Shown in pieces: positions 1 to 64,000 of a DNA stretch of 64,000 nucleotides. Positions within the stretch are counted from its first letter, which is position 1, and each line of letters starts with the position of its first letter. Under the pieces are notes generated by a model. That model was not told the DNA's origin and did no database searches. It worked only from the letters and a program-made list of their open reading frames with translations. Position numbers and translations under genes: made by a program. The DNA is taken from positions 1 to 64,000 of the IMG/VR virus record IMGVR_UViG_3300017991_005548. One strand, given 5' to 3'.

Positions 1-3000
1 ATAATTTTCAGAAGAGCTACTGGATTCGCTTTTTGAGCTTGAAGATTCTGACTGAGATGAAGAACTTTCAGAATAATTTTCAGAAGAACTACTGGATTCG
101 CTTTGCGAACTTTCTGATTGAGACGACTCACTCTGAGATGATTCTGATTGAGAACTACTTGACTCAGAATAATTTTCTGATGAACTCGAACTTCTTGAGC
201 TTTCGCTTTGCGAACTATCTGATTGTGATGAGCTTGACTCAGATTGAGATGAAGAACTCTCAGACTGAGAACTTATACTCTCTGTAAAAAGCGCACACTC
301 TTCATATACATAATTAATGTTCTCAGTTGAACTACTAGACGATTCTGATTGACTACTACTTGACTCCGATTGAGAACTACTCGACTCCGATTGAGAACTA
401 CTTGATTCTGATTGAGATGAAGAACTCTCAGAATAGTTTTCTGAAGAACTTGACGATTCAGATTGGCTACTGCTTGATTCACTCTGAGATGAAGACGATT
501 CAGATTGAGACGATTCACTCTGAGATGAGGATGATTCAGATTTGGAACTACTTGATTCTGATTGAGATGATTCACTCTGAGATGACTCTGATTTACTGCT
601 ACTTGATTCACTTTCAGATTGAGAACTCTCGGACAAAGATGAACTTGACTCGCTTTGAGAACTTTCACTCTGAGAGCTACTGGACTCGCTTTGAGATGAG
701 CTTGATTCAGACTGAGAACTTTCAGATTGAGAACTAGAGCTTTCTGATTGGCTACTGGAACTTTCAGATTGAGATGAACTCGATTCAGATTGAGATGATT
801 CACTTTGGCTACTTTCGCTTTGTGAACTGCTTGATTCTGATTGACTACTTGAACTCTCTGATTGAGATGACTCACTCTGAGAACTAATACTCTCGGTAAA
901 TAAATCACAAAGTGCGTACTCAAAATTAACATTCTCAGTTGAACTACTTGAACTTTCACTTTTTGAACTAGAGCTTTCGGAGACTGAGCTTTCGGAGACT
1001 GAGCTTTCAGAATAATTCTCAGAACTTGTACTTGACGATTCTGAATAATTTTCACTTGAAGTCGATGAACTTTCAGAACTCGCAGAATAAACTTCGCTTG
1101 AAGTCGATGAACTTGAATCCTTGGAAGAACTTGAACTTGAATCCTTGGAAGAACTTGAAGAACTTACAGGACAAACTCCAGGTTCTAGTGTTGGAGCAGG
1201 AGGAGTCCCAGAAATTACAAACCATTCCAATGAACTCGGTGACACCCATGGTTCTGTTGAGGCCGTATTATATGCAGAAGTACCTCCTAGAACATCAGAC
1301 ATTACCCATTTACTTGAATCTGAGAAATATAAGAACCTAGATCCGTTGTAATAATATGTTGTATCATTATGTACTCCAGCTATCTGGTAATTTCCATTAA
1401 ATGATATGTCTCCAGCAAGCTCAACACAAATAGTTCCTGGCAGATTCCCACTAGAAATTGAAGAACTTGAAGAAAACTGCTCTGAACTACTTGAACTTCC
1501 TGATGACTCAGAACTATTTGAATATTGTTCTGATGAACTACTTGATTCAGATTTGGAACTAGACGATTCTGATTGAGATGAGGAACTTTCTGACTGGGAT
1601 GATTCTGACTGTGAAGACTCGCTCTGAGAACTGCTGGATTCACTTTGGCTACTAGAACTTTCACTCTGGGAACTGCTAGATTCTGATTGGCTACTGTCAG
1701 ACTGGGAGCTTTCGCTTTGAGAACTTTCAGATTGCGAACTAGAAGATTCACTGTCACTCTGGGACGAATCGCTCTTTGAACTACTAGATTCGCTTTGAGA
1801 TGATTCGCTTTGAGATGATTCGCTTTGAGATGATTCAGATTGGGAACTCTCACTTTGACTAGATGATGATTCAGATTTACTACTGCTTGATTCAGACTGG
1901 GAACTTTCTGACTGACTGCTACTCGATTCACTCTGAGAGGAGGAACTTTCTGACTGAGAACTCTCGGATTGAGACGACTGAGAAGATTCTGATTGAGAGC
2001 TTGAGCTTTCTGACTGGGAGCTATCACTTTGGCTACTGCTACTCTCTGACTGAGAAGATTCAGATTGTGAACTACTTGATTCAGATTGTGAACTACTTGA
2101 TTCAGATTGTGAACTGCTACTCTCTGACTGAGATGATGAGCTTTCTGATTGAGAACTTTCAGATTTACTACTGCTCGATTCACTTTGGGAAGACTCAGAT
2201 TTGGATGATTCAGATTGGGATGATGAACTCTCTGATTTTGAACTACTGGATTCGGATTGAGACGATTCACTCTTACTACTACTGGACTCGCTTTGAGAGC
2301 TTTCGGATTGAGACGAAGAACTTTCAGACTGCGATGATGAACTCTCGGATTGAGATGACTCAGATTGGGAACTCTCAGATTGTGAGCTAGAAGACTCGCT
2401 ATCACTCTGGGACGACTCAGATTGGGAACTGCTAGACTCAGACTTACTACTCTCAGATTGAGACGATTCTGACTGTGAACTTTCACTTTGAGAACTACTT
2501 GATTCACTTTGAGAGGATGAACTCTCGGACTGACTACTCTCACTCTTTGAACTACTTGACTCTGATTGGGACGACTCACTCTTTGAACTACTTGACTCTG
2601 ATTGGGACGACTCACTCTGAGACGATTCCGACTGTGAACTTTCACTTTGAGAACTGCTTGATTCTGATTGAGAACTTTCGGACTGACTACTTTCACTCTT
2701 TGAACTACTTGATTCACTCTGAGATGATTCACTCTGAGATGATTCACTCTGAGATGATTCACTCTGAGAGCTACTTGATTCCGATTGAGAACTCTCACTT
2801 TGAGAACTTTCAGAATGCGCCAAACTTGAAGTTGATGAACTTGAATCCTTGGAAGAACTTGAACTTGAATCCTTGGAAGAACTCGAAGAGCTTACAGGAC
2901 AAATTCCGTTCTCTGTTACTGGGGCTGGAGGAGTTCCATTATCAACAAACCAAGACAAATACCCAGGACCAATCCAAGGGGGAACTAAGTTTGTACTATA

Positions 3001-3798
3001 CGCAGATACCCCTCCAAGAGTCGTTGACAATGTCCATCTACTAAGATTCGAATAAAATAGAAATCTTGATCCACTGGAATAATAAACTGTCTCATTGTAA
3101 ATGCCAACAGCACTGTAAGTAGCATTATAAGAAGTATCTCCAGCATGTTCCACACAAACATCATCTATCAAACCGCCACTAGAAATTGAAGAACTTGAAG
3201 AAAACTGCTCTGAACTACTTGATTCAGATTGAGATGAGGAGCTTTCACTATATAGTTGAGATGAGGAGCTACTTTCACTTGACTCACTTGAGATACTTCT
3301 GGAACTATCGGAATAATTCTCTGATGAACTTGACTCGCTTGAGATACTACTTGAACTCTCAGATGATCCAGAGCTAACACTATATTGTTCTGAACTACTT
3401 GAGCTACTTTCACTAGAGCTACTATCACATAAAGTTGGGAGACGAACAATAGTTATTGAAGGCCAAACGCCTGTTGTAGTTTGAGCATCAATAAATGTTT
3501 GAACCTGTGGTATTGTTGGGTCAGGAGTTATGATATCTGTGAACACCCAAGCATATTCACAACGAACATCATTAATTGATCTGTCAACATTGCCATCAAA
3601 ATCAGCATCAGGTATCTCAGGAAGTCTAGCAACAGTTATCGATGGCCAAACGCCTGTTGCTGTTTGAGCATCAACAAAATCTTGAACCTGAGCTATACTT
3701 GGGTTAGGAGTAAATTGATCTACAAAAACCCAAGCATAATAAATACGAACATCATTTATAGTGATGTCTTTGTCATTGTCGAAATCTGCACAACCCAT
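1..3798 (-). CDS. Giant Ser-rich modular protein (>1266 aa, runs off the window start) with N-terminal tandem dockerin-like repeats; not in the ORF track
   Basis: ATG at 3798-3796 after AGGAAAATAAA gives MGCADFDNDKDITINDVRIYYAW...DADFDGNVDRSINDVRCEYAW..., paralogous to the N-terminus of 3810..7037. The same frame reads SESSQ-type repeats down to position 1 (...SESSSSSENY). It holds two copies of a ~90 aa Cys-bounded domain (~2895-3170, ~1165-1445) and two STENxNxxYxxCxxFTESISSQ motifs (~270-330, ~880-940). Frame spot-checked, not translated end to end. Confidence 0.85.
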   Translation of the reverse strand, partial: MGCADFDNDKDITINDVRIYYAWVFVDQFTPNPSIAQVQDFVDAQTATGVWPSITVARLPEIPDADFDGNVDRSINDVRCEYAWVFTDIITPDPTIPQVQTFIDAQTTTGVWPSITIVRLPTLCDSSSSESSSSSSEQYSVSSGSSESSSSISSESSSSENYSDSSRSISSESSESSSSSQLYSESSSSQSESSSSEQFSSSSSISSGGLIDDVCVEHAGDTSYNATYSAVGIYNETVYYSSGSRFLFYSNLSRWTLSTTLGGVSAYSTNLVPPWIGPGYLSWFVDNGTPPAPVTENGICPVSSSSSSKDSSSSSSKDSSSSTSSLAHSESSQSESSQSESSSSQSESSQSESSQSESSQSESSSSKSESSQSESSQSESSSSQSESSQSESSQSESSQSESSSSKSESSQSESSSSKSESSQSESSSSQSESSSSQSESSQSESSQSESSKSESSSSQSESSQSDSESSSSQSESSQSESSQSESSSSQSESSSSQSESSQSESSSSKSESSQSESSSSKSESSSSQSESSKSESSQSESSSSKSESSQSESSSSQSESSSSQSESSSSQSESSSSQSESSQSESSSSQSDSSQSESSSSQSESSQSSQSESSQSESSSSQSESSSSQSESSQSESSSSKSESSSSQSESSQSESSQSESSQSESSQSESSSSKSDSSQSDSESSSSQSESSQSESSQSDSSQSESSSSQSESSSSQSESSSSQSESSQSESSQSESSSSQSESSSSKSESSSSSEQYSNSSESSGSSSSSEQFSSSSSISSGNLPGTICVELAGDISFNGNYQIAGVHNDTTYYYNGSRFLYFSDSSKWVMSDVLGGTSAYNTASTEPWVSPSSLEWFVISGTPPAPTLEPGVCPVSSSSSSKDSSSSSSKDSSSSTSSEVYSASSESSSTSSENYSESSSTSSENYSESSVSESSVSESSSSKSESSSSSTENVNFEYALCDLFTESISSQSESSQSESSSSQSESSSSQSESSQSESSQSESSSSQSESSSSQSESSSSQSESSQSESSSSQSESSSSQSESSQSESSSSLSESSQSESESSSSKSESSQSESSQSESSSSKSESSSSQSESSQSESSSSQSESSSSQSESSSSSENYSESSSSQSESSSSQSESSSSQSESSSSQSESSSSSTENINYVYEECALFTESISSQSESSSSQSESSSSQSDSSQSESSRSSSSSENYSESSSSQSESSQSESSQSESSQSESSSSSENYSESSSSQSESSSSKSESSSSSENY

Positions 3799-3809
3799 TT
3801 TATTTTCCT

Positions 3810-6800
3810 TTAACTACTCGAACTTGATGAAAACAAGTTCGAACTTGATGACGACACATTATTGAATGACTCTGAGCTAGAACTCTTAACCATCGCGTTT
3901 GTGCAATCAAACTCAATATCTTCAAAACTTTCAATCTGGAAGAAATTAATAATCGTATAAGTATGATATCCTGGGACCGTCCCTCCCAAATAAGAACCTG
4001 TAAAATTCGTTGGACCACCTTGATTAACAAGTGTCATTCTTGCTGTGATACTAGGATTCTCTACAGGGTCTATCCTATTAATTGGTATATGCACTGCCGC
4101 TACCGTCTTGACAGGACTTATATCATAATTATAATTGTATGTGAAACTATCTCCCCCATTAAATGACACGCTATCAGAAGCTATCTCCTCAGTTTCAGAT
4201 CCTGGCTCCAAATAAGTAAGAAGAACGGATAGTTGTTTCAAACATTGTGCGTCAAGTGAACTCGATGAACTATCATCAGAATATCCCTCGGACGAACTCT
4301 CTGAATAACTCGATGAACTCTCTGAATATTGCTCAGATGAAGAACTAGAGCTACTTGAATCACTTGAATTGCTCTGAGACGATTCAGATTGAGAACTCTC
4401 TGATTGTGATGACTCAGATTGAGAACTGCTGGACTCACTTTGGGAACTTTCAGATTGAGAACTATCACTCTGAGAACTGCTGGATTCAGATTGAGAACTC
4501 TCAGATTGAGAACTGGAAGACTCAGACTTAGAGGAAGAAGACTCACTCTCGGAACTTGAACTTTCTGAATATTGTTCAGAACTTGAACTTGACTCAGAAC
4601 TAACGGAACTAACAGAATATCCTCCAGATGACGATGAACTAGATGAGTCAATACTTGAGCTACTTGAGCTACTTGAACTACTGCTGTAATTAGCATTCGC
4701 ACATTCTTCACAATTGTTATAAATACTGTCAATGTTATGAGTAATTGGCTTGTCTACCAAACCAACTCTTTGGTAACAGACTCCATTTACGCTGATAAAT
4801 TCTGCTTCGGTATATGGAACAACTATATTTCCGTTCCATTCATCGATATCGAGTGCCGTAACAACGTCTTCTATTGGACATCCAAGACCATACAATCCAC
4901 TAGATGGTCCTGCAAAATTCAATCCTACAATCTTTAATTCTCCACCGACTTCAATCAATACAGTAGAACCTGAATCTCCTCCCTGCCCCATTCTTGTATC
5001 AGCACTATATAATATTTGGTCAGTAAAATATGCCTGTAAATTGGTTCCAGACCCATCTCCATAATTGACTGTTGCCGCAGTAAACTTCTGGGTCAATGTT
5101 GCAAAAGGAGGTGGAGTAATTCCTGTTGTTCTGCCACTCTTGTAAACTTGGTCCCCAATATTGTATTCAGATTTATTGGAAAATGCGAAAGGACCATGTC
5201 CAACTTCAAGGATATTAGTAGCCGCATCGTCAACATCAACTGAGAAAATCGCACAGTCTACTGAATTACTAGCAACTCCGCTTCCTCCGAACTTCATAGC
5301 TACGGCTCTTTTCACCTGACCCGCTCTATCAGTAGGAGAGACACCTCCATCATTTGGAGATGGCTGTAACATCCACAAACCAGTTGTATCGGTACTACCC
5401 TCTTCTCCAAGGAAGGCTTCCTCATAAACATGAGGGTCACTGTGGTTACTTGATATGTTCGAAAAGCTAAACTCTCCTCCACTGTAAATGACTGTAACAC
5501 TATGAGTATGAGGATTCGTAGTATCTGGATCGCCACCTGACAACAACGATCCTCCAGATGAAACAACAACACTAGAAGATATCCCATCTATCAAATTCCC
5601 AGCCTGTTGCCCAGTTATTGTAACTAAATGATAATGGCTATATCCCCAAGATTCCCCTGTACTGAAATCAAGGAAAAAATAAGTTGTTGAATAAGGAGTT
5701 CTATAATCAGGATCATATTTCAGGCCAGCACAGTGATTATTAGTAAGTGCGACCAATGAATCGTCTGTAGTATCTTTTACAATAGCTCCAAGAGTACATG
5801 CTGTTCCACTTTCCTCTATGGCACTAATTCCTCCTTGAAGTGGTCTGTACTTTTCATCATGAGGAGGACATCCGCCACCAGCACCATCTTTACAACTTCC
5901 ATGAGCGAACAGTTTCTCAACTACAATAATATCTGTTTTGGTGTTAGTTGACAAACGCTCTGGAATAAGATCATTTTCGTCTAGCTCAGAAATATCAACT
6001 TTTCTCTCTACACCGACAACTACGCATGGTTCTCCAGTATCTACACCATCAACAATCTTAGTTCCTGCCATGGCCATAACAACATTAGCTTTTGGCGCTA
6101 TTTCAGCAACATACAATTCATTGGCATCTCTTTCTTCCTGACTATCATATTCAGGAGATCTTGGGACGGCTCTTGCCGTAGCTTGACTGAAACTCCTTGG
6201 ATTAGAGCACATTGTAAATTCAATATTACCATAGCTTGAAGAACTTGAAGAACTTGAAGAGTCTATCGATGAACTAGAACTGGAAGATTCTGAACTTTCA
6301 GATTGTGAACTTTCGGAATAACCTTCAGAAGAAGAACTAGAAGATTCTGAACTCAAACTCTGAGATGATTCAGAATATTGTTCAGAAGAAGAACTAGACT
6401 TACTTGAATCAGATTGTGAACTGTCAGAATAATTTTCGGAACTTGAGCTAGATTCGCTTGAAACGCTTTGTGAACTGTTAGATTGTGAACTGTCAGAGTA
6501 GCCTTGGCTAGACTTACTTGAATCAGACAATGAACTGTCAGATTGTGAACTGTCAGAATACTCTTCAGACGAACTTGACGAACTTGGAGAACTATCCGAA
6601 CTGACAGAACTTACAGAGTACTCTTCAGAAGAAGAACTTGAACTACTGTGACTAGAACTACTTTCACACAGAGTTGGAAGACGAACAATAGTTATTGAAG
6701 GCCAAACACCTGTTGCTGTCTGAGCATCAATAAACGCCTGAACTTGCGGTATTGTTGGATCAGGAAATGTAAGGTCTGTGAACACCCATGCAAAATAACA

Positions 6801-7037
6801 ACGGACATCATTGATTGTCCTACTTCCATTACCATCAAAATCAGCATCAGGGATTTCAGGAAGTATATCTGCGGTTATTGATGGCCAAACACCTGAAGCT
6901 GTTTGAGCGTCAATGAAATCTTGAACTTGGGATAATGTTGGATTTGGAAAATATCTATCCATGAAAACCCAAGCATAATAAACGCGAACGTCATTTATAT
7001 TCAAGTCAAAATTATGTTCGAAATCTGCACAACCCAT
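3810..7037 (-). CDS. Ser-rich modular protein: dockerin-like repeats, S1 (trypsin/Nal1-like) serine protease, Cys module, C-terminal Cys-bounded domain
   Basis: Catalytic triad motifs ALTNNHCA, VDCAIF, GQGGDSGS; prodomain-like segment GEPCVVVGVERKV...IP...TDIIVV; N-terminal DFEHNFDLNIND / DFDGNGSRTIND Ca-loop-like pair; poly-Ser linkers. Confidence 0.8.
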   Translation of the reverse strand: MGCADFEHNFDLNINDVRVYYAWVFMDRYFPNPTLSQVQDFIDAQTASGVWPSITADILPEIPDADFDGNGSRTINDVRCYFAWVFTDLTFPDPTIPQVQAFIDAQTATGVWPSITIVRLPTLCESSSSHSSSSSSSEEYSVSSVSSDSSPSSSSSSEEYSDSSQSDSSLSDSSKSSQGYSDSSQSNSSQSVSSESSSSSENYSDSSQSDSSKSSSSSEQYSESSQSLSSESSSSSSEGYSESSQSESSESSSSSSSIDSSSSSSSSSYGNIEFTMCSNPRSFSQATARAVPRSPEYDSQEERDANELYVAEIAPKANVVMAMAGTKIVDGVDTGEPCVVVGVERKVDISELDENDLIPERLSTNTKTDIIVVEKLFAHGSCKDGAGGGCPPHDEKYRPLQGGISAIEESGTACTLGAIVKDTTDDSLVALTNNHCAGLKYDPDYRTPYSTTYFFLDFSTGESWGYSHYHLVTITGQQAGNLIDGISSSVVVSSGGSLLSGGDPDTTNPHTHSVTVIYSGGEFSFSNISSNHSDPHVYEEAFLGEEGSTDTTGLWMLQPSPNDGGVSPTDRAGQVKRAVAMKFGGSGVASNSVDCAIFSVDVDDAATNILEVGHGPFAFSNKSEYNIGDQVYKSGRTTGITPPPFATLTQKFTAATVNYGDGSGTNLQAYFTDQILYSADTRMGQGGDSGSTVLIEVGGELKIVGLNFAGPSSGLYGLGCPIEDVVTALDIDEWNGNIVVPYTEAEFISVNGVCYQRVGLVDKPITHNIDSIYNNCEECANANYSSSSSSSSSSSIDSSSSSSSGGYSVSSVSSESSSSSEQYSESSSSESESSSSKSESSSSQSESSQSESSSSQSDSSQSESSQSESSSSQSESSQSESSQSESSQSNSSDSSSSSSSSEQYSESSSSYSESSSEGYSDDSSSSSLDAQCLKQLSVLLTYLEPGSETEEIASDSVSFNGGDSFTYNYNYDISPVKTVAAVHIPINRIDPVENPSITARMTLVNQGGPTNFTGSYLGGTVPGYHTYTIINFFQIESFEDIEFDCTNAMVKSSSSESFNNVSSSSSNLFSSSSSS

Positions 7038-7051
7038 TTTGTATTTTCCCT

Positions 7052-8578
7052 TTAGTTACTTGAAGTCGATGATGAAGACTCATTATTAAACGATTCTGAG
7101 CTAGAACTCTTTACCATAGCATTTGTGCAATAGAACCTAACTGAATTGAATTCCTCTATAAAATCAAAATTAACAAGCGAATACCTAGCATCATCCCCCG
7201 ATGATAAGAAATCAAGATATGAAGCAACATATGTTGTTTCAAACGTACTGTTCCTTCTAGTCATTCTAGTTGTTATTCCTAAATTCTGAGATGTATCTAA
7301 CCTGTTCTTATTAATAACAAATGATACAACTGTTTGTGTTGATGGGATGACTGCGGAATCAAAATTATAAGTAAAATAGCCATTCCCATTATAATCTACA
7401 CTATTAGATGTGAATGTATCTGAACCACCCTCAATATATTCTACTTCAATAGTTAATGGCTTGAGACATTCTGTGTCATCCAAAGAACTTGAACTACTTG
7501 ATGACTCACTGTAGTTCTCTGAGCTAGTTGAAGAACTAGACTCTGAATCTAAAATAACAGCAGAACTGGACGAACTATTAGACTGGGAACTTTCGCTTGC
7601 AGAAGATTCGCTTTGAGAAGAACTTGATTCGGACTTAGACGAACTTGACTCAGATTCCGAACTACTTGACTCAGATTCCGAACTACTAGATTCACTCTCT
7701 GAACTACTTGACTCTGAACTCTCCGACTGAGAGCTTGAACTTTGCGAACTTTCAGACTGTGATGATTCAGACTTGGAACTTTCAGACTGTGATGATTCAG
7801 ACTGTGATGACTCTGACTGTGAACTTTCAGATTGACTACTTGAACTCTCTGATTGTGAACTTTCGCTTTGAGAACTCTCACTTGCAGAACTTTCAGACTC
7901 AGAACTTTCAGACTCACTTGCAGAACTTTCAGACTCAGAACTTGAGGATTCAGAATAGTCTTCAGAAGAGGATGAAGATTCGCTTTCTGAACTACTTGAT
8001 TCTGAGGCCGAAGATTCGCTTTCTGAACTACTTGATTCGCTATTGCCCTCAGATGATGTACTTGAACTTGAGTCTAAAGAGGAGCTTGAACTTGATGTAG
8101 TTGAAGAACTTGATGAAGATACGTTATTAAAACTCTCTGAAGAACTAGACTCATCTGATATCAACTCTTCACTCGAACTTGAAGAACTTGAATCATAAAC
8201 AACAATATAACCAGTTTCTTGTTCCCCAGAAGTAGGATCTCTTAACGGAATCCATTCGTTGTCAAATAAATTCGTTGTTACAGTTCTATATTTGGGTACA
8301 TACCTTTTGATTGGTGGGTTGGGCTTTGTGATGAAAGGATCAGCATCTCCAACCTGAATTCTCACGATTTCTATGATATACCAAGCAGGAGAAAAACAAT
8401 ATCCACCATACTCATAATGGAATATCAAAATGTAAACTTTAGGAGTAACTTCGCCCGTAACGATGTCTGTGTCTTTCTTGATGTAGAACGGCTGGCCATC
8501 ATGAGTTCCTCTTAACTCATAAATACCATTAGCGTTTTCATCGCCAAAATCAATAGCGATTAGCTGGGGGAAAGACAT
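7052..8578 (-). CDS. Ser-rich modular protein sharing its C-terminal domain with 3810..7037
   Basis: CLKPL...FTYN...NRLD...ITTRMT...CTNAMVKSSSSESFNN aligns with CLKQL...FTYN...NRID...ITARMT...CTNAMVKSSSSESFNN; SD GGAG upstream. Confidence 0.8.
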   Translation of the reverse strand: MSFPQLIAIDFGDENANGIYELRGTHDGQPFYIKKDTDIVTGEVTPKVYILIFHYEYGGYCFSPAWYIIEIVRIQVGDADPFITKPNPPIKRYVPKYRTVTTNLFDNEWIPLRDPTSGEQETGYIVVYDSSSSSSSEELISDESSSSESFNNVSSSSSSTTSSSSSSLDSSSSTSSEGNSESSSSESESSASESSSSESESSSSSEDYSESSSSESESSASESESSESESSASESSQSESSQSESSSSQSESSQSESSQSESSQSESSKSESSQSESSQSSSSQSESSESSSSESESSSSESESSSSESESSSSKSESSSSQSESSASESSQSNSSSSSAVILDSESSSSTSSENYSESSSSSSSLDDTECLKPLTIEVEYIEGGSDTFTSNSVDYNGNGYFTYNFDSAVIPSTQTVVSFVINKNRLDTSQNLGITTRMTRRNSTFETTYVASYLDFLSSGDDARYSLVNFDFIEEFNSVRFYCTNAMVKSSSSESFNNESSSSTSSN

Positions 8579-8731
8579 GTTATTATCTCCAAAATCATAT
8601 GCAACAATTATTTAACAGATTAATTTTTAGAATGTTTTTTACAATCCTCTGACTATAATTGATATTCACGTTCTTAATAAATTCGCGTTTTGTCAACAAG
8701 AAACCTTTTCCAAAAGCAAAAAACTACTAAA

Positions 8732-9535
8732 TTACTCCTCATTAAAGAAGTCTGACTTAATAACTTTCATAATCCCTGTGTAACGAGACATGTTTTCGCG
8801 ATAATTATATGTTGATCGATTACTTAAAATTGCCCAGTTCTGAACCGTATCTATACTCCACTTATTTAAACAAGGAATAATAGGACCAGTGGCAATCGCA
8901 ATAACATACTTGACTTTCGTGGAGATATTACCAATTTGCATTAAATTTAAACCGTAATCCAAAGTACATGGGGCGGCACCACTATCAAGATGTCTTGTTA
9001 CTATGATCTTATAACGATCTTTTAGTCTATCTACAAAAGTATCAAAAGTACTGGCTGGTTTCTTGTATTGACCACTACATGCCCTTGAGTTGACCAACAA
9101 TATGTCGAAATCTTCTGGGATATCTTTATGCGCTCTTTCTAAAATCGATGGGTTGTTCATCAATATATCATCAACCTTAGTAAAAGGACAGTGAACTCCA
9201 ATTTCCTTTGACAACAATTGAAAATAGTCAAGGTAAATTTCATTCAAACAAAAAGCACCCTTATATCTCTTTCGTTTGAATGGTATACTCGCATACCAGG
9301 TGTTAACAGTTTTGTTCCCTGTTGATTTTTCATACCGTCTTCTTGCTTGCATTGTCCCCAGTTTAATGCGATCTTCCAAACCAACAATATGTGACTGAAG
9401 TTCTTTCTTGTACTTTTTCATTACATAGAAAATACAATTTACATCATCATTCTGAATGCAAAGGTTTCTCATGTAATGAATCTGATAGACACAATCTCCT
9501 AAATGACGACCATTATGGAAATAAATCTCTCTCAT
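8732..9535 (-). CDS. Putative glycosyltransferase (GT-B, GT9-like)
   Basis: N-terminal HLGD and C-terminal VIAIATGP segments resemble GT9 motifs. Confidence 0.45.
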   Translation of the reverse strand: MREIYFHNGRHLGDCVYQIHYMRNLCIQNDDVNCIFYVMKKYKKELQSHIVGLEDRIKLGTMQARRRYEKSTGNKTVNTWYASIPFKRKRYKGAFCLNEIYLDYFQLLSKEIGVHCPFTKVDDILMNNPSILERAHKDIPEDFDILLVNSRACSGQYKKPASTFDTFVDRLKDRYKIIVTRHLDSGAAPCTLDYGLNLMQIGNISTKVKYVIAIATGPIIPCLNKWSIDTVQNWAILSNRSTYNYRENMSRYTGIMKVIKSDFFNEE

Positions 9536-9537
9536 TT

Positions 9538-9858
9538 TTAGTAAGGCTCTTCAGGTGGAGCAGGAAAATCGTCTGTGTCTAATTCTTCAATTGATGGGTT
9601 AAATGCATTAAGAAATGCTTGTCTTTGCTCCAATGGAACATTTAAAAAATCCATACGTTCATCTGGAATCTTTAAAACAGCCCAACGGCCATCAATCATT
9701 TCTTTTGGGGCATCAGCCCATTTAGTTGTTGCCTGCGATTCTGGAGCAGGCTTTCCATTCTTATTTCCTATTACTGGGAATTGTGGAGAATTATTCAAAG
9801 CGTTTAAAGCCGCAATTGCAACATTCTCATCATCCCATACATAATAAAGCATTCCCAT
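9538..9858 (-). CDS. Hypothetical protein
   Basis: 106 aa ORF with AAGGAG SD. Confidence 0.7.
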   Translation of the reverse strand: MGMLYYVWDDENVAIAALNALNNSPQFPVIGNKNGKPAPESQATTKWADAPKEMIDGRWAVLKIPDERMDFLNVPLEQRQAFLNAFNPSIEELDTDDFPAPPEEPY

Positions 9859-9915
9859 TTTTTCTCTCCTTTAGAGTTTTGTTATTAATTCAAAAATCAG
9901 GAAGGGAATACCTAC

Positions 9916-9942
9916 AAAAAAGCCCCCAAAAAATGGGGGCTT
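9916..9942 (-). terminator. Intrinsic terminator ending the Thr/Lys tRNA operon
   Basis: AAGCCCCCA-TTTTT-TGGGGGC followed by U6 on the minus strand. Confidence 0.8.
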
Positions 9943-9996
9943 GAATTGCTATATGGGATATATTTTTAATTGGAAATATTACCCACATAGCAATAT

Positions 9997-10084
9997 TGGT
10001 GGAGCCGACAGGATTCGAACCTGCGCGGAGCTTGCGCTCTCTTGATTAAAAGTCAAGTACCTTCAGCCACTCGGTTACGACTCC
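9997..10084 (-). tRNA. tRNA-Lys(UUU) with a long variable arm (88 nt)
   Basis: GGAGTCG/CGGCTCC acceptor, CTTGA-CTTTTAA-TCAAG anticodon arm, GAGC-GCAA-GCTC variable hairpin, GCAGG-TTCGAAT-CCTGT T arm, ACCA end. Confidence 0.85.
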
Positions 10085-10086
10085 AA

Positions 10087-10962
10087 TTAAATTATTCCAT
10101 AACTTCTCGCCCATTTACGAATTGTATTACATGTTACCCCATATTTTTTACCAATAGCAACCCAAGTCATCTTATCTATCATGTCTTTTAGCTCTTCTTT
10201 AGATGGGCGATTCTGAACCTTACGACGACTTGGCAACTTACCATTACATGAAGTACATCTGGTGCTTCTATGCTCAATTGCTTTGTTGCAATCTACACAT
10301 CTATTTGTTTTTTCTTCCTCTAGCTTTTTAACATATTCCTCTATGGTTGTTTCAATTTTACAGTTTGCACATTTGTCCTTAATGACATTTTTGATCTGGG
10401 CAACAACCATTTTTCTATGCTTTTTGTCAAGCTTATTGTATTTAGACCACCTGATTCTATATACGAACCATCCATTGTCTTCCAAATATTTATTTCTACG
10501 CTTATCACTTTTTATTATTTTTTCATCGCAATAATGTTGCTCTCCATCGATTTCTATGTCTATTTTTCTTATTGGATCAGAGAAATCGAGTTGATATGTG
10601 CCAACTCTGTGATGGTATATTAACTCTATATTCTCATTTCTAAATAACTTCTCAAAATATTTTTCTGGGTACGACATTCCTTTGCTATGATGGTTAAGTA
10701 AATACGGGACTTTATCTGGATTTTCTTTAAGAAACTTTCTTCTTGCCTTACTAATCTTTTCTTTTGTTTTCTCTGACAGTTTTCTGGGTTTTAGTTTACA
10801 ACTTAATTTCATGGCACTCGATCTTTCTCTTGATACAAAATCTCCTCGTTTTCTGGCAGACGTAATTGCCGCCATACTAACTCCAAATTCCTCAATAACT
10901 TCTCTCCATGTATGTCCTTCGTCATAAAACTTCTGAATTTCAATCCAATTGTATCTAGGCAT
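10087..10962 (-). CDS. Free-standing putative homing endonuclease (DUF559/Vsr-like PD-(D/E)xK with HTH and Cys4 zinc modules)
   Basis: YQLDF...IDIEIDGEQH...DKRRNKYLEDNGWFVYRIRW; NUMOD-like LSEKTKEKISKA; CVDC...CTSC; lies between two complete tRNA genes. Confidence 0.75.
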   Translation of the reverse strand: MPRYNWIEIQKFYDEGHTWREVIEEFGVSMAAITSARKRGDFVSRERSSAMKLSCKLKPRKLSEKTKEKISKARRKFLKENPDKVPYLLNHHSKGMSYPEKYFEKLFRNENIELIYHHRVGTYQLDFSDPIRKIDIEIDGEQHYCDEKIIKSDKRRNKYLEDNGWFVYRIRWSKYNKLDKKHRKMVVAQIKNVIKDKCANCKIETTIEEYVKKLEEEKTNRCVDCNKAIEHRSTRCTSCNGKLPSRRKVQNRPSKEELKDMIDKMTWVAIGKKYGVTCNTIRKWARSYGII

Positions 10963-11051
10963 AACAACACTCCTTTTTAGTTGTATTGTTATGTATTTCT
11001 AGATAAGTATAGCAACATCCTTTGAGAAATTGGACTTTTATGGTTCAAATT

Positions 11052-11128
11052 TGGTGGGCTGGGTGGGACTTGAACCCACGACCAACGGAGTAAGAATCCG
11101 CGACTCTATCCAACTGAGTTACCAACCC
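11052..11128 (-). tRNA. tRNA-Lys(CUU)
   Basis: Cloverleaf; anticodon arm GCGGA-TTCTTAC-TCCGT; ACCA end. Confidence 0.9.
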
Positions 11129-11133
11129 ATTTT

Positions 11134-11208
11134 TGGTGGACCTGGAGAATTTTGAAATCTCGACCAACGGATTAAAAGTCCGCGACTCTGCCTCTGAGTT
11201 ACAGGTCC
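11134..11208 (-). tRNA. tRNA-Lys(UUU)
   Basis: GGACCTG/CAGGTCC acceptor; GCGGA-CTTTTAA-TCCGT; atypical T arm GAGAT-TTCAAAA-TTCTC; ACCA end. Confidence 0.85.
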
Positions 11209-11263
11209 AAAGTGAGAGAGCATATCTACTTCGAAGACTTAACAATATGCTTTTAAACTCTCT

Positions 11264-11339
11264 TGGAGCCGCCTGACGGAATTGAACCGACATCCTCTGA
11301 GTACAAAACAGAGATAATAATCCTTTATACTAAGGCGGC
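11264..11339 (-). tRNA. tRNA-Thr(UGU)
   Basis: GCCGCCT/AGGCGGC acceptor; loop TTTGTAC closed by a U-U pair; TCCA end. Confidence 0.85.
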
Positions 11340-11345
11340 GTCATA

Positions 11346-11417
11346 AGCCCTTGCCCAGCAACGATCTGGGACTAATCCCTTACGAGGGGATAGTTCTGCC
11401 AATTAAACTACAAGGGC
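11346..11417 (-). tRNA. tRNA-Thr(CGU), CCA not encoded
   Basis: GCCCTTG/CAAGGGC acceptor; ATCCC-CTCGTAA-GGGAT; atypical T loop ATCGTTG. Confidence 0.75.
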
Positions 11418-11445
11418 ATCTTACTTAAATTTTCAAAGATCATTC

Positions 11446-11520
11446 TGGAGCATCCAATCGGACTCGAACCGATAACCCCCTCCTTACCATGGAGGAATTC
11501 TACCATTGAACTATGGATGC
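11446..11520 (-). tRNA. tRNA-Thr(GGU)
   Basis: GCATCCA/TGGATGC acceptor; CCTCC-ATGGTAA-GGAGG; TCCA end. Confidence 0.9.
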
Positions 11521-11528
11521 ATAGGCAC

Positions 11529-11562
11529 AAAAAAACCCGAAGTCTTTATCGGACTTCGGGTT
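11529..11562 (-). terminator. Attenuator terminator upstream of the Thr/Lys tRNA genes
   Basis: 9-bp stem CCCGAAGTC/GACTTCGGG, 7-nt loop, U7 tract ending 8 nt before tRNA-Thr(GGU). Confidence 0.9.
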
Positions 11563-11584
11563 GGTCAGTATCTTTACGTTCAGG

Positions 11585-11662
11585 TCAAGACAACAAACCT
11601 CCCGAAGCCACGCGTTTCTTCGTGGTTTTGGTTGTTTTAGTTGTCTTGGTTGTAGCGTACAT
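11585..11662 (-). CDS. Thr/Lys-rich attenuator leader peptide MYATTKTTKTTKTTKKRVASGGLLS (25 aa)
   Basis: AAGGA SD upstream; 13 consecutive Thr/Lys codons; contains antiterminator segment GCTTCGGG (11601-11608) complementary to the terminator 5' arm. Confidence 0.85.
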   Translation of the reverse strand: MYATTKTTKTTKTTKKRVASGGLLS

Positions 11663-11734
11663 TTTTAAAATTCCTTATCTTCATTTAATTGAAGTTTATG
11701 AGCATTGTTCATTAAACTCGCTCAAGTTACCCCT

Positions 11735-11762
11735 ATTATAAGCTATGTTTGGAGCTTTTCAA
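11735..11762 (-). promoter_or_regulatory. sigma70-type promoter of the Thr/Lys tRNA operon
   Basis: TTGAAA-N16-TATAAT followed by AGGGGTAAC. Confidence 0.75.
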
Positions 11763-11786
11763 GCGCAACTGAGATTTTTTTTGAAA

Positions 11787-12995
11787 TTATGGACAAGTCT
11801 CGTTTCCAACAGTAGGAACGTATGATGGCGCACCTTTCCATCCTGCCCAAGTATCAGTTCCAACACCATTAGCTTGGAGTGCATCCCACTTAATGGTCAA
11901 ATTACCATATGACCCCAAACTAGAAGCATCAAATGTAACGAATGTAAAACTGCTATTGGGAATAACTGTGGTTGAAGTTAGTGTACCTACATAAACTCCA
12001 GCAGAAATCCTGTTGTTATATTGAGAGTTTGTTCCCAAATTGATCCATACATGATGGTAAATATTGCTTCTTAAATAACAAGCAACTTTTTGAAATGTGG
12101 AATAAGATCCGCCAATTCTTAATTGCATTGATCCATTATAAGTGTTATTCCAAGATTCTGCTGGACTATTGCTATACGTACCTGGACATATTATTTTTGA
12201 TTCTCCATTGTACCATGAGACGAATCCTGTCCCATCATGCAACCAGTTAATGCTGTTTGCCGTTCCAGTCCAACAAAGAGTAACTTTCATTCTAGGATCT
12301 GAATTCCCCCCACACATAATTTTGGGCAATGGAGGTCCATCACTTTCTGAAGAACTTGAGGAACTATCTGGAGGTAAACCAGAACTGGAAGATTCAGAGT
12401 ATGAACTCTCAGAGTATGAACTGGAAGATTCAGAGTATGAAGATTCAGAATATGAACTGGATGATTCAGAATATGAACTTTCGGAGTATGAACTGCTAGA
12501 CTCTGAAGAATTGCACCCTCCTTCACATACTTCTATTACTTCTCCCTCTGTGTAATTTAGATATGCTCCTGGAGTTGCTAAGACAATTGCATCCTCACTA
12601 CCCCAATTTGTATAAGTCCCTTCATCAAATCCATTAATACAGACAGTTCCCTCTGAGATATTGCCAAAAAGAGTTGGTGGAGAAAACCAAAGGGTATTTT
12701 TAACTTCTGATATCCCACCAATTGTTACGTTAACACATTCAATAGAGCTTGAAGAAGATGGTGCGGCCAAAGATTCTGAAGAAGATGATCCTCCACCAAA
12801 AGACTCTGAAGATTCAGACAAAAGGCTCTCGGAGGAAGAGCTTGCGAGTTCACAAGCCAAACAGGAATCAAAAGTACCCTCAATCTCAAATGGGAAAGCA
12901 TTTCTTGGTTTTGTTGTTTCACCAGAGAATTTGTAACATTGACCATCTATCTTTATAGATGATCCTTGATAATCATCAAATACTTTGCTTGACAT
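11787..12995 (-). CDS. Cys-module family protein with Ser/Tyr repeat linker
   Basis: N-terminal DYQGSSIKIDGQCY...FDSCLACEL module; SYSESS(S) repeats; middle Cys-bounded domain shared with 23521..24087. Confidence 0.8.
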   Translation of the reverse strand: MSSKVFDDYQGSSIKIDGQCYKFSGETTKPRNAFPFEIEGTFDSCLACELASSSSESLLSESSESFGGGSSSSESLAAPSSSSSIECVNVTIGGISEVKNTLWFSPPTLFGNISEGTVCINGFDEGTYTNWGSEDAIVLATPGAYLNYTEGEVIEVCEGGCNSSESSSSYSESSYSESSSSYSESSYSESSSSYSESSYSESSSSGLPPDSSSSSSESDGPPLPKIMCGGNSDPRMKVTLCWTGTANSINWLHDGTGFVSWYNGESKIICPGTYSNSPAESWNNTYNGSMQLRIGGSYSTFQKVACYLRSNIYHHVWINLGTNSQYNNRISAGVYVGTLTSTTVIPNSSFTFVTFDASSLGSYGNLTIKWDALQANGVGTDTWAGWKGAPSYVPTVGNETCP

Positions 12996-13060
12996 AATTG
13001 GGATTCCAGCACATTTTGTTTCGAAATATTTTTCTTTGTGCTATACCCAAATACCTGCAA

Positions 13061-13252
13061 TTATTTTTTGGATCGTTCCCTATTTAACGACTCTCTAAGG
13101 GAATAAGTGTCGAAGGCCATGACCGAAATCATTTCAAGCATTACTTGATCCAAAGGCTTATAGCCACCTTTATACAATTTTAGTAAACTCTCTACGTGAT
13201 AATTATGTTTGGCGATTCTCTCCAATTCCCCTAACAGCTTCCTCTTCCTCAT
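13061..13252 (-). CDS. Hypothetical protein
   Basis: 63 aa ORF overlapping the upstream gene. Confidence 0.5.
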   Translation of the reverse strand: MRKRKLLGELERIAKHNYHVESLLKLYKGGYKPLDQVMLEMISVMAFDTYSLRESLNRERSKK

Positions 13253-13652
13253 TTGTACCAGCCATTAGTTTAATCCTTTTCTTTGTTTTCTCGATAACGT
13301 CAGCAAACTTTGAACCCCCAAAAGGGCAATAGTGACATTCCATGTCTTTATTCCTCATTTCCCTCATCATAACCTTTGCTCCACGCAAATTTAATGAGTG
13401 AACAATGATAGATAATTTCTTATTTGGAGTCTCATGAAGTCGTCTTGCAACAGTAGCCCCAGTATTAAATTCATCACTATCTACATACTGTCTTCCCTCA
13501 AGATCATGATCTAGGAAAATATAGTCATACTTATTGGTATTTAGCCACTCCATTGCAAGGTCAACTTGGTCAGTAATGTCTAACTGACATGGTAAATGCT
13601 CTCTAAAAATTGCGATTCTTCTTGGGTCATCTTCCAGGATAAAAACTCTCAT
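13203..13652 (-). CDS. Receiver-fold protein of the cyclic-phosphate-processing receiver type
   Basis: ILEDD...IFLDHDL...TG...IIVHSLNxxG motif pattern. Confidence 0.65.
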   Translation of the reverse strand: MRVFILEDDPRRIAIFREHLPCQLDITDQVDLAMEWLNTNKYDYIFLDHDLEGRQYVDSDEFNTGATVARRLHETPNKKLSIIVHSLNLRGAKVMMREMRNKDMECHYCPFGGSKFADVIEKTKKRIKLMAGTNEEEEAVRGIGENRQT

Positions 13653-14047
13653 TGTATCTCCTTTATGAATTCTTCATCTTCCATTAATTCATCCATTGCT
13701 TTTTCGACCTTATCTGCCGTTTTCTCCAACAGAAACTCTCTAAGCAAAGGTATGGCCATTATAAAATATAAAACGCCATACTTTCCAAATTGCCATTTAT
13801 GATGCAATTCATGGGCGACAACACTCACGAGCATCTCTGGAGCATCTTTCCCATAATGAATTAGGTTTATCTCTGATGGTTTCTTCCAATCAAAACTGCC
13901 TAATATACCATTATTAGCATCATATTTCTCATTCCAATATATCTTCACACCTGAAGGGTCAGCAATTGGGTAAGGCAACCTGTCTTTGGCCTTAGAAATA
14001 ATTTTTACGAAATATTCTTGTTCCTTTTGAGTTAGTTCTTGTTTCAT
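13649..14047 (-). CDS. Putative zinc metallopeptidase-like protein
   Basis: VAHELHHKWQ (HExxH) with downstream ExxA. Confidence 0.55.
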   Translation of the reverse strand: MKQELTQKEQEYFVKIISKAKDRLPYPIADPSGVKIYWNEKYDANNGILGSFDWKKPSEINLIHYGKDAPEMLVSVVAHELHHKWQFGKYGVLYFIMAIPLLREFLLEKTADKVEKAMDELMEDEEFIKEIQ

Positions 14048-14078
14048 TCCCCGAACCCCCTATAAATTCTCTAATACT

Positions 14079-14106
14079 ATTATAACTTCAAAAATACATA
14101 TTCCAA
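14079..14106 (-). promoter_or_regulatory. sigma70-type promoter
   Basis: TTGGAA-N16-TATAAT upstream of 14047. Confidence 0.55.
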
Positions 14107-14116
14107 GAGCCACAAC

Positions 14117-14145
14117 AAAAAAGACCATAGATACCTATGGTCTTT
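14117..14145 (-). terminator. Intrinsic terminator
   Basis: GACCATAG/CTATGGTC stem followed by U6. Confidence 0.7.
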
Positions 14146-14163
14146 AAATTAGTGTTTTATTGA

Positions 14164-14191
14164 TAGAGTTTAGAGTTTAGAGTTTAGAGTT
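14164..14191. repeat. Heptanucleotide tandem repeat (TAGAGTT)x4
   Basis: Seen directly; overlaps the stop of 14184..14450. Confidence 0.85.
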
Positions 14192-14450
14192 TAGAATCTC
14201 TAAGGGCTGTAAGGGCATCAATCCTACCTTGCATTAAAGTGATTCTGTCATTTAACTGTTCAACCGTCAATTGACTTAATTGAGCCTGTCTAATAATTGG
14301 TCTGATGACTTGAGCAGTATATTTGGCGATCAAATCTCTTCTTACTCTACCAGGCTTTTCATCAGGATAATCGTTTGTAACGATGTCCTGTAAAGTTCTT
14401 CCGCCTTCAAGTTTAGTTTTTACATCTTCAAGTTGAGTATCATTTAACAT
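14184..14450 (-). CDS. Hypothetical protein with C-terminal coiled-coil-like segment
   Basis: 88 aa ORF, GAGGA SD. Confidence 0.7.
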   Translation of the reverse strand: MLNDTQLEDVKTKLEGGRTLQDIVTNDYPDEKPGRVRRDLIAKYTAQVIRPIIRQAQLSQLTVEQLNDRITLMQGRIDALTALRDSKL

Positions 14451-14523
14451 TTTTAATCCTCTAATTTTGAATTTTGATTAATATTTTTGTTTCTAATTAT
14501 ACAAAGAAAATCCTTTATGAATT

Positions 14524-15510
14524 TTATGGTGGACTACTCTTATATGGATGTCCAGTTGGTAAACTTCCTTCTTGGCCCCACTTCCAAGCGAGATATCCCT
14601 CAACCTCTTGACGCTCTGTGTTTGTTAGTGCCTTTCTATAAACAAGAACCTCTGCATAATCTGCTTGCATGAAGTTACTATATCCCTCATTCAGTGCGCC
14701 CAAGGTAAGTGTAGAGCTATAGTTCGGAATAGATGTGCTAGTTTCTGTACTTGTTTTACTTAAGCTACCGTCCACATACAATTTTGATCTTTGAGAAGCG
14801 ATCAAAGATCCGTCAAATACTGTTTCCATCATATAAACCGTTCCACTACTGAAAGTTTGAGGATCGGAATCCCACCTATCCCCAATACCGTTAATATCGA
14901 TATATACATAACTATCATTCCAATAGAACATGCCATAAGCGTATTCCCCGAATTCGCCAAAACCAGTGCGCTTAGCGATAATGCCATCTGGATCTCCACT
15001 TAAAGTTGGTTTTAGCATTACCAATATTGTTAATCCTGAAGTTCCGTCTAAAGTGTCATCGTCTGGAACAACCAATATGTCTGAAACTCCATCAAATCTA
15101 ACGACATATTTTCCATCTAAGGCATTTGAGACATATGTGGGTTGATCAGTACCCGTACCTTGAGCCGCATGGTTTTCATTCCCTGATTTATCGTCCCATT
15201 GACTAACGAATCCTCCTGATTCAGTAATCGTATCAGAGTCGTCTGCATCAAGCCACAGAACTAAATTTGATATATCGGACGGCATAAATCCATCTGAACT
15301 CGAAGAACTACTTGAAGATACGTTGTTGAAACTTTCAGAGCTTTCTGAAGAACTTGATTCTAGAGCACACTCTAGACAAGAATCAAAAGTTCCACCTACT
15401 TCAGATGGATCAGTATCAACTGGGGCCAAGGTTTCTCCTACAAAAAGATAACATTCTCCATTTATTTTAATTGAAAGCCCTTGGTAATCTTGTAAAATCT
15501 TATCTGCCAT
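14524..15510 (-). CDS. Cys-module + poly-Ser + LamG/concanavalin-A-like domain (array copy 6)
   Basis: LWLDA...VSQWDDKSGN...FDG...EGYLAWKWG pattern typical of phage LamG-like fibre domains. Confidence 0.8.
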   Translation of the reverse strand: MADKILQDYQGLSIKINGECYLFVGETLAPVDTDPSEVGGTFDSCLECALESSSSESSESFNNVSSSSSSSSDGFMPSDISNLVLWLDADDSDTITESGGFVSQWDDKSGNENHAAQGTGTDQPTYVSNALDGKYVVRFDGVSDILVVPDDDTLDGTSGLTILVMLKPTLSGDPDGIIAKRTGFGEFGEYAYGMFYWNDSYVYIDINGIGDRWDSDPQTFSSGTVYMMETVFDGSLIASQRSKLYVDGSLSKTSTETSTSIPNYSSTLTLGALNEGYSNFMQADYAEVLVYRKALTNTERQEVEGYLAWKWGQEGSLPTGHPYKSSPP

Positions 15511-16469
15511 TATGGTGCCGCTCCTTTGTATGGATGTGTTAACGGTAAATTATCTTCTAGCCCCCATTTCCAAGCAAGATAGCCTTCTAATTTTTGTCTG
15601 GTGTCAGTTGTTATATCGTTCTCAATAACGATTATCTCGCAAATGTATCCATCCAAACGTTCGGTTGCTCTGTCAGCGACTCCCATTCCTTGAGAAGCGG
15701 TATTTGAAGTATTTCCTGCGGTTTGAAATGCTGTTGGCCCAGAAAGCGTTCCGTCATAAGTCGAATATACTTGTGCATTAGCCCAATCTGCAATAGAAAC
15801 AAACATATGTGGGTCTGTATCGGTTGTTTGCCAAAAAATTTCTAAATAGGAATCACTATCTAATCTTCTACCAGCAGTACCCAGGTCTCCAGCTTCAACC
15901 TGATGCTTTAATCTTGTGGAACCACTATTCTGATAAACCTCAAATAGAATATTTGTCCCAGTAATAACATCCTTCTTGTGAACAGTTAAAATCATAGCAG
16001 AAGGAACGTTTTGTAGATAAGCACCCGACCCGATAGCAATACTGTCATCTCCATCAAAGTCTATTACATTTAAGCCATTTTGCGTTGTGGCACCAGTAGT
16101 TGGCTGTTCGGCACCAGTTCCTTGAGTTAAATGATAATCATTTCCTGATTTATCATCCCATTGACTAACACTCCCTCCAGAATCAGTAATGGTATCTGTA
16201 TCAGCCGCATCATACCAACCTAGCAATGTCAATTCTGCTGGGGTGAAACCTCTACTTGATGAGCTACTTGATGAAGATACATTGTTAAAACTTTCAGAAC
16301 TTTCTGAAGAGCTAGATTCTAAAGCACACTCTAAACAAGAATCGTAAGTTCCACCTATCTCTGAAGGGTCAGTGTCAACTGGAGCAGTCGTTTCCCCTAC
16401 AAAAAGATAACATTCTCCATTTATCTTTATTGAAGGTCCCTGATATTGTTGTAAAATTTTATCTTCCAT
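15510..16469 (-). CDS. Cys-module + poly-Ser + LamG-like domain (copy 5)
   Basis: Same motif pattern; TAATG stop/start overlap. Confidence 0.8.
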   Translation of the reverse strand: MEDKILQQYQGPSIKINGECYLFVGETTAPVDTDPSEIGGTYDSCLECALESSSSESSESFNNVSSSSSSSSRGFTPAELTLLGWYDAADTDTITDSGGSVSQWDDKSGNDYHLTQGTGAEQPTTGATTQNGLNVIDFDGDDSIAIGSGAYLQNVPSAMILTVHKKDVITGTNILFEVYQNSGSTRLKHQVEAGDLGTAGRRLDSDSYLEIFWQTTDTDPHMFVSIADWANAQVYSTYDGTLSGPTAFQTAGNTSNTASQGMGVADRATERLDGYICEIIVIENDITTDTRQKLEGYLAWKWGLEDNLPLTHPYKGAAP

Positions 16470-17434
16470 TATGGTGGCGCTCCTTTATATGGATGATCTG
16501 ATGGTAAATTATCTTCTAGACTCCATTTCCAGGCCAAATAACCTTCGAGTTTTTGTCTTGTATCCAAAGTCTCGTCTTCAACAACTATTAACTCCCCAAT
16601 AGCTCCATCAAAACGTTTATTTCCTCCCCCAACATCTCCATCCCCGATCTCAAATAACTGAGTTGTATCATTGGGAATAGAAGTTGGGTTCGTTTGAACA
16701 GACTCAGCTTGCTCAACCCCATTCACAAAACATCTAGCATCTCCATATGTCCCACCCTGAGGTCTTGTCATTACAGTTATGGTAGGGGTACTAAGAGTTA
16801 CTGGTGTATATTTGTCATTACCATTATTATATCTCCAAGCCCATCCATCAGAACCAACAGACACCTTAATTGAATTTGTGACATTTCCACTAAAACCACA
16901 CCAACGATCATCTGAAGTTACACTACTATCAACCACTATGACTACGGCAATCATAACATCAGGGTTAGCTCCAAGACCAAGTCTTGAATTTATAGATAAT
17001 TCTTTTTGTGGGAAATCTAGAATATTTAACCCATTTATATTTCTTGTTCCTGTAATTGGTTGATCTGATCCGCTTCCTTGAGTTACATCATAATTATTCC
17101 CAGACTTGTCGTCCCATTGACTTACATTTCCACCTGAATCCGTTATGGTGTCAGAATCTGTTGCGTCCCACCAACCAACAGGACTGACATCTAATGGATT
17201 AAACCCTCTACTTGATGAAGAACTGCTAGAAGAAACATTATTAAAACTCTCCGAACTGTCTGAGGAACTAGAAGTACTTGATTCCAATGTACACTCAAGA
17301 CAAGAGTCAAAAACCCCACCTATTTCAGATGGATCTGCATTAATTGCTTCAGTTGTCTCTTCAACAAATAAATAGCATTGTCCATCTATCTTAACTGAAG
17401 CCCCCTGATAATCTTGAAATATCTTAACTGACAT
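16469..17434 (-). CDS. Cys-module + poly-Ser + LamG-like domain (copy 4)
   Basis: Start revised to MSVKIFQ at 17434 by paralog alignment and TAATG overlap. Confidence 0.8.
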   Translation of the reverse strand: MSVKIFQDYQGASVKIDGQCYLFVEETTEAINADPSEIGGVFDSCLECTLESSTSSSSDSSESFNNVSSSSSSSSRGFNPLDVSPVGWWDATDSDTITDSGGNVSQWDDKSGNNYDVTQGSGSDQPITGTRNINGLNILDFPQKELSINSRLGLGANPDVMIAVVIVVDSSVTSDDRWCGFSGNVTNSIKVSVGSDGWAWRYNNGNDKYTPVTLSTPTITVMTRPQGGTYGDARCFVNGVEQAESVQTNPTSIPNDTTQLFEIGDGDVGGGNKRFDGAIGELIVVEDETLDTRQKLEGYLAWKWSLEDNLPSDHPYKGAPP

Positions 17435-18315
17435 TATGGAACCCACTTATTATTCAAATAATTAATCACAGTATCTTGCTCAGAACTTGTCAAATCTTCG
17501 TTATAGAAAATCAATTCGCAAAGAGCCATTTTTAAATACCTAACATTCCCTGAGATAGGATCACCACCTATACGGATGTTGTTATAAACTGATCCTGCAA
17601 TTGTTGAACCTCTCTGAAACTTAGAAACTTGTATCTGATCAAAAGTAAAACTAGCTGATGCAACTCCATTAACTTCAAAATCACCATCTGTATAACAAAA
17701 ATCATTGGCATCATTTGTTGGTCTCCAAGCCGCAACAGTTCCACTAGCTAGTCGAATGTTACCTCTATCGCCTGCATTTGAGACCAAACCACTACAACAT
17801 CCAGTATTTGGCTGACCAGACTTTACAATGACTGCCGCAAAGACCCACTCCATATCTGTAACATTAATAGAATTCCTTTGCAGAAAATCATTTGAACCAT
17901 CAAAAGTTAAAGTGTTAAGATTATTTTGAGTTTCCAATTCTGTTTGAGGCTGATTCGACCCAGTTCCCTGAGTTACATGGAAATTGTTTCCTGATTTATC
18001 ATCCCATTGACTAACAAATCCACCTGAATCGGTTATAGTGTCCGTATCAGATGCGTCATACCACAAAGACAAGCCTGGGATATCATATGGGAAGAAGCCA
18101 CTTGATGACGAACTGGAAGAAGAAGTATTTCCTATGCTTTCAGAACTGTCTGAAGAACTTGATTCTAGAGCACACTCTAAACACGAACTAAAAGTCCCAC
18201 CTACCTCTGATGGATCGGTATCTACTGGAGCAGTTGTTTCTCCTACAAAAAGATAACACTCTCCGTTTATCTTAATTGAAGGACCTTGATATTCTTGTAA
18301 GATTTTATCATCCAT
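17434..18315 (-). CDS. Cys-module + poly-Ser + LamG-like domain (copy 3)
   Basis: Start revised to MDDKILQ at 18315; TAATG overlap. Confidence 0.8.
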   Translation of the reverse strand: MDDKILQEYQGPSIKINGECYLFVGETTAPVDTDPSEVGGTFSSCLECALESSSSDSSESIGNTSSSSSSSSGFFPYDIPGLSLWYDASDTDTITDSGGFVSQWDDKSGNNFHVTQGTGSNQPQTELETQNNLNTLTFDGSNDFLQRNSINVTDMEWVFAAVIVKSGQPNTGCCSGLVSNAGDRGNIRLASGTVAAWRPTNDANDFCYTDGDFEVNGVASASFTFDQIQVSKFQRGSTIAGSVYNNIRIGGDPISGNVRYLKMALCELIFYNEDLTSSEQDTVINYLNNKWVP

Positions 18316-19181
18316 TATATGCCCCACTTATCAGACAAATAATCTTCCACTTGTAATCTCTCACTAGTCGTTAAAGCTCTATTGTATATTATTATTTCTC
18401 CAATATCACCATTAAAAGTCTCCCCAATACGCAAACTATAATTAGATGGGTTGGCAAAATCATTTGTTGTTAAGTCGCTGAACTGGGAGGTTCCATTCAT
18501 CCAAACATTCTGGCCAACACCATCTTCATTCCTCATGGTAAAATAATTCCAGTTATTACCTCCAGTCCAAGACCACTGACACCTTCCTCCAGCACTCCAT
18601 TCTCCAAAATCGAAATACCCATCACCAGTACTCCACGTCAAGTGACATCCAATTCTATTTACTTCTCTTGGATTTGAAAAAATTGGATAGCTTGCTGTAG
18701 TTACGCTTCTTTTCTGAACGATGAACATTGTTATATCATCTTGAGGCCATGTATATGGATCTTTATCCATGTAATCTCCCCCATCCCATCTAATAATATT
18801 ATTGCCATTTTGAACATTTGTTTGATAGGTTGGTTGTAACGAACCAGTCCCTTGAGTAACATCATTGTCATTACCTGATTTGTCATCCCATTGACTAACA
18901 CTGCCAGAGGATTCTGTTATGGTATTAGAATCAGCCGCGTCAAGCCACAATTGAATGTCTGCAATATCATATGGGAAGAAACCACTCGAACTGGAAGAAG
19001 AACTTGAATCCAACGAACTTGATGAACTTTCTAGAGTACACTCCAAACAAGAATCATAGGTCCCTCCAATCTCAGATGGGTCAGCATTAATACTTTCAGT
19101 TGTTTCCTCAACAAATATATAACACTGCCCATCGATTTTAACAGAAAAGCCTTGATAATTTTGAAATATCTTAACTGACAT
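18315..19181 (-). CDS. Cys-module + poly-Ser + LamG-like domain (copy 2)
   Basis: Start revised to MSVKIFQ at 19181; TGATG overlap. Confidence 0.8.
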   Translation of the reverse strand: MSVKIFQNYQGFSVKIDGQCYIFVEETTESINADPSEIGGTYDSCLECTLESSSSSLDSSSSSSSSGFFPYDIADIQLWLDAADSNTITESSGSVSQWDDKSGNDNDVTQGTGSLQPTYQTNVQNGNNIIRWDGGDYMDKDPYTWPQDDITMFIVQKRSVTTASYPIFSNPREVNRIGCHLTWSTGDGYFDFGEWSAGGRCQWSWTGGNNWNYFTMRNEDGVGQNVWMNGTSQFSDLTTNDFANPSNYSLRIGETFNGDIGEIIIYNRALTTSERLQVEDYLSDKWGI

Positions 19182-20104
19182 CAGATTCCCCACTTATCCA
19201 TTAAATAATTTTCAACAGTAATTCTTTCACCATCTGTTAAATCTCTATCATAAATAACAACTTCTCCACAATAGAACCTGGCATAAGCATTGTTCCCTCG
19301 ATTAACTCCTAATCTAATTCTACTTGAAAAAAGACTAAAAGTATCATTTCTAGTTGAGCCTGTTTGACTACCGTTTAAAAAGGCTTTTTGTTGAGATCCT
19401 GTATTCCAAGCTGTAAAAAGATATCTAGTATTATTAACTGGACTTCCATATGTTATCTGCCTTTGAGTTGTGGTAGCATCATGATATCTATAGTCCATAT
19501 TAGCTGACCCTGCAAAACTTAACTGTAATGCTCCAGCAAAATTAAATACATTATGACTACTATATATACCATCATTAGTGTCAAATGGAGAGAACGCAGT
19601 AACAGCCATAAAAATTGTAAATGCTCCTGATGGACTTGCAGATAAGTTTTCCATATCATCATCAACTCCATCAAAAAACATACAGCCAAGGCCATTAAAA
19701 CCAGAAGAAAGATATTGAGGTTGTTTGGTTCCAGTCCCTTGAGTTAAATCCCACCCTCCAGTCCATTTGTCATCAATTTGGGAAATAGATCCTGCTGACT
19801 CTGTAATCGTATTAGAATCTGATGCATCATACCAAGCATAAAGGTTGTTGATGTCATATGGGTAGAAACCACTTGAGGAAGAGCTACTGGAAGAAACATT
19901 ATTGAAACTCTCAGAACTTTCCGAAGAACTAGAAGTACTTGAAGAACTAGACTCTAATTCACATTGAAGACAAGAGTCGTAAATTCCACCAATCTCAGAT
20001 GGGTCAGCATTAATTGCTTCGGTAGTTTCCTCAACGAATATATAACACTGCCCATCGATTTTAACAGAAGAGCCTTGGTAATCTTGAAATATCTTGACTG
20101 ACAT
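19181..20104 (-). CDS. Cys-module + poly-Ser + LamG-like domain (copy 1)
   Basis: Same N-terminal module; AWYDA...FDG...ENYLMDKWG. Confidence 0.8.
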   Translation of the reverse strand: MSVKIFQDYQGSSVKIDGQCYIFVEETTEAINADPSEIGGIYDSCLQCELESSSSSTSSSSESSESFNNVSSSSSSSSGFYPYDINNLYAWYDASDSNTITESAGSISQIDDKWTGGWDLTQGTGTKQPQYLSSGFNGLGCMFFDGVDDDMENLSASPSGAFTIFMAVTAFSPFDTNDGIYSSHNVFNFAGALQLSFAGSANMDYRYHDATTTQRQITYGSPVNNTRYLFTAWNTGSQQKAFLNGSQTGSTRNDTFSLFSSRIRLGVNRGNNAYARFYCGEVVIYDRDLTDGERITVENYLMDKWGI

Positions 20105-20146
20105 TAGTATAAAAAGTTTTGATTGTCTCGATATTTATTTCAAGAT

Positions 20147-20864
20147 TTACCCTCTTAACCCCTTGCTGATTTTGGAATACTCATCATAGATCAGGTTCAA
20201 TTTCCCTTTCATAATATCTTGGGGTCTGAACTTTTTCTTTATTCTTTCGTCCTTAACTCTACTCTCAATGAAATTATAGGTTCTAACCCTGGTCCCTCTG
20301 CCCATGTCTCCTATTTGCTCTCTACGTTTATTATTATGATCGTTATGGTCCTTTGCGCCTTGCATGGCGTTAATACGGCTAGTAACGACTGAGAGAGCTA
20401 TTTGACGGTTTCTGTGCTGATTCTTGGTATTGGCGCAAGCAGATATGCCAGTAGGCTTATGAGTTATCTTGACATTAGAGGCAGTTCTATTCCTATGTTG
20501 ACCACCAGGACCTCCACCACAGAAACATTCAATTTCGAAATCAGCCATATTTAACTGATATTCGTAACATTCTGTGTATGGAAGAACTGCAACAGCAATA
20601 GTAGAGGTATGTCGTCTACCTTTTGACTCTGTGGGGGGACACCTCTGAACGCGATGTATGCCGCTTTCTAAAGAGAACTTATTGGTGAGATTTTTGCCTG
20701 ACAACAGGAATGAATATGAAGAAACAGAATGGCTAAAGACAATCCATGGAGATGTCTTCTGCCTTACAATACCCTTGGTACATTTTTACCATGTCTACTA
20801 AGAAAAGTTTGGAGTCTTCTCCACCTTCTCCAGCTTTGAGTTCGAGTACAATTTGTTCTTTCAT
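20147..20864 (-). CDS. prfA: Peptide chain release factor 1-like protein lacking domain 1, requiring a +1 frameshift at CTT-TAG-C (join 20864..20736, 20734..20147; 238 aa)
   Basis: ORF1 (AGGAGG SD, 43 aa) IVLELKAGEGGEDS matches RF1 ILEIRAGTGGDEA; the +1 frame gives ESGIHRVQRCPPTESKGRRHTS (PxT), GPGGQH and RTYNF. Confidence 0.85.
20732..20738 (-). promoter_or_regulatory. Putative programmed +1 frameshift site CUU-UAG-C
   Basis: Analogue of the prfB CUU-UGA-C site; RF1 homology switches frame here. Confidence 0.75.
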
Positions 20865-20891
20865 AATAAACCTCCTGAGGTTACAACGATC

Positions 20892-20919
20892 ATTATACCA
20901 TTTATTATAGGAAAATCAA
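20892..20919 (-). promoter_or_regulatory. sigma70-type promoter of the release-factor gene
   Basis: TTGATT-N16-TATAAT with extended -10 TG. Confidence 0.65.
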
Positions 20920-20920
20920 G

Positions 20921-21322
20921 TTATTCTGTTAGATCTGTTAATTTGAACTGAGGGCTGTTTACACTTGCTTGTAAAGGCTCGACTGGAGTTATATTATCTT
21001 CTAATTCTTCTTTTGTTGCACCAATTATTTGAAGAACCTCTCCATCAATATTGTCTACATCAAACTTTCTATAGCTAATTTTGGTCATTTCATCTCCATC
21101 AAAAACAGCGTATGGATAGACAATTTGTGGGTGATCCTCTCCATTTAGTCTCATATTCATTAATTGAGATTCCAAATCAGGATCATCTAAATGAATTCGA
21201 ATAAATTCTTTATCTTCTTGAATTCCCCAAGGTGAATCATCAAGTTTAACTATAATAATATCTCCTTTCTCGTGAACCCCATGTAGACTAAATCCATTAT
21301 TTACAAGTGCTATTAATGCCAT
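20921..21322 (-). CDS. Hypothetical protein
   Basis: 133 aa ORF, AGGAG SD. Confidence 0.7.
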   Translation of the reverse strand: MALIALVNNGFSLHGVHEKGDIIIVKLDDSPWGIQEDKEFIRIHLDDPDLESQLMNMRLNGEDHPQIVYPYAVFDGDEMTKISYRKFDVDNIDGEVLQIIGATKEELEDNITPVEPLQASVNSPQFKLTDLTE

Positions 21323-21332
21323 ATTATTTCTC

Positions 21333-22493
21333 CTATGTGTTTAATTCAAATGCTCCAATATCTGGAGGATCTTTTCTAGTTGTTCCAAGTATATCTGTCT
21401 CTACTCCAGAAATAGCTATCCCAGCCGCATAGATGTCAGCACTAGAATTTTTAACACTATGATCAGACCCAACTGTCGTCCATTGATCGGAGCTGGATTT
21501 ACTTATTAAATTACCACTTCCCAACCAAGAATTCGCTGTGGTATCAGAAGAACAACAATAGTCAACATTTTCTGTAATAATTCCAAGTGTGTAAAAATCA
21601 TCCCCACCATTATCCATACTAATGTTGTTCTGGCAATTCCAATCAACAGTGACATCATTTAAGGTGCGGATGTAAAAACCTCTTGTTCCATAGTTGTAAA
21701 TAGAATTATTATATGTATTAAGAGTGTAGTTATATGTGCCATCATTCTCATAAAGTTGAAATGCTACTGCACCATCTCTTGTTTCACTTCCCGAACAATA
21801 GAATGAATTATTGATAATATTAAATACACCATCTACGTTATAGACATTAATAAATATACAAAATGCGCTATTAGCTCCCTGTAATTGGAATACGCAGTTC
21901 TTAACTGTCAAATGATTCGCATGACCTTCACCTTGAGCAAACAATGTGGTAGCAAATGTATTTGTCCCGATTACTCTCATTCCATCAATTTCTACATATG
22001 GGTCAACAATTGTAAATACACTACCACTTGAAGAACAATACGCCCCATTGAGGGCAGTTGTTCCATCATGTTTGTGGCCATCTGCTGGAGCTATTTTTAG
22101 ATGATTATTCTCATCTTGATTAGTGCCTCCACTAATTACACATGTTCCTGCGTTAAACCCTGAATCAACTAAGCCGAGAACGACACCTCTGTCCGTAAAG
22201 TCTGTATTTCTAGCCGCTTCAAATGCGGCTAATGAAGAATAATCTCCATCGATGTTTTTTATTGTATAAACTTCTGGATCTCCAAATGATGAAGTAGAGC
22301 TAGATTCCGAATAAGCTTCAGATGATGATGAAGAACTGGATTCTAATTTACATTCCAAACAAGAGTCGTAAGTTCCACCTATAACACTTGGGTCTGTATT
22401 AAATGGTTGAGTCGTTTCTCCAATAAATTTATAACAAACATCATTTATTTTAATAGATGCTCCTTGATAATCATCAAATATTTTATTTGCCAT
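21333..22493 (-). CDS. Cys-module + poly-Ser + right-handed beta-helix (pectin-lyase-like) domain
   Basis: Shared N-module; Asn-ladder repeats (IINNSFY, TYNNSIY, CQNNIS); C-terminal DIxGxxR..PDIGAFE. Confidence 0.7.
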   Translation of the reverse strand: MANKIFDDYQGASIKINDVCYKFIGETTQPFNTDPSVIGGTYDSCLECKLESSSSSSSEAYSESSSTSSFGDPEVYTIKNIDGDYSSLAAFEAARNTDFTDRGVVLGLVDSGFNAGTCVISGGTNQDENNHLKIAPADGHKHDGTTALNGAYCSSSGSVFTIVDPYVEIDGMRVIGTNTFATTLFAQGEGHANHLTVKNCVFQLQGANSAFCIFINVYNVDGVFNIINNSFYCSGSETRDGAVAFQLYENDGTYNYTLNTYNNSIYNYGTRGFYIRTLNDVTVDWNCQNNISMDNGGDDFYTLGIITENVDYCCSSDTTANSWLGSGNLISKSSSDQWTTVGSDHSVKNSSADIYAAGIAISGVETDILGTTRKDPPDIGAFELNT

Positions 22494-22508
22494 AATTTAC
22501 TCTTTTCT

Positions 22509-23012
22509 TTATGGATAATTGGTAGGCAATAAATTCCCATAAAAAGTTACTGTTGGAGCATAAGCAACTTCTACCAAATCACCTACTTCCACATCAAAAG
22601 GTACAGATTGAGTTTTTGATCGTACTCCTCCACCTCTATACTCTTCAACATTATTGATTTTAATGCTACAAGTGTAACCAAGGTTACCAGTATGCCAAAC
22701 TCTCAAAACTCCATCTCTTGGGACAGAATCTATTAATGTTGAATATGTCCCACCAACTCCAGTTTTATAGAAATAATTCTCGCTAAGATAATATGCGACT
22801 GCATGTTCTATTGCAGTTAATGTAGTTCTACCTTGACTGTCTGCTGTTATATATGCAGAATAACCTGATATATTGTCATAGATCACAGAACTTAAACTAG
22901 CATCTTTAGGAGTTCCATCTGTTTTAGTTCCAACATACTCAAAAGCTTTTTGAGTTCCTTGGTCATTTATGACAATAGCAGAGCCAACATAAGAATAATA
23001 ATGTTTACTCAT
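22509..23012 (-). CDS. Hypothetical fibre-like protein, paralog of 23027..23509
   Basis: Shared RVWHTGNxGYT and VEVAYAPTVTFYGxxLPxNYP. Confidence 0.7.
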   Translation of the reverse strand: MSKHYYSYVGSAIVINDQGTQKAFEYVGTKTDGTPKDASLSSVIYDNISGYSAYITADSQGRTTLTAIEHAVAYYLSENYFYKTGVGGTYSTLIDSVPRDGVLRVWHTGNLGYTCSIKINNVEEYRGGGVRSKTQSVPFDVEVGDLVEVAYAPTVTFYGNLLPTNYP

Positions 23013-23026
23013 AATTCACCTCATTG

Positions 23027-23509
23027 TTATGGATAATTAAATGGCAATATAACGCCATAAAAAGTTACTGTTGGAGCATAAGCAACTTCTACTGAAGCGC
23101 CTTCCGCAACATTAAAGCCTCTCGACAAAGTAAAAGATTTTGCATGTGATGATGCATATATTTGCGATCCGTTAACAACTACTCGCATTGTATATCCAGC
23201 GTTACCAGTATGCCAAATCCTCATAACTCCCTCTGCGGGAGCACTAGACCATAAAGTACTTAAACTGCCAGTAACACCACTGACAGAAGCGTAATTGGTA
23301 AACGCCAACAAATACTCTGCCCCATCATAGTCTGATTTCCCCTGTGGATCTGCATATGTAAATATAGACCCATTAGATGTTCCTGTCACTCCTGATGGGT
23401 ATGCACTAGGCACTCCTGTTGTTTGACCAATACGTTCAAGGTATACAACCTCATCCCCAATATCATACGAGACTCCATCTCCTTGATCTGATGTAAAATA
23501 ATAACTCAT
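23027..23509 (-). CDS. Hypothetical fibre-like protein, paralog of 22509..23012
   Basis: Same shared motifs; GGAG SD. Confidence 0.7.
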   Translation of the reverse strand: MSYYFTSDQGDGVSYDIGDEVVYLERIGQTTGVPSAYPSGVTGTSNGSIFTYADPQGKSDYDGAEYLLAFTNYASVSGVTGSLSTLWSSAPAEGVMRIWHTGNAGYTMRVVVNGSQIYASSHAKSFTLSRGFNVAEGASVEVAYAPTVTFYGVILPFNYP

Positions 23510-23520
23510 AACTTTACTCC

Positions 23521-24087
23521 TTAAAAAGATCCTTGTTGATATTCATAAACTGTTGGGGTTACATCAATAGATTTTTGGTTATATTCCCAAACATTTTGTG
23601 GGAAGCAAGCCTCTTCACAAACATCAACAACTTGGTCTTCTGAGAAATTCTGATAAGCAAGTGGAGCGTCAAGAGTGATGATGTCTTCTGCTCCATAGTT
23701 TCTGTAATGACCACTGTAAATCGCATCTATACAAACAGGTCCTTCGTTAATGACCCCTAAAAATGGGGGTGGTGAGAACTGCAATCCATTTATGTTTTCA
23801 AGTACATGTTGAATAGTACCATTAGTACACTCATAAGAACTTGAAGACGATTCATTACCAACAGATTCTGAAGATGAACTTTCTGCTCCAATAGATTCAG
23901 ATGATTCTGACAATGAACTTTCAGATGAAGAACTATCTAAAGCACATTCCAAACATGAATCAAAAACTTCTTCGATTTCAATTGGATAAGAATTAATAGG
24001 TTTTACGGTTTCACCGATCCATTTATAACAAACACCATTAATCTTAATGGATGCTCCTTGATAATCGTCAAATATTTTATTCGCCAT
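23521..24087 (-). CDS. Cys-module + poly-Ser + small Cys-bounded domain
   Basis: Shared N-module; FSPP...EGxVCI...GxEDxIxL...VxxVCExxC domain also in 11787..12995. Confidence 0.75.
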   Translation of the reverse strand: MANKIFDDYQGASIKINGVCYKWIGETVKPINSYPIEIEEVFDSCLECALDSSSSESSLSESSESIGAESSSSESVGNESSSSSYECTNGTIQHVLENINGLQFSPPPFLGVINEGPVCIDAIYSGHYRNYGAEDIITLDAPLAYQNFSEDQVVDVCEEACFPQNVWEYNQKSIDVTPTVYEYQQGSF

Positions 24088-24097
24088 AATTTACTCC

Positions 24098-25516
24098 TTA
24101 AACTGCTCCACCATCATAAACTGCTCCCCATTCTGATCCAATTGCAGTTCTCCCTGCTTCAGCGGCACCTCCCGCAGTGTATTTACTGTTGCCGAACGTT
24201 GGGATTCCTGCGGCAGGTTTTAACGATTGACCTCCCCATGAAATCAGAAGTGCATCATAGTTAGCAGTAGACAGGGCATCGTAAGGAGTGCCACGAGCTA
24301 TTTCTGCCATGAACTCATGTATTACTGTGACGTTAGAAACATCCCAGTTGCTGAGGTCTTGGTCAAAATTAGGTTGGAACCTAATGGCTTGTTGAATATC
24401 AGTAACGCTTGATGTATCCCACACCCCTATCGGCTGATTGAATACGCCTCTACTGGCTAAAGTTGCACCTAGCATATTTGCCAGTGTTGTCACGTTACCC
24501 ATGTTTGTAAAGTTTTGGATCGCGCCATTGAATAAAGGACAAGTATTAAACATACCTGAGCAGTCAGTGACACTATTCATGTCCCAGTTCCAATTTGCGC
24601 TTGCGCCTGTCATTCCAGTACATCCTGCGAACATCCATGAACAATCCGAACACGCCGACAAATCAGGCACATCAGATGCGGTGATTTCAAGGCCACTACA
24701 ACTCGAAAATGCGTTAGCCATCTGAGGCCACTGATACGTTCCCCACTGTCGAATTTCTTTGAGCTTTGATGCATATCCCCATCCTGAAATCCAACCAGAA
24801 GAAGAAGAGAAGTCAACAGACATTTCATACTCGGTATCTGCGTCAGGATAGATATGTTCGATTATAAATCCACCAGTAACCGTTTGTTGGTTTCCATCAC
24901 CCCAATCAATATATGTTGTGTTAGGGTTACCTATGTAAATTTGAACTGTTTTATTCTCTCCTGAATCCCACAATGCTTTAAAAAGATCACCCTCAGGGTA
25001 AGAACTGCTTGACGAACTTGAAGTTGAACATGGATCATCACAAACCTCTACAACTTGTCCAACCGAATACTTACTTGCCGCACCTGGCTCAACTAAAGAA
25101 ATACCAATCCAAAGACCAACATTTATCTCTCCAATATCATTTCCATTTACACAAACAAAACCTGAAAAAGTATTTAATGGAGAAGTTGATTCAAAGCCTA
25201 ATACATTTCCTACAATGGTTAATATTGAAACAGTGGCACAACCTTCTGAACTTGATGAAGAAACATTTTCTTCACTTTCTGAAGAATTGGAACTAGAAGA
25301 ACTGCTAACATTACCAATTGATTCAGAAGATGATGATTGAGTACTTTCTGATGAACTTGATTCAATAGCACATTCGAGACAATTATCAAAAACTTCTTCT
25401 ATTTCGCTTGGGCTTGAATTAACAGAACTAGTTGTTTCACCGATCCATTTATAACAAACCCCACCTATTTTAATTGATGCTCCTTGATAATCGTCAAATA
25501 TTTTTTCTCTACCCAT
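24098..25516 (-). CDS. Cys-module + poly-Ser + PKD-like + BspA/DUF285 leucine-rich repeat protein
   Basis: YIDWGDG; FNQPIGVWDTSSVT, FDQDLSNWDVSNVT repeats; LSTANYDALLISW. Confidence 0.8.
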   Translation of the reverse strand: MGREKIFDDYQGASIKIGGVCYKWIGETTSSVNSSPSEIEEVFDNCLECAIESSSSESTQSSSSESIGNVSSSSSSNSSESEENVSSSSSEGCATVSILTIVGNVLGFESTSPLNTFSGFVCVNGNDIGEINVGLWIGISLVEPGAASKYSVGQVVEVCDDPCSTSSSSSSSYPEGDLFKALWDSGENKTVQIYIGNPNTTYIDWGDGNQQTVTGGFIIEHIYPDADTEYEMSVDFSSSSGWISGWGYASKLKEIRQWGTYQWPQMANAFSSCSGLEITASDVPDLSACSDCSWMFAGCTGMTGASANWNWDMNSVTDCSGMFNTCPLFNGAIQNFTNMGNVTTLANMLGATLASRGVFNQPIGVWDTSSVTDIQQAIRFQPNFDQDLSNWDVSNVTVIHEFMAEIARGTPYDALSTANYDALLISWGGQSLKPAAGIPTFGNSKYTAGGAAEAGRTAIGSEWGAVYDGGAV

Positions 25517-25591
25517 AAAAAATCTCTCTAGATAATATTGATAAATAGTTCAATATATATATCTGAGAAACCTTTGGAAAAATAGAGAGTT

Positions 25592-25673
25592 TGGTATGGG
25601 GGGTGGGACTTGAACCCACAGAAATTCACTTGTTTATAAGACAAGCCGCTTAACCAAATTTGCGTACCCCCAC
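25592..25673 (-). tRNA. tRNA-Ile(UAU)
   Basis: CTTGT-CTTATAA-ACAAG anticodon arm; GTGGG-TTCAAGT-CCCAC; ACCA end; 9-nt variable region. Confidence 0.8.
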
Positions 25674-25689
25674 ACAGGTAAGAAGTTTT

Positions 25690-25796
25690 GGGGAGGTGGG
25701 GAGGCTCACTGGGGTAAGTGGCTTCTTATTATATTGCCGTCCATTGTGTCAGCCCGTTCTCCTTCTAACGGGTGTTTCCGATGACATGGCATCCCC
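25690..25796 (-). ncRNA. GC-rich structured RNA of unknown class inside the tRNA operon
   Basis: Nested pairings GGGGA/TCCCC, CCAT/ATGG, TGTCA/TGACA, CCCGTT/AACGGG; abuts tRNA-Val. Confidence 0.5.
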
Positions 25797-25798
25797 TT

Positions 25799-25875
25799 TG
25801 GTGGGCAGTACAGGACTCGAACCTGTCACGACCTCGGTGTAAACGAGGCATTCTAGCCAAATGAATTAACTGCCC
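25799..25875 (-). tRNA. tRNA-Val(UAC)
   Basis: CCTCG-TTTACAC-CGAGG; ACCA end. Confidence 0.9.
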
Positions 25876-25939
25876 AGTAAAATCATATTCGAAATACTTC
25901 TTTCATATTATAACCTAAATTTCCTTTAGTTCAACAAAC

Positions 25940-26019
25940 AAGCTGATTTATTTTTTGAAGGGTTTGAACCTTCTAGATGGTGTAAGCATCGTTAACCTGT
26001 TTTTTGCTGTAATCAGCCT
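25940..26019 (-). ncRNA. tRNA-mimic RNA with a Val(UAC) anticodon hairpin and a T arm inside a non-acceptor closing helix
   Basis: AGGCTGATT/AATCAGCTT closing stem; GATG-CTTACAC-CATC; GAAGG-TTCAAAC-CCTTC; no CCA. Confidence 0.55.
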
Positions 26020-26026
26020 TTATTTT

Positions 26027-26103
26027 TGGTGGACCTACACGGATTCGAACCGAGATTTCCTCCCTGCCAGAGAGGTGTGTTAGCCATTAGTCACTATAAG
26101 CCC
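26027..26103 (-). tRNA. tRNA-Ala(GGC)
   Basis: G3:U70; CCTCT-CTGGCAG-GGAGG; ACCA end. Confidence 0.85.
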
Positions 26104-26137
26104 TTTTTGTTTCATAACTCGTTGATAATTAACGACT

Positions 26138-26216
26138 TGGTGGAGACGGTCGGAATCGAACCGACCACATGCTGGTTGCAAACCAGTATCGCCAAAGCCT
26201 TGGTACATGCGCCCCC
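26138..26216 (-). tRNA. tRNA-Ala(UGC) with aberrant D arm
   Basis: G3:U70; loop TTTGCAA; canonical T arm; ACCA end; D region CATGTACCAAGGCTTTGGCGAT is non-canonical. Confidence 0.75.
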
Positions 26217-26221
26217 AAGTT

Positions 26222-26443
26222 TTAAACGCCTAATTCGTTATCCTCAAAAAACACAACATCCGAAATCGGTTCTAGTCTTTCGTATGTCTCATTCCATATT
26301 TCAATTTCTTCATCCGTCAATGCAACCTTGTCATTTTTACAGTTCCATCGATCTTTGTCTGGACACCAACAACTGCCTTCTGCATGTATCCATTGTGCCA
26401 TGCATTTCTCAAACATTTTCTTGTAATCTACGTTGTCTTCCAT
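26222..26443 (-). CDS. Small hypothetical protein inside the tRNA operon
   Basis: MEDNVDYKK start after a GGAG SD. Confidence 0.6.
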   Translation of the reverse strand: MEDNVDYKKMFEKCMAQWIHAEGSCWCPDKDRWNCKNDKVALTDEEIEIWNETYERLEPISDVVFFEDNELGV

Positions 26444-26480
26444 CGTCTGTCTCCAGTATCTGGTCATTTATACGGACATC

Positions 26481-26504
26481 ATGGCCACATAAATGGCCAC
26501 ATAA
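26481..26504. repeat. 12-bp tandem duplication (ATGGCCACATAA)x2
   Basis: Seen directly, just 3' of tRNA-Ala(UGC). Confidence 0.8.
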
Positions 26505-26508
26505 GTCT

Positions 26509-26585
26509 TGGTGGAGCATAAGAGACTCGAACTCTTGACATCCTGCTTGCAAAGCAGGTGCTCTAGCCATCTGAGCTAATGCCCC
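26509..26585 (-). tRNA. tRNA-Ala(UGC)
   Basis: Canonical cloverleaf, G3:U70, CCTGC-TTTGCAA-GCAGG, ACCA end. Confidence 0.92.
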
Positions 26586-26646
26586 AAAATACGGGATACC
26601 TAAGCATTGCCCGTTTTTGAATGGATGTCGAAACATTGCCATTCTT

Positions 26647-26739
26647 TGGTGGAGAAGATTGGAGTCGAACCAATTAAAATTGTTTGCCGAAGAGAGCCTT
26701 ATAACAAGCTCAGTTTGCCCTCCGCAGGGCATCTTCTCC
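26647..26739 (-). ncRNA. tRNA-like RNA: intact acceptor stem, T arm and CCA, non-tRNA core
   Basis: GGAGAAG/CTTCTCC-ACCA; ATTGG-TTCGACT-CCAAT; internal hairpins GCCCT/AGGGC and GAGCTT/AGGCTC; no 7-nt anticodon loop. Confidence 0.65.
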
Positions 26740-26776
26740 AGTTGTTTTAGAACTCTGTTCGTTAAAACATCGTTCT

Positions 26777-26853
26777 TGGTAGTTGGGACAGGACTCGAAC
26801 CTGCATCCTCCGATATGTAAAAACGGTGCTCCGCGCAATTAAGCTACCCAACC
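26777..26853 (-). tRNA. tRNA-Val(UAC), divergent
   Basis: Loop TTTACAT; U-U mismatch in the anticodon stem; D loop lacks GG; canonical T arm; ACCA end. Confidence 0.75.
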
Positions 26854-26879
26854 AACAATAATAAATTGTAAAAGATCAC

Positions 26880-26910
26880 AAAAAAAGCCCTGTCATTTCT
26901 GACAGGGCTT
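26880..26910 (-). terminator. Attenuator terminator upstream of the Val/Ala/Ile tRNA genes
   Basis: 9-bp stem GCCCTGTCA-GAAA-TGACAGGGC followed by U7. Confidence 0.9.
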
Positions 26911-26932
26911 AAACCGACTTCTGGAAACTACA

Positions 26933-27019
26933 TCATCCAGAAAGAGCAGAAAAGCCCTGCCCGTCTGCGACTACCGCGACGGCTACTACTGCTATGGCTA
27001 TTTCTACTCTCTTTTTCAT
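26933..27019 (-). CDS. Val/Ala/Ile-rich attenuator leader peptide MKKRVEIAIAVVAVAVVADGQGFSALSG (28 aa)
   Basis: GGAG SD 9 nt upstream; 12 consecutive Ile/Ala/Val codons; contains antiterminator segment GCAGGGCTT (26952-26960). Confidence 0.85.
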   Translation of the reverse strand: MKKRVEIAIAVVAVAVVADGQGFSALSG

Positions 27020-27047
27020 AAAACATATCTCCAGTTACGTTGCCCCT

Positions 27048-27075
27048 ATTATAAGGCATCTATTTGGCTTTTCAA
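27048..27075 (-). promoter_or_regulatory. sigma70-type promoter of the Val/Ala/Ile tRNA operon
   Basis: TTGAAA-N16-TATAAT followed by AGGGGCAAC; near-identical to 11735..11762. Confidence 0.75.
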
Positions 27076-27100
27076 GCTCGAATCGAAAATAAATTCGTCT

Positions 27101-27661
27101 TTATTGAAGAAAAATCAAAAAAAACTCTCTGTGCCTGTTGCAAGCAGATGAAGCGAACTCTTTTATGTTCTCCATATCTTCATTTGAAAGGTGCGAAGCA
27201 CAATCAACAAAGACATATGTTGGCTCCAAACCCAGACCCCAACAGGACCGAGAAGATAAGAGAAAGTGGATATTGAAGCCATCTGCTTCAGTCATTTGAG
27301 GCCACTCAATGTGGTCAATACTATGGTCTCTTAATGTAGCATTGCACATGTTCCTATGAAATTCAAGTTGTCGTGCGTTATGCGAGAACACAGCAGAATC
27401 TACTCTATTTCTAGCAATAAACTCCATAAGTGCAGTTGAATGACCACTTCTTCTTGTTGCCCTAGCATGTACTGTACACCATGAATCAATCCAATTGGGA
27501 TAAGAACTACCACTATCCCAAAATCGCGCTTGGTTTTGACATGTTCTTGAAATGGAAACAAGGGTCTCCAAAGCCCCCAATACCGTATCCTCACAATTTG
27601 AGACGATATTAACGGCTCTGGTTTGCATAGAGTCTAGCTTTACGACTCCGCAATTAGACAT
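27101..27661 (-). CDS. Hypothetical protein, possible degenerate P-loop fold
   Basis: RRSGHST and hhhhD (YVFVD) resemble Walker A/B without the catalytic Lys. Confidence 0.5.
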   Translation of the reverse strand: MSNCGVVKLDSMQTRAVNIVSNCEDTVLGALETLVSISRTCQNQARFWDSGSSYPNWIDSWCTVHARATRRSGHSTALMEFIARNRVDSAVFSHNARQLEFHRNMCNATLRDHSIDHIEWPQMTEADGFNIHFLLSSRSCWGLGLEPTYVFVDCASHLSNEDMENIKEFASSACNRHREFFLIFLQ

Positions 27662-27993
27662 TATTCTTCTGCTTCTTCTGGACCTTGTTCGTCGCCATCA
27701 GCTTCATCAGGATCATCCACCTCAGGCTCAATAATGCGCATCTGAGGCATTACGGTAGAATTCATCTTTCTTCTGTTCTGAGCTTCTCTTCTTTCATCAT
27801 TGATGACTTCAAAATAGTATTGAAGAGTGCCCATCAAATAACGGTATGAACCAGTCCACTCATGGAACTCATTGTAATTACCTTCATCAGAAACGTTATT
27901 CCCCATAATGAAGAACTCTCTTACGTTTTTGATTTCGACTTCCGAAGATCTCTGTTTTTCCTGTTCAGTTTCTGGGATCAGTTTGATAATCAT
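27661..27993 (-). CDS. Hypothetical protein with acidic tail
   Basis: 110 aa, AGGAG SD. Confidence 0.7.
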   Translation of the reverse strand: MIIKLIPETEQEKQRSSEVEIKNVREFFIMGNNVSDEGNYNEFHEWTGSYRYLMGTLQYYFEVINDERREAQNRRKMNSTVMPQMRIIEPEVDDPDEADGDEQGPEEAEE

Positions 27994-28008
27994 GCTTTTC
28001 TCCTGTGA

Positions 28009-28926
28009 TTATATGTTGAGTTTTTCCTTAAGAATTTTCCTAAATGTCTTGGCCGCACCTTCTGGGGTAGCATTTTCCAAGTACCATTGATAGCCGTTTT
28101 CGGCAATTTCCTTGATATTATACCGATTTTCTAAGTCTTTGAGATCAGTATCCTCATCAATATAGATATAATGTTTACCTTCAACCAGTGGATTATAGTA
28201 ATAGGGCTTGTAATTAAGCAGTAAAGGCTTCTTCATCATCATGTAATCGATTTCTCTCCGATTCTTCTTGTCAGTAACGACAGTTGACCTTCCACCAAGA
28301 ACGATACCATATTTACTTCTAGCCATATAATCTCGATATTCATCATCATTCAGTGGTCTTCCGGTTTTCTTCAAACCTTGATCGCTTCTGATGACCTCAA
28401 TTCCTTGTTTTTCTAACTCTGGAAGAAGCTTATGTCTGGCTTTCCAGTTCTTGCCACAGAAGAAACCAAGTCTATCAATTTCAACTTCTTGTTGAAGTTC
28501 TTCTTCTCTGCCAACAAACTTGGTGAACAAACGACTTGGAAAAAATGTCCAAGGACAGAACTTATCTCTGAACACTTGAAGTTCCTCAAGAGATTTTGGG
28601 ATCATCTTCTTTCTATTCATATATCTATGAACTCGTTTAGTAGAAACATGACAATCTTGGACTTTGATAATCAAATCAAAATCATAATTGTAAACTCCCA
28701 GAGAATAACATGGACTTGGATATTCCCACAAATCAAGATAGATCTTCTTACCTGCACACTGCAATATAGTAGCTCGATACCATCTTGTTACTTTTAATGC
28801 TTCCTCATGATAAAACATGTCGTAAAGATCACTGTTTTTGAGAGCATTCAAAAGGTATGGCATCCCTAGAGTACCACCATATCCGTCCAACTGCTTTTTA
28901 TTAATACCTAACTTGATTTTTTCCAC
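28009..28926 (-). CDS. Putative glycosyltransferase (GT-B, CgeB-like C-terminus)
   Basis: YRDYMARSKYGIVL...RREIDY...LVEGKHYI...IAENG. Confidence 0.6.
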   Translation of the reverse strand: MEKIKLGINKKQLDGYGGTLGMPYLLNALKNSDLYDMFYHEEALKVTRWYRATILQCAGKKIYLDLWEYPSPCYSLGVYNYDFDLIIKVQDCHVSTKRVHRYMNRKKMIPKSLEELQVFRDKFCPWTFFPSRLFTKFVGREEELQQEVEIDRLGFFCGKNWKARHKLLPELEKQGIEVIRSDQGLKKTGRPLNDDEYRDYMARSKYGIVLGGRSTVVTDKKNRREIDYMMMKKPLLLNYKPYYYNPLVEGKHYIYIDEDTDLKDLENRYNIKEIAENGYQWYLENATPEGAAKTFRKILKEKLNI

Positions 28927-28936
28927 TTTACTTCTC

Positions 28937-30247
28937 CTATGATCTAAATGGCAAATGTTTAATTAATTTCCTCTCGCCTTTTGTCTTTTGAGAAACTGGT
29001 TTTGGAGTCGGAGGAACTTCTTCAATCTTCTCTATCTTTGGTTCAACAGTAACAGTCTTAATATCAGTGTTGACCCTTTGGATATTCTGGTTACTGGACC
29101 CAACAGAAACGTCATCTCCCGTATTATCAACAGAAACTACACGATAAGATTTCTTAACTTCTGGGACTTCTTCAATCTCTGTAGTTCTAACAACAGGTTC
29201 TTGCGATTTCTTAACCTTAGCGGCAGTAGTCATTTCTCTTGATGCGGATATAAGTTCATCTCTTTTCTCAAGATTCTTTAAATAAGGTTTCTGAGCGTCT
29301 TCTGGCTCATCTTTCGTCTTATCCTTATCTCCTGGCTTACAATACATGCCCCAAGTTCTTTCATCCTCAACTTTTCCTAACTTTCCTGTCACTTCTTCCA
29401 TAGCCTCTGAGAATGGCATGTGAGGGAAACAAGTAAGACCAGAATCAGGATTACAGTTGTAAACCTCAAGTCCTTCTTCCTTGAAATATGGCTGAAGTTT
29501 GGGATAATATTCAGTATTCATTATCTTGTATGTCTTCTTATTGCAGTTAACAGCACCTTTCTCTCGTCTTTCATCAAAATGATAAGTGTAGTCTTCAGAC
29601 ATTGTGAAATCTGCACCCAAAAGATAAATTCTTCTAAAACCAAGCAAGAAAAGGATTCTGACAGCAGGAAGCATAACGCTTCTACCTCCACCATACTGTC
29701 CACTATTTCCCCAGTTAATTTTATCTTCGAAAAGCCAACGGCTTGCCTCAAATTTCTCATTCCTATGAAAGAAAACGCAATTAGGGCACTCGCCAACAAG
29801 AACTTTCTTGCCCTCTTTCTTCATTTCTGACCAAGTATCATTATCAAAAATTGGCTTCTCAGCATGAGCATGTGGAACAAACTTAGTAATTGCTGGATCA
29901 AGCCAAATTGATTTAAGAAATCTCTGAGGATCATCTACGCATGACCAAAAAGTTGGTCGAAAAGTCGCAGGTCCATTGTTTACCCCATAAGTGATGACCC
30001 CTGGTTTTTTTAACGCCGCAAGATCATACATCCCACTTACTAAACTTGGCCCATTAAGAATCAAAAAAGCAGAAGCTCCTTTGTATTGACCAACCAAATT
30101 TAACTGAGCGCACTCTCTGGTAAAGAAGAATGGAGTCTGCTGATAATATTCATTCGACACGCAATGTCCAAGGTGTCTATCTCGATGATGCCTGAATGTC
30201 TTAATATCATTGCCGTCTTTAAGTAAGCTTCTACGTCTGGTTCCCAT
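28937..30247 (-). CDS. DUF115/Maf/Cst-like transferase domain with charged C-terminal tail
   Basis: ILNGPSL, YGVNN, LGFRRIYLLGADF, VYNCNPDS motifs. Confidence 0.6.
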   Translation of the reverse strand: MGTRRRSLLKDGNDIKTFRHHRDRHLGHCVSNEYYQQTPFFFTRECAQLNLVGQYKGASAFLILNGPSLVSGMYDLAALKKPGVITYGVNNGPATFRPTFWSCVDDPQRFLKSIWLDPAITKFVPHAHAEKPIFDNDTWSEMKKEGKKVLVGECPNCVFFHRNEKFEASRWLFEDKINWGNSGQYGGGRSVMLPAVRILFLLGFRRIYLLGADFTMSEDYTYHFDERREKGAVNCNKKTYKIMNTEYYPKLQPYFKEEGLEVYNCNPDSGLTCFPHMPFSEAMEEVTGKLGKVEDERTWGMYCKPGDKDKTKDEPEDAQKPYLKNLEKRDELISASREMTTAAKVKKSQEPVVRTTEIEEVPEVKKSYRVVSVDNTGDDVSVGSSNQNIQRVNTDIKTVTVEPKIEKIEEVPPTPKPVSQKTKGERKLIKHLPFRS

Positions 30248-30276
30248 ATATATTCTCCATTAAGAACTTTTTTTCA

Positions 30277-30594
30277 TTATACAATAACCTCTTCACCAAA
30301 CTCAACATCGAACCCAGTTACTAGAAAGGTTTTTTCTTTTGTTTCGCCATTAAATGGTTTTACATAATATTCTACTACAATTTTAGTGAATTCATCAGCC
30401 GAGGCATCGAGTCGGATAGATTTAACCGCTCCATTGCTGATTTCTTCATTTTTTACATTACACTTTATATCCATTCCATGGATGTAGAACTGAGAATAGT
30501 GTTGTCTACCAAATATTCTTCCATCAGAAATGCAAATGGGGGATGGAAATGAAGAATCAAGTCTCCCTCCATGGAAATTACTATGTTCGGACAT
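30277..30594 (-). CDS. Hypothetical protein
   Basis: Start revised to MSEHS after a GAGG SD; weakly similar to the neighbour. Confidence 0.55.
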   Translation of the reverse strand: MSEHSNFHGGRLDSSFPSPICISDGRIFGRQHYSQFYIHGMDIKCNVKNEEISNGAVKSIRLDASADEFTKIVVEYYVKPFNGETKEKTFLVTGFDVEFGEEVIV

Positions 30595-30596
30595 CC

Positions 30597-30944
30597 TTAT
30601 ACCTCTATTACGTGCTCGTCCCATAGCTTTTGCGCTTCTTCTCTATCATTTGCTAAAAAATCAACATCTAAACGAGATATGGGGAATCTTGCAACCTTAC
30701 CTTTTTCCCCATTTGTCCCGTAAGTTTCAATTATTAAGTAACAGACATCTCCAGCAACAACCTCAATTGTGGCACGTTTAAGAGTATACTCATCTGGTAG
30801 TTCCCATGTATCTTTTGCGTCTATTTCAATCTTATCCCATGTTAACTTTTCAAAATCTGGACCATGTTCTCCGCTCATGTTACACATTTTTTTTGGACGA
30901 CCAAAAAGACAACAAAGACAAGTATCTGATCTTAATTTTTTCAT
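30597..30944 (-). CDS. Hypothetical protein
   Basis: 115 aa co-oriented ORF. Confidence 0.6.
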   Translation of the reverse strand: MKKLRSDTCLCCLFGRPKKMCNMSGEHGPDFEKLTWDKIEIDAKDTWELPDEYTLKRATIEVVAGDVCYLIIETYGTNGEKGKVARFPISRLDVDFLANDREEAQKLWDEHVIEV

Positions 30945-30947
30945 GAT

Positions 30948-31688
30948 TTACCTTTGGATATTTGGCCCACCCCTATCATGATTGAGATGATATTGAGGAA
31001 GAACATTTAACGGTCTTCTGCCACCCATATGAACTCTAAACTGTCGGTCAGATTTCGTTCTTCTCCAAACATCTCTAAGTCTGTGGCAGTATCTCCCTAC
31101 TTTCGTTCCATCTTCCTGAACATCACCCTTCTCTTTGATTGCCTCAACTCTTGCCAATTGAAAATATCCAGCACAGGTTTTTCTTCCGCTAATCCATTTC
31201 TTTGGCCAATCTTTGGGAATTTGAGCCACATCCTCGATTACACAAGGATAAACTCTCTCGTCATTTTCGAAATATTCTATGCAAAAGGGAATATCTAAAG
31301 AATGACGATCAGCCCCAAGAACTTTTGTTTCGTCTTTATAATCATCACTCTCTAGCTTCTTCTTAATATCATCAAAAAACATTGGATCATACACCATATC
31401 AGAATCGGCAAACAAAATCCAATCAGCTTCTGTTGCTCCTGCCCTCATATTTCGAGGAATAGCCCTATTAGGAGCCTGTTTAGGGGTCAATTCGACATCA
31501 AGTATGTTCAAACCCTTTTCTTTAAAAAAATCAATAACCTGAGGAGTTGTTGGATCTCCATTTTCAGGGGTATAAGAAATGCTAACCAGTATGTCTGGTA
31601 TATCTCCTTTCTGTTGCAATATCGAACTGAGCATCCAACACAATCTTCGTTGATATGAATGACAATGTATACAAATTTCTAATTTCAT
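30948..31688 (-). CDS. GT-A fold glycosyltransferase (GT2-like)
   Basis: RN...ADWILFADSD; GYFQL; HLNH. Confidence 0.7.
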   Translation of the reverse strand: MKLEICIHCHSYQRRLCWMLSSILQQKGDIPDILVSISYTPENGDPTTPQVIDFFKEKGLNILDVELTPKQAPNRAIPRNMRAGATEADWILFADSDMVYDPMFFDDIKKKLESDDYKDETKVLGADRHSLDIPFCIEYFENDERVYPCVIEDVAQIPKDWPKKWISGRKTCAGYFQLARVEAIKEKGDVQEDGTKVGRYCHRLRDVWRRTKSDRQFRVHMGGRRPLNVLPQYHLNHDRGGPNIQR

Positions 31689-31697
31689 AAAAACTCC

Positions 31698-32351
31698 TTA
31701 AGCTTTAACAAACCACCAAGATCTGATTACACCTCCAACAGCATGGATCTTATAACCATATCTCGCTCCATAATAATCTACTACCGTTTTGACATGATAA
31801 TCCAAACCTCTCCCCCAATAATCTTTCATGCCAGAATTCTCACCATCTTTATAATCATGACCTGCTACCACTCCACCCGTTCTAACTTTAGGAGTCCATG
31901 CATAGATATCATTAAATATTCCTTCCAAACTGTGGTCGCCATCGATGTATACAAAATCAAGAAGGCCATCTGGGATTTCCTGATAAACCTCAATACTAAA
32001 TGCCTTGACTAATTCAACCCTTCCAGCATCAATAAATTCTTTCAGATGATTCTCACAATCTTTTTGTCGATTACTTCCATCCTTGTCATACTTTTCTTTC
32101 CCATAACCAGATCCAAAATCATCAATCCATGGATCAATACAATAGTATTTCTGCAAATCTGATTTAGAAACCATGTGGTGAGAAAACGTCCCCTTGTCAA
32201 CCCCTATTTCTGCTCCGAATTGATATTTCATATCTTTGCAAAGCTTAGGAAAAAAGTGATCTCGGTACTTATTTTTTCCTTTCTCTTTAAGGATCTTACT
32301 CGCGACTTCTTCAACTTGATTGATTATTTGTTCATTCCTGTACTTCACCAT
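31698..32351 (-). CDS. Class I SAM methyltransferase (Methyltransf_24-like)
   Basis: AEIGVDKG, IDPW, DFVYIDGDH, GGVVAGHDY; start revised to MVKYR after GGAG. Confidence 0.85.
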   Translation of the reverse strand: MVKYRNEQIINQVEEVASKILKEKGKNKYRDHFFPKLCKDMKYQFGAEIGVDKGTFSHHMVSKSDLQKYYCIDPWIDDFGSGYGKEKYDKDGSNRQKDCENHLKEFIDAGRVELVKAFSIEVYQEIPDGLLDFVYIDGDHSLEGIFNDIYAWTPKVRTGGVVAGHDYKDGENSGMKDYWGRGLDYHVKTVVDYYGARYGYKIHAVGGVIRSWWFVKA

Positions 32352-32383
32352 AGAAAACTCCAGCATTATTGTATTCGAATTTA

Positions 32384-33175
32384 TTATACAGTTTCGTCGT
32401 AGATCCCACCCCATCCATTTGGGTTGGCCTTATAGGGTCTTGTCCCCCTCATCGCCTTGGTAAGAATCTTCTTGTTCTTCTCCTGACAAGCCAGATCATT
32501 TTTTAAATTTGGCTTAGAATGTGGTTGATGAAAAAGATTTATGCTTTCCATTGTCTCTCCAAGCCAAATAACCTTGGCTCCTGATCGCCCCATTCTTGTA
32601 AAAAGATCAAAATCTTCAGAACCCCACCCTACAAAAGCTTCATCAAAACCTCCGACTTTATGCCATTGATCAATGTGAGCACACTGACAGCCGCCAGCAG
32701 TAGTTCTTTTTTTGATTCTCCCCCGTCTACATGAAGCTAAATTTTCGAATGGGTCAAGTCTCCCTTTGTATATCTGATTAGCTATTTTTGGTTTCCAATA
32801 CATAGTCCTAGACTCAATGAAAACATTTGGAGCAACTCTCTTCAAAATCTCATCAACAAAAGTTGGCCCGAAAAAGATATCAACATCAGTGGTCATGATG
32901 TATGGAGTTCTAGCATTTCTAATTCCCACATTGTTCATCTTCGCTCTTTCAAATTCTTCCCCAAGAGGCTCTTGAACAATTCTAATCAATGGTTCGCATT
33001 CTCTGGATTCAAAAAACTTCTTAAGTTCATCATAATTCTTACTCCCACCATCAGCTATAACCACCTCAAAATCTTTATTGGTTTGCTTTTCTAATGATAA
33101 TAAGAAAAACTTTGTGATATTCTTTTTAAGGTCTAACCGATCCCTATTAGAAGCGGCTATAGTCAAGGTTTTCAT
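32384..33175 (-). CDS. GT2/GT7C-like glycosyltransferase
   Basis: VIADGGS, TDVD, GGFDEAFVGWGSED. Confidence 0.85.
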   Translation of the reverse strand: MKTLTIAASNRDRLDLKKNITKFFLLSLEKQTNKDFEVVIADGGSKNYDELKKFFESRECEPLIRIVQEPLGEEFERAKMNNVGIRNARTPYIMTTDVDIFFGPTFVDEILKRVAPNVFIESRTMYWKPKIANQIYKGRLDPFENLASCRRGRIKKRTTAGGCQCAHIDQWHKVGGFDEAFVGWGSEDFDLFTRMGRSGAKVIWLGETMESINLFHQPHSKPNLKNDLACQEKNKKILTKAMRGTRPYKANPNGWGGIYDETV

Positions 33176-33909
33176 TACTTCTCCTTTGGCGGGGCGTATC
33201 TATACGATGGAAGTCCCTGATAGTGTATAAAATGAACTCTTTTGGAATTAATCTCTTTCTTTGTATATGAAGAATACTTCCATAAATTGCAAAATTCTGG
33301 CTCATGCAGTTCCCAGTATTTCTCTTGTCCCATCCATCCTCCAGATCTACGATCCATCGCCCTTGCAAGTGGAGGCTCCGCTGAATTCCCAGGTTTCTTT
33401 TCCCAACATTCTATGATCTCATCTGGGAAGGTCTTATCTCTAATGTAAAGGAATCCTGCATTAGGAAGCTTTCTGGTATCCTTCTTGCCTCTCCAGAAAC
33501 ATTTCCTGCGCTTATATTGCTGTAAATTAGCTTGACAGTATTCCTTCTTCCCCATAACTTCCCAGAAATCATTCGGCAATGCTTTTTTTGCGTGACAATC
33601 CCAATCAATAAACACAATCTCATCATAATCTTCCATGGCTATCTTTAAAATATCCAATTTATGTCGATATTGATTAGAAGACAAATCATATGGATGTGGA
33701 TCTTTGTCCAGAAGAACCAAATTATCCATTGAAAATCTATCCCTGAGATGATTATAATTCTCTTCTCCGAATATATAGGTTACAAATGGTGCTGTGAATG
33801 GATTCTTCAGAGTTTTATTGATATCATATTCCATCTTATAACGTCTTTCCACAACCCTATTCTCTCTTGAGAAAATCCCCCACAGTCCTCTTATAAATGC
33901 TCTTTTCAT
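33175..33909 (-). CDS. Putative GT-A glycosyltransferase, KRxFIRGLWG family copy 4
   Basis: RHKL, FIDWD (DxD), PNAGF; start revised to MKRAF by paralog alignment. Confidence 0.6.
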   Translation of the reverse strand: MKRAFIRGLWGIFSRENRVVERRYKMEYDINKTLKNPFTAPFVTYIFGEENYNHLRDRFSMDNLVLLDKDPHPYDLSSNQYRHKLDILKIAMEDYDEIVFIDWDCHAKKALPNDFWEVMGKKEYCQANLQQYKRRKCFWRGKKDTRKLPNAGFLYIRDKTFPDEIIECWEKKPGNSAEPPLARAMDRRSGGWMGQEKYWELHEPEFCNLWKYSSYTKKEINSKRVHFIHYQGLPSYRYAPPKEK

Positions 33910-33920
33910 AAGTTTCTCCT

Positions 33921-34652
33921 TTACCAACCAACCCTCAATCTTCTGTGGACCTGTTTTTTATTTAAGTGTTTGAAGCACCTGTTTTTTGATGCATATTGTT
34001 CTTTGGAAAATACCTTGCACTCATCTAGATAGAAAAAATCAGGCTCAAAATTATTCCAATACTCTTCCATACCTTGCCATCCACCGAGAAGATCATCTGT
34101 GTATTTTGCAATAACTCTTTCTTCAGACCATGGCCTACCCATATCTTCCCATAACTGCAATAGATCCTCTGCCACTTTCTTCTCTCTACAATAGACAAAA
34201 CTAGCACAAGGGATCATCTTCAAATTTTCAGTTCTCCACTTGGCTTTTCTTCTTTTGTAAGATCGAAGTATAGCTTGTAGAGGTTGCTTTTTGCTAAGGA
34301 CTTCCCAGAAATCTTCTGGCAATCTTTTGATTGGATATGTGTCCCAATCAAGAAATACAACTTCATCAAATTCCTGCATACCTTGATAAAGAACCTCCAA
34401 CTTATGTCTGAACTGTTCTGTATCTATATCCCAGACAATCGGCCTCTTATCGACCAGTTTCGCGTTAAAACCCTCATCTACCAGGAACTTATAGTTATCT
34501 TCCCCAAATACATAAGCGGTAAAAGGCTCGTTCCATGGATTCGCTTTCAAAACCTTAATGTCGTTATCTATTTTGGAGCGCCTTTTATATAAACGACGAC
34601 CTTGATGGTCATGAATGCCCCACAAACCTCTTATAAAGCCTCTTTTCATCAA
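33921..34652 (-). CDS. Putative GT-A glycosyltransferase, KRxFIRGLWG family copy 3
   Basis: RHKL, FLDWD; close paralog of 35205..35936. Confidence 0.6.
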   Translation of the reverse strand: MMKRGFIRGLWGIHDHQGRRLYKRRSKIDNDIKVLKANPWNEPFTAYVFGEDNYKFLVDEGFNAKLVDKRPIVWDIDTEQFRHKLEVLYQGMQEFDEVVFLDWDTYPIKRLPEDFWEVLSKKQPLQAILRSYKRRKAKWRTENLKMIPCASFVYCREKKVAEDLLQLWEDMGRPWSEERVIAKYTDDLLGGWQGMEEYWNNFEPDFFYLDECKVFSKEQYASKNRCFKHLNKKQVHRRLRVGW

Positions 34653-34653
34653 C

Positions 34654-35214
34654 TTAATCCTTATCTAAATCACTTACTTTGAAAAGCCAACTAGTATCAA
34701 TGAATTTCTTATGTGGTATCCCTAAAACTTCATGAACAGCCTTCCTAACAGAATCTCTCTTAATATCATGGCCAGTAATATATCCAGTTTTCTTGACTTT
34801 TGGCAACCACTTTATAATATCATTCTTAACGGCTTCATATTGATGGTTGCCGTCAATATATACCAAATCTAAGCTCTCATCTTCGAACTTATCAACTGCC
34901 TCATCTCCAGGCATTTTGTATTTTTTAAGTTTATCTTTGTGTGGAGCCATTTTTTGATCGAACATCTTCTCTACAAGCTCCATTGGCCTGCTTTTAGAAG
35001 CGCCATCACTATCATCATAACCATTCTGCCAAGGGTCAATGGCATGAATCATTTTGATATTATTGTCAGATGCAAAAATTGACGTACTATCTCCTGAATA
35101 ACAACCAATTTCTACCATAACAATATCTTTCATATCACTAACGTATTTAATCATATTCTTAAGGCCGTTTATGAGTTTGGCCTTTCTTCGCATTATATTC
35201 CTACTCATTTCCAA
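34654..35214 (-). CDS. Class I SAM methyltransferase (Methyltransf_24-like)
   Basis: VEIGCYSGDS, IDPW, DLVYIDGNH, ITGHD. Confidence 0.85.
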   Translation of the reverse strand: MEMSRNIMRRKAKLINGLKNMIKYVSDMKDIVMVEIGCYSGDSTSIFASDNNIKMIHAIDPWQNGYDDSDGASKSRPMELVEKMFDQKMAPHKDKLKKYKMPGDEAVDKFEDESLDLVYIDGNHQYEAVKNDIIKWLPKVKKTGYITGHDIKRDSVRKAVHEVLGIPHKKFIDTSWLFKVSDLDKD

Positions 35215-35936
35215 CCTCTCTTTAATCTACCAGCAACCTGCTTTTGGTTTAGGTGCTTGAAACATCTGTTCTTTGTTTTATATTGCTCTCTTGAGAACAA
35301 AATACATTCATCTAGATAGAAGAAATCAGGCTCGAAGTTATCCCAATAAACATCCATACCCTGCCAACCACCTAAAGCCTCATCCATGTATCGTGCCATA
35401 ATTATTTCTTCAGACCATGGTCTACCTCTTTGCTCCCACATTTCACAAAGTCTTTCAGTAACAGCCTTATCTCTACAATAAACAAAGCTTGCGCAAGGAA
35501 CTTTTCTCTGCTCATCTTTTCGCCATGTAGCTTTCTTTCTGTGGTAAATACGTAAAATAGCCTGAAACGATCTTTTCTTGCCAAGAACTTCCCAAAAATC
35601 CTTTGGTAATGGTTTCGTTGGTAATGTATCCCAGTCAAGGAATACCATCTCATCGAAATCATTCATCCCTTGATCGAATGCTTCAAGTTTATGTCTGAAT
35701 TGCTCTTTTTCCATATCCCAGACAATTGGTTTCTTATCGACCAATCTGGAATCAATCCCTTCGTCCAAAAGATACTTATGATTGTCCTCTCCAAAAGTAT
35801 AACAAACATAAGGCTCGTTCCAGGGATTCATCTTAAGTAGTTTAATGTCATTATCAATTTTAGAACGTCTTTTATAGAGGCGACGACCCTGATGATCATG
35901 AATCCCCCATAGACTTCTTACAAAACCTCTCTTCAT
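35205..35936 (-). CDS. Putative GT-A glycosyltransferase, KRxFIRGLWG family copy 2
   Basis: RHKL, FLDWD. Confidence 0.6.
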   Translation of the reverse strand: MKRGFVRSLWGIHDHQGRRLYKRRSKIDNDIKLLKMNPWNEPYVCYTFGEDNHKYLLDEGIDSRLVDKKPIVWDMEKEQFRHKLEAFDQGMNDFDEMVFLDWDTLPTKPLPKDFWEVLGKKRSFQAILRIYHRKKATWRKDEQRKVPCASFVYCRDKAVTERLCEMWEQRGRPWSEEIIMARYMDEALGGWQGMDVYWDNFEPDFFYLDECILFSREQYKTKNRCFKHLNQKQVAGRLKRGWK

Positions 35937-35946
35937 TATTTATACC

Positions 35947-36693
35947 TCATAGTAAATGTAAAAAACATGATTTCTTTCCATCTAACATGGTTTGTGAATA
36001 GACGGATTTTCTTCTTAAATTGCAAACCTCTGGCTCAAACAAATTCCAGTAGACTTCTGAACCACACCAACCACCACAGAAATCATCAATGTATTTAGAC
36101 ATTGCAGGTTCATCATCAAAAATCAAACTTTTTTCTCGGAACCGAAGTTCCAATCCTCTTTTCTGTCTTTCCGCCTGCTTTTCGTCAACCCATTTATGAA
36201 GGCCATCCCATATATCTATCATCTTTTCTGGGATAGAATCATCTCTAAAATAGGCGAATCCTCCATTACAAACTTTTCTAAGATCTGTTTCTCTCCAAAG
36301 GCACTTTTTAGTCCTATATTGGAATAGGTTAGCCTGGAAGGACTCTTTTTTACCCAATTCGTCCCAAACATAGTCGAATTTATCAGTTGGCACACAATCC
36401 CAATCGAGAAAAGCAATCTCATCAAAATAATTGAATGCGATATGAAAAATCTCTAGTTTATGACGGTACATCTCCGTTTCAAGATCCCACATGGTTGGGA
36501 ATGTATTTACGCAGATGGAGTTAAAGCCATTATCTTCCAGCCATTTGTGGTTCTCATGCCCAAACGTAAATATCGTAAACCAATCTCGTTCTTTGGTTTC
36601 AAGAATTTCCTTTTGGATTTTACCGTTACGATGTTTCCAAACATCGCCCCACAAACCTCTTATGAATGCTCTCCTTACAGTGGACATTCCCAT
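35947..36693 (-). CDS. Putative GT-A glycosyltransferase, KRxFIRGLWG family copy 1
   Basis: RHKL, FLDWD, CNGGF, DDEP. Confidence 0.6.
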   Translation of the reverse strand: MGMSTVRRAFIRGLWGDVWKHRNGKIQKEILETKERDWFTIFTFGHENHKWLEDNGFNSICVNTFPTMWDLETEMYRHKLEIFHIAFNYFDEIAFLDWDCVPTDKFDYVWDELGKKESFQANLFQYRTKKCLWRETDLRKVCNGGFAYFRDDSIPEKMIDIWDGLHKWVDEKQAERQKRGLELRFREKSLIFDDEPAMSKYIDDFCGGWCGSEVYWNLFEPEVCNLRRKSVYSQTMLDGKKSCFLHLL

Positions 36694-37481
36694 CCAAGCT
36701 CCTCAGATAACTCTTTCAGTTCATCATTTTGAGTTAATTTGACGAAACGATTGTCGTCTTTGACAGTTTCCCATCTTTTGAGAACATTCATCGACTGGGC
36801 ATCCTTCTTTTTCTTCATTCCGTCAAAACTACTTCCCCATGATCTCCCATGACCTATCTTCATGACTGTATTCAATCGACTATCATCTTCTTTGAGGTCA
36901 AGAATTGTTTCCAACAACCTTCTGTACTGTGGATCTGAAAACCATTCATCATATTTAAGAACAACCTTATGTTCAAAATTCTGAGTCTTGTTCAGACATT
37001 CTTTGGCCATTTTTATCCACATTTTTGAGAAACTATTTGGATTTGACAAAAGTCTGTTCCTACCCCAGTTTAATACACTAGCATATTGGTTATATGGGTC
37101 TCGTATTACAAGGACATTATCTCTTCGTTTACTAAACTCATCCAGTCCATATTGTTGACAGAAATAATGTTTCTGCTCTCGAATCTCTGGGTTGAGTCCA
37201 ATATCGAATACTGTAAACTCCGTTCCGAGAATGATCGCACTTGGCTTGGAATTTCCAACCTCATCATAATGAGTCAGTTCCTTATATCCCAACTCATCTT
37301 TAGTAAAAGCCCAAAAAGGGATTTCAAAACCAACCATCTTGCCTTTCTTTCTGCCAAGCTGAGACATACAGTTCTTATAAACAACTGAATCAAAATGACC
37401 TATAAGCCAAGATGTGATTGCATGCTGTCCAGTTCTCTGTACTCCCACTACATGAATTTCTCTATCAGTTGCGTAATTCAT
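36675..37481 (-). CDS. Sulfotransferase-fold protein
   Basis: GVQRTGQHAI (5'-PSB-like), IRDPYNQYAS (3'-PB-like). Confidence 0.6.
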   Translation of the reverse strand: MNYATDREIHVVGVQRTGQHAITSWLIGHFDSVVYKNCMSQLGRKKGKMVGFEIPFWAFTKDELGYKELTHYDEVGNSKPSAIILGTEFTVFDIGLNPEIREQKHYFCQQYGLDEFSKRRDNVLVIRDPYNQYASVLNWGRNRLLSNPNSFSKMWIKMAKECLNKTQNFEHKVVLKYDEWFSDPQYRRLLETILDLKEDDSRLNTVMKIGHGRSWGSSFDGMKKKKDAQSMNVLKRWETVKDDNRFVKLTQNDELKELSEELGWECPL

Positions 37482-39328
37482 TTTACCTCACGAATTATGA
37501 ATATAAAATCTTCCTCTTTGGGTTCAATAACCTCGCACTTAGGGCATTCAAAATCATTCTTCTTGTTTATTTTTTCACAAGTATCTGACCCACCATGTTC
37601 AAAACATAACATGGGATGAGGTTCTTCCTCAGGCATATTGGCGTTTTGTTCGACAATTTCTTGATCGATCTCAAACCCACCCTCATGTTCTTCAACATAG
37701 TCTTCCATTTGATCATCAGACCCAAAACACTCTTTCTCCTGATTAGCCGCTTCAACTTGCTTGATCTTCTCAGCAAGCTCACTAATTGGCCTTCTGCTAT
37801 TGCCTTGAGTAAATCCATGATTTCTCTTAAAATTAGCGACTCCACCAAGATGAGGATCAAAACGGTTGCAGACAAAAAACATGTAAGTATCCTGACTTGG
37901 TACAGGCAATTTTCTCTCTCTTAAAAGTGAAACACAAAAACGAGTAAATTTCGCCTTATGCAACTGAATAAAAGAAATAGTTCTTTTTGTGTTGTGATAA
38001 AATCTTCTGCCTTTTACTTCTCCCTCATCCATCATGGGTTTAGCGTTTTTAAGCTTTCGCCTCCAATGCCCAGTGGCCCATTTGTCAAGCTTTTTGATGT
38101 GTTCTGGTCTGCTATATGACCACTTATGGCCACAATAAGCGTATTTCTTCATATCTTCGTTGAATAATGGTTTGTCATTGGTCGCATAACTATCTGCATC
38201 CAATTTCAACCAATAATCTGTTTTGACATGTTCTGCTGTTCCAAAAACAAACGCACTCAGCATTTCTTCTCTATGATCATCAGCTTCTGGGAAAGACCAT
38301 GGAATTAATTTCACATTAGGAAGTTTAAGAAACTCTAACCTTTCGTCATTCAGTTCCATCCCATTAACAAAAACCATAACAGGATATTTATCGATGTTTT
38401 TGTACTTTCTCCAGTTAGGAAATGTCAACCTAAGAAATTCTACATATTTCTCATCACAGGCAGTAACAATTGTTACATCATCAATAATCCCATCTCTGAC
38501 TTTCAAATATTTTCTAAGTCTTTTATCAGCATATTGAAGGTAATGGTTGATATTTGCTGTATTGTTTTCACACATCTCTTCGAATTCTTTCTTCCAATGA
38601 TCGCAATTTGGAAAATCCAAACAATGCTTCTTACCATGGAAGTGGACAACTCTCTTGTCCTCTACCTTTTCTCCAAACTTTACGCTAACATTGTATTTAA
38701 TTGGGGCGATGTGGACTTTCAAACCCCACTCGTCAGCAGAGGGATATAGAATCTGGAAGGCAACTTCATCTGGAATAAATATCCTGGCTTTAGATCCCTT
38801 GTGGGCCAGATTTACCCAATCAGTTACGAATTTCGTCCACTTCTTAGACTTTCTGAACGAAAGGATGCCAGTGTTCACTGCTGGATTTTCCTCAAGAGCT
38901 TTCTTCATATGTCTTTCTTCAGCGATGCCGTCAAATTTCTTAACTCTTTTTGCCATTGTTCGGCCATTTGACTTCCATCCACAAAAATGAGGTATTGAAA
39001 CATCTGCATCGTCAAGATAATCAAACATTTCATCAATACTACCTTTAAGAACCATATCAGAATCAAGCCAAAGTGTTCTGTCATAAGGAGGGTTAGCAAA
39101 CATATCTGTTTTTCTGACAAGAGTTTTTAGTTCATGCTTCTCGTCATTATGGATAATATCAACATTGTAATGCTTACAAACATCGTCAAATTCATGAGGG
39201 TAGGGATCTTCAAGATAAAACGTAATAGGGCCATCCCAGTGCCTTCTAATCGTTTCGAGAGCGACGATTGCTCGGACAATACATTGATCTCCCCTATTAA
39301 ACATAATAATTCCGCGTGTTTCTTCCAT
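37478..39328 (-). CDS. Two-domain GT-A glycosyltransferase (GT8-like + second DxD domain)
   Basis: LWLDSD, VNTG, DE, YN, VHFHGKK; second domain LKLDAD, QD. Confidence 0.75.
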   Translation of the reverse strand: MEETRGIIMFNRGDQCIVRAIVALETIRRHWDGPITFYLEDPYPHEFDDVCKHYNVDIIHNDEKHELKTLVRKTDMFANPPYDRTLWLDSDMVLKGSIDEMFDYLDDADVSIPHFCGWKSNGRTMAKRVKKFDGIAEERHMKKALEENPAVNTGILSFRKSKKWTKFVTDWVNLAHKGSKARIFIPDEVAFQILYPSADEWGLKVHIAPIKYNVSVKFGEKVEDKRVVHFHGKKHCLDFPNCDHWKKEFEEMCENNTANINHYLQYADKRLRKYLKVRDGIIDDVTIVTACDEKYVEFLRLTFPNWRKYKNIDKYPVMVFVNGMELNDERLEFLKLPNVKLIPWSFPEADDHREEMLSAFVFGTAEHVKTDYWLKLDADSYATNDKPLFNEDMKKYAYCGHKWSYSRPEHIKKLDKWATGHWRRKLKNAKPMMDEGEVKGRRFYHNTKRTISFIQLHKAKFTRFCVSLLRERKLPVPSQDTYMFFVCNRFDPHLGGVANFKRNHGFTQGNSRRPISELAEKIKQVEAANQEKECFGSDDQMEDYVEEHEGGFEIDQEIVEQNANMPEEEPHPMLCFEHGGSDTCEKINKKNDFECPKCEVIEPKEEDFIFIIREVK

Positions 39329-39385
39329 AAATGCAAATTCCTTGTGAGGGTTACTCGATTTTATTATACAGGGATAATTGTGGGA

Positions 39386-39640
39386 TTATATACTTCGGTG
39401 CTTATTATTTGCAATCCAAGTTATTCCTTGATAAATCCCAGGTTTATAGTAGTCAAATCGGTATTGTCTTTTGAGTTGGGCAAGTTCTTCATCTGTGAGA
39501 TCTTCGAAAGTTTTTCCTTCTGGCAAAAACTGCTCTTCGGATCTCTGGAAAACATCCATATCCTTAGACACGTCATCGTAAGTATCTACAGCGTCCCTGG
39601 GTTTAGAAATAGCTGGTTGAAAACGTTCCATTTCGAACAT
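39386..39640 (-). CDS. Hypothetical protein
   Basis: 84 aa, GGAGGT SD. Confidence 0.6.
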   Translation of the reverse strand: MFEMERFQPAISKPRDAVDTYDDVSKDMDVFQRSEEQFLPEGKTFEDLTDEELAQLKRQYRFDYYKPGIYQGITWIANNKHRSI

Positions 39641-39670
39641 AATAACACCTCCAAGTATTTATTCAATACT

Positions 39671-40612
39671 CTACTGGAGATACCCTAGTTCTTCCAAAAG
39701 TGCCATGGCCCTTTCATTCTTTGTGAATTCATCAATTCTATCTTGATGTTCTGACTTCTTCCATTTGCCAACTCTATTGGATGAGATCTTCTTTGCTTCC
39801 CCTGCCCAGGCATAATTAGTTTTTACATTAGTAGAATCCTGATAATCAACCAATTCTTTCTCATATGGGATACCTATATGAGAACATACCCTCTGCAATG
39901 TCTCTTCTGGCTTTATTACAAGATCTTCATATTTGACTATCATAGAGATATCTTTAAATTCAAGACCCTTTGTAACATCATTAACCCATCGATCTATATC
40001 TACCCAATATTGCCCAGGATGATATGGATGAACCGATGTAGTAACATCTCTTCCATCTCTTATCAAATGTATAAGCTTTACATCGCCCTTGAATATTTTA
40101 TGAATTTCATCAAAAACTAAGATATTTTTAGGTGTCTTTTCACACCAGATCTTCCCATCCATGTCATGTCCGTCAAGCTCTCTTATGATTCTAATAAGTC
40201 TTGTTGGATTTGGATAAAAGGCAAAAAGTTCTTCATCAATGGCATGAATCTTCTCATGAGCACCAAGTATACTAAGCAAAAGAGTAGTCCCTGATCTACC
40301 ACACCCTCCAACAATAACTGGAGAACCATATTTCTTGAGAGCCTCTACCTCTCGATACATCCAAGTGTTTATTGTACCAGATGAAACCATCTCTTTGAAC
40401 AACTTGACAAACAACTCTGGATTATTCTCAGCAGGCTTTTCGTAAGAAACTCTCCATGAATCTCCCCAAAGCCATTTCCCTCCACTCTCAAAATGAACGA
40501 ACTGCGAAGAAGCCCCTTCCTCTATCTTATATATTGACTCACCAGGATGAGTATAATATTTATACGGTTCTATTGTAAGTACTTTGTCTATAGAAGCTTT
40601 GGTTATTTTCAT
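39671..40612 (-). CDS. Sulfotransferase
   Basis: GCGRSGTTLL, EKTP, IRDGRDVTTS, KYEDLV. Confidence 0.85.
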   Translation of the reverse strand: MKITKASIDKVLTIEPYKYYTHPGESIYKIEEGASSQFVHFESGGKWLWGDSWRVSYEKPAENNPELFVKLFKEMVSSGTINTWMYREVEALKKYGSPVIVGGCGRSGTTLLLSILGAHEKIHAIDEELFAFYPNPTRLIRIIRELDGHDMDGKIWCEKTPKNILVFDEIHKIFKGDVKLIHLIRDGRDVTTSVHPYHPGQYWVDIDRWVNDVTKGLEFKDISMIVKYEDLVIKPEETLQRVCSHIGIPYEKELVDYQDSTNVKTNYAWAGEAKKISSNRVGKWKKSEHQDRIDEFTKNERAMALLEELGYLQ

Positions 40613-41310
40613 TGCATCCTCACGAAACTGTCACAGAAGCCCCTTAATCTTCTAAGATCTTCACAATCCATAGATCCCAGATGCCCCTTCTCATAATTTG
40701 CTTGCAACGATTTATCAAGAGTAAAGTGTTTTTCTACAACCTTAGCTCCGCGAACAACAGAAGCAATTGCCGCAGTTAATCCAAAAGTATGATCACTAAA
40801 ACCCATGTATCTTGAGTTTTTAAAATCGCAATTTGGAATATCTTCTAAACGTGCTGGATAATCTGAGATACATAAAAAATAATGGACGTTATCTCCATCA
40901 TATCGAAAATCATTCTGGTTAAAACCGTTAGATACATAGACTGGCTTGTTAGTTGCCATCACTTTATGACATAATGCCATGTCTTCAAAAGTTCGACTTG
41001 CTATCTTGTAACTGGAGAAGCTCAACTGTTCGCACCAATAGAATCTTTCCTCATCAAAAACGGAACAAAGAACCCCAAGGTCAATTGAATCGGCATATCT
41101 CTTGATTCTACTTAGCTCTGGTAATGTAATTTCAGCATACTTCTTTCTGTCATCACCAAATAGTCTTTGTGATGAATATAGTTGGAATTTCACCATATCT
41201 GCTCCAAATGTCTTGCATTGAAGCATCATACTAAATATCGCATCAATCGATCCGCCATGTTGAGGATGCAGTTCTGCTATGATCTCAATTCTTTCGTTTT
41301 TTGGTTCCAT
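40609..41310 (-). CDS. neuB: NeuB-family nonulosonate synthase (short, no C-terminal SAF domain)
   Basis: IIAE..QHGG, GADMVKFQ, YKIAS, CISDYP, GFSDHT, VEKHFTLD. Confidence 0.85.
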   Translation of the reverse strand: MEPKNERIEIIAELHPQHGGSIDAIFSMMLQCKTFGADMVKFQLYSSQRLFGDDRKKYAEITLPELSRIKRYADSIDLGVLCSVFDEERFYWCEQLSFSSYKIASRTFEDMALCHKVMATNKPVYVSNGFNQNDFRYDGDNVHYFLCISDYPARLEDIPNCDFKNSRYMGFSDHTFGLTAAIASVVRGAKVVEKHFTLDKSLQANYEKGHLGSMDCEDLRRLRGFCDSFVRMQ

Positions 41311-41911
41311 TGAGTCTTTCCTCCACTTCTTTTACATTGTCAATATCATGCACATCTATATAATTTGTAACATAGACACCACTTCTCGTACTAAGAGACT
41401 TTTGATAAACATACTCCCTTCTCATTATTCTAAAAGCGGCATTCATTATAAGATCCTCATTAACACTAAATATCTCACTTCGGTCGAACTTTATAAATTT
41501 CTCAAGTGCTCGATCTAAATCATCACTATTGATCTCTGGAGAATTCGCCTGTACTGAAATTACGATGTCTGGAATACCAACTGTATCATAATTAGGGCTA
41601 ACTATTGTACCTGCCTCTGGATTAACAAGAACATCCGTTGCATGTATAATTGCGTCCTGTTTAAATACATGATCTTCTGCCAACTCTTCTGGTCTAACAA
41701 TAACTCCAGCCCTATGGCCCAAGGCTATGCCCCAAATTTCCTTATCTTCAGTTGAAACATAAACCCTATCAATATATTCAGACTTTTGGCAGGCATTTAT
41801 TGCCCAAGCCAACATCGGAACACCACAAACTGGGTAAATGTTCTTTCTAGGCAATCTTTTAGACCCACCTCTTGCAGGTATTACGGCAACAACTTTTTTC
41901 CCATCAATCAT
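41285..41911 (-). CDS. neuA: CMP-nonulosonate (acylneuraminate) cytidylyltransferase
   Basis: IPARGGSKRLPRKN, VSTED, RPEELA, QANSP. Confidence 0.85.
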   Translation of the reverse strand: MIDGKKVVAVIPARGGSKRLPRKNIYPVCGVPMLAWAINACQKSEYIDRVYVSTEDKEIWGIALGHRAGVIVRPEELAEDHVFKQDAIIHATDVLVNPEAGTIVSPNYDTVGIPDIVISVQANSPEINSDDLDRALEKFIKFDRSEIFSVNEDLIMNAAFRIMRREYVYQKSLSTRSGVYVTNYIDVHDIDNVKEVEERLNGTKKRKN

Positions 41912-42528
41912 ACAATTGTCTCTTTGTACTCTTGGCTCTTCGTTTTGTTGCTCTTATGCATTCTATATCTATAGAAAGGGAACTTCAAATGATGGATTTT
42001 GTATTTCTCTCCGAGTCTCTTTCTCAATTCCTCTTCCTCTCTATGTCTCATAGCAGGATTGTAACCACCTAATTCAAGGAGCAAATCTCTACGATACATA
42101 ATCCCACAAGAAATTGGATCTGTTTCTGCGTACTTTCTTTCAATCTCATGCTCGAAATTATCAACATGATAATAATCGCAAGAAACGCAGAATGCATCAT
42201 GATTACTCATCAAATAAGTTCTCATGAAAAAGGCGAGATTCTTGTTAATGAAATCATCGGCATCAACTCGAACAGCAAATTGCCCTCTAGCGGCCCTTAA
42301 GCCAACGTTAGACGCTTCTGCGACTCCCAGGTTAGTTTCATTCCTAATGTAAATGATATCCTTAAGGAATGGCTTTACAACTTCGCTTGAGTTGTCTGTA
42401 CTGTTATCATCAACCAGAATGATCTCAGGCTCAATATTAGCTTGGTCAAGACAACTTCTTAGGCATCTTGCCAAGTACCTTCCATAGTTATAGTTAGTGA
42501 TGATTATTGAAACGTCACTTGTCTTCAT
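41908..42528 (-). CDS. GT2 glycosyltransferase
   Basis: VSIIITNYN, VDDNSTD, RVDADD; start revised to MKTSD after GGAGG. Confidence 0.9.
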   Translation of the reverse strand: MKTSDVSIIITNYNYGRYLARCLRSCLDQANIEPEIILVDDNSTDNSSEVVKPFLKDIIYIRNETNLGVAEASNVGLRAARGQFAVRVDADDFINKNLAFFMRTYLMSNHDAFCVSCDYYHVDNFEHEIERKYAETDPISCGIMYRRDLLLELGGYNPAMRHREEEELRKRLGEKYKIHHLKFPFYRYRMHKSNKTKSQEYKETIV

Positions 42529-43121
42529 GATATTACCTCCAATTGAACACCCTCCCAATCAATAACTGTACCAGATCCGAGAGCATTCCAATCCTTTTCT
42601 TCTCCAATATATTTTACAACTTTTAGGTCTTCAGATGACTTTATAAAATCGATAACCTTATCTCCTTTCTTCGTCACTAACCCATAATCATGTATTACGA
42701 TGATCGGATTCTGATTGATAGAAACCCCAATGGCATTCTGGATGTCCATTCTCAGGTTCTTCTCAGTGTGAATACAATCTATTAAAACGAAACCTATATT
42801 TTCTAGGTCCCATTCTTCATTATAAACATCTTTTTCGATAATTTTATAATTATCCAACCCAAGTGAAGAACATAATTTGTCAGCATTGCGAACCTGCTCT
42901 ACTGAATGATCAAAGCCATACACTTGTTTTCCCAATTGTTTCGCTACAGTTGCAAGAACAGCAGTTGTATTCCCAGATGAAGTACCCACTTCCAAAATAT
43001 CTCCTTCAAAAGGACACTCCAACAAAATATCAATAACATCTTTTTTGAACTTGAGGGTTGTCGTCGCCTTCACTTTATCTTTATGCTGGATCTTACTCAA
43101 TAACTCTTCAAAACTATCCAT
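42525..43121 (-). CDS. Class I SAM methyltransferase
   Basis: LEVGTSSG, LIDCIH, VIHDY. Confidence 0.75.
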   Translation of the reverse strand: MDSFEELLSKIQHKDKVKATTTLKFKKDVIDILLECPFEGDILEVGTSSGNTTAVLATVAKQLGKQVYGFDHSVEQVRNADKLCSSLGLDNYKIIEKDVYNEEWDLENIGFVLIDCIHTEKNLRMDIQNAIGVSINQNPIIVIHDYGLVTKKGDKVIDFIKSSEDLKVVKYIGEEKDWNALGSGTVIDWEGVQLEVIS

Positions 43122-43788
43122 TAATATAACCCTCCAATACAGAAAACCACTTGCTCCTATCCCCTTTCAGCCCACCTCTTCCTTGATGTAAGAAAAATGG
43201 ATCATCATTGATAAATGATTGTTCACAATAAACTTCAGGGAATACGTGCTTCTCTTCCATCTCTTTATTGTTCCTTGAGTTGGGCAATATTAAGAATTCC
43301 AGACCATTGTCTTCACAAAATTTCGTAAGATTACCGCCAGTATCTTGATGTTCATGAGAAAAAACCAAATTGTTGTCCGTTAGGAAACTCCGACGCATAA
43401 ACATGAACTGAGGTCTAGCAATACCCAGAGATTCTTCGTATCTTCCTGATACAAAAGCATATTTGTCTGCCAATTCTTTTAAATCCTTCACCCATTCTCT
43501 AACAAAAACCGTATCTGGATCAAGTATGCAAACGTATTCATTCTTGCAAAACTGAAAAGCTTGATTCACCCCATTCGAATGACTTTCTGAACCTAATGAA
43601 CCTTTGTAATTACCTGGTTCTATGTGTATACCAGATTGATCCTTGAAAATTGCATTTAATTCAGATAAATCATTCGAATTGTCAACAATTACGACATTGT
43701 AATCACACAAAACGAACCTTTTTATGCTATTGGTCAACAATTTTATAAACCTGACCGATTTGTAGTTTACTATAACGAAATCTATCAT
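43114..43788 (-). CDS. GT2-like glycosyltransferase
   Basis: VIVNY, VDNS, ILDPD, DTG. Confidence 0.8.
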   Translation of the reverse strand: MIDFVIVNYKSVRFIKLLTNSIKRFVLCDYNVVIVDNSNDLSELNAIFKDQSGIHIEPGNYKGSLGSESHSNGVNQAFQFCKNEYVCILDPDTVFVREWVKDLKELADKYAFVSGRYEESLGIARPQFMFMRRSFLTDNNLVFSHEHQDTGGNLTKFCEDNGLEFLILPNSRNNKEMEEKHVFPEVYCEQSFINDDPFFLHQGRGGLKGDRSKWFSVLEGYING

Positions 43789-44927
43789 GAAACATCCTTT
43801 ATAACACTATCTAATATTTTCTTTGCGACTCCACCTGGCTTAAACAGTTGTTTTTCCCTAACTTCATCAAATAGGTCTGAGAAATCTTTTGCCGTAACTC
43901 GATTAACAGCCTCTTCAAACTCTTCGAAGTTCACCTCATGATGTAAAAAGTCCTCAACAGAAGAACTCTTGGAACAAAGTGGACAATTATAAGGTTTGTC
44001 ATATATCAAACTCGATAACTCTTTTCTTTTCTTATCCCTGATCTGTTTTTTGCAGAATGGGCAAACAATCCTATCCCCCAAATTAGCACAAAAATCATGA
44101 TCATACAAAGGTCTAAAATTTCTCTCGTAAGGCTTGCAATTAACATTAACAATAGGTATACCCATCATAACGGCTTCTTTAATCGTTGAAGAACTGCTGT
44201 TAACCAACACATCACAAGCAGTCATTAACTCCATTGTCGGATGAGGAAACCACTTCTTATCTTCTATGTAGATATCCCCTCTCAGATCCTCTGTTGTCCT
44301 CTCTTTCGCTCTCGCTTTAACAACAACACAGTAATCCATCCTTCTTAGATAGTCAAAAACAACTCTGAAATCCACTATCCCGACATCTCTTAACCTGGGA
44401 ACAATAACGAGAGCTTTTTTCTGGTCTTTGGGCAAGCCATATTCGCGGATAACCTCATCTCTATCAATTTTAAGATCATATTTAGGCAATCCACAATAGA
44501 TATTCTTCTCAGACATAGTATTGTAGTACTTTGCAAAATATTCTCCTGGCATCACGATCTTATTGGCTCTGTTCTTATATAAATTGTGATATCCAGCATG
44601 TTTAAAATCACTCATATGGGTTAAAACTACGGTATATACATCTCCATTTAAGAAATTAAGCCCTCTATTCTCTGAAACGAATACAGGAGTCCTAACACCC
44701 AATAATGCTCGTCTAGCGTTTTTATTGATGATCTCAAATCCATAAATCTCACTCAATTGCCGTAAATTGTCAAGATTATCACATATGTTATTAAACCCTT
44801 TCTTACAGATTATATAAAAACGAGATTTTATCCCTAATTTATTGGCTTCTATTGCCATAGGGATAAAATATTTCAGCATATGAGTTTGTAGAACAACAAA
44901 GTTGATGAAATTCATCTTACTCCTCAA
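43785..44927 (-). CDS. Putative GT-B transferase (TagF/sialyltransferase-like) with Cys4 insertion
   Basis: GLPKYD, CDVLVNSSSSTIKEA; CPFC...CPLC; paralog of 46149..47135. Confidence 0.55.
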   Translation of the reverse strand: MRSKMNFINFVVLQTHMLKYFIPMAIEANKLGIKSRFYIICKKGFNNICDNLDNLRQLSEIYGFEIINKNARRALLGVRTPVFVSENRGLNFLNGDVYTVVLTHMSDFKHAGYHNLYKNRANKIVMPGEYFAKYYNTMSEKNIYCGLPKYDLKIDRDEVIREYGLPKDQKKALVIVPRLRDVGIVDFRVVFDYLRRMDYCVVVKARAKERTTEDLRGDIYIEDKKWFPHPTMELMTACDVLVNSSSSTIKEAVMMGIPIVNVNCKPYERNFRPLYDHDFCANLGDRIVCPFCKKQIRDKKRKELSSLIYDKPYNCPLCSKSSSVEDFLHHEVNFEEFEEAVNRVTAKDFSDLFDEVREKQLFKPGGVAKKILDSVIKDVS

Positions 44928-46152
44928 TGCCTGGAGATTTGTAATAAAATAACTGCATGTCTTTTCTCTGACATGTCAGCGGAGTCAGTTGAATGTTTTC
45001 GTCATATCTTCGATAATCTTCTGGCTCTATGCAATAATCAAACTTCCCAGTGTTGGTTTTGGCCCCCAACATATCTGATAACTCATAAATCAATACGTGC
45101 TTACAAACCCTTAATAGACCCTTCACTAACCGTGCCTTTTCCTCTCCTTTCGGAAGGTGCATAAGAAATCCCATACTAACGCCAAGATCAAAATAGTTGT
45201 CTTCATAATTCTCTAAGCAATATTTCCTCATGTCTCGACAGAAAAAATGGGCGTTTCTATCTGAAAAAAGTTCCCTAGCTTGATTTAACGCTTCTTCACT
45301 GATGTCGAACCCTACAGCTTCACAATCATATCTATCAACAGCATACAATAAATTTCTACCTACATTACACCCAACTTCAACGATATTATTTACATCAGCT
45401 TCATTGGAAATCTGATCAAAATAATCATACATAGATTTAGTTCGATCCTTTTTGACCTTAGAATTCAGATAGTTGCCCTTTATGGTCTCACCTTTGTATT
45501 TAACATACAAATTCTCTCCCCAATAATTCGCTTTTTTCTTTCTTAAAATATAATATTTGTAAGAGCCATCTACCTCATCAAAATACTCATAATTAGGATT
45601 GAATGATTTGAATGATTCATCCACTTTCTTAATATCAAAAAGACTACAATCAGCTTCATTAACCTCATGAGTTCCTTTATCAAATCCAATAACAATAATC
45701 CCATCTTCTTTTAGTATAGAAAACCACTTTTCTAAAGTAATATTTGGATTTGGGGCGTGATCTAAAGAATTCGAAAAAATGATATCCCACTTCTCGTTCC
45801 AATCTTTTGGAAAATTCGAGAAATCCATTACGAAATCTGCATTAGATTCTGGAGAAATATCAAGAGAACTCACAGAAACATTTTTGTCTTTTAGCCCCTC
45901 TCTCCAAACATCTCGTTCATGGTTGTTTCTCGTCCCAAGGCAGATCATCTCAGAACCGTCTTCAACCAAATCATATATTTTGTCACAGCATTCTAAGTAA
46001 TGATTTTTATCTCTCTTCTTGTAGGCTTTGGCCTTATGTCTTTTAACCTGAGCATCAACATACTCATCTTGACTTACTCCCTCGTCGTAAAACCTTTTCT
46101 TAACAAAGTTAAAATCAAAAGTATTTTTAAATGCTCTTTTCTTCTTTCTCAT
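44917..46152 (-). CDS. Tandem two-domain SAM methyltransferase
   Basis: CLGTR...DIIFSNSLDH and VEVGCNVG...LMH. Confidence 0.75.
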   Translation of the reverse strand: MRKKKRAFKNTFDFNFVKKRFYDEGVSQDEYVDAQVKRHKAKAYKKRDKNHYLECCDKIYDLVEDGSEMICLGTRNNHERDVWREGLKDKNVSVSSLDISPESNADFVMDFSNFPKDWNEKWDIIFSNSLDHAPNPNITLEKWFSILKEDGIIVIGFDKGTHEVNEADCSLFDIKKVDESFKSFNPNYEYFDEVDGSYKYYILRKKKANYWGENLYVKYKGETIKGNYLNSKVKKDRTKSMYDYFDQISNEADVNNIVEVGCNVGRNLLYAVDRYDCEAVGFDISEEALNQARELFSDRNAHFFCRDMRKYCLENYEDNYFDLGVSMGFLMHLPKGEEKARLVKGLLRVCKHVLIYELSDMLGAKTNTGKFDYCIEPEDYRRYDENIQLTPLTCQRKDMQLFYYKSPGIEE

Positions 46153-47135
46153 AATAATTTCTCCAATATATTTTTAGAAACATCTCCTTTTTCGAATAGG
46201 TGTTTTTCACGCGACTCTTGAAAACTACCTTTCAAATCAGTAGACATAATTTTTTCAATTGACCTTTTAATCTTCTCAACATCTGCCGAGACAGCAAGAT
46301 TAATGACATAGTCGTAGTCATATAAAAAATCAAAACGTCTTGACGATTTCACACAGAAGTTGATAAAAGGTACATCCATCATAACACATTCTTTTGATGC
46401 AGTTGAATCAAAATTAACTACAAAATCGCTAACAGACATAAGTTCCATTGTAGAATGAGGATACCAACTAAAATCTTCAACATATGTATCCCCTCTATAT
46501 AATTCGTGATTCTTCATCCCTGATTGAATTGGATCTTTCCCTCTCGTTTTAACAATAATGCTATACCCCATCTGATGCAACGACTCATAAGCTCTTTGCA
46601 AAACTGTAAATAACTTTCCGTTAAGATATTTTACACGAGGAAATATGACAAGAGCATTCTTCTCTCCAACTCTATATCTCCTTCGCACAGAATCTGGATC
46701 AATGACTACGTCATACTTTGGACTACCAAAATACAAATTTTTGGGACTCTCCTTTTTAAAATACTGCGCAAAAAATTCACTTGGCATACATACATGATCA
46801 ACATCGTCTATATAATGATCATAATGAACTGTAAAATCTCTCATTGAAGTGATTGCCACACTCTTTTGGCAGGAAGAGATATTATCAATGTTCACTCCTT
46901 CAATAGAAAAAACAATCGAATCTTTGTCTTCAATCTTTCTACGATAATTCACTACGAATCCATGATCAAAAGCCATTTCTTCAAGGAGATGCTTGTGTGA
47001 AGCTGGGTTGTGGTACTTTTGAGTTTTATAGACATGCAACTGAGATTTAAGACCCAAACGATTCCCTTCTTTAATAAGGGGAATGTAATATCTTAATGCC
47101 GCCATTTGATCTAGTATGAATCTTAGATTGCTCAA
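46149..47135 (-). CDS. Putative GT-B transferase (TagF/sialyltransferase-like)
   Basis: GSPKYD, SDFVVNFDSTASKE. Confidence 0.55.
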   Translation of the reverse strand: MSNLRFILDQMAALRYYIPLIKEGNRLGLKSQLHVYKTQKYHNPASHKHLLEEMAFDHGFVVNYRRKIEDKDSIVFSIEGVNIDNISSCQKSVAITSMRDFTVHYDHYIDDVDHVCMPSEFFAQYFKKESPKNLYFGSPKYDVVIDPDSVRRRYRVGEKNALVIFPRVKYLNGKLFTVLQRAYESLHQMGYSIIVKTRGKDPIQSGMKNHELYRGDTYVEDFSWYPHSTMELMSVSDFVVNFDSTASKECVMMDVPFINFCVKSSRRFDFLYDYDYVINLAVSADVEKIKRSIEKIMSTDLKGSFQESREKHLFEKGDVSKNILEKLL

Positions 47136-48058
47136 ATTATTTCCTCATACTGTTTACACATATCTTCTTTCCCATAATCATAAAACGCCATACGATTCTG
47201 GCAAATTTTATAATGTATATAGTCACTCTGCAATACTCTTATTATCTCAAATAACTCTTCTGCATCTTTAAACGTCCTTACAAAATCCTTTGCATACTCA
47301 ATACAAGCGTCAGCTTCGCTATGAATGAGAGGAATTAACCCACAACTCAGCCCTTCTGGTATATGGTTGGGGCCTGGTTCAAACAATGATGCTGATACAT
47401 AAACATCATGCTCCCTTAGTAATTCTGGCAATGCATGATAAGGTTGAGCCGATATCTTTCGACAATACTGTAAACTACCTTTCATCGGCCTCCCTATAAA
47501 AGTGAATTGAGCAATCTGTGGATTTCTATTACAAAATCTATCCAATTCTTTGTAAATAGGATAACCCTTATATATGTTATCTGAGAAATGGTGAGTTACG
47601 ATCTTTAGTGGGGACATTGGCCTTCTTGATCTATCCTCTCTATAAAAAAGAGTTCTATCGCTACCATTTCTAATGACAACCGAATTAGAAACATTCATCC
47701 CCTTATCTATAAAATACCCTCTGAGCCATTCACTTACAAATACAGTCTTGTCAGCAACCCTTTTATTAGATTGAATAATGAGATCATCCAACCCCTTGCT
47801 GTTTGGTCTATGAGCATCATTTTCATTGATTCGATGAATGACCTTAGCCCCTTTCTTCCTTTGCTCTTCAACTTCCTCCAAACTAAATGTAACGCTTCTA
47901 TCACGAACATCCATCAGAACAATTACGTCAACGTCATTCGACAGATCAAAAACTACATCATGTCCTTTGCCAGAGAAATAGGCAGACAACATCCTAAGGA
48001 CTTGATTCCCCCCTCCGTATGGACCATCTACTATTCTTCTGTTAAAAGCTATTTTCAT
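47132..48058 (-). CDS. GT4-like glycosyltransferase
   Basis: GG, FVS, NG, KG, EPGPNHIPE (Ex7E). Confidence 0.8.
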   Translation of the reverse strand: MKIAFNRRIVDGPYGGGNQVLRMLSAYFSGKGHDVVFDLSNDVDVIVLMDVRDRSVTFSLEEVEEQRKKGAKVIHRINENDAHRPNSKGLDDLIIQSNKRVADKTVFVSEWLRGYFIDKGMNVSNSVVIRNGSDRTLFYREDRSRRPMSPLKIVTHHFSDNIYKGYPIYKELDRFCNRNPQIAQFTFIGRPMKGSLQYCRKISAQPYHALPELLREHDVYVSASLFEPGPNHIPEGLSCGLIPLIHSEADACIEYAKDFVRTFKDAEELFEIIRVLQSDYIHYKICQNRMAFYDYGKEDMCKQYEEII

Positions 48059-48804
48059 TAATCTCTGAACCTACGAACTCTTATGCTACCTTTCTTCGCT
48101 AGTTTATAATGTTCATCTATAAGCTTCATAGTTTTCTTTCTTTCGATCTCAGCCTCTCTAAGATTAGGACCATGGCCACTATCATCTGGACTATGAACCC
48201 ATGTCTCAACCATAATTGAACCCTTGTTAGAGTGATTTATGATATTCTGAGTTACATCATAAGGATTTGGGAGATGCTCATATACATCCATAATACAGAC
48301 GATATCAAAATTACATGAGAATTTAGGATTCGAATAATCCGCTGTTATCTCATGCACTTCGCATTCAACCCCTGCCTTGTTCAACCTCCACTTAGCAAAC
48401 TCAAGATGTTCTCCAGCTACATCAACCAAAACAAACTTCATGTTCGACACATCTTTAGTTTGAGTGACCCAATGAGTAAATGGAGCGATTCCACATCCAT
48501 ATTCCAAAACAACACTGTTATCTTTTAGATATGGATTAAAAAATCTTCCATAATTGAACCCTCTTCTATAAACCATCTGACGGAATACCTGCCATGCCCC
48601 AATATCTTTATAGAAATCCATTTTTGATTGTAAAGATTCTCTAGGCTTCATATCCCAAAGGTCTTCAAAAGTCATTCCACTTACAGCTTCACATGTATCG
48701 GACTCTGGCAAATCAGGCTTACGCCCCTTTGCTCTTGTCCCCAATATCTCTGCCTCTTCTGGAGTTACTCCATAATACTCACATAAATCATCACACCAAA
48801 CCAT
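48058..48804 (-). CDS. Class I SAM methyltransferase
   Basis: LEYGCGI, DVYEHLPNP. Confidence 0.8.
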   Translation of the reverse strand: MVWCDDLCEYYGVTPEEAEILGTRAKGRKPDLPESDTCEAVSGMTFEDLWDMKPRESLQSKMDFYKDIGAWQVFRQMVYRRGFNYGRFFNPYLKDNSVVLEYGCGIAPFTHWVTQTKDVSNMKFVLVDVAGEHLEFAKWRLNKAGVECEVHEITADYSNPKFSCNFDIVCIMDVYEHLPNPYDVTQNIINHSNKGSIMVETWVHSPDDSGHGPNLREAEIERKKTMKLIDEHYKLAKKGSIRVRRFRD

Positions 48805-48815
48805 GTTAATTCCTC

Positions 48816-49442
48816 TTATTTGTTATAAAGTATGCATAGACCAAATTTGTCTCTTATAAACTCTATTCTTACATCGTCATCTTCATAAACGTCTTCTGTA
48901 ACAACTTCAGATCCAAATATCTCTTCAAGAACATAAAGTTCCCATGCGGCATATACCTTCTTGTTCTGAAAATTGTTTGAAGCTCTCTTAAGAGCCTCAT
49001 AGACATTCATAGAGATATCATGGGTCATGAAGTTAACCTCATTCTCCAAAGCTAATTTTACTAAATTCCTGGTCAGTATATATGGATGGGCATCAAGGAA
49101 AAGAAGGTCTGGGTTATATTTCTCAAAAAGTCCTTCCTCTTTCCCAGTTACATCCTCAACATGCAAAGTAAAGTCTTTCTTGTCCATGAACTTCACTTTG
49201 TCTTCAATATCCCAAGAGTGAATCTCAAGATCTATTTCCAGGTATTTTGCAATATCATAAAAAACTCTGGTTGAACATCCATACTGCACTCCAAACTCCA
49301 AAAGAACTTTGGGTCTATTCTCTTGGAAATATTCAAAAATACCTCTCACTTCTTCTTTAGAAACTGTTTTGGCTTTTTTCAGTATCCTTGGCAATTGACT
49401 ATTATCAAAAAAATCATCGAAATTCTTCATATTCTTCTCCAT
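48816..49442 (-). CDS. Class I SAM methyltransferase
   Basis: LEFGVQYGCST, FLDAH, THD. Confidence 0.7.
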   Translation of the reverse strand: MEKNMKNFDDFFDNSQLPRILKKAKTVSKEEVRGIFEYFQENRPKVLLEFGVQYGCSTRVFYDIAKYLEIDLEIHSWDIEDKVKFMDKKDFTLHVEDVTGKEEGLFEKYNPDLLFLDAHPYILTRNLVKLALENEVNFMTHDISMNVYEALKRASNNFQNKKVYAAWELYVLEEIFGSEVVTEDVYEDDDVRIEFIRDKFGLCILYNK

Positions 49443-49444
49443 CT

Positions 49445-50323
49445 TTAAACAAACTCCTGAAATAACTGGTCAAATCTTGGTACAATTACTTCATGTAAAA
49501 AATTCTGCACATTTTGATAATTATACATGACATAATCCTTACTCTTAAATATCTTTTTGGCGATCTCATCAGGCTCACATAAACAATTGGGGTGAATAAC
49601 CTCAGAAACAATCCCGACATCAGTAGCAACAACAGGTACTTTCCTATAAGTAGCTTCTAAAACTGCTTGTGGACCGCCCTCTGTTCTAGATGAAATAATA
49701 TAAGCATCCAACTTGTCATAAAGAGGATTTAAATTATCAACTTTATGATGATATTCATATCGTATACCTCGTTTCTCAAGTTCACCAATGACATACTCTC
49801 TACAAAAACCTGCCAAAACTACATTGACCTCGACCGATTTGTTAATTTCTTCAATAGCGTCGATTAGAATATCTGGTCCTTTCACTAACTTTGCTTTTCT
49901 TGTCCTCGTTTCTCCATCCTTTTGAAAAGAACCGATGTTGAAAAACTTGTTTGGCTCAACTTCATACTTTGGTTCCCTGGCTTTTGATAACACCCAGTAA
50001 GGAATCTGCCTAATATTGTCATTTACGCCGAGATCCTGCATCTCTTTAAAAGTGAATCTGTTGTTGGTTACGCAAGCAACTGCTTTCTTCAACAGATCCA
50101 ATTTATACATCTTAATCTGTGGCTTATTAATGTGATGTAAATGCGCTACTACTGGTCTTCCAAAATTTAATGCTCTACCAAGTGACCAAAAATCAACAGA
50201 CCAGATTATATCAGGTTGTTTTCTCGGTCCAACAACCTCAAGGCTTGTATATTTTTGGAAATCTTTCTTGATATTGTCAAGAACCCAATTCGCACCATCA
50301 GAAACAACTGCTATCTTTGTCAT
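49445..50323 (-). CDS. GT4-like glycosyltransferase
   Basis: KGPD, EGGPQAVLEA, VATDVG. Confidence 0.85.
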   Translation of the reverse strand: MTKIAVVSDGANWVLDNIKKDFQKYTSLEVVGPRKQPDIIWSVDFWSLGRALNFGRPVVAHLHHINKPQIKMYKLDLLKKAVACVTNNRFTFKEMQDLGVNDNIRQIPYWVLSKAREPKYEVEPNKFFNIGSFQKDGETRTRKAKLVKGPDILIDAIEEINKSVEVNVVLAGFCREYVIGELEKRGIRYEYHHKVDNLNPLYDKLDAYIISSRTEGGPQAVLEATYRKVPVVATDVGIVSEVIHPNCLCEPDEIAKKIFKSKDYVMYNYQNVQNFLHEVIVPRFDQLFQEFV

Positions 50324-51354
50324 TCTCCAAGGACTCCCTCTATCAGTTTAACGAATTCTTTAGCCCTTGCATCGATAGTATGATGATTCTTGAAAGTGTC
50401 CTTCGCGTTAGCAACAATTCGTTCTCTTTCCTGATCGTTATCAACATAATACTTGATTCTCTCAAGAAAATTGTCTTGAGTTACCGACACATAGTTAAAC
50501 CCATCTTCCAAATGAAGTTCCTTTTCTCCATATGGCTTCTCACCAACGTATAATGTCCCACAACCCATAGACTCGAAGATTTTATTGAAAGCTAAGTGAT
50601 ATCTCCCTCCACAACTTACCAAAATCTTCGATTTACTAATAACTTTCGCGTACTCATCTCTAACCATAGGAGTATGTTTGAAGTTGAAACCGCAATGTGG
50701 ATAGTTTTTGTATACAATCCCTATCTTATCTGAAATTCCAGATAATGCTTTATGCATACCTCTTCTAAACCTGTAAAAATTACCCATGGCACCAAGAGTA
50801 ATGACATCATGTTCTTTAGGCAGTCCATAATCCTTGAAACATGTCTCCTCAACACACCTCGGATGAGCTACGAATTTCATATGATCTCGTATTCTCTTGT
50901 CAAAAAACGAGTTAAAATCTTTTGGATTTGAATATGGTGGGGTAAAACAGCAGAACATATGACTGAATTGCAACCCTCCGAGATCGTTCGAAAATTTCCT
51001 CGGTTTTCTTGCCCAAAAATCACTAAGAGCAAAAACCTTCTTTACTCCCTTTACCTTCCCAAACCCAGTTGGGAAATTCCATAGGTTTTCAGGTATATTG
51101 TAGTGATTTATATAAATGTCACCAACTTTCTCATTTGGAGTGAAGTAACTGTAAACAATATCAGGTTTGTCATCTCCATATACTTGAGAAATAATCTCTC
51201 CCAGGTCGGTATGCTTATAATTTGGCCATCCTGGTCCATACATCTGAGTATCACATGCCCTATTGACACATTCCATGTCGTAGATCATGTTCCCAGAATG
51301 CCATCCCTCCCGATTAACATTCAAAAGCAATACTTTATACTTACTCAGAGACAT
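50320..51354 (-). CDS. CgeB/Glyco_trans_1_2-like glycosyltransferase
   Basis: KIFESMGCG, ERERIVANA, HHT...RA; start revised to MSLSK after AGGAGG. Confidence 0.75.
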   Translation of the reverse strand: MSLSKYKVLLLNVNREGWHSGNMIYDMECVNRACDTQMYGPGWPNYKHTDLGEIISQVYGDDKPDIVYSYFTPNEKVGDIYINHYNIPENLWNFPTGFGKVKGVKKVFALSDFWARKPRKFSNDLGGLQFSHMFCCFTPPYSNPKDFNSFFDKRIRDHMKFVAHPRCVEETCFKDYGLPKEHDVITLGAMGNFYRFRRGMHKALSGISDKIGIVYKNYPHCGFNFKHTPMVRDEYAKVISKSKILVSCGGRYHLAFNKIFESMGCGTLYVGEKPYGEKELHLEDGFNYVSVTQDNFLERIKYYVDNDQERERIVANAKDTFKNHHTIDARAKEFVKLIEGVLGE

Positions 51355-52276
51355 ATTCCCTCCTTTCGAAATACAATGCGAACATAGCCTTAAAACCATA
51401 AATCGCCACATCCCAAGACCATCTACTAACTATTTCTGCCTGAAAATTCTTCGCCTGTTCAATTCTAAACTCATCATCTTTCATTTTTTCTATTGCTTCA
51501 CAAAGACTATCAACATTCCTATCAATTAGCAGTCCTTTTTCTCCATCTTTTATCATATCTGTAGCGGCCCCACTTCTTGTTGAAATAGGAGCCAAACCCA
51601 TTGCTCCAGCTTCCATGAGGGGGTTATTCAAACCTTCAGTTTTGGACATACAGACATGGATATTGGCTTTTGAGTAGAAATATGGCATTTCTTCAAGTGT
51701 CAATTTTCTATTGTATTCAGCGGTTATGATTTCTGCATTAACCTTTTTACAAGCTTGTTTAACCAGATCAAAACCCTTGTTGGCAGATCCACGACCAGAA
51801 ACACTTACCTTTATCGGACCTTCCAAAGGTTGGAATGCATTCTCATTCTTCTTTATGTCAAATACATCTAAATTCACTCCATGTCCAACATTCAAAAGTG
51901 GCTTGTCATCCACTATACCACTAAAAACGTCAAACATTCTTGAATTTACTACATGGAATATAGAGCATTTATCTTTGATCGAAGCACATCTTCCTGGGAA
52001 CCCATGTTCATACAATCCTTTGGGACCTTCTGGATGCTCTCTATGTAGAAATTCACATCTCAACCCCATTATCGTTTTCTCTTTGGGTGGATATCCACCC
52101 CTCAAAGGAATTGGATCAAGAACATACACTAAATCGTAGTCTTTAGACATATTCTTGATACCCTGCTTTCTATAAGCGATATCTATATCATATTCTGTAA
52201 TGCGTTTCTGGATCTCATGACAATGTCTGTCAAAAATCCACCCTTTCTGATCTGCGACTAATAAAATCTTCTTCAT
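51341..52276 (-). CDS. GT4-like glycosyltransferase
   Basis: HGVN, KG, EGLNNPLMEAGAMG. Confidence 0.85.
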   Translation of the reverse strand: MKKILLVADQKGWIFDRHCHEIQKRITEYDIDIAYRKQGIKNMSKDYDLVYVLDPIPLRGGYPPKEKTIMGLRCEFLHREHPEGPKGLYEHGFPGRCASIKDKCSIFHVVNSRMFDVFSGIVDDKPLLNVGHGVNLDVFDIKKNENAFQPLEGPIKVSVSGRGSANKGFDLVKQACKKVNAEIITAEYNRKLTLEEMPYFYSKANIHVCMSKTEGLNNPLMEAGAMGLAPISTRSGAATDMIKDGEKGLLIDRNVDSLCEAIEKMKDDEFRIEQAKNFQAEIVSRWSWDVAIYGFKAMFALYFERREYVSE

Positions 52277-53088
52277 AAACTACTCCAGTATCTTTGCAGT
52301 GGAAGTGTTAGTATGTCAATTGTATTTCTCCCTGCCTTACATGAATTACAATCGTAAAATTCGTTAAATCTCTGACTTTGGGGATGACCTCCATACCAAT
52401 GCAGAGCATAAGATTCCTGAGTGATATGAATAACGTCCTCATATACCTTATTTATCAGGTAAGACTCAGGAATTGGATAGAAATAATTTGGAGGAGCATT
52501 AAAAAGAACATTCTCACTTTCCCACTCTTCTCGATGCTTAGAAAACAAATCCCGAAACATGAATGGCCCCAAACTATTGTAATCCTTAGGATCATAACAG
52601 TCCATCATCTCATTCATAATTTGTTTTACGACAGGACAATACTTCTTTGCCCCTATAACGCCAACAGGAGCATAAATACCACAAGATTGCGCCCTATATA
52701 TGCTGTAGATAAAATCAACGTCAGGAAGGCTGTAAAATGGTCTTAGTATTATCTGATCTGTATCAAGATAATACCCACCATTATTGTAAAGCCACCACCA
52801 TCTAAAAAGATCGGATTGATAATTTGGGGCATAAGTGGGGAAAAGGTTTGATTCGACTACTTTTACACCGAGTTTAGACAAGGCTGGGATGTAGTCAGTA
52901 AACAAACGGCCCTCTCGCTGGAAATCCTGCTTCTCTACTCCCCATTTAATGTCTTTGGCAGACTGCTTGGAGAGATAGAGTTCGATCTCAGCGTCAGGAT
53001 GGTGTTTCCTTAAAGAAACAAAAGTCAGGAACCGAAGATATGACAACTCAGTTCCTGACCAAAAAAGTCCAAATTTTAACGGAATCAT
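52273..53088 (-). CDS. GT32-like (DXD sugar-binding) glycosyltransferase
   Basis: SDLFR..LY..GGYYLDTD, LGP, FYP, HW. Confidence 0.8.
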   Translation of the reverse strand: MIPLKFGLFWSGTELSYLRFLTFVSLRKHHPDAEIELYLSKQSAKDIKWGVEKQDFQREGRLFTDYIPALSKLGVKVVESNLFPTYAPNYQSDLFRWWWLYNNGGYYLDTDQIILRPFYSLPDVDFIYSIYRAQSCGIYAPVGVIGAKKYCPVVKQIMNEMMDCYDPKDYNSLGPFMFRDLFSKHREEWESENVLFNAPPNYFYPIPESYLINKVYEDVIHITQESYALHWYGGHPQSQRFNEFYDCNSCKAGRNTIDILTLPLQRYWSSL

Positions 53089-53129
53089 TGGGTTGCCTTA
53101 TAGTTGTCAACAACCCAAATATTATACAG

Positions 53130-54557
53130 TTAATCTTCCCACCATTGATCAACTTGCTCTAGTCCAAGACCTTTTAATTCTTGAATAGTTTCTTCTACAG
53201 ATTTACTGCCATAAATTCCGTATGTGTTCTCCATTTCTTCGCAAAAACCCCCAACCATTTTAAAAACTTGACACAAATACTGCCTTTCACTACTTCCAGC
53301 ATCATAATAAGAGTCTGCTAATTCTCCACTTTCCCTTCTAAAAGCAAAAGAGAAACAATCTTGGCTGAATTCTGGATCATATGGATCAAGCTTTGAAATA
53401 CAGAAAACACATGGATCTACTTCATCCGTTTTTAATTCCTGAAGGAGTCTCGCATTTTCTTCTGCCTTCACCAATACGTTGAGATCAAAAAACATCTTCT
53501 TGACCTCTTCCAGGTTATATGTCCCACCTTTGATCGTAACGGTTCTATCAGGCTCAATCGTGTAAAATGACTCATCCTCTTCAGGTTCATCTGGAACAAC
53601 TGGCGTTTTGGCGAAAAACGAATCTGGATACATAAACTGCATCCCAAGACGCTTCGCAAAAGTCTTATCAGTTGTTTGATCTCCAACCATAATGCATTCA
53701 CTCACATTCAGCTTGTATTTGTAAATATAAGGAATGGCCATCCCTGATTGAGGCTTACGGCAATAGCAACTTACTGGCGGAACCTTATGAGGACAATAAG
53801 AGACCTCAACATCATTACAAATTGCTAAAGTTGCATTCGTAACTTCGAAACACAACTCGGCACCTTTTTCAGTCAACTCGCCTTTTGCAATACCAGATTG
53901 GTTTGATACCCCAATAAGGTAATATCCAAGCTTTTTATAGGCCCGTAAGACCTCTCCCGCCCCTTTCCTTACTTTGATCTCTGTTGGCTTTGTAGGGTAC
54001 TTCCCATTGCCTCCAACAGTCTCCCTCAAAGTACCATCATAATCAAGGAAAATTGCTTTGTTTGTAAAACCCTCCCTTGGTTCCCTTCTGAACACTCTTT
54101 TCTCCACATTTTCAAAACCTTCGTCTTTCGTCGGTTTTTCAAATTCTTTCTTCATTTTGAAAAAGACAGAAATAGGGAACATGTTCGGATCTTTCTTAAC
54201 TTCTTTCAGATCCTCTTTGTCATAAAACACCTTGCCATATCGTTCCATCATCCTCTGCAAAGCATTAATCTGACAATCTTCCACAGAAGTTGACATCCAA
54301 AGACAACTGATCGGAACATCATGCTTCTTACACATCTCAATAAAAGGCTTGCGCTTATCTGCTTGCATAAAAGTGCAATCAAGAACAACAGAGTTCCCAT
54401 TTTTGAGAGAAGCCTCAAGTTTCGGCAACAAATCGAGTGTTCTCCCACCCTCTTTATCTCGGCTTAAATACGCATATGTATGCTTCTTCATGATTTCCTT
54501 TACTGCCGAGCTTTTCCCACTTGCAGGGAATCCAACCGTCATGATTGCTTTTTGCAT
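53130..54557 (-). CDS. Polynucleotide kinase/phosphatase-like protein (AAA_33 kinase + HAD-IIIA)
   Basis: GFPASGKS, VVLDCT, EPTKDEGF-like; FLDYDGT, SNQSG, CYCRKP, MVGD. Confidence 0.75.
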   Translation of the reverse strand: MQKAIMTVGFPASGKSSAVKEIMKKHTYAYLSRDKEGGRTLDLLPKLEASLKNGNSVVLDCTFMQADKRKPFIEMCKKHDVPISCLWMSTSVEDCQINALQRMMERYGKVFYDKEDLKEVKKDPNMFPISVFFKMKKEFEKPTKDEGFENVEKRVFRREPREGFTNKAIFLDYDGTLRETVGGNGKYPTKPTEIKVRKGAGEVLRAYKKLGYYLIGVSNQSGIAKGELTEKGAELCFEVTNATLAICNDVEVSYCPHKVPPVSCYCRKPQSGMAIPYIYKYKLNVSECIMVGDQTTDKTFAKRLGMQFMYPDSFFAKTPVVPDEPEEDESFYTIEPDRTVTIKGGTYNLEEVKKMFFDLNVLVKAEENARLLQELKTDEVDPCVFCISKLDPYDPEFSQDCFSFAFRRESGELADSYYDAGSSERQYLCQVFKMVGGFCEEMENTYGIYGSKSVEETIQELKGLGLEQVDQWWED

Positions 54558-54575
54558 TGATTTACTCCTTTAATT

Positions 54576-55001
54576 TTAACACAACATTCCATAATCCCAT
54601 TCTCCCGCTACAGCACCACACTCTTTGCAGTTAATCTGTCCTTTATTCTCTAGACCAAAACCGAATCTAATTATCGTAGTATAACTTTCTTCAAGGTCTG
54701 CACTTCCGCAACTCCAACATCGTATCGGACTTCCCTGGCTGTCCCAAAAACCAAGCAGTTCTGCTAATAACTTGAATTCTTGGCTCCCAACCTCGTTATT
54801 AATAACAAGAAGTCTTCTATAAAGAAGATATTGCTCTTTGTCACTAAATCTACAGTAGTTTTCCTGAATATAACAAGACAGATATTCACGTCTCATCAAA
54901 TCAATTTTGGAAGATGATGTGAACTCCCCATGGAACCCTAGAACAGAGATAACACAAGGCATTCCTTTCTGGAAACTCGTATAGTAACAGACCTTTGACA
55001 T
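54576..55001 (-). CDS. Hypothetical protein with C-terminal zinc ribbon
   Basis: CWSC...CKEC. Confidence 0.6.
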   Translation of the reverse strand: MSKVCYYTSFQKGMPCVISVLGFHGEFTSSSKIDLMRREYLSCYIQENYCRFSDKEQYLLYRRLLVINNEVGSQEFKLLAELLGFWDSQGSPIRCWSCGSADLEESYTTIIRFGFGLENKGQINCKECGAVAGEWDYGMLC

Positions 55002-55274
55002 TTATTCCTCGAAAACATCCAACTTATCATCGGACCCTTCAAATTGTTCCATACGAACTTGAATATATGGAGCCTTGTCAAAAGTGGAGAACGTCTTCGC
55101 AGTTGCAAGAATCATAAAAACAAACAGGAAAATGCCTGTCATGAAATTATTGTAGTTAAGCGCAAGCATCTGACCCAACGTAAACATAAAAAGCATCATA
55201 AAGATGATGCAACAAGGGACTATGAATCCCCAGGTAAGATAAATCGCGGTATAAACTTCCATGAACTCTTGCAT
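55002..55274 (-). CDS. Small membrane protein
   Basis: Two hydrophobic stretches; start revised to MQEF after AGGAG. Confidence 0.55.
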   Translation of the reverse strand: MQEFMEVYTAIYLTWGFIVPCCIIFMMLFMFTLGQMLALNYNNFMTGIFLFVFMILATAKTFSTFDKAPYIQVRMEQFEGSDDKLDVFEE

Positions 55275-55311
55275 TTTCGGGACTCCTTTTCTTAGTTTAT
55301 ACCAATACAAT

Positions 55312-55343
55312 AAACCCCCTTAACTAAAAGTCAAGGGGGTTTT
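55312..55343. terminator. Hairpin, probable terminator
   Basis: AAACCCCCTT...AAGGGGGTTT inverted repeat. Confidence 0.55.
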
Positions 55344-55362
55344 CAAAATATTTCCGATTTTC

Positions 55363-55860
55363 TTAAAGGTTGACTTTTCGAAGATGTTCAACCAGACCTC
55401 TCTGTGATGGAAATACTAGTTTCTCCATCTCATCAAGATCGCACCATTTATACTCACAGATCTCTGGAATCTTATTTGGACCCCAGTACGAAGCACATCT
55501 CATTTCATGATTTTTCAGCACTCCATTAGTATCGTTGAGTAAATACAGAATCACATCTTTGTCCTTCATTGAGAAAGTATAGAATGGACTAGTTGATTGG
55601 CTCAACTGTAATTCAACACTTCTAAGAATATCGATGCCCGATTCTTCTTTAAGTTCTCTAGTTGCGGTTGCAATCAAACTTTCCCCATATTCCTGCTGTC
55701 CTTTAAAAACTGTCCAGCACTGATCTTTGGGGTATTTGGTTGTTCTGCCAATTAAATACTTTCCGTCCTGTGAGCGAACAATAAACCCAGCAGAAACCAC
55801 TCGTTTTGGTCTTCTTTCGTTTCTACTACCCTTTTCGCTATCCCTACGAACCTCTGACAT
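55363..55860 (-). CDS. NUDIX hydrolase
   Basis: KGQQEYGESLIATATRELKEESGI Nudix box. Confidence 0.85.
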   Translation of the reverse strand: MSEVRRDSEKGSRNERRPKRVVSAGFIVRSQDGKYLIGRTTKYPKDQCWTVFKGQQEYGESLIATATRELKEESGIDILRSVELQLSQSTSPFYTFSMKDKDVILYLLNDTNGVLKNHEMRCASYWGPNKIPEICEYKWCDLDEMEKLVFPSQRGLVEHLRKVNL

Positions 55861-55869
55861 ACCCTTCTC

Positions 55870-56703
55870 CTACATTAACATTGCGTCTACTGATAAAGAT
55901 TCCCCAACATCTTTATTATACCCACCTTTTTGTAACAGACACGCCATTTTACCAATATATCTGTCACGAATAGGCTCAAAATACATACTTTTTATGAAAT
56001 TCCCCTGAATCCTGGCATAAATTGTAAACTTTCTCTCTTTATGCTCATAATTCACAAAAATATACATGTCTGAAACTGATTCCTTCGGATCGACAAGATA
56101 AGTGTGTTGTACAGGAACCTCCCTCATCTCTTCCTCAGTCTGAAACGGTCTCGTCCTCCCTTTAAATTTCATTCCAGATGTCAAAACCTTGACAGTTCTT
56201 GTTCTAAAGCTCTTCTCATCTCTCACTATAAGAATATTGTCATTGTTTCGAACCGCTTCTTGTAGATTAGTTGAACACTGGTGGTTTTTAATCCATTTAT
56301 CAACTACATACATCGCCCCCTTGTCTACAAAATCAAAAATCCTTTTCTTTGCATCTTTGGAGCACCAGTTATCTATCTTCGCGTTATCCTCTTTTGTTAA
56401 CTCATAAGTAAAATTAATTCTCTTCCCACTCTTAACTTTCTTAGGCTCTGGCTTAGGCTCTGGCTTAGGCTCTGGCTTAGGCTCTGGCTTAGGATTAGAC
56501 TCCAGAATCTTTTCCTCGAAACTTTCGATGAACTTAACTTCAACCTCTGAACACTCTATTGAATGTTCAGCAACTTTTATCGCTCTTGCCACACAATGAG
56601 GATTACCTTCTTCCAGAATAAAACAACAGTTTTCAATATCATTATGAAGATCAGCGAGTTCTTTCTTATACATCAAAGCTATGTCTTTCCAATCGTACAT
56701 CAA
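55870..56703 (-). CDS. Hypothetical protein with (PKPE)n linker
   Basis: 277 aa; 12-bp repeat x4 at 56441-56488. Confidence 0.65.
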   Translation of the reverse strand: MMYDWKDIALMYKKELADLHNDIENCCFILEEGNPHCVARAIKVAEHSIECSEVEVKFIESFEEKILESNPKPEPKPEPKPEPKPEPKKVKSGKRINFTYELTKEDNAKIDNWCSKDAKKRIFDFVDKGAMYVVDKWIKNHQCSTNLQEAVRNNDNILIVRDEKSFRTRTVKVLTSGMKFKGRTRPFQTEEEMREVPVQHTYLVDPKESVSDMYIFVNYEHKERKFTIYARIQGNFIKSMYFEPIRDRYIGKMACLLQKGGYNKDVGESLSVDAMLM

Positions 56704-58997
56704 ACAACCTGCAATATCTTCTTTCCCGTAGATAACTCTTTGATGATATTATTGAGGTTTGTGAATCGCCTCTTAATTGAGCTACGACTTGGAGCTAATC
56801 TATACATATGATCATTCCCATATATGTATAAATGTTTCTCGGCCCTAGTAAACCCTGTATAAACCAATTCTTTGTTCATCATGATAGATGCCTCAGATGA
56901 CATCAGCATAATGATATGCTTTGACTGAGATCCCTGGAATTTATGAACAGTAATCACCCAAGCGACCATGATCTCATCCATCTCCTGTCCATAGTAATAT
57001 ATGATATCATTATCAAACTTGACAAGTATGAACTTCTCTTTTTTGTCGCTTTTCTTTGGATCTCGAATCCTTTCCCCAAGATCAGTAATTACTCCCATAT
57101 CCCCATTAAACACACTCTTGTCATAATTATTCTTAATTTGGATAACTCTATCCCCAATATAGAATTTTTTGAACTCTCGCTCTAAGAATTTAGTGGTCAT
57201 GTTGTTTTTGGAAGCCATCTTCTGCTGAACAATTTCATTCAACCTATGAACTCCACAAGTTCCCTTCTTCATAGGAGAGATAATCTGAAGATCCTCGATA
57301 TCCTCTTTTTCAGTGTATTTGTCAATAAACTTGATTAATTCATCCTCAATAGTATTGGAATTCAACTCTTTCCATGTGATATCTGTAGCAGTTTCTGGTA
57401 TCGCAGTAACAACACCATTCGAAACACTATTAGCTATCAAACTAATATAGCTGTTTTCATCCTGCCTATGAATTTTATCAAGAGTCACAACATTTGCACA
57501 ACCCGATTTGACAATGTCTGCCAGAAAATTACCAGGAGAAACAGATGGCAACTGGTTCTTATCACCAACAAAAACAATATTGGTTCTAGGGTTACTGTCA
57601 ACAGCAACCATCAACGCATACATTGTATCAATACCTGCCATACTGATCTCATCTACCAGTAAAATCTCTTGTTCAATCCCTTTTCGAGGAAGAACATCAT
57701 CTGGGCCGATATCCAAGCCTCTATGAATAGTAGTAGCGGCTCCACCAGTCCTTTCAGACAACACTTTGGCCGCTTTTCCAGTTGGGGACATCATATTCAT
57801 AGAAAGTTTCTTCTTTCTTGCCAAATAATAGATACATCTACAAATTGTTGATTTTCCAGTACCACCACCACCAGTTATTACAGAGACCCTGTTATCAAAA
57901 ACACTTTTGATTGCCTGTTTCTGAGTTTCATCCAGTTTAATATCTCGCCCCAGGAAAAAAGATATATTTTTCTCGGCATCTTCTATATCTTTGTCACTGC
58001 ACTCATATCTGGATGGTTTCTGATTTCTTTTATGTAGAACTTCAGCAACAAACTGCTCTCTTTCCCAAATATGGGTTAAATATACGAATGACAGACCCTC
58101 TCCATGATCTTTTACAGCCGTAAATGGACTGCTGGGATCTTTGACAATATGCGGAATCAACTTGGCATAATTGCTATTAAATTGATTACCCAGAGCTTCA
58201 TCACATTCAGCCAATGTTTTAATTACTGACTTTTTCAAAGTGGTATAAGGTATACATAAATTCCCATTGGAAGAGGAGTCGTCTTTAATACAATATTCCA
58301 TACAAGCTGAGATCCGAAACTCAACCTTAACGTTTCTATTGATCTTATGAGCGATAACGTCAGCACTCAAAAACCCAATACCTCTCAAATTAGTCAACAG
58401 ATATGGATTCTCTTGAAGCTTTTCTTTGGTCTTATGTTCCCAAATTTCATATGCTTTATCAGCAAGTTTAACTGGGATATTGCATTTTATAAACCACTCA
58501 TATAGATTTCTCTTATGTTGTTTCTTTTGCCACTCTTCCTCAATAGCCTCAAGTCTGTTCTCTGTAATCCCGTTAATACATAACAACCTTTTCGGGTGAT
58601 TATCAAGGATATCAATTATCTCATCAACTTCAAAAGTTTTGAGTATTTCTGTCGCCCTTGACTCTTTGATGTTTGGCAGTTGCATCAGGAAACTTTTCAT
58701 GGCCTTCTGATTTGTTGGCACATCCTGATAATAACCAGAAGCTTTGTACTGTTTCCCTCTTTTCGGATCATCAACAAAATCGCCAACAAAAATATAACTA
58801 TGCCCTTCTGGCCTATCCCCTTCGGCCATCGTTTCTACAACAATAGTAAAAGACTTCCACCTTTCATTCATGTATGGTCGGACTAACTTCTGCAAACCTT
58901 TATTATATCTTTCACTATATGGATCTAGATTACAGGCAAGAATTGCAAAATTATCACGACGAAAAGTAACCTTCTCAACAATGCAGGGAAGTTCCAT
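56700..58997 (-). CDS. recD2: RecD2-like SF1B helicase
   Basis: HhH N-terminus, ENPY, TGGGGTGKS, SPTGKAA, VDE, GDKNQLPSV, RQ, TVHKFQGS, YTGFTRA. Confidence 0.9.
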   Translation of the reverse strand: MELPCIVEKVTFRRDNFAILACNLDPYSERYNKGLQKLVRPYMNERWKSFTIVVETMAEGDRPEGHSYIFVGDFVDDPKRGKQYKASGYYQDVPTNQKAMKSFLMQLPNIKESRATEILKTFEVDEIIDILDNHPKRLLCINGITENRLEAIEEEWQKKQHKRNLYEWFIKCNIPVKLADKAYEIWEHKTKEKLQENPYLLTNLRGIGFLSADVIAHKINRNVKVEFRISACMEYCIKDDSSSNGNLCIPYTTLKKSVIKTLAECDEALGNQFNSNYAKLIPHIVKDPSSPFTAVKDHGEGLSFVYLTHIWEREQFVAEVLHKRNQKPSRYECSDKDIEDAEKNISFFLGRDIKLDETQKQAIKSVFDNRVSVITGGGGTGKSTICRCIYYLARKKKLSMNMMSPTGKAAKVLSERTGGAATTIHRGLDIGPDDVLPRKGIEQEILLVDEISMAGIDTMYALMVAVDSNPRTNIVFVGDKNQLPSVSPGNFLADIVKSGCANVVTLDKIHRQDENSYISLIANSVSNGVVTAIPETATDITWKELNSNTIEDELIKFIDKYTEKEDIEDLQIISPMKKGTCGVHRLNEIVQQKMASKNNMTTKFLEREFKKFYIGDRVIQIKNNYDKSVFNGDMGVITDLGERIRDPKKSDKKEKFILVKFDNDIIYYYGQEMDEIMVAWVITVHKFQGSQSKHIIMLMSSEASIMMNKELVYTGFTRAEKHLYIYGNDHMYRLAPSRSSIKRRFTNLNNIIKELSTGKKILQVV

Positions 58998-59020
58998 GAG
59001 ATATCTCTTTCTTTGGGGGA

Positions 59021-60079
59021 TTAAATGGAGATCGTTACATATTCAATTTTTGATCTTCCATAAGTATAAACGAGGTGTAGGTTTCCGTCATTTTCTATCA
59101 TGTAAGGATAGCTCAACTCTTCGGAAACGCATTTGTCCTGATCTTCACTATCAATAGATTCTCTGACAACTAATTCATTAGCAACTTCAATATTCATAAC
59201 ATAATCAGGGTCTTCTTCATATGGATTATGTTTATCGTCTAATTTTATTTCTTGAATAACTAGTGGTTTTCTATAGAGTTCACTTGGATTGCTTACCAGG
59301 AATGCTCTTCCATCAACAGTAACAACATCAACCCCACTATTAGGATTAGGGAGATTCGTTTTTATCGGAGATATCCAGCCACTACCCATACTATACTGAA
59401 CACGTCTTGAGTAGTAGATACAATCTAATCCTCCAGAAGATCTGAAAAAAGCATGAGCATTATTATCTACATCTTTCCATATGGCAGGCTGAATAACCCC
59501 CATGCTGACACTTGGTCTTCCATTATATGGGTTCCTATATTGAACTTTTCGTTCTACTGCCAACGGTTTGCTTCTATAGGCATAATCCCACTTGCCATCT
59601 GAGATAATATATCCTTCCATATAGCTTACCCAATCGCAAAAAGTTTCAACCGAACTCCCACAAACAACACTATGCTCTCCAGTTGGGATGGGTTTCGTCT
59701 TTACAGGCCCATTCAAACCAGCAGGCAACGTTTGACTGTCATTTCTTATGTCTCTTTCGCAAGTAGAAGAATCCCAATCTGTTACATTATGAATGAAAGT
59801 CTGCCACCTATCACAAAACTGACCTGCTTTTTCAAACATCCATAGTTTATCTTTATGAGCAAAAAGAATTGGATTCCATCTTGGTGTAGGGTCTTGAGCA
59901 CCAAGAATAATATTTTCTCCTTCATCATTTAAATTGTGAAGAAAAATTGCTACATCAGGAGCGCCTTCTCTTGTGCCTCCGAACCAAGCAAAAACTGGAT
60001 GATCTTCCCAGAATTCTATAGTTGCGGCATGTACGGATCTTGTGGGGGTGTCTAAAAATCTTCTGTCTGTTATTTGCAT
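59021..60079 (-). CDS. BNR_2 sialidase-like beta-propeller
   Basis: HAATI, WFGGTREGAPDV, WNP, GPVK, QP, LPNPNSG, RxPL, SYP, HLVYT; start revised to MQITD. Confidence 0.7.
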   Translation of the reverse strand: MQITDRRFLDTPTRSVHAATIEFWEDHPVFAWFGGTREGAPDVAIFLHNLNDEGENIILGAQDPTPRWNPILFAHKDKLWMFEKAGQFCDRWQTFIHNVTDWDSSTCERDIRNDSQTLPAGLNGPVKTKPIPTGEHSVVCGSSVETFCDWVSYMEGYIISDGKWDYAYRSKPLAVERKVQYRNPYNGRPSVSMGVIQPAIWKDVDNNAHAFFRSSGGLDCIYYSRRVQYSMGSGWISPIKTNLPNPNSGVDVVTVDGRAFLVSNPSELYRKPLVIQEIKLDDKHNPYEEDPDYVMNIEVANELVVRESIDSEDQDKCVSEELSYPYMIENDGNLHLVYTYGRSKIEYVTISI

Positions 60080-60166
60080 CGTTGATCTCCAATAAAAAAC
60101 TCTGCTACCCAATAATTATACTATAAGATAGCAGAGTTTTTGAAATTTTCAAGGAAAAAGACTAAA

Positions 60167-61174
60167 TTAGTCGTAAACTACAACGAACATCTTTCCAGCA
60201 GGGCTAAAAGCTACTGCTGTATTTTCATCGTTATAGGTAGTTCCATTGAAATCGTTAATTACAGCAGGAATACCTTCTGTATTAACTTTAACCAATCTTG
60301 TGCCATTGGCCGCATTAGCATCAATAACGTAGAGGTTACCAGATGCATCTACGGAGCAGTGACGAAGTTCGTTGTACTGACAGTTAAATGCAGTTGTTCC
60401 AAGAGCTTTCCCTGCAACTCCAGATCCAGAATGGAGATAAACCCATCCACGAGGAGTAATTTTCTTGATTTTGTAGTTGGCAGTATCACAAACAAATACA
60501 TTACCATTCGCATCACAAGCAACGCCAAGAGGATTGTCGAAAAGAGTCTTTGCAGTAGTTGCAACATTTTCGCCGTCTCCAGCAGTATCACCTGCATAGG
60601 TATAAACCGTACCATCCTTAATTCTACGAATTGAGTCGTTACCTGAATCGGCAACATAAACAGTACCACTTGGATCTACATCAACATCCCATGGAGTATC
60701 AAACTTAGCGGCTCCACCAACGCCATCAGTATGACCAGCTACGCCACCACCGTCTCCAGCGAGAACGCTTACATAACCATCTCTGATAACTCTAATCTGG
60801 TTGTTTCCAGAATCAGCAACATAAATGTTACCACTGTTGTCGCAGGCCAAACCAACTGGAGCATTAAATCTAGCATCCAAAGCTGGGACGTTAGCCAATG
60901 TTCCGTTATCTCCTGAGGTTCCATCTTCTCCAGCGTAAAGAGAAACTCTTCCGCCTTCATCAATTTTGAGAATAGTATGTCTGTCTAAATCAGAGACATA
61001 GATATTACCACTATTGTCTACGCAAACACCAGATACAGAAACTGATCCTTTTGCAGTAAGCTGATTAGGGCCAGCTTCCAACTTAGCGGCAATCTCAGCA
61101 TCTGTTAAGTTAACACCAAGAGCCGCAGTCGTTGCAAGATCGCTCTGAGTTATTCTAATTACACTATTAGCCAT
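60167..61174 (-). CDS. NHL-repeat beta-propeller protein
   Basis: Repeated FNxPxGLAxDxxGNIYVADSGNxxIR; AGGAGG SD. Confidence 0.9.
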   Translation of the reverse strand: MANSVIRITQSDLATTAALGVNLTDAEIAAKLEAGPNQLTAKGSVSVSGVCVDNSGNIYVSDLDRHTILKIDEGGRVSLYAGEDGTSGDNGTLANVPALDARFNAPVGLACDNSGNIYVADSGNNQIRVIRDGYVSVLAGDGGGVAGHTDGVGGAAKFDTPWDVDVDPSGTVYVADSGNDSIRRIKDGTVYTYAGDTAGDGENVATTAKTLFDNPLGVACDANGNVFVCDTANYKIKKITPRGWVYLHSGSGVAGKALGTTAFNCQYNELRHCSVDASGNLYVIDANAANGTRLVKVNTEGIPAVINDFNGTTYNDENTAVAFSPAGKMFVVVYD

Positions 61175-61265
61175 TTTTATTCCTCCTAAAAACCATTTAA
61201 GGATTCATTCGTTTTCTTATTCTAGAAAACTTTTTGTTCTTCCTTTCTCACTTTACATTTTTTAT

Positions 61266-62600
61266 TTAGAGTCTGTTAGCCGCCTCTTCAGACAGCAATG
61301 ATCTTACTCCATCTCTAAGAATAACATGGGCAGAGTTACTTGAATCTTTGAACGCATCCAATACAACTGAAAGACCATTTGTCCTACGATCCAAATATGG
61401 GTTATCTATCTGTTCAATATCACCAGTTAGAATAACCTTTGTATTCTCTCCCGCTCTTGTTATGATCGTTTTTATCTCAAGTGGAGTAAGATTTTGAGCT
61501 TCATCGATAATGATATATTGATTATGAATACTCCTACCTCTTATATAAGTTAGAGGCTCAATAAAGATTTTATCACTAAGCTCAGCTATCTTTTTCCCAC
61601 TCATCTTCTTCTGACCCTTTTTCTCAGGTGATTTTGCTTTATTACTATGAACAATCTCCAAAGCATCATAAATGGGTTGCATCCATGGGTCTAACTTCTC
61701 ATTCACATCTCCTGGTAAAAAACCAATATCTCGACCCATTGGTTGAACAGGTCTACTAATGAGCATTTTTTCATACCTTTCTTCCTGCTCTACCATATAT
61801 TCACCAGCGGCTGTTGCAAGCAAGGTCTTCCCAGTCCCTGCCATTCCTACCAAACATACCAAATGGATATCATCATCTAACAATGCATCCAAAGCAAAAG
61901 CTTGCTCTCTATTTTTTGATTTAATCTTTAATGATGGAGGTAAAAAATCTAATCTCTCTACCATAGATCTGTCCTTACTGACTCTGGCAAGCATATTTTT
62001 GCTTTCATCTGGACTTTGGACCATTAGGTAGTAATTGCCCCAAGGAATGTCATCATCATCAAATACCCACTCTACAGGACATTCATCCTTTAGTTTAATT
62101 TCAGCATATGTTTTTCTATTAACCTCAACAGTACGGAATCCTTCATCAAGAATAACACTTTCGCATACTCTGGTTGCTTCATAGCATTCAGCCCTGATCC
62201 CAAGAGCATTCGCTTTCAGTCTAACGTTAATATCTCTTGAAATAACTATACACTCATTCTCTGGCTCTTGAGCCTTCATAATATCTGCAATATGAAGTAC
62301 ATGAAAATCGACATCCTTCTCCTTTCTATAGGTTCCTAAGTTGCCATTATAAATAACTCTTATTTGACCTTCCCTATCATCTCCTAATCTAACCCCTTTT
62401 CTTAAATCCCCCAATTCTCTGAATTTGTCGAGTGATCTAGAAACTTGACGGGAGTTTCGCCCTAACGCCCCATTGTCTCTTTTGAATGTGTCTAGCTCTT
62501 CAATCACTCCGATTGGAATAATCACAGTATGTTCCTCAAAACTGAATATCGCTTCAGGATCTTGCAACAGAACATTTGTGTCAATAACGAAATTTTTCAT
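61266..62600 (-). CDS. phoH: PIN-PhoH family protein (PhoH2/YlaK type)
   Basis: VIDTNVLL PIN domain; GMAGTGKT, GFLPG, YIRGRS, IIDEAQN, GDIEQID. Confidence 0.92.
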   Translation of the reverse strand: MKNFVIDTNVLLQDPEAIFSFEEHTVIIPIGVIEELDTFKRDNGALGRNSRQVSRSLDKFRELGDLRKGVRLGDDREGQIRVIYNGNLGTYRKEKDVDFHVLHIADIMKAQEPENECIVISRDINVRLKANALGIRAECYEATRVCESVILDEGFRTVEVNRKTYAEIKLKDECPVEWVFDDDDIPWGNYYLMVQSPDESKNMLARVSKDRSMVERLDFLPPSLKIKSKNREQAFALDALLDDDIHLVCLVGMAGTGKTLLATAAGEYMVEQEERYEKMLISRPVQPMGRDIGFLPGDVNEKLDPWMQPIYDALEIVHSNKAKSPEKKGQKKMSGKKIAELSDKIFIEPLTYIRGRSIHNQYIIIDEAQNLTPLEIKTIITRAGENTKVILTGDIEQIDNPYLDRRTNGLSVVLDAFKDSSNSAHVILRDGVRSLLSEEAANRL

Positions 62601-62618
62601 TATTCCTCCTTTATGGAT

Positions 62619-62981
62619 TTATTTTGGCGTGTTCTTCTTTTTCTCTTCTTTCTGGGAAGCCTTCACTTCATCCATAGAAGAGTAAACTTTTGTGACTTTG
62701 CCAAAAACTTTTTTGGTCCAACCATTGATTCGACCATGATTGTTTCCAATTAAACAACCACGTTTATCGTTTTTAGCTTTAACTAGGTGAGTATATAGGT
62801 TCCCTCGAACCTTGCAGTATACCATATCCCCGACTTCGGTATCCTGCCATGTGGTGGGTACAAGCTTTACTGGTTGCTTGCTTTTGATGAGTGGAGTCAT
62901 GCTGTTTCCAGGTTCTCGACTGATGATCGACTCCCCTTCCAACAACTTATTGACTTTCCAATTATGCATCCATTCTTCCAT
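62619..62981 (-). CDS. S24/S26 peptidase-like domain protein
   Basis: GNSMTPLI...VGDMV...YTHLVK. Confidence 0.55.
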   Translation of the reverse strand: MEEWMHNWKVNKLLEGESIISREPGNSMTPLIKSKQPVKLVPTTWQDTEVGDMVYCKVRGNLYTHLVKAKNDKRGCLIGNNHGRINGWTKKVFGKVTKVYSSMDEVKASQKEEKKKNTPK

Positions 62982-63092
62982 TCAGTGACTTTTGTTGGTC
63001 ATTAATTCAATAATGATCCGACCTTTTCCTACCGACACTATTTTAGGAAAATAAAATCAACATTTAAATCACTGTTCTACAACAAAATAGAA

Positions 63093-63296
63093 CTAAGAAT
63101 CCTTCTTCTCCTGTTCCCTTTGTTTCTTTGCATATGCTAAACGTTTATTCCAAGCCTTTCTTCTTCTTTCGCAAGCTTCACAAGGCTTTATGCCAAACGT
63201 CTTTGTAATTTTGGCGAATGTATCTCCGAAACCTTCAGAAGGTTGAGACCAAATCTTTTTTGTCCTATTCCAAAACCATTTTATCCACTTAATCAT
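63093..63296 (-). CDS. Small hypothetical protein
   Basis: GFGDT...GIKPCEACERR. Confidence 0.6.
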   Translation of the reverse strand: MIKWIKWFWNRTKKIWSQPSEGFGDTFAKITKTFGIKPCEACERRRKAWNKRLAYAKKQREQEKKDS

Positions 63297-63763
63297 AACT
63301 TCAAAAACCTCGAAAATAATTCCCTTGCCTTAGGGTCTTTTACAATCTCCAAACCGTGATCTATTATCATCCCATTCGGTCTATGTTTATTTCTGTCAAG
63401 TAAGTGAATAGCCCTTTCTGGACCCAAGAATTTGCAACCAACGATATAAGCAGTAGCAGAGCTTCTGGAAATGCCAGCCCAACAATGAACCATAAGATTT
63501 TTTGGGTTAACTTCTTTTACCCACTGAATAATCTCCTCAACATCCTCTTTCTTTGGAGAATGGTATCCCCAATCGTCATATCTCTTATATGGAACATCAT
63601 CCATATATTTGATCAGGATGTCTTTAGCATGCTTTTCTAAACCATTCAGTGGATGGTTATCCATTCTGTACTTACAATCCCTTAAAGAAATTACATGCCA
63701 TCTTTTAGAGTGTTGCTTCAACTCTTTTGCGGCTTCTTCTGCACTGAAAATTTGAATGTTCAT
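63293..63763 (-). CDS. Protein tyrosine/dual-specificity phosphatase-like protein
   Basis: VHCWAGISRS (Cx5R), downstream PN. Confidence 0.8.
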   Translation of the reverse strand: MNIQIFSAEEAAKELKQHSKRWHVISLRDCKYRMDNHPLNGLEKHAKDILIKYMDDVPYKRYDDWGYHSPKKEDVEEIIQWVKEVNPKNLMVHCWAGISRSSATAYIVGCKFLGPERAIHLLDRNKHRPNGMIIDHGLEIVKDPKARELFSRFLKL

Positions 63764-63841
63764 AATTACTTCCCTTATACTTAATTATACAAAGGCTTTT
63801 TGCCACTTTTACTTGAACAAAAACAAAAACGGCTTACTAAT

Positions 63842-64000
63842 ATGGATCTAATAGACTTCGGTTCTGGACACCCAAAACATTCAAAGTTTTTTGAATACTT
63901 TATCTCACAAACAGAGAATATTAAAATCAAACGATATCTAAGTATCGGTTCTTATAACCCAAAGAAACTCATTGATAAAAAAGTAGGATACTTTCAATTC
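63842..64000 (+). CDS. Partial divergent ORF running off the window end
   Basis: ATG at 63842, MDLIDFGSGHPKHSKFF..., open to 64000. Confidence 0.4.
   Translation, partial: MDLIDFGSGHPKHSKFFEYFISQTENIKIKRYLSIGSYNPKKLIDKKVGYFQF

Follow-up and report, generated by a model that had tools for sequence, protein, structure and literature searches.

A three-cysteine head module on poly-serine stalks in a roughly half-megabase tailed phage and its predicted docking on peptides of large poly-serine scaffold proteins

Ten neighbouring genes in a 64,000-nucleotide stretch of IMG/VR record IMGVR_UViG_3300017991_005548 (positions 1 to 64,000, hereafter the window) encode proteins that seem to begin with the same small cysteine-containing segment, followed by a serine tract and by very different C-terminal domains, which raises the question of what the shared segment is for. 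A sequence-only reading had proposed that it is a common docking adaptor, through metal binding or a disulfide, that plugs diverse adhesin or lectin tips onto one virion scaffold as a combinatorial receptor-binding or decoration system. The window lies in a tailed phage, and the 296-kb record is cut from a contig of about 476-524 kb.

To confirm that the shared segment is real, the ten genes were re-examined and aligned. All ten exist on the minus strand with ATG starts, and although automated ORF calling extends three of them to upstream GTGs, the alignment and the 1-nt TAATG/TGATG stop/start overlaps favour the ATGs. The first 50-55 residues align without gaps, with 75% mean column identity and invariant C20, C45 and C48. 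A profile built from these sequences (module A) scored each copy at E 1e-33 to 1e-36 against all ORFs of the genome, while unrelated ORFs scored above 0.01, which is far beyond chance. The related copy that had been noticed after the protease domain of ORF 3810-7037 was weak with this narrow profile (E 2.5e-4) but clear with a 106-sequence family profile (E 1.6e-11). The Ser tract after every module was confirmed. No hydrophobic N-terminal segment was found by a crude test (maximum Kyte-Doolittle 12-residue mean of 1.3 or less), in line with the claimed absence of signal peptides. The observation itself was thus confirmed, though with corrections. The family is larger than ten, since the 296-kb record has 17 N-terminal copies and the 476-kb sibling record has 19 plus the internal protease copy. 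The “small Cys-bounded domain” listed among the tips (about 75 aa, module B) is mostly a second stalk element lying between two Ser linkers, and is terminal in only one window gene, 23521-24087. The features are collected in Table 1.

Table 1 Coordinates of module-bearing genes, scaffold peptides and related features (window positions unless stated otherwise)
Position	Strand	Feature	Support
11787..12995	-	Module A (12831-12995), poly-Ser, module B (12513-12737), poly-Ser, C-terminal Cys-containing “domain D” (11790-12323)	Alignment and profile; domain D recurs at the C-terminus of island proteins and of relatives
14524..15510	-	Module A (15346-15510), poly-Ser, LamG tip	PF13385 at 1.3e-10 (42 bits, above the 27.6 cutoff); phrog_10356 “virion structural protein” at 8.4e-35
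15510..16469	-	Module A (16305-16469), poly-Ser, LamG-type tip	Alignable with the Pfam-positive paralogues; 1-nt stop/start overlap
16469..17434	-	Module A (17270-17434), poly-Ser, LamG-type tip	As for 15510..16469
17434..18315	-	Module A (18151-18315), poly-Ser, LamG-type tip	As for 15510..16469
18315..19181	-	Module A (19017-19181), poly-Ser, LamG-type tip	As for 15510..16469
19181..20104	-	Module A (19940-20104), poly-Ser, LamG tip	PF13385 at 6.9e-5 (23.5 bits, below the cutoff); alignable
21333..22493	-	Module A (22329-22493), poly-Ser, right-handed parallel beta-helix tip (21336-22286)	ESM Atlas features 0.96, TM 0.67-0.86
23521..24087	-	Module A (23923-24087), poly-Ser, module B (23605-23829), short tail	First sequence of the module alignment, so the copy that was modelled
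24098..25516	-	Module A (25346-25516), poly-Ser, module B (25028-25240), poly-Ser, DUF285/BspA-like tip (within 24104-24991)	PF03382 at 6.2e-25
4680..4829	-	Internal module A (residues 737-786) in ORF 3810-7037, directly after the serine-protease domain and before a poly-Ser tract	Family profile; protease phrog_20754 at 3.4e-36
1..3798	-	5' part of a giant poly-Ser scaffold ORF running off the left edge of the window; continues in stretch L003, 1-5349	2350 aa by the ENA gene call; eight islands in the sibling record
880..942	-	Cys island 1 inside the poly-Ser stalk (core N-V-N-F-E-Y-A-L-C-D-L-F-T-E-S-I-S-S); predicted docking peptide for module A	Residues 5-15 of the island peptide (844-945, minus strand) form the predicted interface
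268..330	-	Cys island 2 inside the same stalk	
22509..23012	-	167-aa ORF whose N-terminus resembles module A without the cysteines; no Ser linker; membership weak	Resemblance by eye; narrow profile E 0.95, not significant
23027..23509	-	160-aa paralogue of the previous ORF	Narrow profile E 1.6, not significant
88323-88805 (genome)		Third paralogue of these ORFs, outside the window	Narrow profile E 0.017; family profile E 0.044
174627-180860 (genome)		Tape-measure gene	phrog_167 at 6e-18
160646-163003 (genome)		Island protein	Fifth gene downstream of the tape measure
158494-160632 (genome)		Module gene	Sixth gene downstream of the tape measure

We next asked whether the module corresponds to anything already described, since a match to a known domain of unrelated function had been named beforehand as a result that would tell against the adaptor reading. 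No match was found in Pfam, NCBIfam, the PDB, PHROGs or 50,697 GenBank phages. Among 1.84 billion representative proteins only 100 hits were obtained, about 90 of them real, and 88 of 122 domains lie at the very N-terminus and are nearly always followed by a Ser-rich linker. AlphaFold2 modelled the module confidently (pLDDT 92) as a beta-hairpin carrying C20, one more strand, and a helix that starts with C45-x-x-C48, and structural matches in the Atlas went only to unnamed Uroviricota clusters. At about 50 aa, with a hairpin plus a C-terminal helix and C-x-x-C at the first turn of the helix, the predicted fold recalls the second half of a treble clef, as in treble-clef or zinc-ribbon mini-domains, but only three Cys are present in cis. 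The weak best structural neighbours were the Kunitz domains BPTI and Ixolaris, and neither Foldseek (E 6.9, TM 0.38) nor VIA-align (Z 2.2) gave a significant result.

Since the genes are tandem paralogues in two inverted clusters, the similarity might be only a by-product of recent duplication or gene conversion. This reading is contradicted by the substitution pattern. The mean pairwise nucleotide identity of the module is 68%, synonymous sites are near saturation (mean pS 0.66) against a pN of 0.23, and even the closest pair has pS 0.39-0.52 with pN 0.05-0.10. In addition, the family occurs in unrelated phages from other samples. The paralogues are old and under purifying selection, and among the six LamG paralogues the module is 72-85% identical while the LamG core is only 9-26% identical.

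The tips are diverse and resemble known fibre tips. All six LamG-type domains are alignable, although PF13385 passes its threshold in only one, and the beta-helix is tailspike-like. The claimed BspA-like part of 24098-25516 was supported, whereas its PKD part was not confirmed. Other family members carry an FG-GAP propeller or domain D and, in relatives, an M10 peptidase.

To place the family in the phage gene order, we examined the surroundings of module genes in this genome and in three small siphovirus-like contigs of independent phages (L028, L033 and L034). In all four, module-bearing genes sit 3-6 genes downstream of the tape-measure gene. In L028 the order is TMP_3, genes for 318 aa and 336 aa, a 434-aa island protein (see below) and two module genes, and in L033 it is capsid, further genes, TMP_2, genes for 315 aa and 353 aa, a 349-aa protein with three islands and two module genes, with conserved Dit-like and Tal-like genes preceding the module genes in both. 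In L034, TMP_3 is followed by two genes and then by the 1040-aa protein P0067 with an internal module. However, the ten window genes themselves lie more than 130 kb from the tail module, among tRNA, release-factor and glycosyltransferase genes, and they abut a 25-kb block of GT2, GT4-like, sulfotransferase, methyltransferase and MptE-like genes. Sulfotransferases also recur beside module genes in contigs L024/L025 and L035. Given that the module nearly always directly precedes a Ser-rich linker, it might instead be a recognition handle for an intracellular process, such as recruiting the neighbouring glycosyl- or sulfotransferases to the Ser tract, or for export to the infected cell surface. 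We consider this very unlikely, because most poly-Ser tracts in this genome lack the module, there is no signal peptide or hydrophobic segment, and the tail-tip synteny in the small contigs is hard to reconcile with a non-structural role, though the two roles are not mutually exclusive.

A further element emerged when the poly-Ser stalks of large proteins were inspected. These stalks contain a conserved Cys-bearing segment of about 20 aa, here called the island (consensus N-x-[YFW]-x-Y-x-x-C-[DE]-L-F-T-E-S-I-S), often encoded next to module genes. In the 296 kb, six of the seven Cys residues lying in Ser-rich context are islands, and Y(-3), C and F-T-E-S-I-S are invariant despite synonymous codon changes. 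Ser-flanked Y-x-x-C islands also occur next to module genes in L028, L033 and contig L026, and within protein P0031 of L024, and islands lie next to module genes in four lineages. By contrast, about 12 islands face 19-20 modules per genome, and no island was seen in the examined parts of L005 or in the 15 kb examined of L035, which has three module genes. Relatives with tandem repeats of the module have an N-[YW]-x-Y-x-x-C junction a few residues after each C-x-x-C, and the island resembles this junction strand, which supplies a fourth Cys. L026 shows an intermediate in which an 11-aa Ser linker separates the two.

Given this resemblance, a complex of module A with the island was predicted. 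The ipSAE was 0.66, 0.16 and 0.66 in three runs, with a best control of 0.36, and the result was scored as supporting binding, a mark reached by 58 of 80 solved complexes and by 2 of 110 mismatched pairs. The predicted interface covers module residues 1, 3-10, 13-14, 19-31, 45-46 and 48-49, including C20, C45, C48 and most conserved residues, and island residues 5-15, including the Tyr and the Cys. Nevertheless, one run scored low, one control reached 0.36, the most conserved island segment (F-T-E-S-I-S) lies outside the confident interface, and the model may simply be completing a domain it knows from cis-repeat relatives. It remains possible, though doubtful, that module A is a virion-docking adaptor whose site is not the island, binding a baseplate or distal-tail protein directly or other module A copies homotypically (for example the tandem arrays or the internal protease copy), while the islands act as protease or modification sites or as stalk hinges. 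The tail-module synteny, which holds regardless of the islands, the Dit-like and Tal-like neighbours, the absence of islands in the examined part of L035 and the position of F-T-E-S-I-S outside the predicted interface fit this view, whereas the controlled prediction, the adjacency of islands to module genes and their resemblance to the cis junction strand speak against it.

Alternatively, the module may be no docking device but a small stable bead or cap, possibly a metal-stabilised mini-domain, that starts or punctuates low-complexity stalks, or may itself be a ligand-binding unit. In favour of this, relatives carry 3-7 tandem internal copies (P0031, P0047, P0099 and L026 1165-3444), the protease copy sits between a catalytic domain and a Ser tract, and some members are only module plus poly-Ser, such as L028 9608-9997 (129 aa). 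We regard it as unlikely, since a cap would not need such identity across paralogues whose synonymous sites are saturated, it would not explain an invariant third Cys after the cis partner Cys was lost, many poly-Ser tracts in the genome have no module, and the conserved residues form one predicted surface that contacts the island.

Taken together, our preferred but tentative explanation is that module A is the attachment end of a family of phage tail appendage proteins, each with a small folded three-Cys head, a flexible poly-Ser stalk and an exchangeable binding or enzymatic tip. In this view the head docks on islands spaced along a few very large poly-Ser scaffold proteins, and the island supplies in trans the strand and the fourth Cys that tandem-repeat relatives supply in cis. 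Docking would therefore complete a four-Cys cluster, either a shared metal site or an intermolecular disulfide, in a split “catcher/tag” arrangement, and the outcome would be a cellulosome-like brush of about twenty different tips on the tail, an undescribed way of building a multi-receptor phage surface. The family, its copy number and selection pattern, its tail-module synteny, and the existence, conservation and gene adjacency of the islands were established here, whereas the module-island contact rests on prediction only, and presence in the virion, the Cys chemistry and glycan binding by the tips are inferred. The interpretation in the sequence-only reading was thus partly supported: the evidence points to a shared adaptor for tips on the virion, but incorporation into particles is only inferred, the “one virion scaffold” becomes several poly-Ser scaffold proteins carrying short peptide sites, and the module, which in relatives also occurs internally and in tandem arrays, is not intrinsically an N-terminal adaptor.

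Phages with multiple receptor-binding proteins, such as the branched tailspike systems of CBA120, G7C and Klebsiella phage PhiK64-1, and the P22 tailspike head-binding domain, likewise show paralogous proteins with a conserved N-terminal part and exchangeable C-terminal binding or enzymatic domains, genes downstream of the tape measure and a beta-helix among the tips. The present family has no sequence or fold similarity to any known anchor domain in our searches, its connector is a long disordered poly-Ser tract rather than a trimeric shaft, the proposed site is a peptide of about 20 aa repeated along a stalk rather than a folded adaptor domain, and about 20 paralogues is an unusually large number. 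The proposed arrangement shares with cellulosome cohesin-dockerin assembly scaffolds with multiple docking sites separated by Ser/Thr-rich linkers, many catalytic or binding subunits each with one small docking module, and combinatorial display. However, the module is not a duplicated EF-hand Ca-binding dockerin, the site is not a cohesin beta-sandwich of about 150 aa, no Pfam dockerin or cohesin hits were found, and the system is phage-encoded without secretion signals. In donor-strand complementation of chaperone-usher pili, SpyTag/SpyCatcher, the CD4/CD8-Lck zinc clasp and the Rad50 zinc hook, a strand and/or a ligand residue missing from one partner is supplied by a short peptide of the other, as proposed here with cysteines from two chains completing one cluster, but this is an analogy only, without homology and with the metal or disulfide hypothetical.

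The tips are also found apart from the module. The same beta-helix as in 21333-22493 occurs without module A in L003 5859-8453, and the same LamG type is fused to a conventional fibre-like N-terminus in a TARA jumbo phage.

To define the genomic setting of the module genes, the record was compared with overlapping assemblies. The window is the first 64 kb of a 296,327-bp IMG/VR record. This record is an artificial cut, since its left 'provirus' boundary falls inside a giant poly-Ser ORF that continues in an ENA contig of 523,871 bp (L003; window position x corresponds to L003 position 1999-x), and it does not mark a prophage edge. The window's own proteins are recorded on a contig of 524,692 bp, and a near-identical IMG/VR record (the sibling record) is 476,248 bp long, so the phage genome is probably about 0.5 Mb. 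The samples are JGI sediment metagenomes 3300018080 and 3300017991 (PMC7449369 acknowledges D. Valentine for 3300018080), and the phage is uncultured. The element is a tailed phage, as it encodes a tape-measure protein (phrog_167, 6e-18) with a minor tail protein upstream (phrog_290). Genes are almost all on one strand, and eleven tRNA genes in two arrays (Lys x3, Thr x3, Ile, Val x2 and Ala x2) flank the module-gene cluster. The features discussed here are listed in the table.

Locations of module genes, islands and neighbouring features (window coordinates unless stated)
Location	Strand	Feature
1-3798; L003 1-5349	-	Giant poly-Ser scaffold ORF cut by the record boundary
268-330		Cys island in the giant ORF
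880-942		Cys island in the giant ORF
844-945	-	34-aa island segment used for complex prediction
3440-3798	-	M-G-C-A-D-F start and two ~55-aa repeats of the giant ORF
3810-7037	-	Protease ORF; internal module copy at residues 737-786
6720-7037	-	M-G-C-A-D-F start and two ~55-aa repeats of the protease ORF
9997-11520; 25592-26853		tRNA gene arrays
10087-10962	-	HTH plus DUF559/REase-like ORF
11787-12995	-	Module gene ending in domain D
13203-13652 (-); L005 823-1230		cREC-type receiver domain
14524-20104	-	Array of six LamG genes
14524-15510	-	LamG gene above the PF13385 cutoff
19181-20104	-	LamG gene below the PF13385 cutoff
20147-20704	-	Release-factor-like ORF
20921-21322 (-); L003 5364-5846		Small ORF family adjacent to the beta-helix gene
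23521-24087	-	Module gene used for single-sequence structure prediction
24098-25516	-	Module gene with DUF285/BspA-like tip
28009-53088 (-); genome 152257-153348; L024/L025; L035 12414-13238		Glycan-modification genes and sulfotransferases beside module genes
L003 8464-9996; L003 10001-11539		Two further module copies just left of the window
Genome 158494-160632		Module gene with FG-GAP propeller, near the tape measure
Genome 160646-163003		Island protein adjacent to the preceding gene
Genome 174627-180860		Tape-measure protein
Genome 261791-274621	-	4276-aa ORF with two islands
Genome 285767-288160		Island protein
L024 10001-14851		Tandem-module relatives P0031 and P0047
L026 1165-3444		Tandem-module relative
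L026 6370-9465		Island protein next to P0077
L036 6505-7506		LamG on a conventional fibre-like N-terminus

All ten minus-strand genes start exactly at the positions proposed in the sequence-only reading, and each begins with a ~50-aa module (module A) with the consensus M-x-x-K-I-F-D-D-Y-Q-G-x-S-I-K-I-N-G-x-C-Y ... D-S-C-L-E-C, a mean column identity of 75% and invariant C20, C45 and C48. A profile of the module found 17 N-terminal copies in the record at E 1e-22 to 1e-36, while the next unrelated ORFs scored above 0.01, and the sibling record has 19 N-terminal copies plus the copy in the protease ORF. With a 106-sequence family profile, this protease copy is unambiguous (E 1.6e-11). The observation of one module shared by ten genes is therefore confirmed and extended. 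A Ser tract follows every module, and downstream of it at least six tip types were found, including six LamG-type domains, a right-handed beta-helix, a DUF285/BspA-like domain (PF03382, 87.7 bits against a cutoff of 25) and, outside the window, an FG-GAP propeller. Among the six LamG genes, one matches PF13385 (Laminin_G_3) at 42 bits against a 27.6 cutoff and a second scores 23.5 bits, below the cutoff, while the other four are linked only by alignment to these two. The 'small Cys-bounded domain' claimed as a tip is a ~75-aa module B that usually sits between two Ser linkers, and a recurrent Cys-containing 'domain D' lies at the C-terminus of one window gene and of many relatives. None of the ten N-termini has a hydrophobic segment, and a secretion signal was rejected on this admittedly crude measure, in line with the claim that signal peptides are lacking.

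To determine whether the module is known, a profile search of 1.84 billion representative proteins was carried out. It returned 100 hits at E ≤ 1e-3, of which about 90 are genuine and none carries an informative name; 88 of 122 detected domains sit at the extreme N-terminus and are nearly always followed by a Ser-rich linker. A match to a domain of unrelated function had been named beforehand as grounds for rejecting the adaptor idea, but Pfam, PHROGs, NCBIfam and PDB sequence searches returned nothing for the module, nor for module B, domain D or the island proteins described below, and tblastn against 50,697 GenBank phages found no match. A search for related loci with the narrow module alignment found only the sibling record, ESM Atlas leads for domain D were uninformative, and literature searches found no description of this module or of poly-Ser phage appendages.

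The structure of the module was then predicted with AlphaFold2. A single-sequence model of a complete module protein gave pLDDT 35 and was discarded, whereas the family alignment gave a confident model of the module (pLDDT 92) with a hairpin at residues 13-16 and 19-22, a strand at 40-42 and a helix at 45-54. Foldseek and VIA-align (wide search) found no significant neighbour in the PDB, AFDB clusters or BFVD. The best matches were BPTI/Kunitz (TM 0.38 with E 6.9; Z 2.2), and since neither score is significant and Kunitz domains have six Cys forming three disulfides while the module has only three Cys, this resemblance was rejected as a family assignment. No homology to a described virion anchor, such as the P22 head-binding or T4 gp10-like domains, was detected in these sequence and fold searches. 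The ESM Atlas matched only unnamed Uroviricota clusters, at TM 0.62-0.71. The module is therefore an undescribed domain family, so far seen only in phage contexts.

Across the 17 copies, mean nucleotide identity is 68%, pS is 0.66 (near saturation) and pN is 0.23, and the closest pairs still have pS 0.39-0.53 with pN 0.05-0.11. These values contradict gene conversion as the cause of the conservation, an explanation that we regard as practically excluded. The six LamG genes form a translationally coupled array with 1-nt TAATG/TGATG stop/start overlaps, and conservation varies along their proteins: the module and linker are 72-85% identical, the LamG edge strands about 50-70%, and the LamG core only 9-26%, which suggests diversified ligand specificities. 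These are old paralogues with a constrained head and diversifying tips, a pattern typical of receptor-binding proteins.

In four independent phages, module-bearing genes lie just downstream of the tape-measure gene, a genomic context that points to the tail tip. In the genome studied here, the tape measure is followed by genes for proteins of 512, 907, 900, 1455 and 785 aa, the last being an island protein, and then by a 712-aa protein carrying module A, module B, FG-GAP and domain D, the sixth gene; the ten window copies themselves lie elsewhere in the genome. In L028 (a 35-kb contig of a MAG), a tail chaperone and TMP_3 are followed by proteins of 318, 336 and 434 aa (the last poly-Ser with islands) and then by module proteins of 129 and 522 aa. 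In L033 (a 25-kb contig), the order is HK97 capsid ... TMP_2, then 315, 353 and 349 aa (the last with three islands plus domain D), then module proteins of 325 and 283 aa. In L034, another phage contig, TMP_3 and two genes precede the 1040-aa P0067, which has an internal module next to a LamG-like end. PHROG and Pfam annotation of the genes between the tape measure and the module gene gave almost nothing, so Dit/Tal identities remain positional guesses. In addition, a TARA 324-kb phage scaffold (L036) carries the same LamG type on a conventional fibre-like N-terminus, together with module proteins.

The family also includes proteins with 3-7 tandem copies of the module (P0031, P0047, P0049, P0097, P0099 and one ORF of contig L026). 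That the module is only a structural bead or cap, or itself a ligand-binding unit, is possible but unlikely in our assessment. In these tandem relatives each C-x-x-C is followed after a few residues by N-[YW]-x-Y-x-x-C, which gives four Cys per unit, while the N-terminal type has lost this strand and has poly-Ser in its place. P0031 and P0047 also contain a G-D-P-H motif region reminiscent of autocleaving VWD-type domains, and P0047 ends in domain D. To find the missing strand, the genome was searched for the cis-type junction. A strict pattern returned nothing, but a relaxed one revealed a conserved ~20-aa peptide embedded in poly-Ser, here called an island, with the consensus S-T-E-N-[VI]-x-[YFW]-x-Y-x-x-C-[DEA]-[LE]-F-T-E-S-I-S-S.

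Islands occur in four large proteins that contain no module A: the giant ORF at the window edge (eight islands in the sibling record), the island protein adjacent to the tail-module copy of module A, the 4276-aa ORF and a fourth island protein. Y(-3), C and F-T-E-S-I-S are invariant while their codons vary synonymously, and of the seven Cys residues in Ser-rich context anywhere in the 296 kb, six are islands. Copy number of islands and repeats in the giant ORF differs between assemblies; over the stretch where L003 has four islands, the assembly L021 has five. The exact island DNA pattern occurs in IMG/VR only in the sibling record, and distant islands therefore had to be found by protein context. 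In this way, Ser-flanked Y-x-x-C islands were found in the genes directly upstream of module genes in L028 and L033, in a protein of L026 next to P0077, and within P0031. L026 also shows an intermediate form, in which the junction strand is separated from its own C-x-x-C by an 11-aa Ser linker.

Next, we asked whether the module could dock on an island by complex prediction, pairing the module (with our own family alignment) with a 34-aa island segment. Three runs gave ipSAE 0.66, 0.16 and 0.66 against a best control of 0.36, which supports binding but does not show it. This mark was reached by 58 of 80 solved complexes and by 2 of 110 mismatched pairs, counts that hold only roughly because our own alignment was used. 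The confident interface comprises module residues 1, 3-10, 13-14, 19-31, 45-46 and 48-49, covering the three Cys and most conserved positions, and island residues 5-15 (N-V-N-F-E-Y-A-L-C-D-L). However, one of the three runs failed, the F-T-E-S-I-S segment is not in the confident interface, and the model may be recalling the cis arrangement seen in relatives. Docking to another tail protein, or homotypic docking between modules, remains a less likely alternative.

Taken together, our analysis establishes the domain family with its copy number, selection pattern and tail synteny, as well as the existence, conservation and adjacency of the islands, whereas the module-island contact at the Cys face is a prediction, and presence in the virion, the Cys chemistry and the binding or cleavage of surface glycans by the tips are inferred. 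The interpretation of the module as a common adaptor plugging diverse tips onto one virion scaffold is thus partly supported. In the mechanism we propose, the heads would clip onto islands arrayed on poly-Ser scaffold proteins and complete a four-Cys cluster. In the model C45-x-x-C48 lies at the helix start and C20 in the hairpin, so that three potential ligands are present in cis and the fourth Cys exists only in tandem relatives or in the island, while the fold searches gave no structural match. C-x-x-C at the first turn of a helix is typical of treble-clef zinc sites, which draw four metal ligands from a knuckle plus the first turn of a helix. Because the proteins fold in the cytoplasm, a shared tetrathiolate metal site seems more likely than a disulfide, although both remain inferences.

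Such an arrangement would work like a cellulosome or a tag/catcher pair without belonging to those families. Dockerin is a duplicated Ca-binding EF-hand segment and cohesin a beta-sandwich domain, and no Dockerin or Cohesin Pfam hits were found in the module proteins or the protease ORF, while the proposed site is a 20-aa peptide. Both the protease ORF and the giant scaffold ORF begin with M-G-C-A-D-F and two ~55-aa repeats containing a D-x-D-G-N...I-N-D-V-R loop, which by eye resembles a dockerin Ca-binding loop, but again no Pfam dockerin hit was obtained. The principle of a conserved anchor with exchangeable tips is already known; what differs here is the undescribed domain and, possibly, a new split-domain docking mechanism. 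In its boldest form, which we consider possible but rather doubtful, about twenty tip proteins would each carry a three-Cys catcher module, giant poly-Ser scaffolds would carry arrays of up to eight one-Cys tag peptides, and the variable residues flanking the invariant Tyr and Cys of each tag could set which tip binds where, amounting to a programmable, cellulosome-like 'adhesosome' on a megaphage tail.

Huge phages are known almost only from metagenomes, and how they recognise hosts is largely unknown. This locus suggests that a roughly 0.5-Mb phage displays about twenty different lectin, adhesin and enzyme tips through one undescribed docking domain on flexible poly-Ser tethers, which would be a different architectural solution from rigid trimeric fibres. 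If the module-island pairing is real, it defines a new protein-peptide docking pair, small enough (50 aa plus 20 aa) to be useful as a laboratory assembly tag, gives a sequence signature for finding appendage proteins in uncultured phages, and offers a testable model for combinatorial host or particle adhesion. Even without the island hypothesis, the work defines a new domain family, seen so far only in phages, and annotates about 20 previously hypothetical genes.

Next to the cluster lies a glycan-modification island with GT2, GT4-like, sulfotransferase and methyltransferase genes and a weak MptE-like (Maf-type) hit, and sulfotransferases recur beside module genes in three other phage contigs. 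The Ser linkers contain recurrent acidic Tyr motifs of the form S-E-[EGNQ]-Y-S-[ED]-S-S, and we speculate that the stalks may be O-glycosylated and/or sulfated (mucin-like). That the module is instead a handle for intracellular modification or export is considered very unlikely. Thirty-four genes of the record carry poly-Ser tracts, and the 4276-aa ORF is mostly Ser repeats with small ~68-aa and ~84-aa folded domains interspersed. A small conserved ORF family lies adjacent to the beta-helix gene both in the window, immediately downstream of it, and in L003, immediately upstream of it, and in L003 the beta-helix protein lacks module A, which is direct evidence of module shuffling.

Other genes lie in or beside the cluster. 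A 185-aa class-I release-factor-like ORF in its middle carries the GGQ region (PF00472, 3e-25) plus the tail of PCRF, and an HTH plus DUF559/REase-like ORF, probably a homing-endonuclease-type nuclease, lies between the two left-hand tRNA groups. A stand-alone cREC-type receiver domain (PF20274, 2e-12) lies among the module genes, and the same family sits two genes upstream of two module genes (one gene between) on an unrelated 4-kb contig, L005.

What the first reader, a model, noticed from the sequence alone, without database searches (positions are those of the whole stretch)
25592..27075. Second attenuator: Val/Ala/Ile leader ahead of Val/Ala/Ile tRNAs, with AUA codons matched by a UAU tRNA
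Seen: promoter (27075-27048), GGAG SD, ORF MKKRVEIAIAVVAVAVVADGQGFSALSG (27019-26933), terminator GCCCTGTCA-GAAA-TGACAGGGC-U7 (26910-26880), then Val(UAC), Ala(UGC), Ala(UGC), Ala(GGC), Val(UAC), Ile(UAU). Control codons are GTA x4, GTC x2, GCC x2, GCA x2, GCG and ATA x2. Both Ile codons are AUA, the codon read by the operon's tRNA-Ile(UAU). GCAGGGCTT (26960-26952) pairs 9 bp with the terminator 5' arm AAGCCCTGT. A TTCTGGA/TCCAGAA hairpin at the stop codon nests inside the antiterminator loop. Inference: an independent instance of the same mechanism with different amino acids, which makes coincidence unlikely. GTC has no dedicated GAC tRNA here, so the codon match is not perfect.
Basis: partly seen in the sequence, partly recalled or inferred. 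Interest (0 to 1): 0.93.

Follow-up and report, generated by a model that had tools for sequence, protein, structure and literature searches.

The report
Codon-matched attenuator ahead of phage tRNAs
A giant phage places a tiny test gene rich in valine, alanine and isoleucine codons, followed by a transcription stop signal, in front of its own Val/Ala/Ile tRNA genes, so the tRNAs are probably made only when ribosomes struggle to read those codons; I found no published description of this kind of control for tRNA genes.

Summary
On the minus strand lie a sigma-70-type promoter, a GGAG ribosome-binding site, a 28-codon ORF whose codons 5-18 are Val/Ala/Ile (plus one Glu), an 11-bp terminator with U7, and, 26 nt later, tRNAs Val(UAC), Ala(UGC) x2, Ala(GGC), Val(UAC) and Ile(UAU).

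A copy of the terminator's 3' arm sits just after the control codons. In a co-transcriptional folding model it captures the terminator's 5' arm only when a ribosome stalls at codons 2-16.

The same module, with the same promoter, precedes all four tRNA clusters found in this ~524-kb phage: Thr/Lys, Val/Ala/Ile, Phe and Glu/Pro. I found eleven more modules in three unrelated phages, two of them cultured (Cellulophaga phage phi4:1 and Tunturiibacter phage Tunturi_5).

Across the 15 modules, each leader's own tRNA set ranks first in 13. None of 100,000 random pairings does as well.

The best reading is a classical leader-peptide attenuator rewired so that tRNA genes are controlled by decoding of their own codons. 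This is a new variant of a known mechanism, and nine literature searches found no report of it. Function is inferred from sequence only; nothing has been tested experimentally.

The parts
27043..27075 (-). Promoter: -35 TTGAAA (27075-27070), 16-nt spacer, -10 TATAAT (27053-27048), G-rich discriminator AGGGG
   Evidence: 11/12 match; the extended motif TTGAAAAGC-N13-TATAATAGGGG occurs only twice in the window, both times ahead of a tRNA cluster, with 0 expected by chance.
27029..27032 (-). Shine-Dalgarno GGAG, 9 nt before the ATG
   Evidence: AAGGA sits 10-11 nt upstream of the ATG in the three sister leaders. About 60% of the window's long ORFs have SD-like motifs.
26933..27019 (-). Leader ORF, 28 codons plus TGA. 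The core run is VEIAIAVVAVAVVA.
   Evidence: 14 of 27 residues are Val/Ala/Ile, and 12 of those 14 codons are decodable by the operon's tRNAs.
26966..27007 (-). Control-codon run, codons 5-18: GTA x4, GTC x2, GCC x2, GCA x2, GCG, ATA x2, plus one GAA
26996..27012 (-). Segment 1. It pairs with 26956-26941 when the leader is not translated; this sequesters segment 2, so the default state is termination.
   Evidence: MFE fold, (z = -5.9). In the no-ribosome truncated fold the terminator arm is free.
26952..26961 (-). Segment 2, the antiterminator GGCAGGGCUU. It is a near-copy of the terminator's 3' arm and pairs with 26910-26901.
   Evidence: -18.1 kcal/mol; 1/500 shuffles as good. (formed when the ribosome stalls at codons 2-16). 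(best partner among 13 leaders).
26919..26942 (-). Small hairpin TTCTGGA/TCCAGAA spanning the stop codon, inside the antiterminator loop
26880..26910 (-). Intrinsic terminator: 11-bp stem, GAAA loop, U7 (segments 3 and 4)
   Evidence: -19.0 kcal/mol.
26777..26853 (-). tRNA-Val(UAC), starting 26 nt after the terminator
26647..26741 (-). Odd tRNA-like element: cloverleaf with an enlarged anticodon loop and a long variable arm. Identity unclear.
26509..26585 (-). tRNA-Ala(UGC)
26138..26216 (-). Second tRNA-Ala(UGC)-like gene (G3:U70 present, aberrant D arm)
26027..26103 (-). tRNA-Ala(GGC)
25799..25875 (-). tRNA-Val(UAC), second copy
25592..25673 (-). tRNA-Ile(UAU), which reads AUA
11529..11762 (-). 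Sister module (the 'first attenuator'). Same promoter (11762-11730); leader ORF 11662-11585 with run TTKTTKTTKTTKK; antiterminator 11609-11601; terminator 11562-11529. It lies ahead of Thr(GGU), Thr(CGU), Thr(UGU), Lys(UUU), Lys(CUU), Lys(UUU) at 11520-9997.

Best explanation
This is a ribosome-mediated (leader-peptide) transcription attenuator that controls a phage tRNA operon.

How it would work:
1. Host RNA polymerase starts at the sigma-70-type promoter, and a ribosome translates the 28-codon leader.
2. If Val, Ala and Ile(AUA) codons are read quickly, or if the leader is not translated at all, segment 2 is covered or paired with segment 1. The 11-bp/U7 terminator then forms, and transcription stops 26 nt before the first tRNA.
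3. If the ribosome stalls in codons 5-16 because decoding capacity for those codons is low, segment 2 (GGCAGGGCUU) pairs with the terminator's 5' arm. The polymerase reads through into Val(UAC), Ala(UGC) x2, Ala(GGC), Val(UAC) and Ile(UAU).
4. Because the products are the tRNAs that read the test codons, the circuit is a negative-feedback, demand-driven tRNA supply.

Shown from sequence: all the parts, their order, the mutually exclusive pairings, the position of the switch, and the leader-to-tRNA match in 15 modules.

Inferred: that the leader is translated, that stalling occurs, and that termination and read-through respond as modelled.
For: **Parts and order.** Promoter, SD, ORF, terminator and tRNAs lie in that order, with only 26 nt, and no promoter-like site reported, between terminator and first tRNA.

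**Alternative structures.**
- The leader RNA is strongly structured: -63.2 kcal/mol, z = -5.9.
- The best upstream partner of the terminator's 5' arm lies directly after the control codons: -18.1 against -19.0 kcal/mol for the terminator, with 1/500 shuffles as good.
- In the truncated-transcript model with a ribosome mask, the arm is captured for stalls at codons 2-16. It is free with no ribosome, and at codon 19 or later it no longer pairs with the antiterminator segment.
- The end of the stall-competent zone lies at or within about three codons of the end of the main cognate-codon run in all 15 modules.

**Repetition in this phage.**
- The same promoter motif occurs only ahead of tRNA clusters: two copies in the window, and four in the 476-kb IMG/VR contig that covers most of the genome.
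- All four clusters carry matching leaders: TTKTTK... for Thr/Lys, VEIAIAVV... for Val/Ala/Ile, FRFF for Phe x2, EPEREEPP for Glu/Pro.

**Matching statistics.**
- The true leader/tRNA pairing is the best of 720 permutations for 6 modules.
- For 15 modules, the leader's own set ranks first in 13, and 0 of 100,000 random pairings reach the observed score.
- Each antiterminator fits its own terminator. For all four window-phage modules the own leader is the best partner among 13, and 0 of 20,000 random pairings are as good.

**Codon choice.** The leader is skewed towards codons the operon's tRNAs read, with no GTT or ATT despite 55% and 51% genome use.

**Other phages.** Independent modules occur in LR745206.1 (6), Cellulophaga phage phi4:1 (3) and Tunturi_5 (2). 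The same scan found none in five other tRNA-rich phages.
Against: - There is no experimental evidence of any kind.
- No diverged orthologues exist in the collections searched, so classical covariation could not be tested. Every other copy found of this phage's modules, and the one flanking stretch compared, is identical.
- In equilibrium full-length folds the terminator of this leader persists for every stall position. The switch appears only in the kinetic, truncated-transcript model.
- Two GTC codons have no matching tRNA. Lys, Arg and Glu codons (positions 2-4 and 6) also lie in the stall-competent zone.
- A promoter-like site at 25934-25907 (10/12) could express the last Val and the Ile(UAU) tRNAs independently.
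- The 11 modules outside this phage were picked by a scan that keeps the best-matching small ORF upstream of a terminator. This introduces a mild selection bias.
- More tRNA does not help if the amino acid, rather than the tRNA, is limiting. The signal that matters physiologically is therefore uncertain.
Confidence: 0.8

Rival explanations
1. The ORF encodes a small functional hydrophobic peptide. KKR followed by IAIAVVAVAVVA looks like a signal peptide, a membrane anchor or a type-I-toxin-like peptide. On this reading the hairpin is simply that gene's terminator, and the tRNA match is incidental.
For: Taken alone, the peptide has a basic N-terminus and a 13-residue hydrophobic run. Small ORFs are common between phage tRNA genes, for example in T5.
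Against: The sister leaders behind the same promoter are not hydrophobic (TTKTTKTTK, EPEREEPP, FRFF), yet each matches its own tRNAs. The terminator lies between the only promoter and the tRNAs. The antiterminator copy of the terminator arm has no role in this reading.
Confidence: 0.03
2. The element depends on translation but is not codon-specific. It reports general translation capacity or transcription-translation coupling, with any slow ribosome causing read-through. The amino-acid bias would have some other cause.
For: The stall-competent zone begins at codon 2 and includes non-cognate Lys/Arg/Glu codons. All four modules share one promoter with a G-rich discriminator, as stringently controlled promoters do (the discriminator comparison is from general knowledge).
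Against: It does not explain why 15 leaders are each enriched for exactly the amino acids of the tRNAs that follow. It also does not explain why the run of cognate codons ends where the stall-competent zone ends, or why codon choice avoids the commonest synonymous codons.
Confidence: 0.07
3. The mechanism is the same, but the signal is amino-acid starvation (uncharged tRNA), as in biosynthetic operons. The tRNA operon is a by-stander, or the attenuator mainly controls the downstream protein genes.
For: Leader attenuators cannot distinguish a lack of tRNA from a lack of charging (established for trp, his and ilv). An 81-aa ORF lies inside the operon, and no strong terminator separates Ile(UAU) from the next gene at 25516.
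Against: The genes that follow directly are tRNAs in all 15 modules, and they match by anticodon. The Thr/Lys module ends in a hairpin followed by a U run, read as a terminator, right after its last tRNA. Making more tRNA is not a useful response to amino-acid lack.
Confidence: 0.1
4. It is chance: an unrelated short ORF and a leaky terminator that happen to lie upstream of tRNAs.
For: Short ORFs and hairpins are frequent. Terminator-like sites occur at background rate in this region (4 found against 3.4 expected).
Against: 0 of 836 background ORFs match as well. 4 of 4 clusters in this phage and 15 modules overall show the match, with 0 of 100,000 random pairings as good. The promoter motif has 0 chance expectation.
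Confidence: 0.01

Closest known systems
Multivalent leader-peptide attenuators of the branched-chain amino-acid operons of enterobacteria (ilvL of ilvGMEDA, ivbL of ilvBN) and thrL (Thr/Ile)
   Same: A short translated leader carries a run of codons for two or three amino acids. An intrinsic terminator follows, with an overlapping antiterminator and a segment 1:2 pairing that gives termination without translation. The logic is ribosome stalling causing read-through (general knowledge; anatomy here).
   Different: The regulated genes here are tRNAs that decode the control codons, not enzymes that make the amino acids. The element is phage-encoded. There is no sequence or Rfam similarity. The set of amino acids follows the tRNA content of each operon rather than a biosynthetic pathway.
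pheM leader of the pheST operon (attenuation control of phenylalanyl-tRNA synthetase)
   Same: This is leader-peptide attenuation applied to a component of the translation apparatus, sensing tRNA-Phe charging (general knowledge). The sister Phe module here uses an FRFF leader.
   Different: The product there is a synthetase, which raises charging. Here the product is the tRNA itself, which closes a direct feedback loop on decoding capacity.
T-box riboswitches
   Same: They are tRNA-responsive terminator/antiterminator switches in leaders of translation-related genes.
   Different: T-boxes bind uncharged tRNA directly and have no leader ORF. No T-box is detected here, and the element here contains an SD site and an ORF.
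Promoter-level (stringent and growth-rate) control of bacterial tRNA and rRNA operons
   Same: It controls tRNA gene transcription. The G-rich discriminator after the -10 resembles stringent promoters (the resemblance is from general knowledge and was not tested).
   Different: That control acts at initiation, is global, and is not codon- or isoacceptor-specific.
tRNA clusters of classical phages (T5, and by general knowledge T4)
   Same: Clusters of phage tRNA genes are interspersed with small ORFs and homing endonucleases (the endonuclease ORF here is).
   Different: In T5 the annotated promoters lead straight into tRNAs, and my scan finds no ORF-terminator-tRNA module there. T5's tRNAs are not grouped by amino acid behind matched leaders.

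Membership tests
Ribosome-mediated (leader-peptide) transcription attenuator | Promoter-proximal short ORF with a ribosome-binding site | tested here: met
   GGAG lies 9 nt before the ATG, and the ORF is 28 codons at 27019-26933. The competing frame's ATG sits only 2 nt after the SD.
Ribosome-mediated (leader-peptide) transcription attenuator | Clustered regulatory codons for the amino acid(s) linked to the regulated genes | tested here: met
   13 of the 14 codons at positions 5-18 are Val/Ala/Ile. This exceeds all 836 background short ORFs. The leader's own tRNA set ranks first of 15.
Ribosome-mediated (leader-peptide) transcription attenuator | Intrinsic terminator between the leader ORF and the regulated genes, with no promoter in between | tested here: met
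   11-bp stem plus U7 at 26910-26880. Only 26 nt remain to the first tRNA.
Ribosome-mediated (leader-peptide) transcription attenuator | Antiterminator mutually exclusive with the terminator | tested here: met
   26961-26952 pairs with 26910-26901: 10 bp, -18.1 kcal/mol, 1/500 shuffles as good. The own leader is the best partner among 13.
Ribosome-mediated (leader-peptide) transcription attenuator | Geometry: a stall at the regulatory codons frees the antiterminator, while a ribosome further on, or none, allows the terminator | tested here: met
   Kinetic folding model: antiterminator for stalls at codons 2-16; with no ribosome the arm is free, and from codon 19 on it no longer pairs with the antiterminator segment. 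Caveat: the equilibrium model keeps the terminator throughout.
Ribosome-mediated (leader-peptide) transcription attenuator | Compensatory covariation of the helices among orthologues | tested here: inconclusive
   Every other copy of these modules found in the collections is identical to this phage. Only 'paralogue covariation' among modules is available.
Ribosome-mediated (leader-peptide) transcription attenuator | Read-through responds to supply of the cognate charged tRNA | not testable with these tools
   This needs reporter, Term-seq or in vitro coupled assays.
Rfam amino-acid operon leader families (Thr, His, Leu, Trp, Phe leaders) | Match to a curated covariance model | tested here: not met
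   Only tRNA models pass gathering thresholds in the window. At E<=1 over 25400-27200 no leader family appears.
T-box riboswitch | Match to the T-box model with its specifier and T-box sequence, and no leader ORF | tested here: not met
   No T-box hit. An SD site and an ORF are present.

The most novel reading that the evidence does not exclude
Large phages of several bacterial phyla carry a previously undescribed class of closed-loop 'decoding meters'. Each tRNA operon first translates a test peptide written in the codons its own tRNAs read. It switches on only when the cell's capacity to decode them falls. That could happen after host shut-off, through a codon-usage mismatch with a GC-rich host, or after cleavage of host tRNAs by anticodon-nuclease defence systems. 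On this reading phage tRNA supply is an inducible translation-autonomy or counter-defence circuit.
Probability: 0.35. Interest if true: 0.95.

Novelty: new variant of a known kind. Interest (0 to 1): 0.9.

Why it matters
**A new form of tRNA gene control.** As far as I know, bacterial tRNA genes are controlled at promoters (stringent and growth-rate control). I know of no tRNA gene controlled by translation of the codons it decodes, and nine full-text searches found none.

**A bearing on why phages carry tRNAs.** If functional, these modules show that large phages do not merely carry tRNAs. They meter decoding capacity codon family by codon family and top it up on demand. This bears directly on the long-running question of whether phage tRNAs serve codon-usage compensation, replacement of a decaying host pool, or escape from tRNA-cleaving defences.

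**It can be tested now.** Modules exist in two cultured phage-host pairs: Cellulophaga baltica with phi4:1, and Tunturiibacter with Tunturi_5. The window phage's modules use an ordinary sigma-70 promoter and SD site, so they could be assayed in a laboratory strain.

**Practical by-products.** The modules give a simple rule for finding tRNA operon boundaries in phage genomes. They are also compact, natural sensors of codon-specific translation speed that could be reused as reporters.

Tried and rejected
**Searching for relatives of the window phage**
- Near and distant DNA searches of the region against 50,697 phage records hit only tRNAs.
- Four promoter-pattern scans of IMG/VR ran: the two specific patterns returned only two contigs of the same phage, and the broader pattern added only chance hits.
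- Searches with flanking proteins in IMG/VR, in JGI metagenomes and in the 5.8-billion-protein set returned only this phage.
- Other copies found (L051-L053) are identical to this phage in their module; L052 is also identical over 8 kb of flank.
- Orthologue covariation was therefore abandoned. I replaced it with cross-module tests.

**Models and candidates that did not work out**
- Equilibrium full-length folding with a ribosome mask gave no switch for this leader. The truncated-transcript model was used instead.
- L019, a promoter-pattern hit next to tRNA-Arg in a 232-kb contig, has no leader ORF and was rejected.
- gp076 of phi4:1 was rejected as a leader. The real third module lies upstream of tRNA-Tyr.
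- phi17:2 differs from phi4:1 by one substitution in leader 1, which is uninformative.

**Negative results and weak leads**
- XacN1, T5, Milchi, RpAliso and pEp_SNUABM_01 gave no modules.
- Host inference from the phage's IF3 gene gives only a weak hint of Planctomycetota.
- One look-up failed for a mis-started ORF, and two calls failed on frame errors.
Full report
**1. What is there**

The window is part of a ~524-kb phage genome.
- It matches contigs of 476, 296, 523.9 and 524.7 kb.
- It has no close relative among 50,697 deposited phage genomes.
- GC content is 37.8%, the long ORFs counted on the minus strand alone cover 81% of the window, and all three stop codons are in use.

- Promoter: -35 TTGAAA at 27075-27070 and -10 TATAAT at 27053-27048, an 11/12 match.
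- Ribosome-binding site: GGAG at 27032-27029.
- Leader ORF: 28 codons at 27019-26933.
- Terminator: an 11-bp hairpin with a GAAA loop and seven U at 26910-26880.
- tRNAs, starting 26 nt later: Val(UAC), Ala(UGC), Ala(GGC), Val(UAC) and Ile(UAU).
- A second Ala(UGC) at 26216-26138 has an aberrant D arm and needs relaxed settings to be called.

**2. More than chance**

- Of the 14 Val/Ala/Ile codons, 12 can be read by the operon's anticodons with standard wobble.
- In its best 10-codon stretch the leader has 9 decodable codons. None of 836 other short ORFs in the window exceeds 7.
- Codon choice departs from the phage's own usage. The leader has no GTT and no ATT, although these make up 55% and 51% of Val and Ile codons in the window's genes. 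It uses GTA x4 and ATA x2 instead.

**3. Anatomy of the switch**

The leader RNA folds far better than shuffles: -63.2 kcal/mol, z = -5.9.

Three pairings compete.
- Segment 1 (27012-26996, covering codons 3-8) pairs with 26956-26941.
- Segment 2 (26961-26952, GGCAGGGCUU) is a near-copy of the terminator's 3' arm. It pairs with the terminator's 5' arm over 10 bp, at -18.1 kcal/mol against -19.0 for the terminator. One of 500 shuffles does as well.
- Segments 3 and 4 form the terminator itself.

I modelled the decision point by folding the transcript up to the terminator loop, with a ribosome masking the mRNA to 13 nt beyond its A site.
- With no ribosome the 5' arm is free, so the terminator forms.
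- With stalls at codons 2-16 the arm is captured by segment 2.
- From codon 19 onward it is no longer paired with segment 2.

In equilibrium folds of the full transcript the terminator always wins for this leader. This is also what one expects for classical attenuators, where the choice is kinetic. Even so, the switch is supported by a model, not by measurement.

**4. Replication inside the same genome**

The extended promoter motif TTGAAAAGC-N13-TATAATAGGGG occurs twice in the window, with 0 expected by chance. Both copies lie ahead of tRNA clusters.

In the 476-kb IMG/VR contig that covers most of this genome, a slightly relaxed pattern finds four copies and nothing else. Each is followed by an SD site, a short ORF, one or two terminators and then tRNAs.

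| Leader run | tRNAs that follow | Location |
|---|---|---|
| TTKTTKTTKTTKK | Thr(GGU, CGU, UGU), Lys(UUU, CUU, UUU) | window 11762-9997 |
| VEIAIAVVAVAVVA | the present operon | window 27075-25592 |
| FRFF | two Phe(GAA) | just past the window's end |
| EPEREEPP | Glu(UUC) x2, Glu(CUC), Pro(UGG) x2, Pro(GGG) | outside the window |

- In each module the best partner of the terminator's 5' arm lies just after the control codons (-13.6 to -20.2 kcal/mol; 0-1 of 500 shuffles as good).
- For each of these four modules, the own leader is the best partner of the terminator arm among 13 leaders. This is a form of compensatory change among paralogues.
- The Phe and Glu/Pro modules have two terminators in tandem. 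The 3' arm of the first is complementary to the 5' arm of the second (-15.5 and -15.2 kcal/mol), so one stall could open both in a domino fashion.

**5. The same design in unrelated phages**

| Phage | Host information | Modules | Leader run to tRNA set |
|---|---|---|---|
| LR745206.1, uncultured, 634 kb, AT-rich | Bacteroidota-type TAnnTTTG promoters | 6 | YESYYEE to Glu/Tyr; ISIAVIGNGAGAI to Ile(UAU)/Gly/Met; HK.F.K.HKWF to His/Phe/Trp/Lys; SKSSSRSSS to Arg/Ser; PVNPQPQDQDP to Pro/Asp/Gln; a long N/L/T/M/V/I/R leader to a 19-tRNA array of those amino acids |
| Cellulophaga phage phi4:1, cultured | Cellulophaga baltica | 3 | QRLHLQELEQP to Pro/Glu/Gln/His/Leu/Leu/Arg; TKTGITVIDKTKGARA to Ala/Lys/Ile/Gly/Met/Asp/Thr/Val/Arg; NY.TYNNSNWSFSY to Tyr/Ser/Asn/Trp/Phe |
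| Tunturiibacter phage Tunturi_5, cultured | Acidobacteriota host | 2 | a Q/H/T/F/A/P/G-rich leader to Gln, Gly, Thr, Pro, His, Ala and Phe; a D/R/K/V/W/E/M-rich leader to Trp, Asp, Met, Lys, Val, Arg and Glu |

- The second phi4:1 leader lies inside the gene annotated as gp075.
- Over all 15 modules, the leader's own tRNA set ranks first of 15 in 13 cases and second in 2. None of 100,000 random pairings reaches the observed score.
- In all 15 modules the zone in which a stalled ribosome gives the antiterminator ends at, or within about three codons of, the end of the main cognate-codon run.
- The same scan found no module in the tRNA regions of T5, XacN1, Milchi, RpAliso or pEp_SNUABM_01. The design is therefore lineage-specific, and the scan does not produce it by default.
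- Caveat: outside the window phage, the scan kept the best-matching small ORF upstream of a terminator. This favours matches slightly.

**6. Mechanism, and what is shown against what is inferred**

Shown from sequence:
- the parts, their order and the exclusive pairings;
- the position of the switch;
- the match of each leader to its tRNAs.

Inferred:
- that the leaders are translated;
- that ribosomes slow at these codons when the matching tRNAs are scarce;
- that termination efficiency changes accordingly.

Since the operon's products decode the test codons, read-through should be self-limiting, giving homeostatic supply.

The phage's tRNAs mostly read A-ending codons (AUA, GUA, GCA, ACA, AAA, GAA, CCA), which the phage uses heavily. 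The phage's IF3 gene is closest, among the hits found, to Planctomycetota. This is a weak hint of a GC-rich host in which such tRNAs would be scarce.

Whether the trigger is codon-usage mismatch, decay of the host tRNA pool, or tRNA-cleaving defence cannot be decided here.

**7. Rivals**

- **Small hydrophobic peptide gene.** This fits leader B alone, but not its hydrophilic sisters or the antiterminator.
- **General translation sensor.** It does not explain the 15-fold matching.
- **Amino-acid starvation sensing.** This is mechanistically the same and cannot be excluded, but it makes little sense for tRNA products.
- **Chance.** It is excluded statistically.

**8. Comparison with what is known**

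The element works like the multivalent leader-peptide attenuators of enterobacterial ilv and thr operons, and like pheM of pheST.

It meets every sequence-level criterion of that class that I could test. Orthologue covariation was inconclusive and the physiological response is untestable here.

It is not a member of any Rfam leader family, and it is not a T-box.

The difference lies in the target: tRNA genes that decode the control codons, in phages, with leader composition tailored to each operon.

Nine full-text searches combining leader peptide, attenuation, tRNA operon or cluster, and phage terms found no description of such elements. The library lacks most subscription-journal papers, so earlier mention cannot be ruled out.

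**9. Verdict**

- I class it as a new variant of a known mechanism. It appears to form a widespread, undescribed class.
- Interest is high, because it changes how phage tRNA genes are thought to be used and because it can be tested at once in cultured systems.

Noticed in passing
window 26741-26647 (-); also L004 13365-13250 and 12875-12745 (-): These are tRNA-like cloverleaves with encoded CCA but abnormal anticodon regions. One has an 8-nt loop UGUUAUAA and a long variable arm; the others carry 50-60-nt inserts. They score below the tRNA thresholds, and ARAGORN calls them only as intron-bearing. Their identity and function are unknown.
   Followed up: partly
window 26216-26138 (-): An Ala(UGC) tRNA has the G3:U70 identity pair but an aberrant D arm. 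Rfam aligns it only to the ends of the tmRNA model.
   Followed up: partly
window 25934-25907 (-): A promoter-like site (TTGAAC-16-TATAAT, 10/12) lies between Ala(GGC) and the second Val(UAC). It could express Val and Ile(UAU) independently of the attenuator.
   Followed up: no
window 26467-26222 (-): An 81-aa ORF with no Pfam match lies inside the tRNA operon, between the two Ala(UGC) genes.
   Followed up: partly
window 10962-10087 (-): A 291-aa ORF with DUF559/Vsr-like endonuclease and HTH domains is inserted between Lys tRNA genes. It looks like a homing endonuclease.
   Followed up: partly
L004 8161-7959 and 13822-13594 (-), outside the window: The Phe and Glu/Pro modules have two terminators in tandem. 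The 3' arm of the first is complementary to the 5' arm of the second (about -15 kcal/mol), which suggests a six-segment 'domino' attenuator.
   Followed up: partly
window 27043-27048 and 11730-11735 (-): All four tRNA promoters share a G-rich discriminator (AGGGG or GGGGG) after the -10. This is reminiscent of stringently controlled rRNA and tRNA promoters.
   Followed up: no
L004 8108 onward (-); L012 5009 onward: Leader N-termini are nearly the same in unrelated phages: MNNLNNI in the window phage and MKNLNNI in LR745206.1. Others are similarly A-rich (MKTIN, MNTITN). This may reflect a shared constraint on initiation or common descent.
   Followed up: no
L051 8974-9486 (+), about 7 kb beyond the window's end: The phage encodes a translation initiation factor IF3 homologue next to the Glu/Pro tRNA module. 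Its nearest cellular relatives found are Planctomycetota (Phycisphaeraceae), at 35-44% identity.
   Followed up: partly
window 20104-14524 (-): Six tandem paralogous ORFs of about 300 aa; two of the three scanned carry a Laminin_G_3 (concanavalin-like lectin) domain.
   Followed up: partly
window 52300-30900 (-): A long run of ORFs of which four of six scanned are sugar-modification genes (glycosyltransferase families 1 and 2, NeuB-like sialic-acid synthase, methyltransferase).
   Followed up: partly
L060 (Cellulophaga phage phi17:2) against L057: phi17:2 has no annotated tRNA-Lys in its second operon, yet its leader keeps its Lys codons. This is a small exception to leader-to-tRNA tracking between very close relatives.
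   Followed up: partly

What the first reader, a model, noticed from the sequence alone, without database searches (positions are those of the whole stretch)
25940..26019. Non-chargeable tRNA-Val mimic inside the Val/Ala/Ile operon
Seen: a 9-bp closing helix AGGCTGATT/AATCAGCTT with A-rich linkers encloses an anticodon-like hairpin GATG-CU UAC AC-CATC and a T arm GAAGG-TTCAAAC-CCTTC. There is no acceptor geometry and no CCA. The loop matches that of the neighbouring tRNA-Val except at position 32. Established: YrlA-class bacterial Y RNAs join a terminal helix to a tRNA-like module. Inference: a decoy for anticodon nucleases, ValRS or modifying enzymes, or a Y-RNA-like partner of a Ro60/TROVE protein. 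Its anticodon matches an amino acid sensed by the leader.
Basis: partly seen in the sequence, partly recalled or inferred. Interest (0 to 1): 0.6.

Follow-up and report, generated by a model that had tools for sequence, protein, structure and literature searches.

The report
Acceptor-less tRNA-Val-like RNA in a megaphage
An 80-base piece of a giant phage's tRNA operon carries a valine-type anticodon hairpin and a T arm but cannot be a working tRNA or a Y RNA; it looks like a rearranged offshoot of this phage's unusual insert-bearing tRNA genes, and whether it does anything is untested.

Summary
The sequence features are real. On the minus strand, 26019-25940 holds a 9-bp end-to-end helix, a 4-bp hairpin with loop CUUACAC, a 2-nt connector and a canonical T arm. 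There is no D arm, no acceptor geometry and no CCA. ARAGORN and Rfam (tRNA, YrlA, Y_RNA) do not call it.

The host sequence is an uncultivated marine megaphage (contig at least 524,692 bp) with more than 60 tRNA genes, a tmRNA, RtcB and a Pnkp-like gene. It has no TROVE/Ro60 gene, so the Y-RNA reading is not supported.

New here: the 5' linker (AGGCUG-AUUA-CAGCAA) is collinear with a conserved module (A-rich linker, hairpin HP1, 4 nt, CAGCAA, linker). In this phage and a few others that module sits between the D arm and the anticodon arm of otherwise normal tRNA bodies. In the candidate, HP1's partner strand lies after the T arm, so the parts appear circularly permuted and the acceptor and D arm are missing. 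The same phage has two circularly permuted tRNA genes.

Caveats:
- The closing helix is only borderline significant and competes with an alternative helix.
- A covariance model of the family scores the candidate at only 14 bits.
- No relative exists, so conservation cannot be tested.

Verdict: a tRNA-derived, non-chargeable element. Function is unproven, and a decaying remnant remains a strong rival.

The parts
26011..26019 (-). 5' strand of the end-to-end helix (AGGCUGAUU). Its first six bases, AGGCUG, align with the 3' strand (AGGUUC) of hairpin HP1 of the conserved tRNA-insert module.
   Evidence: fold; collinearity with the family: AGGUUC-N4-CAGCAA.
26004..26010 (-). A + CAGCAA motif. AUUACAGCAA is identical to the same stretch in the module of a tRNA-Lys-like gene of another phage contig (L033).
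   Evidence: The regex CAGCAA..AAAACAG hits only this site and insert-tRNA 'A' in 2 x 296 kb, and nothing in the extra 212 kb.
25991..26003 (-). 13-nt A-rich linker (J2-like) between CAGCAA and the anticodon-type hairpin. Family members have 6-13 nt here.
25976..25990 (-). Anticodon-type hairpin: 4-bp stem GAUG/CAUC and 7-nt loop CUUACAC (U33, anticodon UAC at 25984-25982, A37).
   Evidence: pair probability about 0.6-0.7. Family member G has the same 4-bp + 7-nt format.
25974..25975 (-). 2-nt connector (UA) where a tRNA has a 4-5-nt variable region.
25957..25973 (-). T arm: 5-bp stem GAAGG/CCUUC and loop UUCAAAC.
   Evidence: pair probability about 0.98.
25949..25956 (-). 8-nt A-rich linker (AAAAAAUA). 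It resembles the A-rich J1 linker that precedes HP1 in the family.
   Evidence: family J1 consensus UAAAAAnU.
25940..25948 (-). 3' strand of the end-to-end helix (AAUCAGCUU). Its last six bases, CAGCUU, are the HP1 5'-strand equivalent (family GAACYU) and keep the same U.G wobble.
26027..26103 (-). Context: tRNA-Ala(GGC), 7 nt upstream of the element.
25799..25875 (-). Context: tRNA-Val(UAC), 64 nt downstream.
25907..25934 (-). Context: sigma-70-like promoter match (TTGAAC-16-TATAAT) starting 6 nt after the element. This would place the element at the 3' end of a transcription unit. It is a consensus match only.
   Evidence: 4 sites found against 4.2 expected in shuffles, so not significant on its own.

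Best explanation
The element is a tRNA-derived RNA made of two adjacent hairpins: a valine-type anticodon arm and a T arm. It is neither a tRNA nor a Y RNA.

It carries every part of a conserved module: an A-rich linker J1, hairpin HP1, four bases, CAGCAA, and linker J2. In this megaphage and a few other phages that module is inserted between the D arm and the anticodon arm of otherwise normal tRNA bodies. These inserts resemble the 'enigmatic introns' reported in megaphage tRNAs.

In the candidate the parts are circularly permuted. The order is HP1 3' strand, N4, CAGCAA, J2, anticodon arm, T arm, J1, HP1 5' strand. HP1 therefore becomes the end-to-end helix, and the acceptor stem and D arm are absent.

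I infer the following. The element descends from a module-bearing tRNA-Val gene by rearrangement within the tRNA array. It is co-transcribed as the last element of the Val/Ala/Ile tRNA unit and freed when the flanking tRNAs are processed. It cannot be charged.

If it acts at all, it most likely acts by presenting the module plus an anticodon arm to whatever handles the module-bearing tRNAs. That could be an unknown endonuclease working with the phage RtcB ligase, or an enzyme that binds the anticodon arm. Its role would then be a processing substrate or a competitor.

Shown: the anatomy, the shared motifs, the reality and conservation of the module, and the absence of Ro. Inferred: the permutation origin, the co-transcription and any activity.
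For: (1) Anatomy and non-tRNA status.

(2) The module is real and conserved.
- The Rfam tRNA model calls four tRNA bodies with 50-71-nt inserts.
- Parsing shows acceptor, D arm, J1, HP1, N4, C(A/U)GCAA, J2, then a 4-5-bp anticodon arm with a 7-nt loop, a variable region and a T arm, in B, G and H.
- The same module occurs in tRNA-Glu(UUC)-like and tRNA-Lys(UUU)-like genes of other phage contigs.
- HP1 is 100% paired in 10 sequences, 3 of 6 pairs show compensatory changes, and 0 of 500 shuffles reach that score.
- Hairpin+CAGCAA outside tRNA contexts occurs at background rate.

(3) The candidate is collinear with the family.
- AGGCUG-AUUA-CAGCAA matches family AGGUUC-N4-CAGCAA with the same spacing, and its 10-mer is identical to L033's.
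- J2 length, the 4-bp/7-nt anticodon arm and the T arm follow as in G, H and B.

(4) The partner of AGGCUG (CAGCUU, same U.G wobble) lies after the T arm. It is preceded by an A-run like J1 and followed by G, which is the first loop base in the family. The 5' flank ends in AUAA like the family loop. For that pre-named 9-mer, full pairing in the downstream spacer has probability 0.0005 (at most 1 G.U) to 0.02 (any G.U).

(5) Permutation has precedent in the same genome. Two loci have a tRNA 3' half upstream of its 5' half. Once rejoined, ARAGORN calls them tRNAs whatever 7-nt loop is supplied.

(6) All 18 proposed pairs are intact, although no paralogue shares more than 12 identical bases.

(7) RtcB lies next to module-tRNA G, an HNH endonuclease ORF lies next to H, and a Pnkp-like gene is in the window.
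Against: - A covariance model built from four family members scores the candidate at only 14.3 bits (E 0.12). That is below many partial hits to ordinary tRNAs, whereas member A scores 36 bits. Homology therefore rests on motifs and order, not on a significant score.
- Unbiased tests of the closing helix are borderline (5.8-15%). An alternative helix is about as probable in the spacer context.
- The element's GC content (36%) is that of the genome background, not of its tRNAs (48-57%).
- No second permuted copy was found in this genome, in other module-bearing phages or in public collections.
- Three metagenomes hold the same strain with zero differences, so there is no covariation evidence.
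- No RNA data exist.
- Producing this order from a normal gene needs several rearrangement steps.
Confidence: 0.4

Rival explanations
1. Non-functional remnant. An internal fragment (CAGCAA, linker, anticodon arm, T arm) of a module-bearing tRNA gene was left behind by duplication, deletion or homing-endonuclease-driven rearrangement in the tRNA array. The end-to-end helix is a chance pairing of A/U-rich flanks.
For: - The closing helix is not significant in unbiased shuffles (5.8-15%) and competes with another helix.
- The family covariance model scores it low.
- GC content equals background.
- The 2-nt connector and 4-bp anticodon stem depart from tRNA geometry.
- It is a single copy found in no other genome.
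- Other tRNA fragments and an HNH ORF occur in these arrays.
Against: - Both hairpins and the helix are perfectly paired, and both loops keep canonical residues (U33, R37, UUCRA), yet there is no close paralogue, which argues against both recent origin and free decay.
- The helix uses exactly the HP1-equivalent bases and keeps the family's U.G wobble.
Confidence: 0.35
2. Stand-alone anticodon-arm decoy. The RNA titrates a host anticodon nuclease, ValRS or a tRNA-modifying enzyme that recognises the tRNA-Val(UAC) anticodon arm, independently of the CAGCAA module.
For: - The loop CUUACAC is a good Val(UAC) anticodon loop.
- The phage invests in tRNA supply and repair: more than 60 tRNAs, RtcB and a Pnkp-like gene.
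- Phage tRNAs are known to counter tRNA-cleaving defences (PMC10264068, PMC11555353, PMC11464382; seen only as titles and abstracts).
Against: - Known counter-measures are intact, chargeable tRNAs, not acceptor-less mimics.
- To my knowledge no Val-specific anticodon nuclease is known.
- The 4-bp stem has only about 0.6-0.7 pairing probability.
- There is no conservation.
Confidence: 0.1
3. Middle piece of a split or permuted tRNA-Val. The anticodon arm plus T arm is joined by RtcB to separately encoded acceptor and D-arm pieces.
For: Two permuted tRNA genes and an RtcB gene exist in the same phage. The half-module flanks resemble the complementary leaders of split tRNAs (own knowledge of archaeal split tRNAs).
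Against: - No partner pieces carrying AAUCAGCUU- or AGGCUGAUU-like strands in a tRNA-like context were seen in 508 kb (noisy and read by eye).
- The two half-helices pair with each other in cis.
- The 2-nt connector is too short for a tRNA core.
- Two normal tRNA-Val(UAC) genes already exist.
Confidence: 0.05
4. 3'-end structure of the upstream tRNA transcription unit, acting as a stabiliser or weak terminator just before the next promoter.
For: A promoter-like TTGAAC-16-TATAAT starts 6 nt after the element. The helix is followed by GUUUGUUG.
Against: The terminator scan finds nothing here. The helix is A/U-rich and branched, and the promoter count equals the chance expectation.
Confidence: 0.05
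5. Y RNA-like (YrlA-class) partner of a Ro60/TROVE protein.
For: Only the general layout: a terminal helix plus a tRNA-like T arm.
Against: - No YrlA or Y_RNA hit at E<=10.
- No TROVE domain in G000 or the 476-kb contig, with working positive controls.
- No D-arm mimic and no bulged Ro-binding helix.
Confidence: 0.02

Closest known systems
'Enigmatic' conserved introns in Lak megaphage tRNA genes (Devoto et al. 2019, PMC6784885; read)
   Same: Both are huge-phage tRNA genes interrupted by short, highly conserved inserts of unknown processing. The module-bearing tRNA bodies of this phage (A, B, C, E, G, H) are of that general kind, and the candidate shares their module motifs.
   Different: The Lak introns were predicted with eukaryote-mode tRNAscan, which places introns in the anticodon loop. 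Here the insert lies between the D arm and the anticodon arm and has a defined HP1 + CAGCAA signature. The candidate itself has no acceptor or D arm, and its module is split around the anticodon and T arms. No sequence comparison with the Lak introns was made.
YrlA / bacterial Y RNAs (Rfam RF02553, RF00019)
   Same: A terminal helix formed by the 5' and 3' ends, plus a T-arm-containing tRNA-like part.
   Different: There is no covariance-model match, no D-arm or acceptor mimic and no Ro-binding bulged helix. The phage has no TROVE gene.
Circularly permuted tRNA genes (Cyanidioschyzon merolae) and split tRNA genes of Archaea (own knowledge; review PMC4033280 listed, not read)
   Same: Gene order is rearranged relative to the RNA's folded topology. 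The same phage has two loci with the 3' half upstream of the 5' half. An RtcB-type ligase is present.
   Different: Those systems restore a complete tRNA and use a BHB motif with EndA. Here no EndA domain was found, and the candidate lacks the acceptor and D arm, so no full tRNA can result.
Phage tRNAs that evade or neutralise tRNA-cleaving defences (PMC10264068, PMC11555353, PMC11464382; abstracts seen)
   Same: A phage-encoded tRNA-related RNA in a genome rich in tRNA and RNA-repair genes, with an anticodon loop differing from a neighbouring isoacceptor at position 32.
   Different: Those are complete, chargeable tRNAs. The candidate cannot be charged, and no targeting nuclease is known for it.
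tRNA pseudogenes and fragments in tRNA arrays
   Same: It lies inside a tRNA array, retains only part of a tRNA and is not called by tRNA finders.
   Different: The stems are all intact and the loop signatures are canonical, yet no parent paralogue is recognisable.

Membership tests
Canonical tRNA | 7-bp acceptor stem whose 3' strand directly follows the T stem, plus discriminator and CCA (encoded in this genome's tRNAs) | tested here: not met
   Eight A-rich bases separate the T stem from the 3' helix strand. There is no CCA; the next bases are GUUUGUUG. The other tRNAs here end in CCA.
Canonical tRNA | D arm and a 4-5-nt variable region | tested here: not met
   A 20-nt unpaired A-rich linker stands in place of the D arm, and the connector is 2 nt.
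Canonical tRNA | Score above threshold in tRNA models | tested here: not met
   No Rfam RF00005 hit at E<=10 in a 1.7-kb search. ARAGORN gives no call at default or at -ps80 with introns allowed.
Canonical tRNA | 7-nt anticodon loop with U33 and a purine at 37; T loop UUCRANY | tested here: met
   Loops CUUACAC and UUCAAAC.
YrlA / Y RNA | Match to the Rfam covariance models | tested here: not met
   No YrlA or Y_RNA match at E<=10 over 25400-27100.
YrlA / Y RNA | A Ro60/TROVE protein encoded with it or in the genome | tested here: not met
   PF05731 is absent from G000 (296 kb) and G001 (476 kb), and the controls hit Deinococcus and Bacteroides. The host genome is unknown, so a host Ro cannot be excluded.
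YrlA / Y RNA | tRNA-like module with a D-arm mimic and acceptor-like stem, plus a bulged Ro-binding helix | tested here: not met
   No D-arm-like pairing exists, and the terminal helix is a plain 9-bp duplex.
Module-bearing (insert) tRNAs of huge phages | HP1 hairpin, then 3-4 nt, then C(A/U)GCAA | tested here: inconclusive
   AGGCUG-AUUA-CAGCAA is collinear with the family. However, the HP1 partner strand lies 3' of the T arm rather than immediately upstream. The pairing has P 0.0005-0.02 for the pre-named segment but 5.8-15% in unbiased tests.
Module-bearing (insert) tRNAs of huge phages | CAGCAA followed by a 6-13-nt linker, an anticodon arm (4-5 bp, 7-nt loop), a short variable region and a T arm | tested here: met
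   The descriptor scan returns the candidate together with B, G, H, L071, L087 and L039. The variable region is only 2 nt, against 4-5 in the others.
Module-bearing (insert) tRNAs of huge phages | Complete acceptor stem and D arm around the module | tested here: not met
   Both are absent.
Module-bearing (insert) tRNAs of huge phages | Significant score with a family covariance model | tested here: not met
   R1 gives 14.3 bits (E 0.12) for the candidate and 36.3 bits for the held-out member A. Ordinary tRNAs reach 20-29 bits on the anticodon and T-arm part alone.
Circularly permuted / split tRNA gene | Two halves that rejoin into a full cloverleaf | tested here: not met
   This holds for loci F and F2 but not for the candidate. 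No acceptor or D-arm pieces were found beside it or elsewhere.
Intrinsic terminator | G+C-rich hairpin followed by a U run | tested here: not met
   The scan lists only 26910-26885 in this region.

The most novel reading that the evidence does not exclude
The element is a working, circularly permuted 'mini' version of a new class of phage tRNA insert. Its two half-module ends pair as HP1 and are recognised by the same unknown endonuclease, together with the phage RtcB, that processes module-bearing and permuted tRNA genes in this megaphage. The product would be a small, possibly circular RNA displaying a tRNA-Val anticodon arm and T arm. That RNA would regulate or compete in tRNA processing, modification or cleavage. 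It would be one visible piece of an archaea-like disrupted-tRNA-gene system in a bacteriophage.
Probability: 0.15. Interest if true: 0.8.

Novelty: new variant of a known kind. Interest (0 to 1): 0.45.

Why it matters
Taken alone, the element is a single-genome oddity. Its motifs, however, led to two things that deserve attention. First, a conserved, covarying RNA module sits between the D arm and the anticodon arm of tRNA genes in several huge phages. Second, two circularly permuted tRNA genes lie in the same megaphage, next to genes for RtcB and a Pnkp-like enzyme. If these are processed, a bacteriophage carries a disrupted-tRNA maturation pathway of a kind I know only from Archaea and some algae. 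The candidate would then be a natural minimal substrate or competitor for it. If it is instead only a remnant, it still records how such arrays rearrange.

Tried and rejected
- **Exact and degenerate DNA patterns for the candidate.** In IMG/VR and JGI metagenome contigs, only the same phage was found, on contigs of 476,248 and 524,692 bp. Every other hit was a chance match in coding DNA.
- **Neighbour protein (81-aa ORF) as a route to relatives.** It hit only itself.
- **Natural variation from sequencing runs.** Two further metagenomes carry the identical sequence with 0 differences over 25674-26059. No RNA runs were listed.
- **Cultured and GenBank phages.** Only ordinary tRNAs matched.
- **Rfam.** At E<=10 on the locus and E<=1 on the other tRNA clusters, no ribozyme, Y RNA or other family explains the candidate or the module.
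- **TROVE and EndA domains.** Both are absent.
- **Covariance model R1.** On four other megaphage records the top hits were ordinary tRNAs. On four module-bearing records there was one family member each and nothing like the candidate.
- **Trans partners of the helix strands.** None was found in a tRNA-like context, but the output was noisy and cut.
- **Defining the insert boundary.** Aligning G and H with canonical Cys and Asn tRNAs was uninformative.
- **The 125-nt Val-Ile spacer as a second structured RNA.** z -0.73; rejected.
- **The idea that the inserts sit in the anticodon loop** (Rfam's parse). Rejected for B, G and H, because a separate 7-nt-loop anticodon arm follows the module.

The read-laying run used 3,001 bases.

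Full report
**Setting.** The window is the first 64 kb of a 296,327-bp IMG/VR virus record. The same sequence lies on a 476,248-bp IMG/VR contig at offset +212,352 and on a 524,692-bp JGI contig. This is therefore an uncultivated marine-sediment and seawater megaphage of more than 0.5 Mb. Genes and tRNAs in the window run on the minus strand. ARAGORN finds 46 tRNAs in the 296-kb record and 13 more plus a tmRNA in the extra 212 kb, grouped by amino acid. The phage also encodes RtcB, a Pnkp-like kinase/phosphatase and an amber-suppressor-type tRNA(CUA).

**The observation.** The candidate lies on the minus strand between tRNA-Ala(GGC) (26103-26027) and tRNA-Val(UAC) (25875-25799). It reads as follows:
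- 9-bp helix strand AGGCUGAUU
- 20-nt A-rich linker
- hairpin GAUG-CUUACAC-CAUC
- UA connector
- T arm GAAGG-UUCAAAC-CCUUC
- 8-nt A-rich linker
- helix strand AAUCAGCUU

RNAfold returns exactly this structure for the 80-mer (-15.1 kcal/mol, z -2.25). The loop differs from that of the neighbouring tRNA-Val only at position 32. The element is not a tRNA. It has no D arm, no acceptor/T-stem continuity and no CCA, and its variable region is 2 nt. ARAGORN gives no call, even relaxed and with introns allowed, and Rfam gives no tRNA hit at E<=10.

**How solid is the fold?** The T arm (pair probability about 0.98) and the anticodon-type hairpin (0.6-0.7) are robust. The closing helix is near 1.0 in the isolated 80-mer. 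It falls to 0.36-0.61 when spacer flanks are included, because AAACAGGUU can pair with AGCUUGUUU instead at about 0.34. With shuffled flanks, a helix of 9 bp or more arises in 15% of trials, or 5.8% with at most one G.U. By itself, then, the helix is not beyond chance.

**The Y RNA reading.** No YrlA or Y_RNA covariance-model match appears at E<=10. No TROVE domain exists in either phage record, and the positive controls hit. No D-arm mimic is present. This interpretation is not supported.

**What the ACAGCAA linker belongs to.** A scan for T arms not covered by tRNA calls found about a dozen further tRNA-like elements. Rfam's tRNA model calls four of them as tRNA bodies with 50-71-nt inserts. 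Closer parsing shows a common architecture in B, G and H:
- acceptor and D arm
- A-rich linker J1
- 6-bp hairpin HP1 (GAACYU, loop GAnAUA, AGGUUC)
- four bases
- C(A/U)GCAA
- 6-13-nt linker J2
- a separate anticodon arm of 4-5 bp with a 7-nt loop
- variable region, T arm and acceptor

In B, G and H the insert therefore sits between the D arm and the anticodon arm, not in the anticodon loop.

The same module occurs in other phage contigs: two tRNA-Glu(UUC)-like genes, one tRNA-Lys(UUU)-like gene and a 501-kb contig. In ten sequences HP1 is 100% paired, three of six pairs show compensatory changes, and no shuffle reaches that score. Hairpin+CAGCAA is not enriched outside tRNA contexts. Conserved 'enigmatic introns' in megaphage tRNAs were reported for Lak phages (PMC6784885). 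I did not compare sequences with those.

**The candidate against this family.** From AGG to the end of CAGCAA the candidate is collinear with the family without gaps (AGGCUG-AUUA-CAGCAA against AGGUUC-N4-CAGCAA). AUUACAGCAA is identical in L033. After that come J2 (13 nt), a 4-bp/7-nt anticodon arm as in G, and a T arm.

What is missing upstream is the HP1 5' strand with J1. It is found downstream, directly after the T arm: an A-run like J1, then CAGCUU, which pairs with AGGCUG using the same U.G wobble as family members A, B and F. The next base is G, which is the first loop base in the family, and the 5' flank ends in AUAA like the family loop. For this pre-named segment, full pairing within the downstream spacer has probability 0.0005 to 0.02.

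Permutation has a precedent in the same genome. After each of two tRNA-Glu genes lies a tRNA 3' half, followed 49 or 100 nt later by the matching 5' half. In one of these, the linking sequence is the module itself. When the halves are rejoined in silico, ARAGORN calls a tRNA whatever 7-nt loop is supplied.

**Limits.** A covariance model built from B, G, H and C finds held-out member A at 36 bits. It scores the candidate at only 14.3 bits (E 0.12), below partial hits to ordinary tRNAs. No second copy in the candidate's order was found anywhere. The only other occurrences are the same strain with no differences. No paralogue shares more than 12 identical bases. That makes the intact 18 pairs mildly suggestive of constraint, but the element cannot be dated. 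No RNA data were available.

**Mechanism.** Shown: the anatomy, the non-chargeability, the absence of Ro, the reality of the module, and the shared motifs and their order. Inferred: that the element descends from a module-bearing tRNA-Val gene; that it is co-transcribed at the end of a tRNA unit, given a promoter-like site that starts 6 nt downstream (though such sites are no more frequent here than in shuffles); and that it is released when the flanking tRNAs are processed.

If it is active, the most economical idea is that it offers HP1+CAGCAA plus an anticodon arm to whatever acts on module-bearing tRNAs. RtcB lies next to member G. No EndA-type endonuclease was found. I put about 0.4 on this reading, of which the origin part is the firmer. 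I put about 0.35 on a non-functional remnant. The rest is split among a module-independent decoy, a split-tRNA piece, a 3'-end structure and a Y RNA.

**Verdict.** The 'non-chargeable tRNA-Val mimic' description is sound. The Y-RNA/Ro idea is not supported, and the decoy idea is untested. The element is best filed as a new variant of tRNA-derived elements, tied to megaphage insert-bearing tRNAs. On its own it is of moderate interest. The module family and the permuted tRNA genes found along the way are the more notable leads.

Noticed in passing
L008:1057-1174 (B), L008:559-686 (C), L010:2181-2299 (A), L010:2030-2163 (E), L054:5801-5917 (G), L054:3373-3497 (H); other phages L071:3460-3543, L087:1585-1680, L033:14681-14766, L065:5013-5062: tRNA bodies carry a conserved module (A-rich linker, hairpin GAACYU/AGGUUC with loop GAnAUA, 4 nt, CAGCAA, linker). 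In B, G and H it lies between the D arm and a separate anticodon arm. HP1 covaries across 10 sequences from several phages. The anticodon loops read GAG, GCA (with U73) and AUU (with G73) here, and UUC and UUU in other phages. A and C enclose the module in a stem instead. E has AGCAA after a different hairpin and may not belong.
   Followed up: partly
L008:360-474 (F = G000 69573-69459) and L008:788-954 (F2 = G000 70053-69887), minus strand: Two apparent circularly permuted tRNA genes. The 3' half (anticodon-stem 3' strand, variable region, T arm, acceptor 3' strand) directly follows a tRNA-Glu. The matching 5' half lies 49 or 100 nt downstream. Acceptor and anticodon stems are complementary in both copies with different sequences. 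ARAGORN calls the rejoined halves as tRNAs. The true anticodon loop and junction are unresolved. I know of no report of permuted tRNA genes in a phage.
   Followed up: partly
window 26138-26216 (-): An unusual tRNA-Ala(UGC) with G3:U70 and an atypical D region (CAUGUACCAAGGCUUUGGCGA). ARAGORN misses it and Rfam scores it as a tmRNA-like tRNA domain. The same D-region signature occurs in 25 other IMG/VR phage contigs and in two 630-640-kb GenBank phage records, with covarying stems.
   Followed up: partly
window 26647-26739 (-): A 93-nt tRNA-like gene with a normal acceptor, D arm, T arm and CCA. Its anticodon region is odd: either a 6-bp stem with loop GUUAUA (or an 8-nt loop containing UAU), or a 10-nt intron in ARAGORN's reading. 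It also has a long extra region. It may be a second Ile(UAU)-type tRNA.
   Followed up: no
window 27075-26885 (-): promoter-like 27075-27048, small ORF 27019-26933, terminator 26910-26885: A strong promoter match (11/12) precedes a 28-codon ORF rich in Val, Ala and Ile (MKKRVEIAIAVVAVAVVADGQGFSALSG). Its codons (GUA x4, AUA x2, GCA, GCC) match the anticodons of the tRNAs that follow (UAC, UAU, UGC, GGC). An 11-bp terminator with a U run comes next, just before the tRNA array. It could be a leader-peptide attenuator of a tRNA operon or a small membrane peptide. Alternative pairings were not examined.
   Followed up: partly
L054:573-953 (tmRNA), L054:6013-7281 (RtcB), L054:3505-4377 (HNH), window 53130-54557 (Pnkp-like), L011:396-470 (tRNA-CUA): The phage extends well beyond the 296-kb 'provirus' record; a contig of 524,692 bp exists. 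It encodes its own tmRNA (tag AKKVIEFPTASAVAA), RtcB beside a Gln/Asn tRNA cluster, an HNH endonuclease ORF within that cluster, a polynucleotide kinase/phosphatase-like protein and an amber-reading tRNA. The 'provirus' label looks doubtful, since the flanking 212 kb has phage-like content and composition.
   Followed up: partly
L065:4900-5150 (-), contig IMGVR_UViG_3300032250_000749 (501,538 bp): Three successive 'helix + 2-3 nt + (A)CAGCAA' units lie outside an obvious tRNA body. The first helix encloses an anticodon-like hairpin with loop CUGGCCA. This may be a larger structured RNA built from the same motif.
   Followed up: no
window 9997-10084 (-), and G000 70056-70146, 90835-90925, 105941-106028: Many isoacceptors come in pairs: a normal-length tRNA and a long (86-92 nt) variant with an extended variable region, for amino acids that normally have short ones (Lys, Glu, Ile, Cys). 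tRNA-Leu also has copies of only 76-77 nt.
   Followed up: no
window 23941-24082 and 25367-25507: An internal repeat of about 140 nt at 81% identity links the start of the 472-aa ORF (24098-25516) with sequence just downstream of it. Reads from other contigs also pile up at 25409-25509.
   Followed up: no
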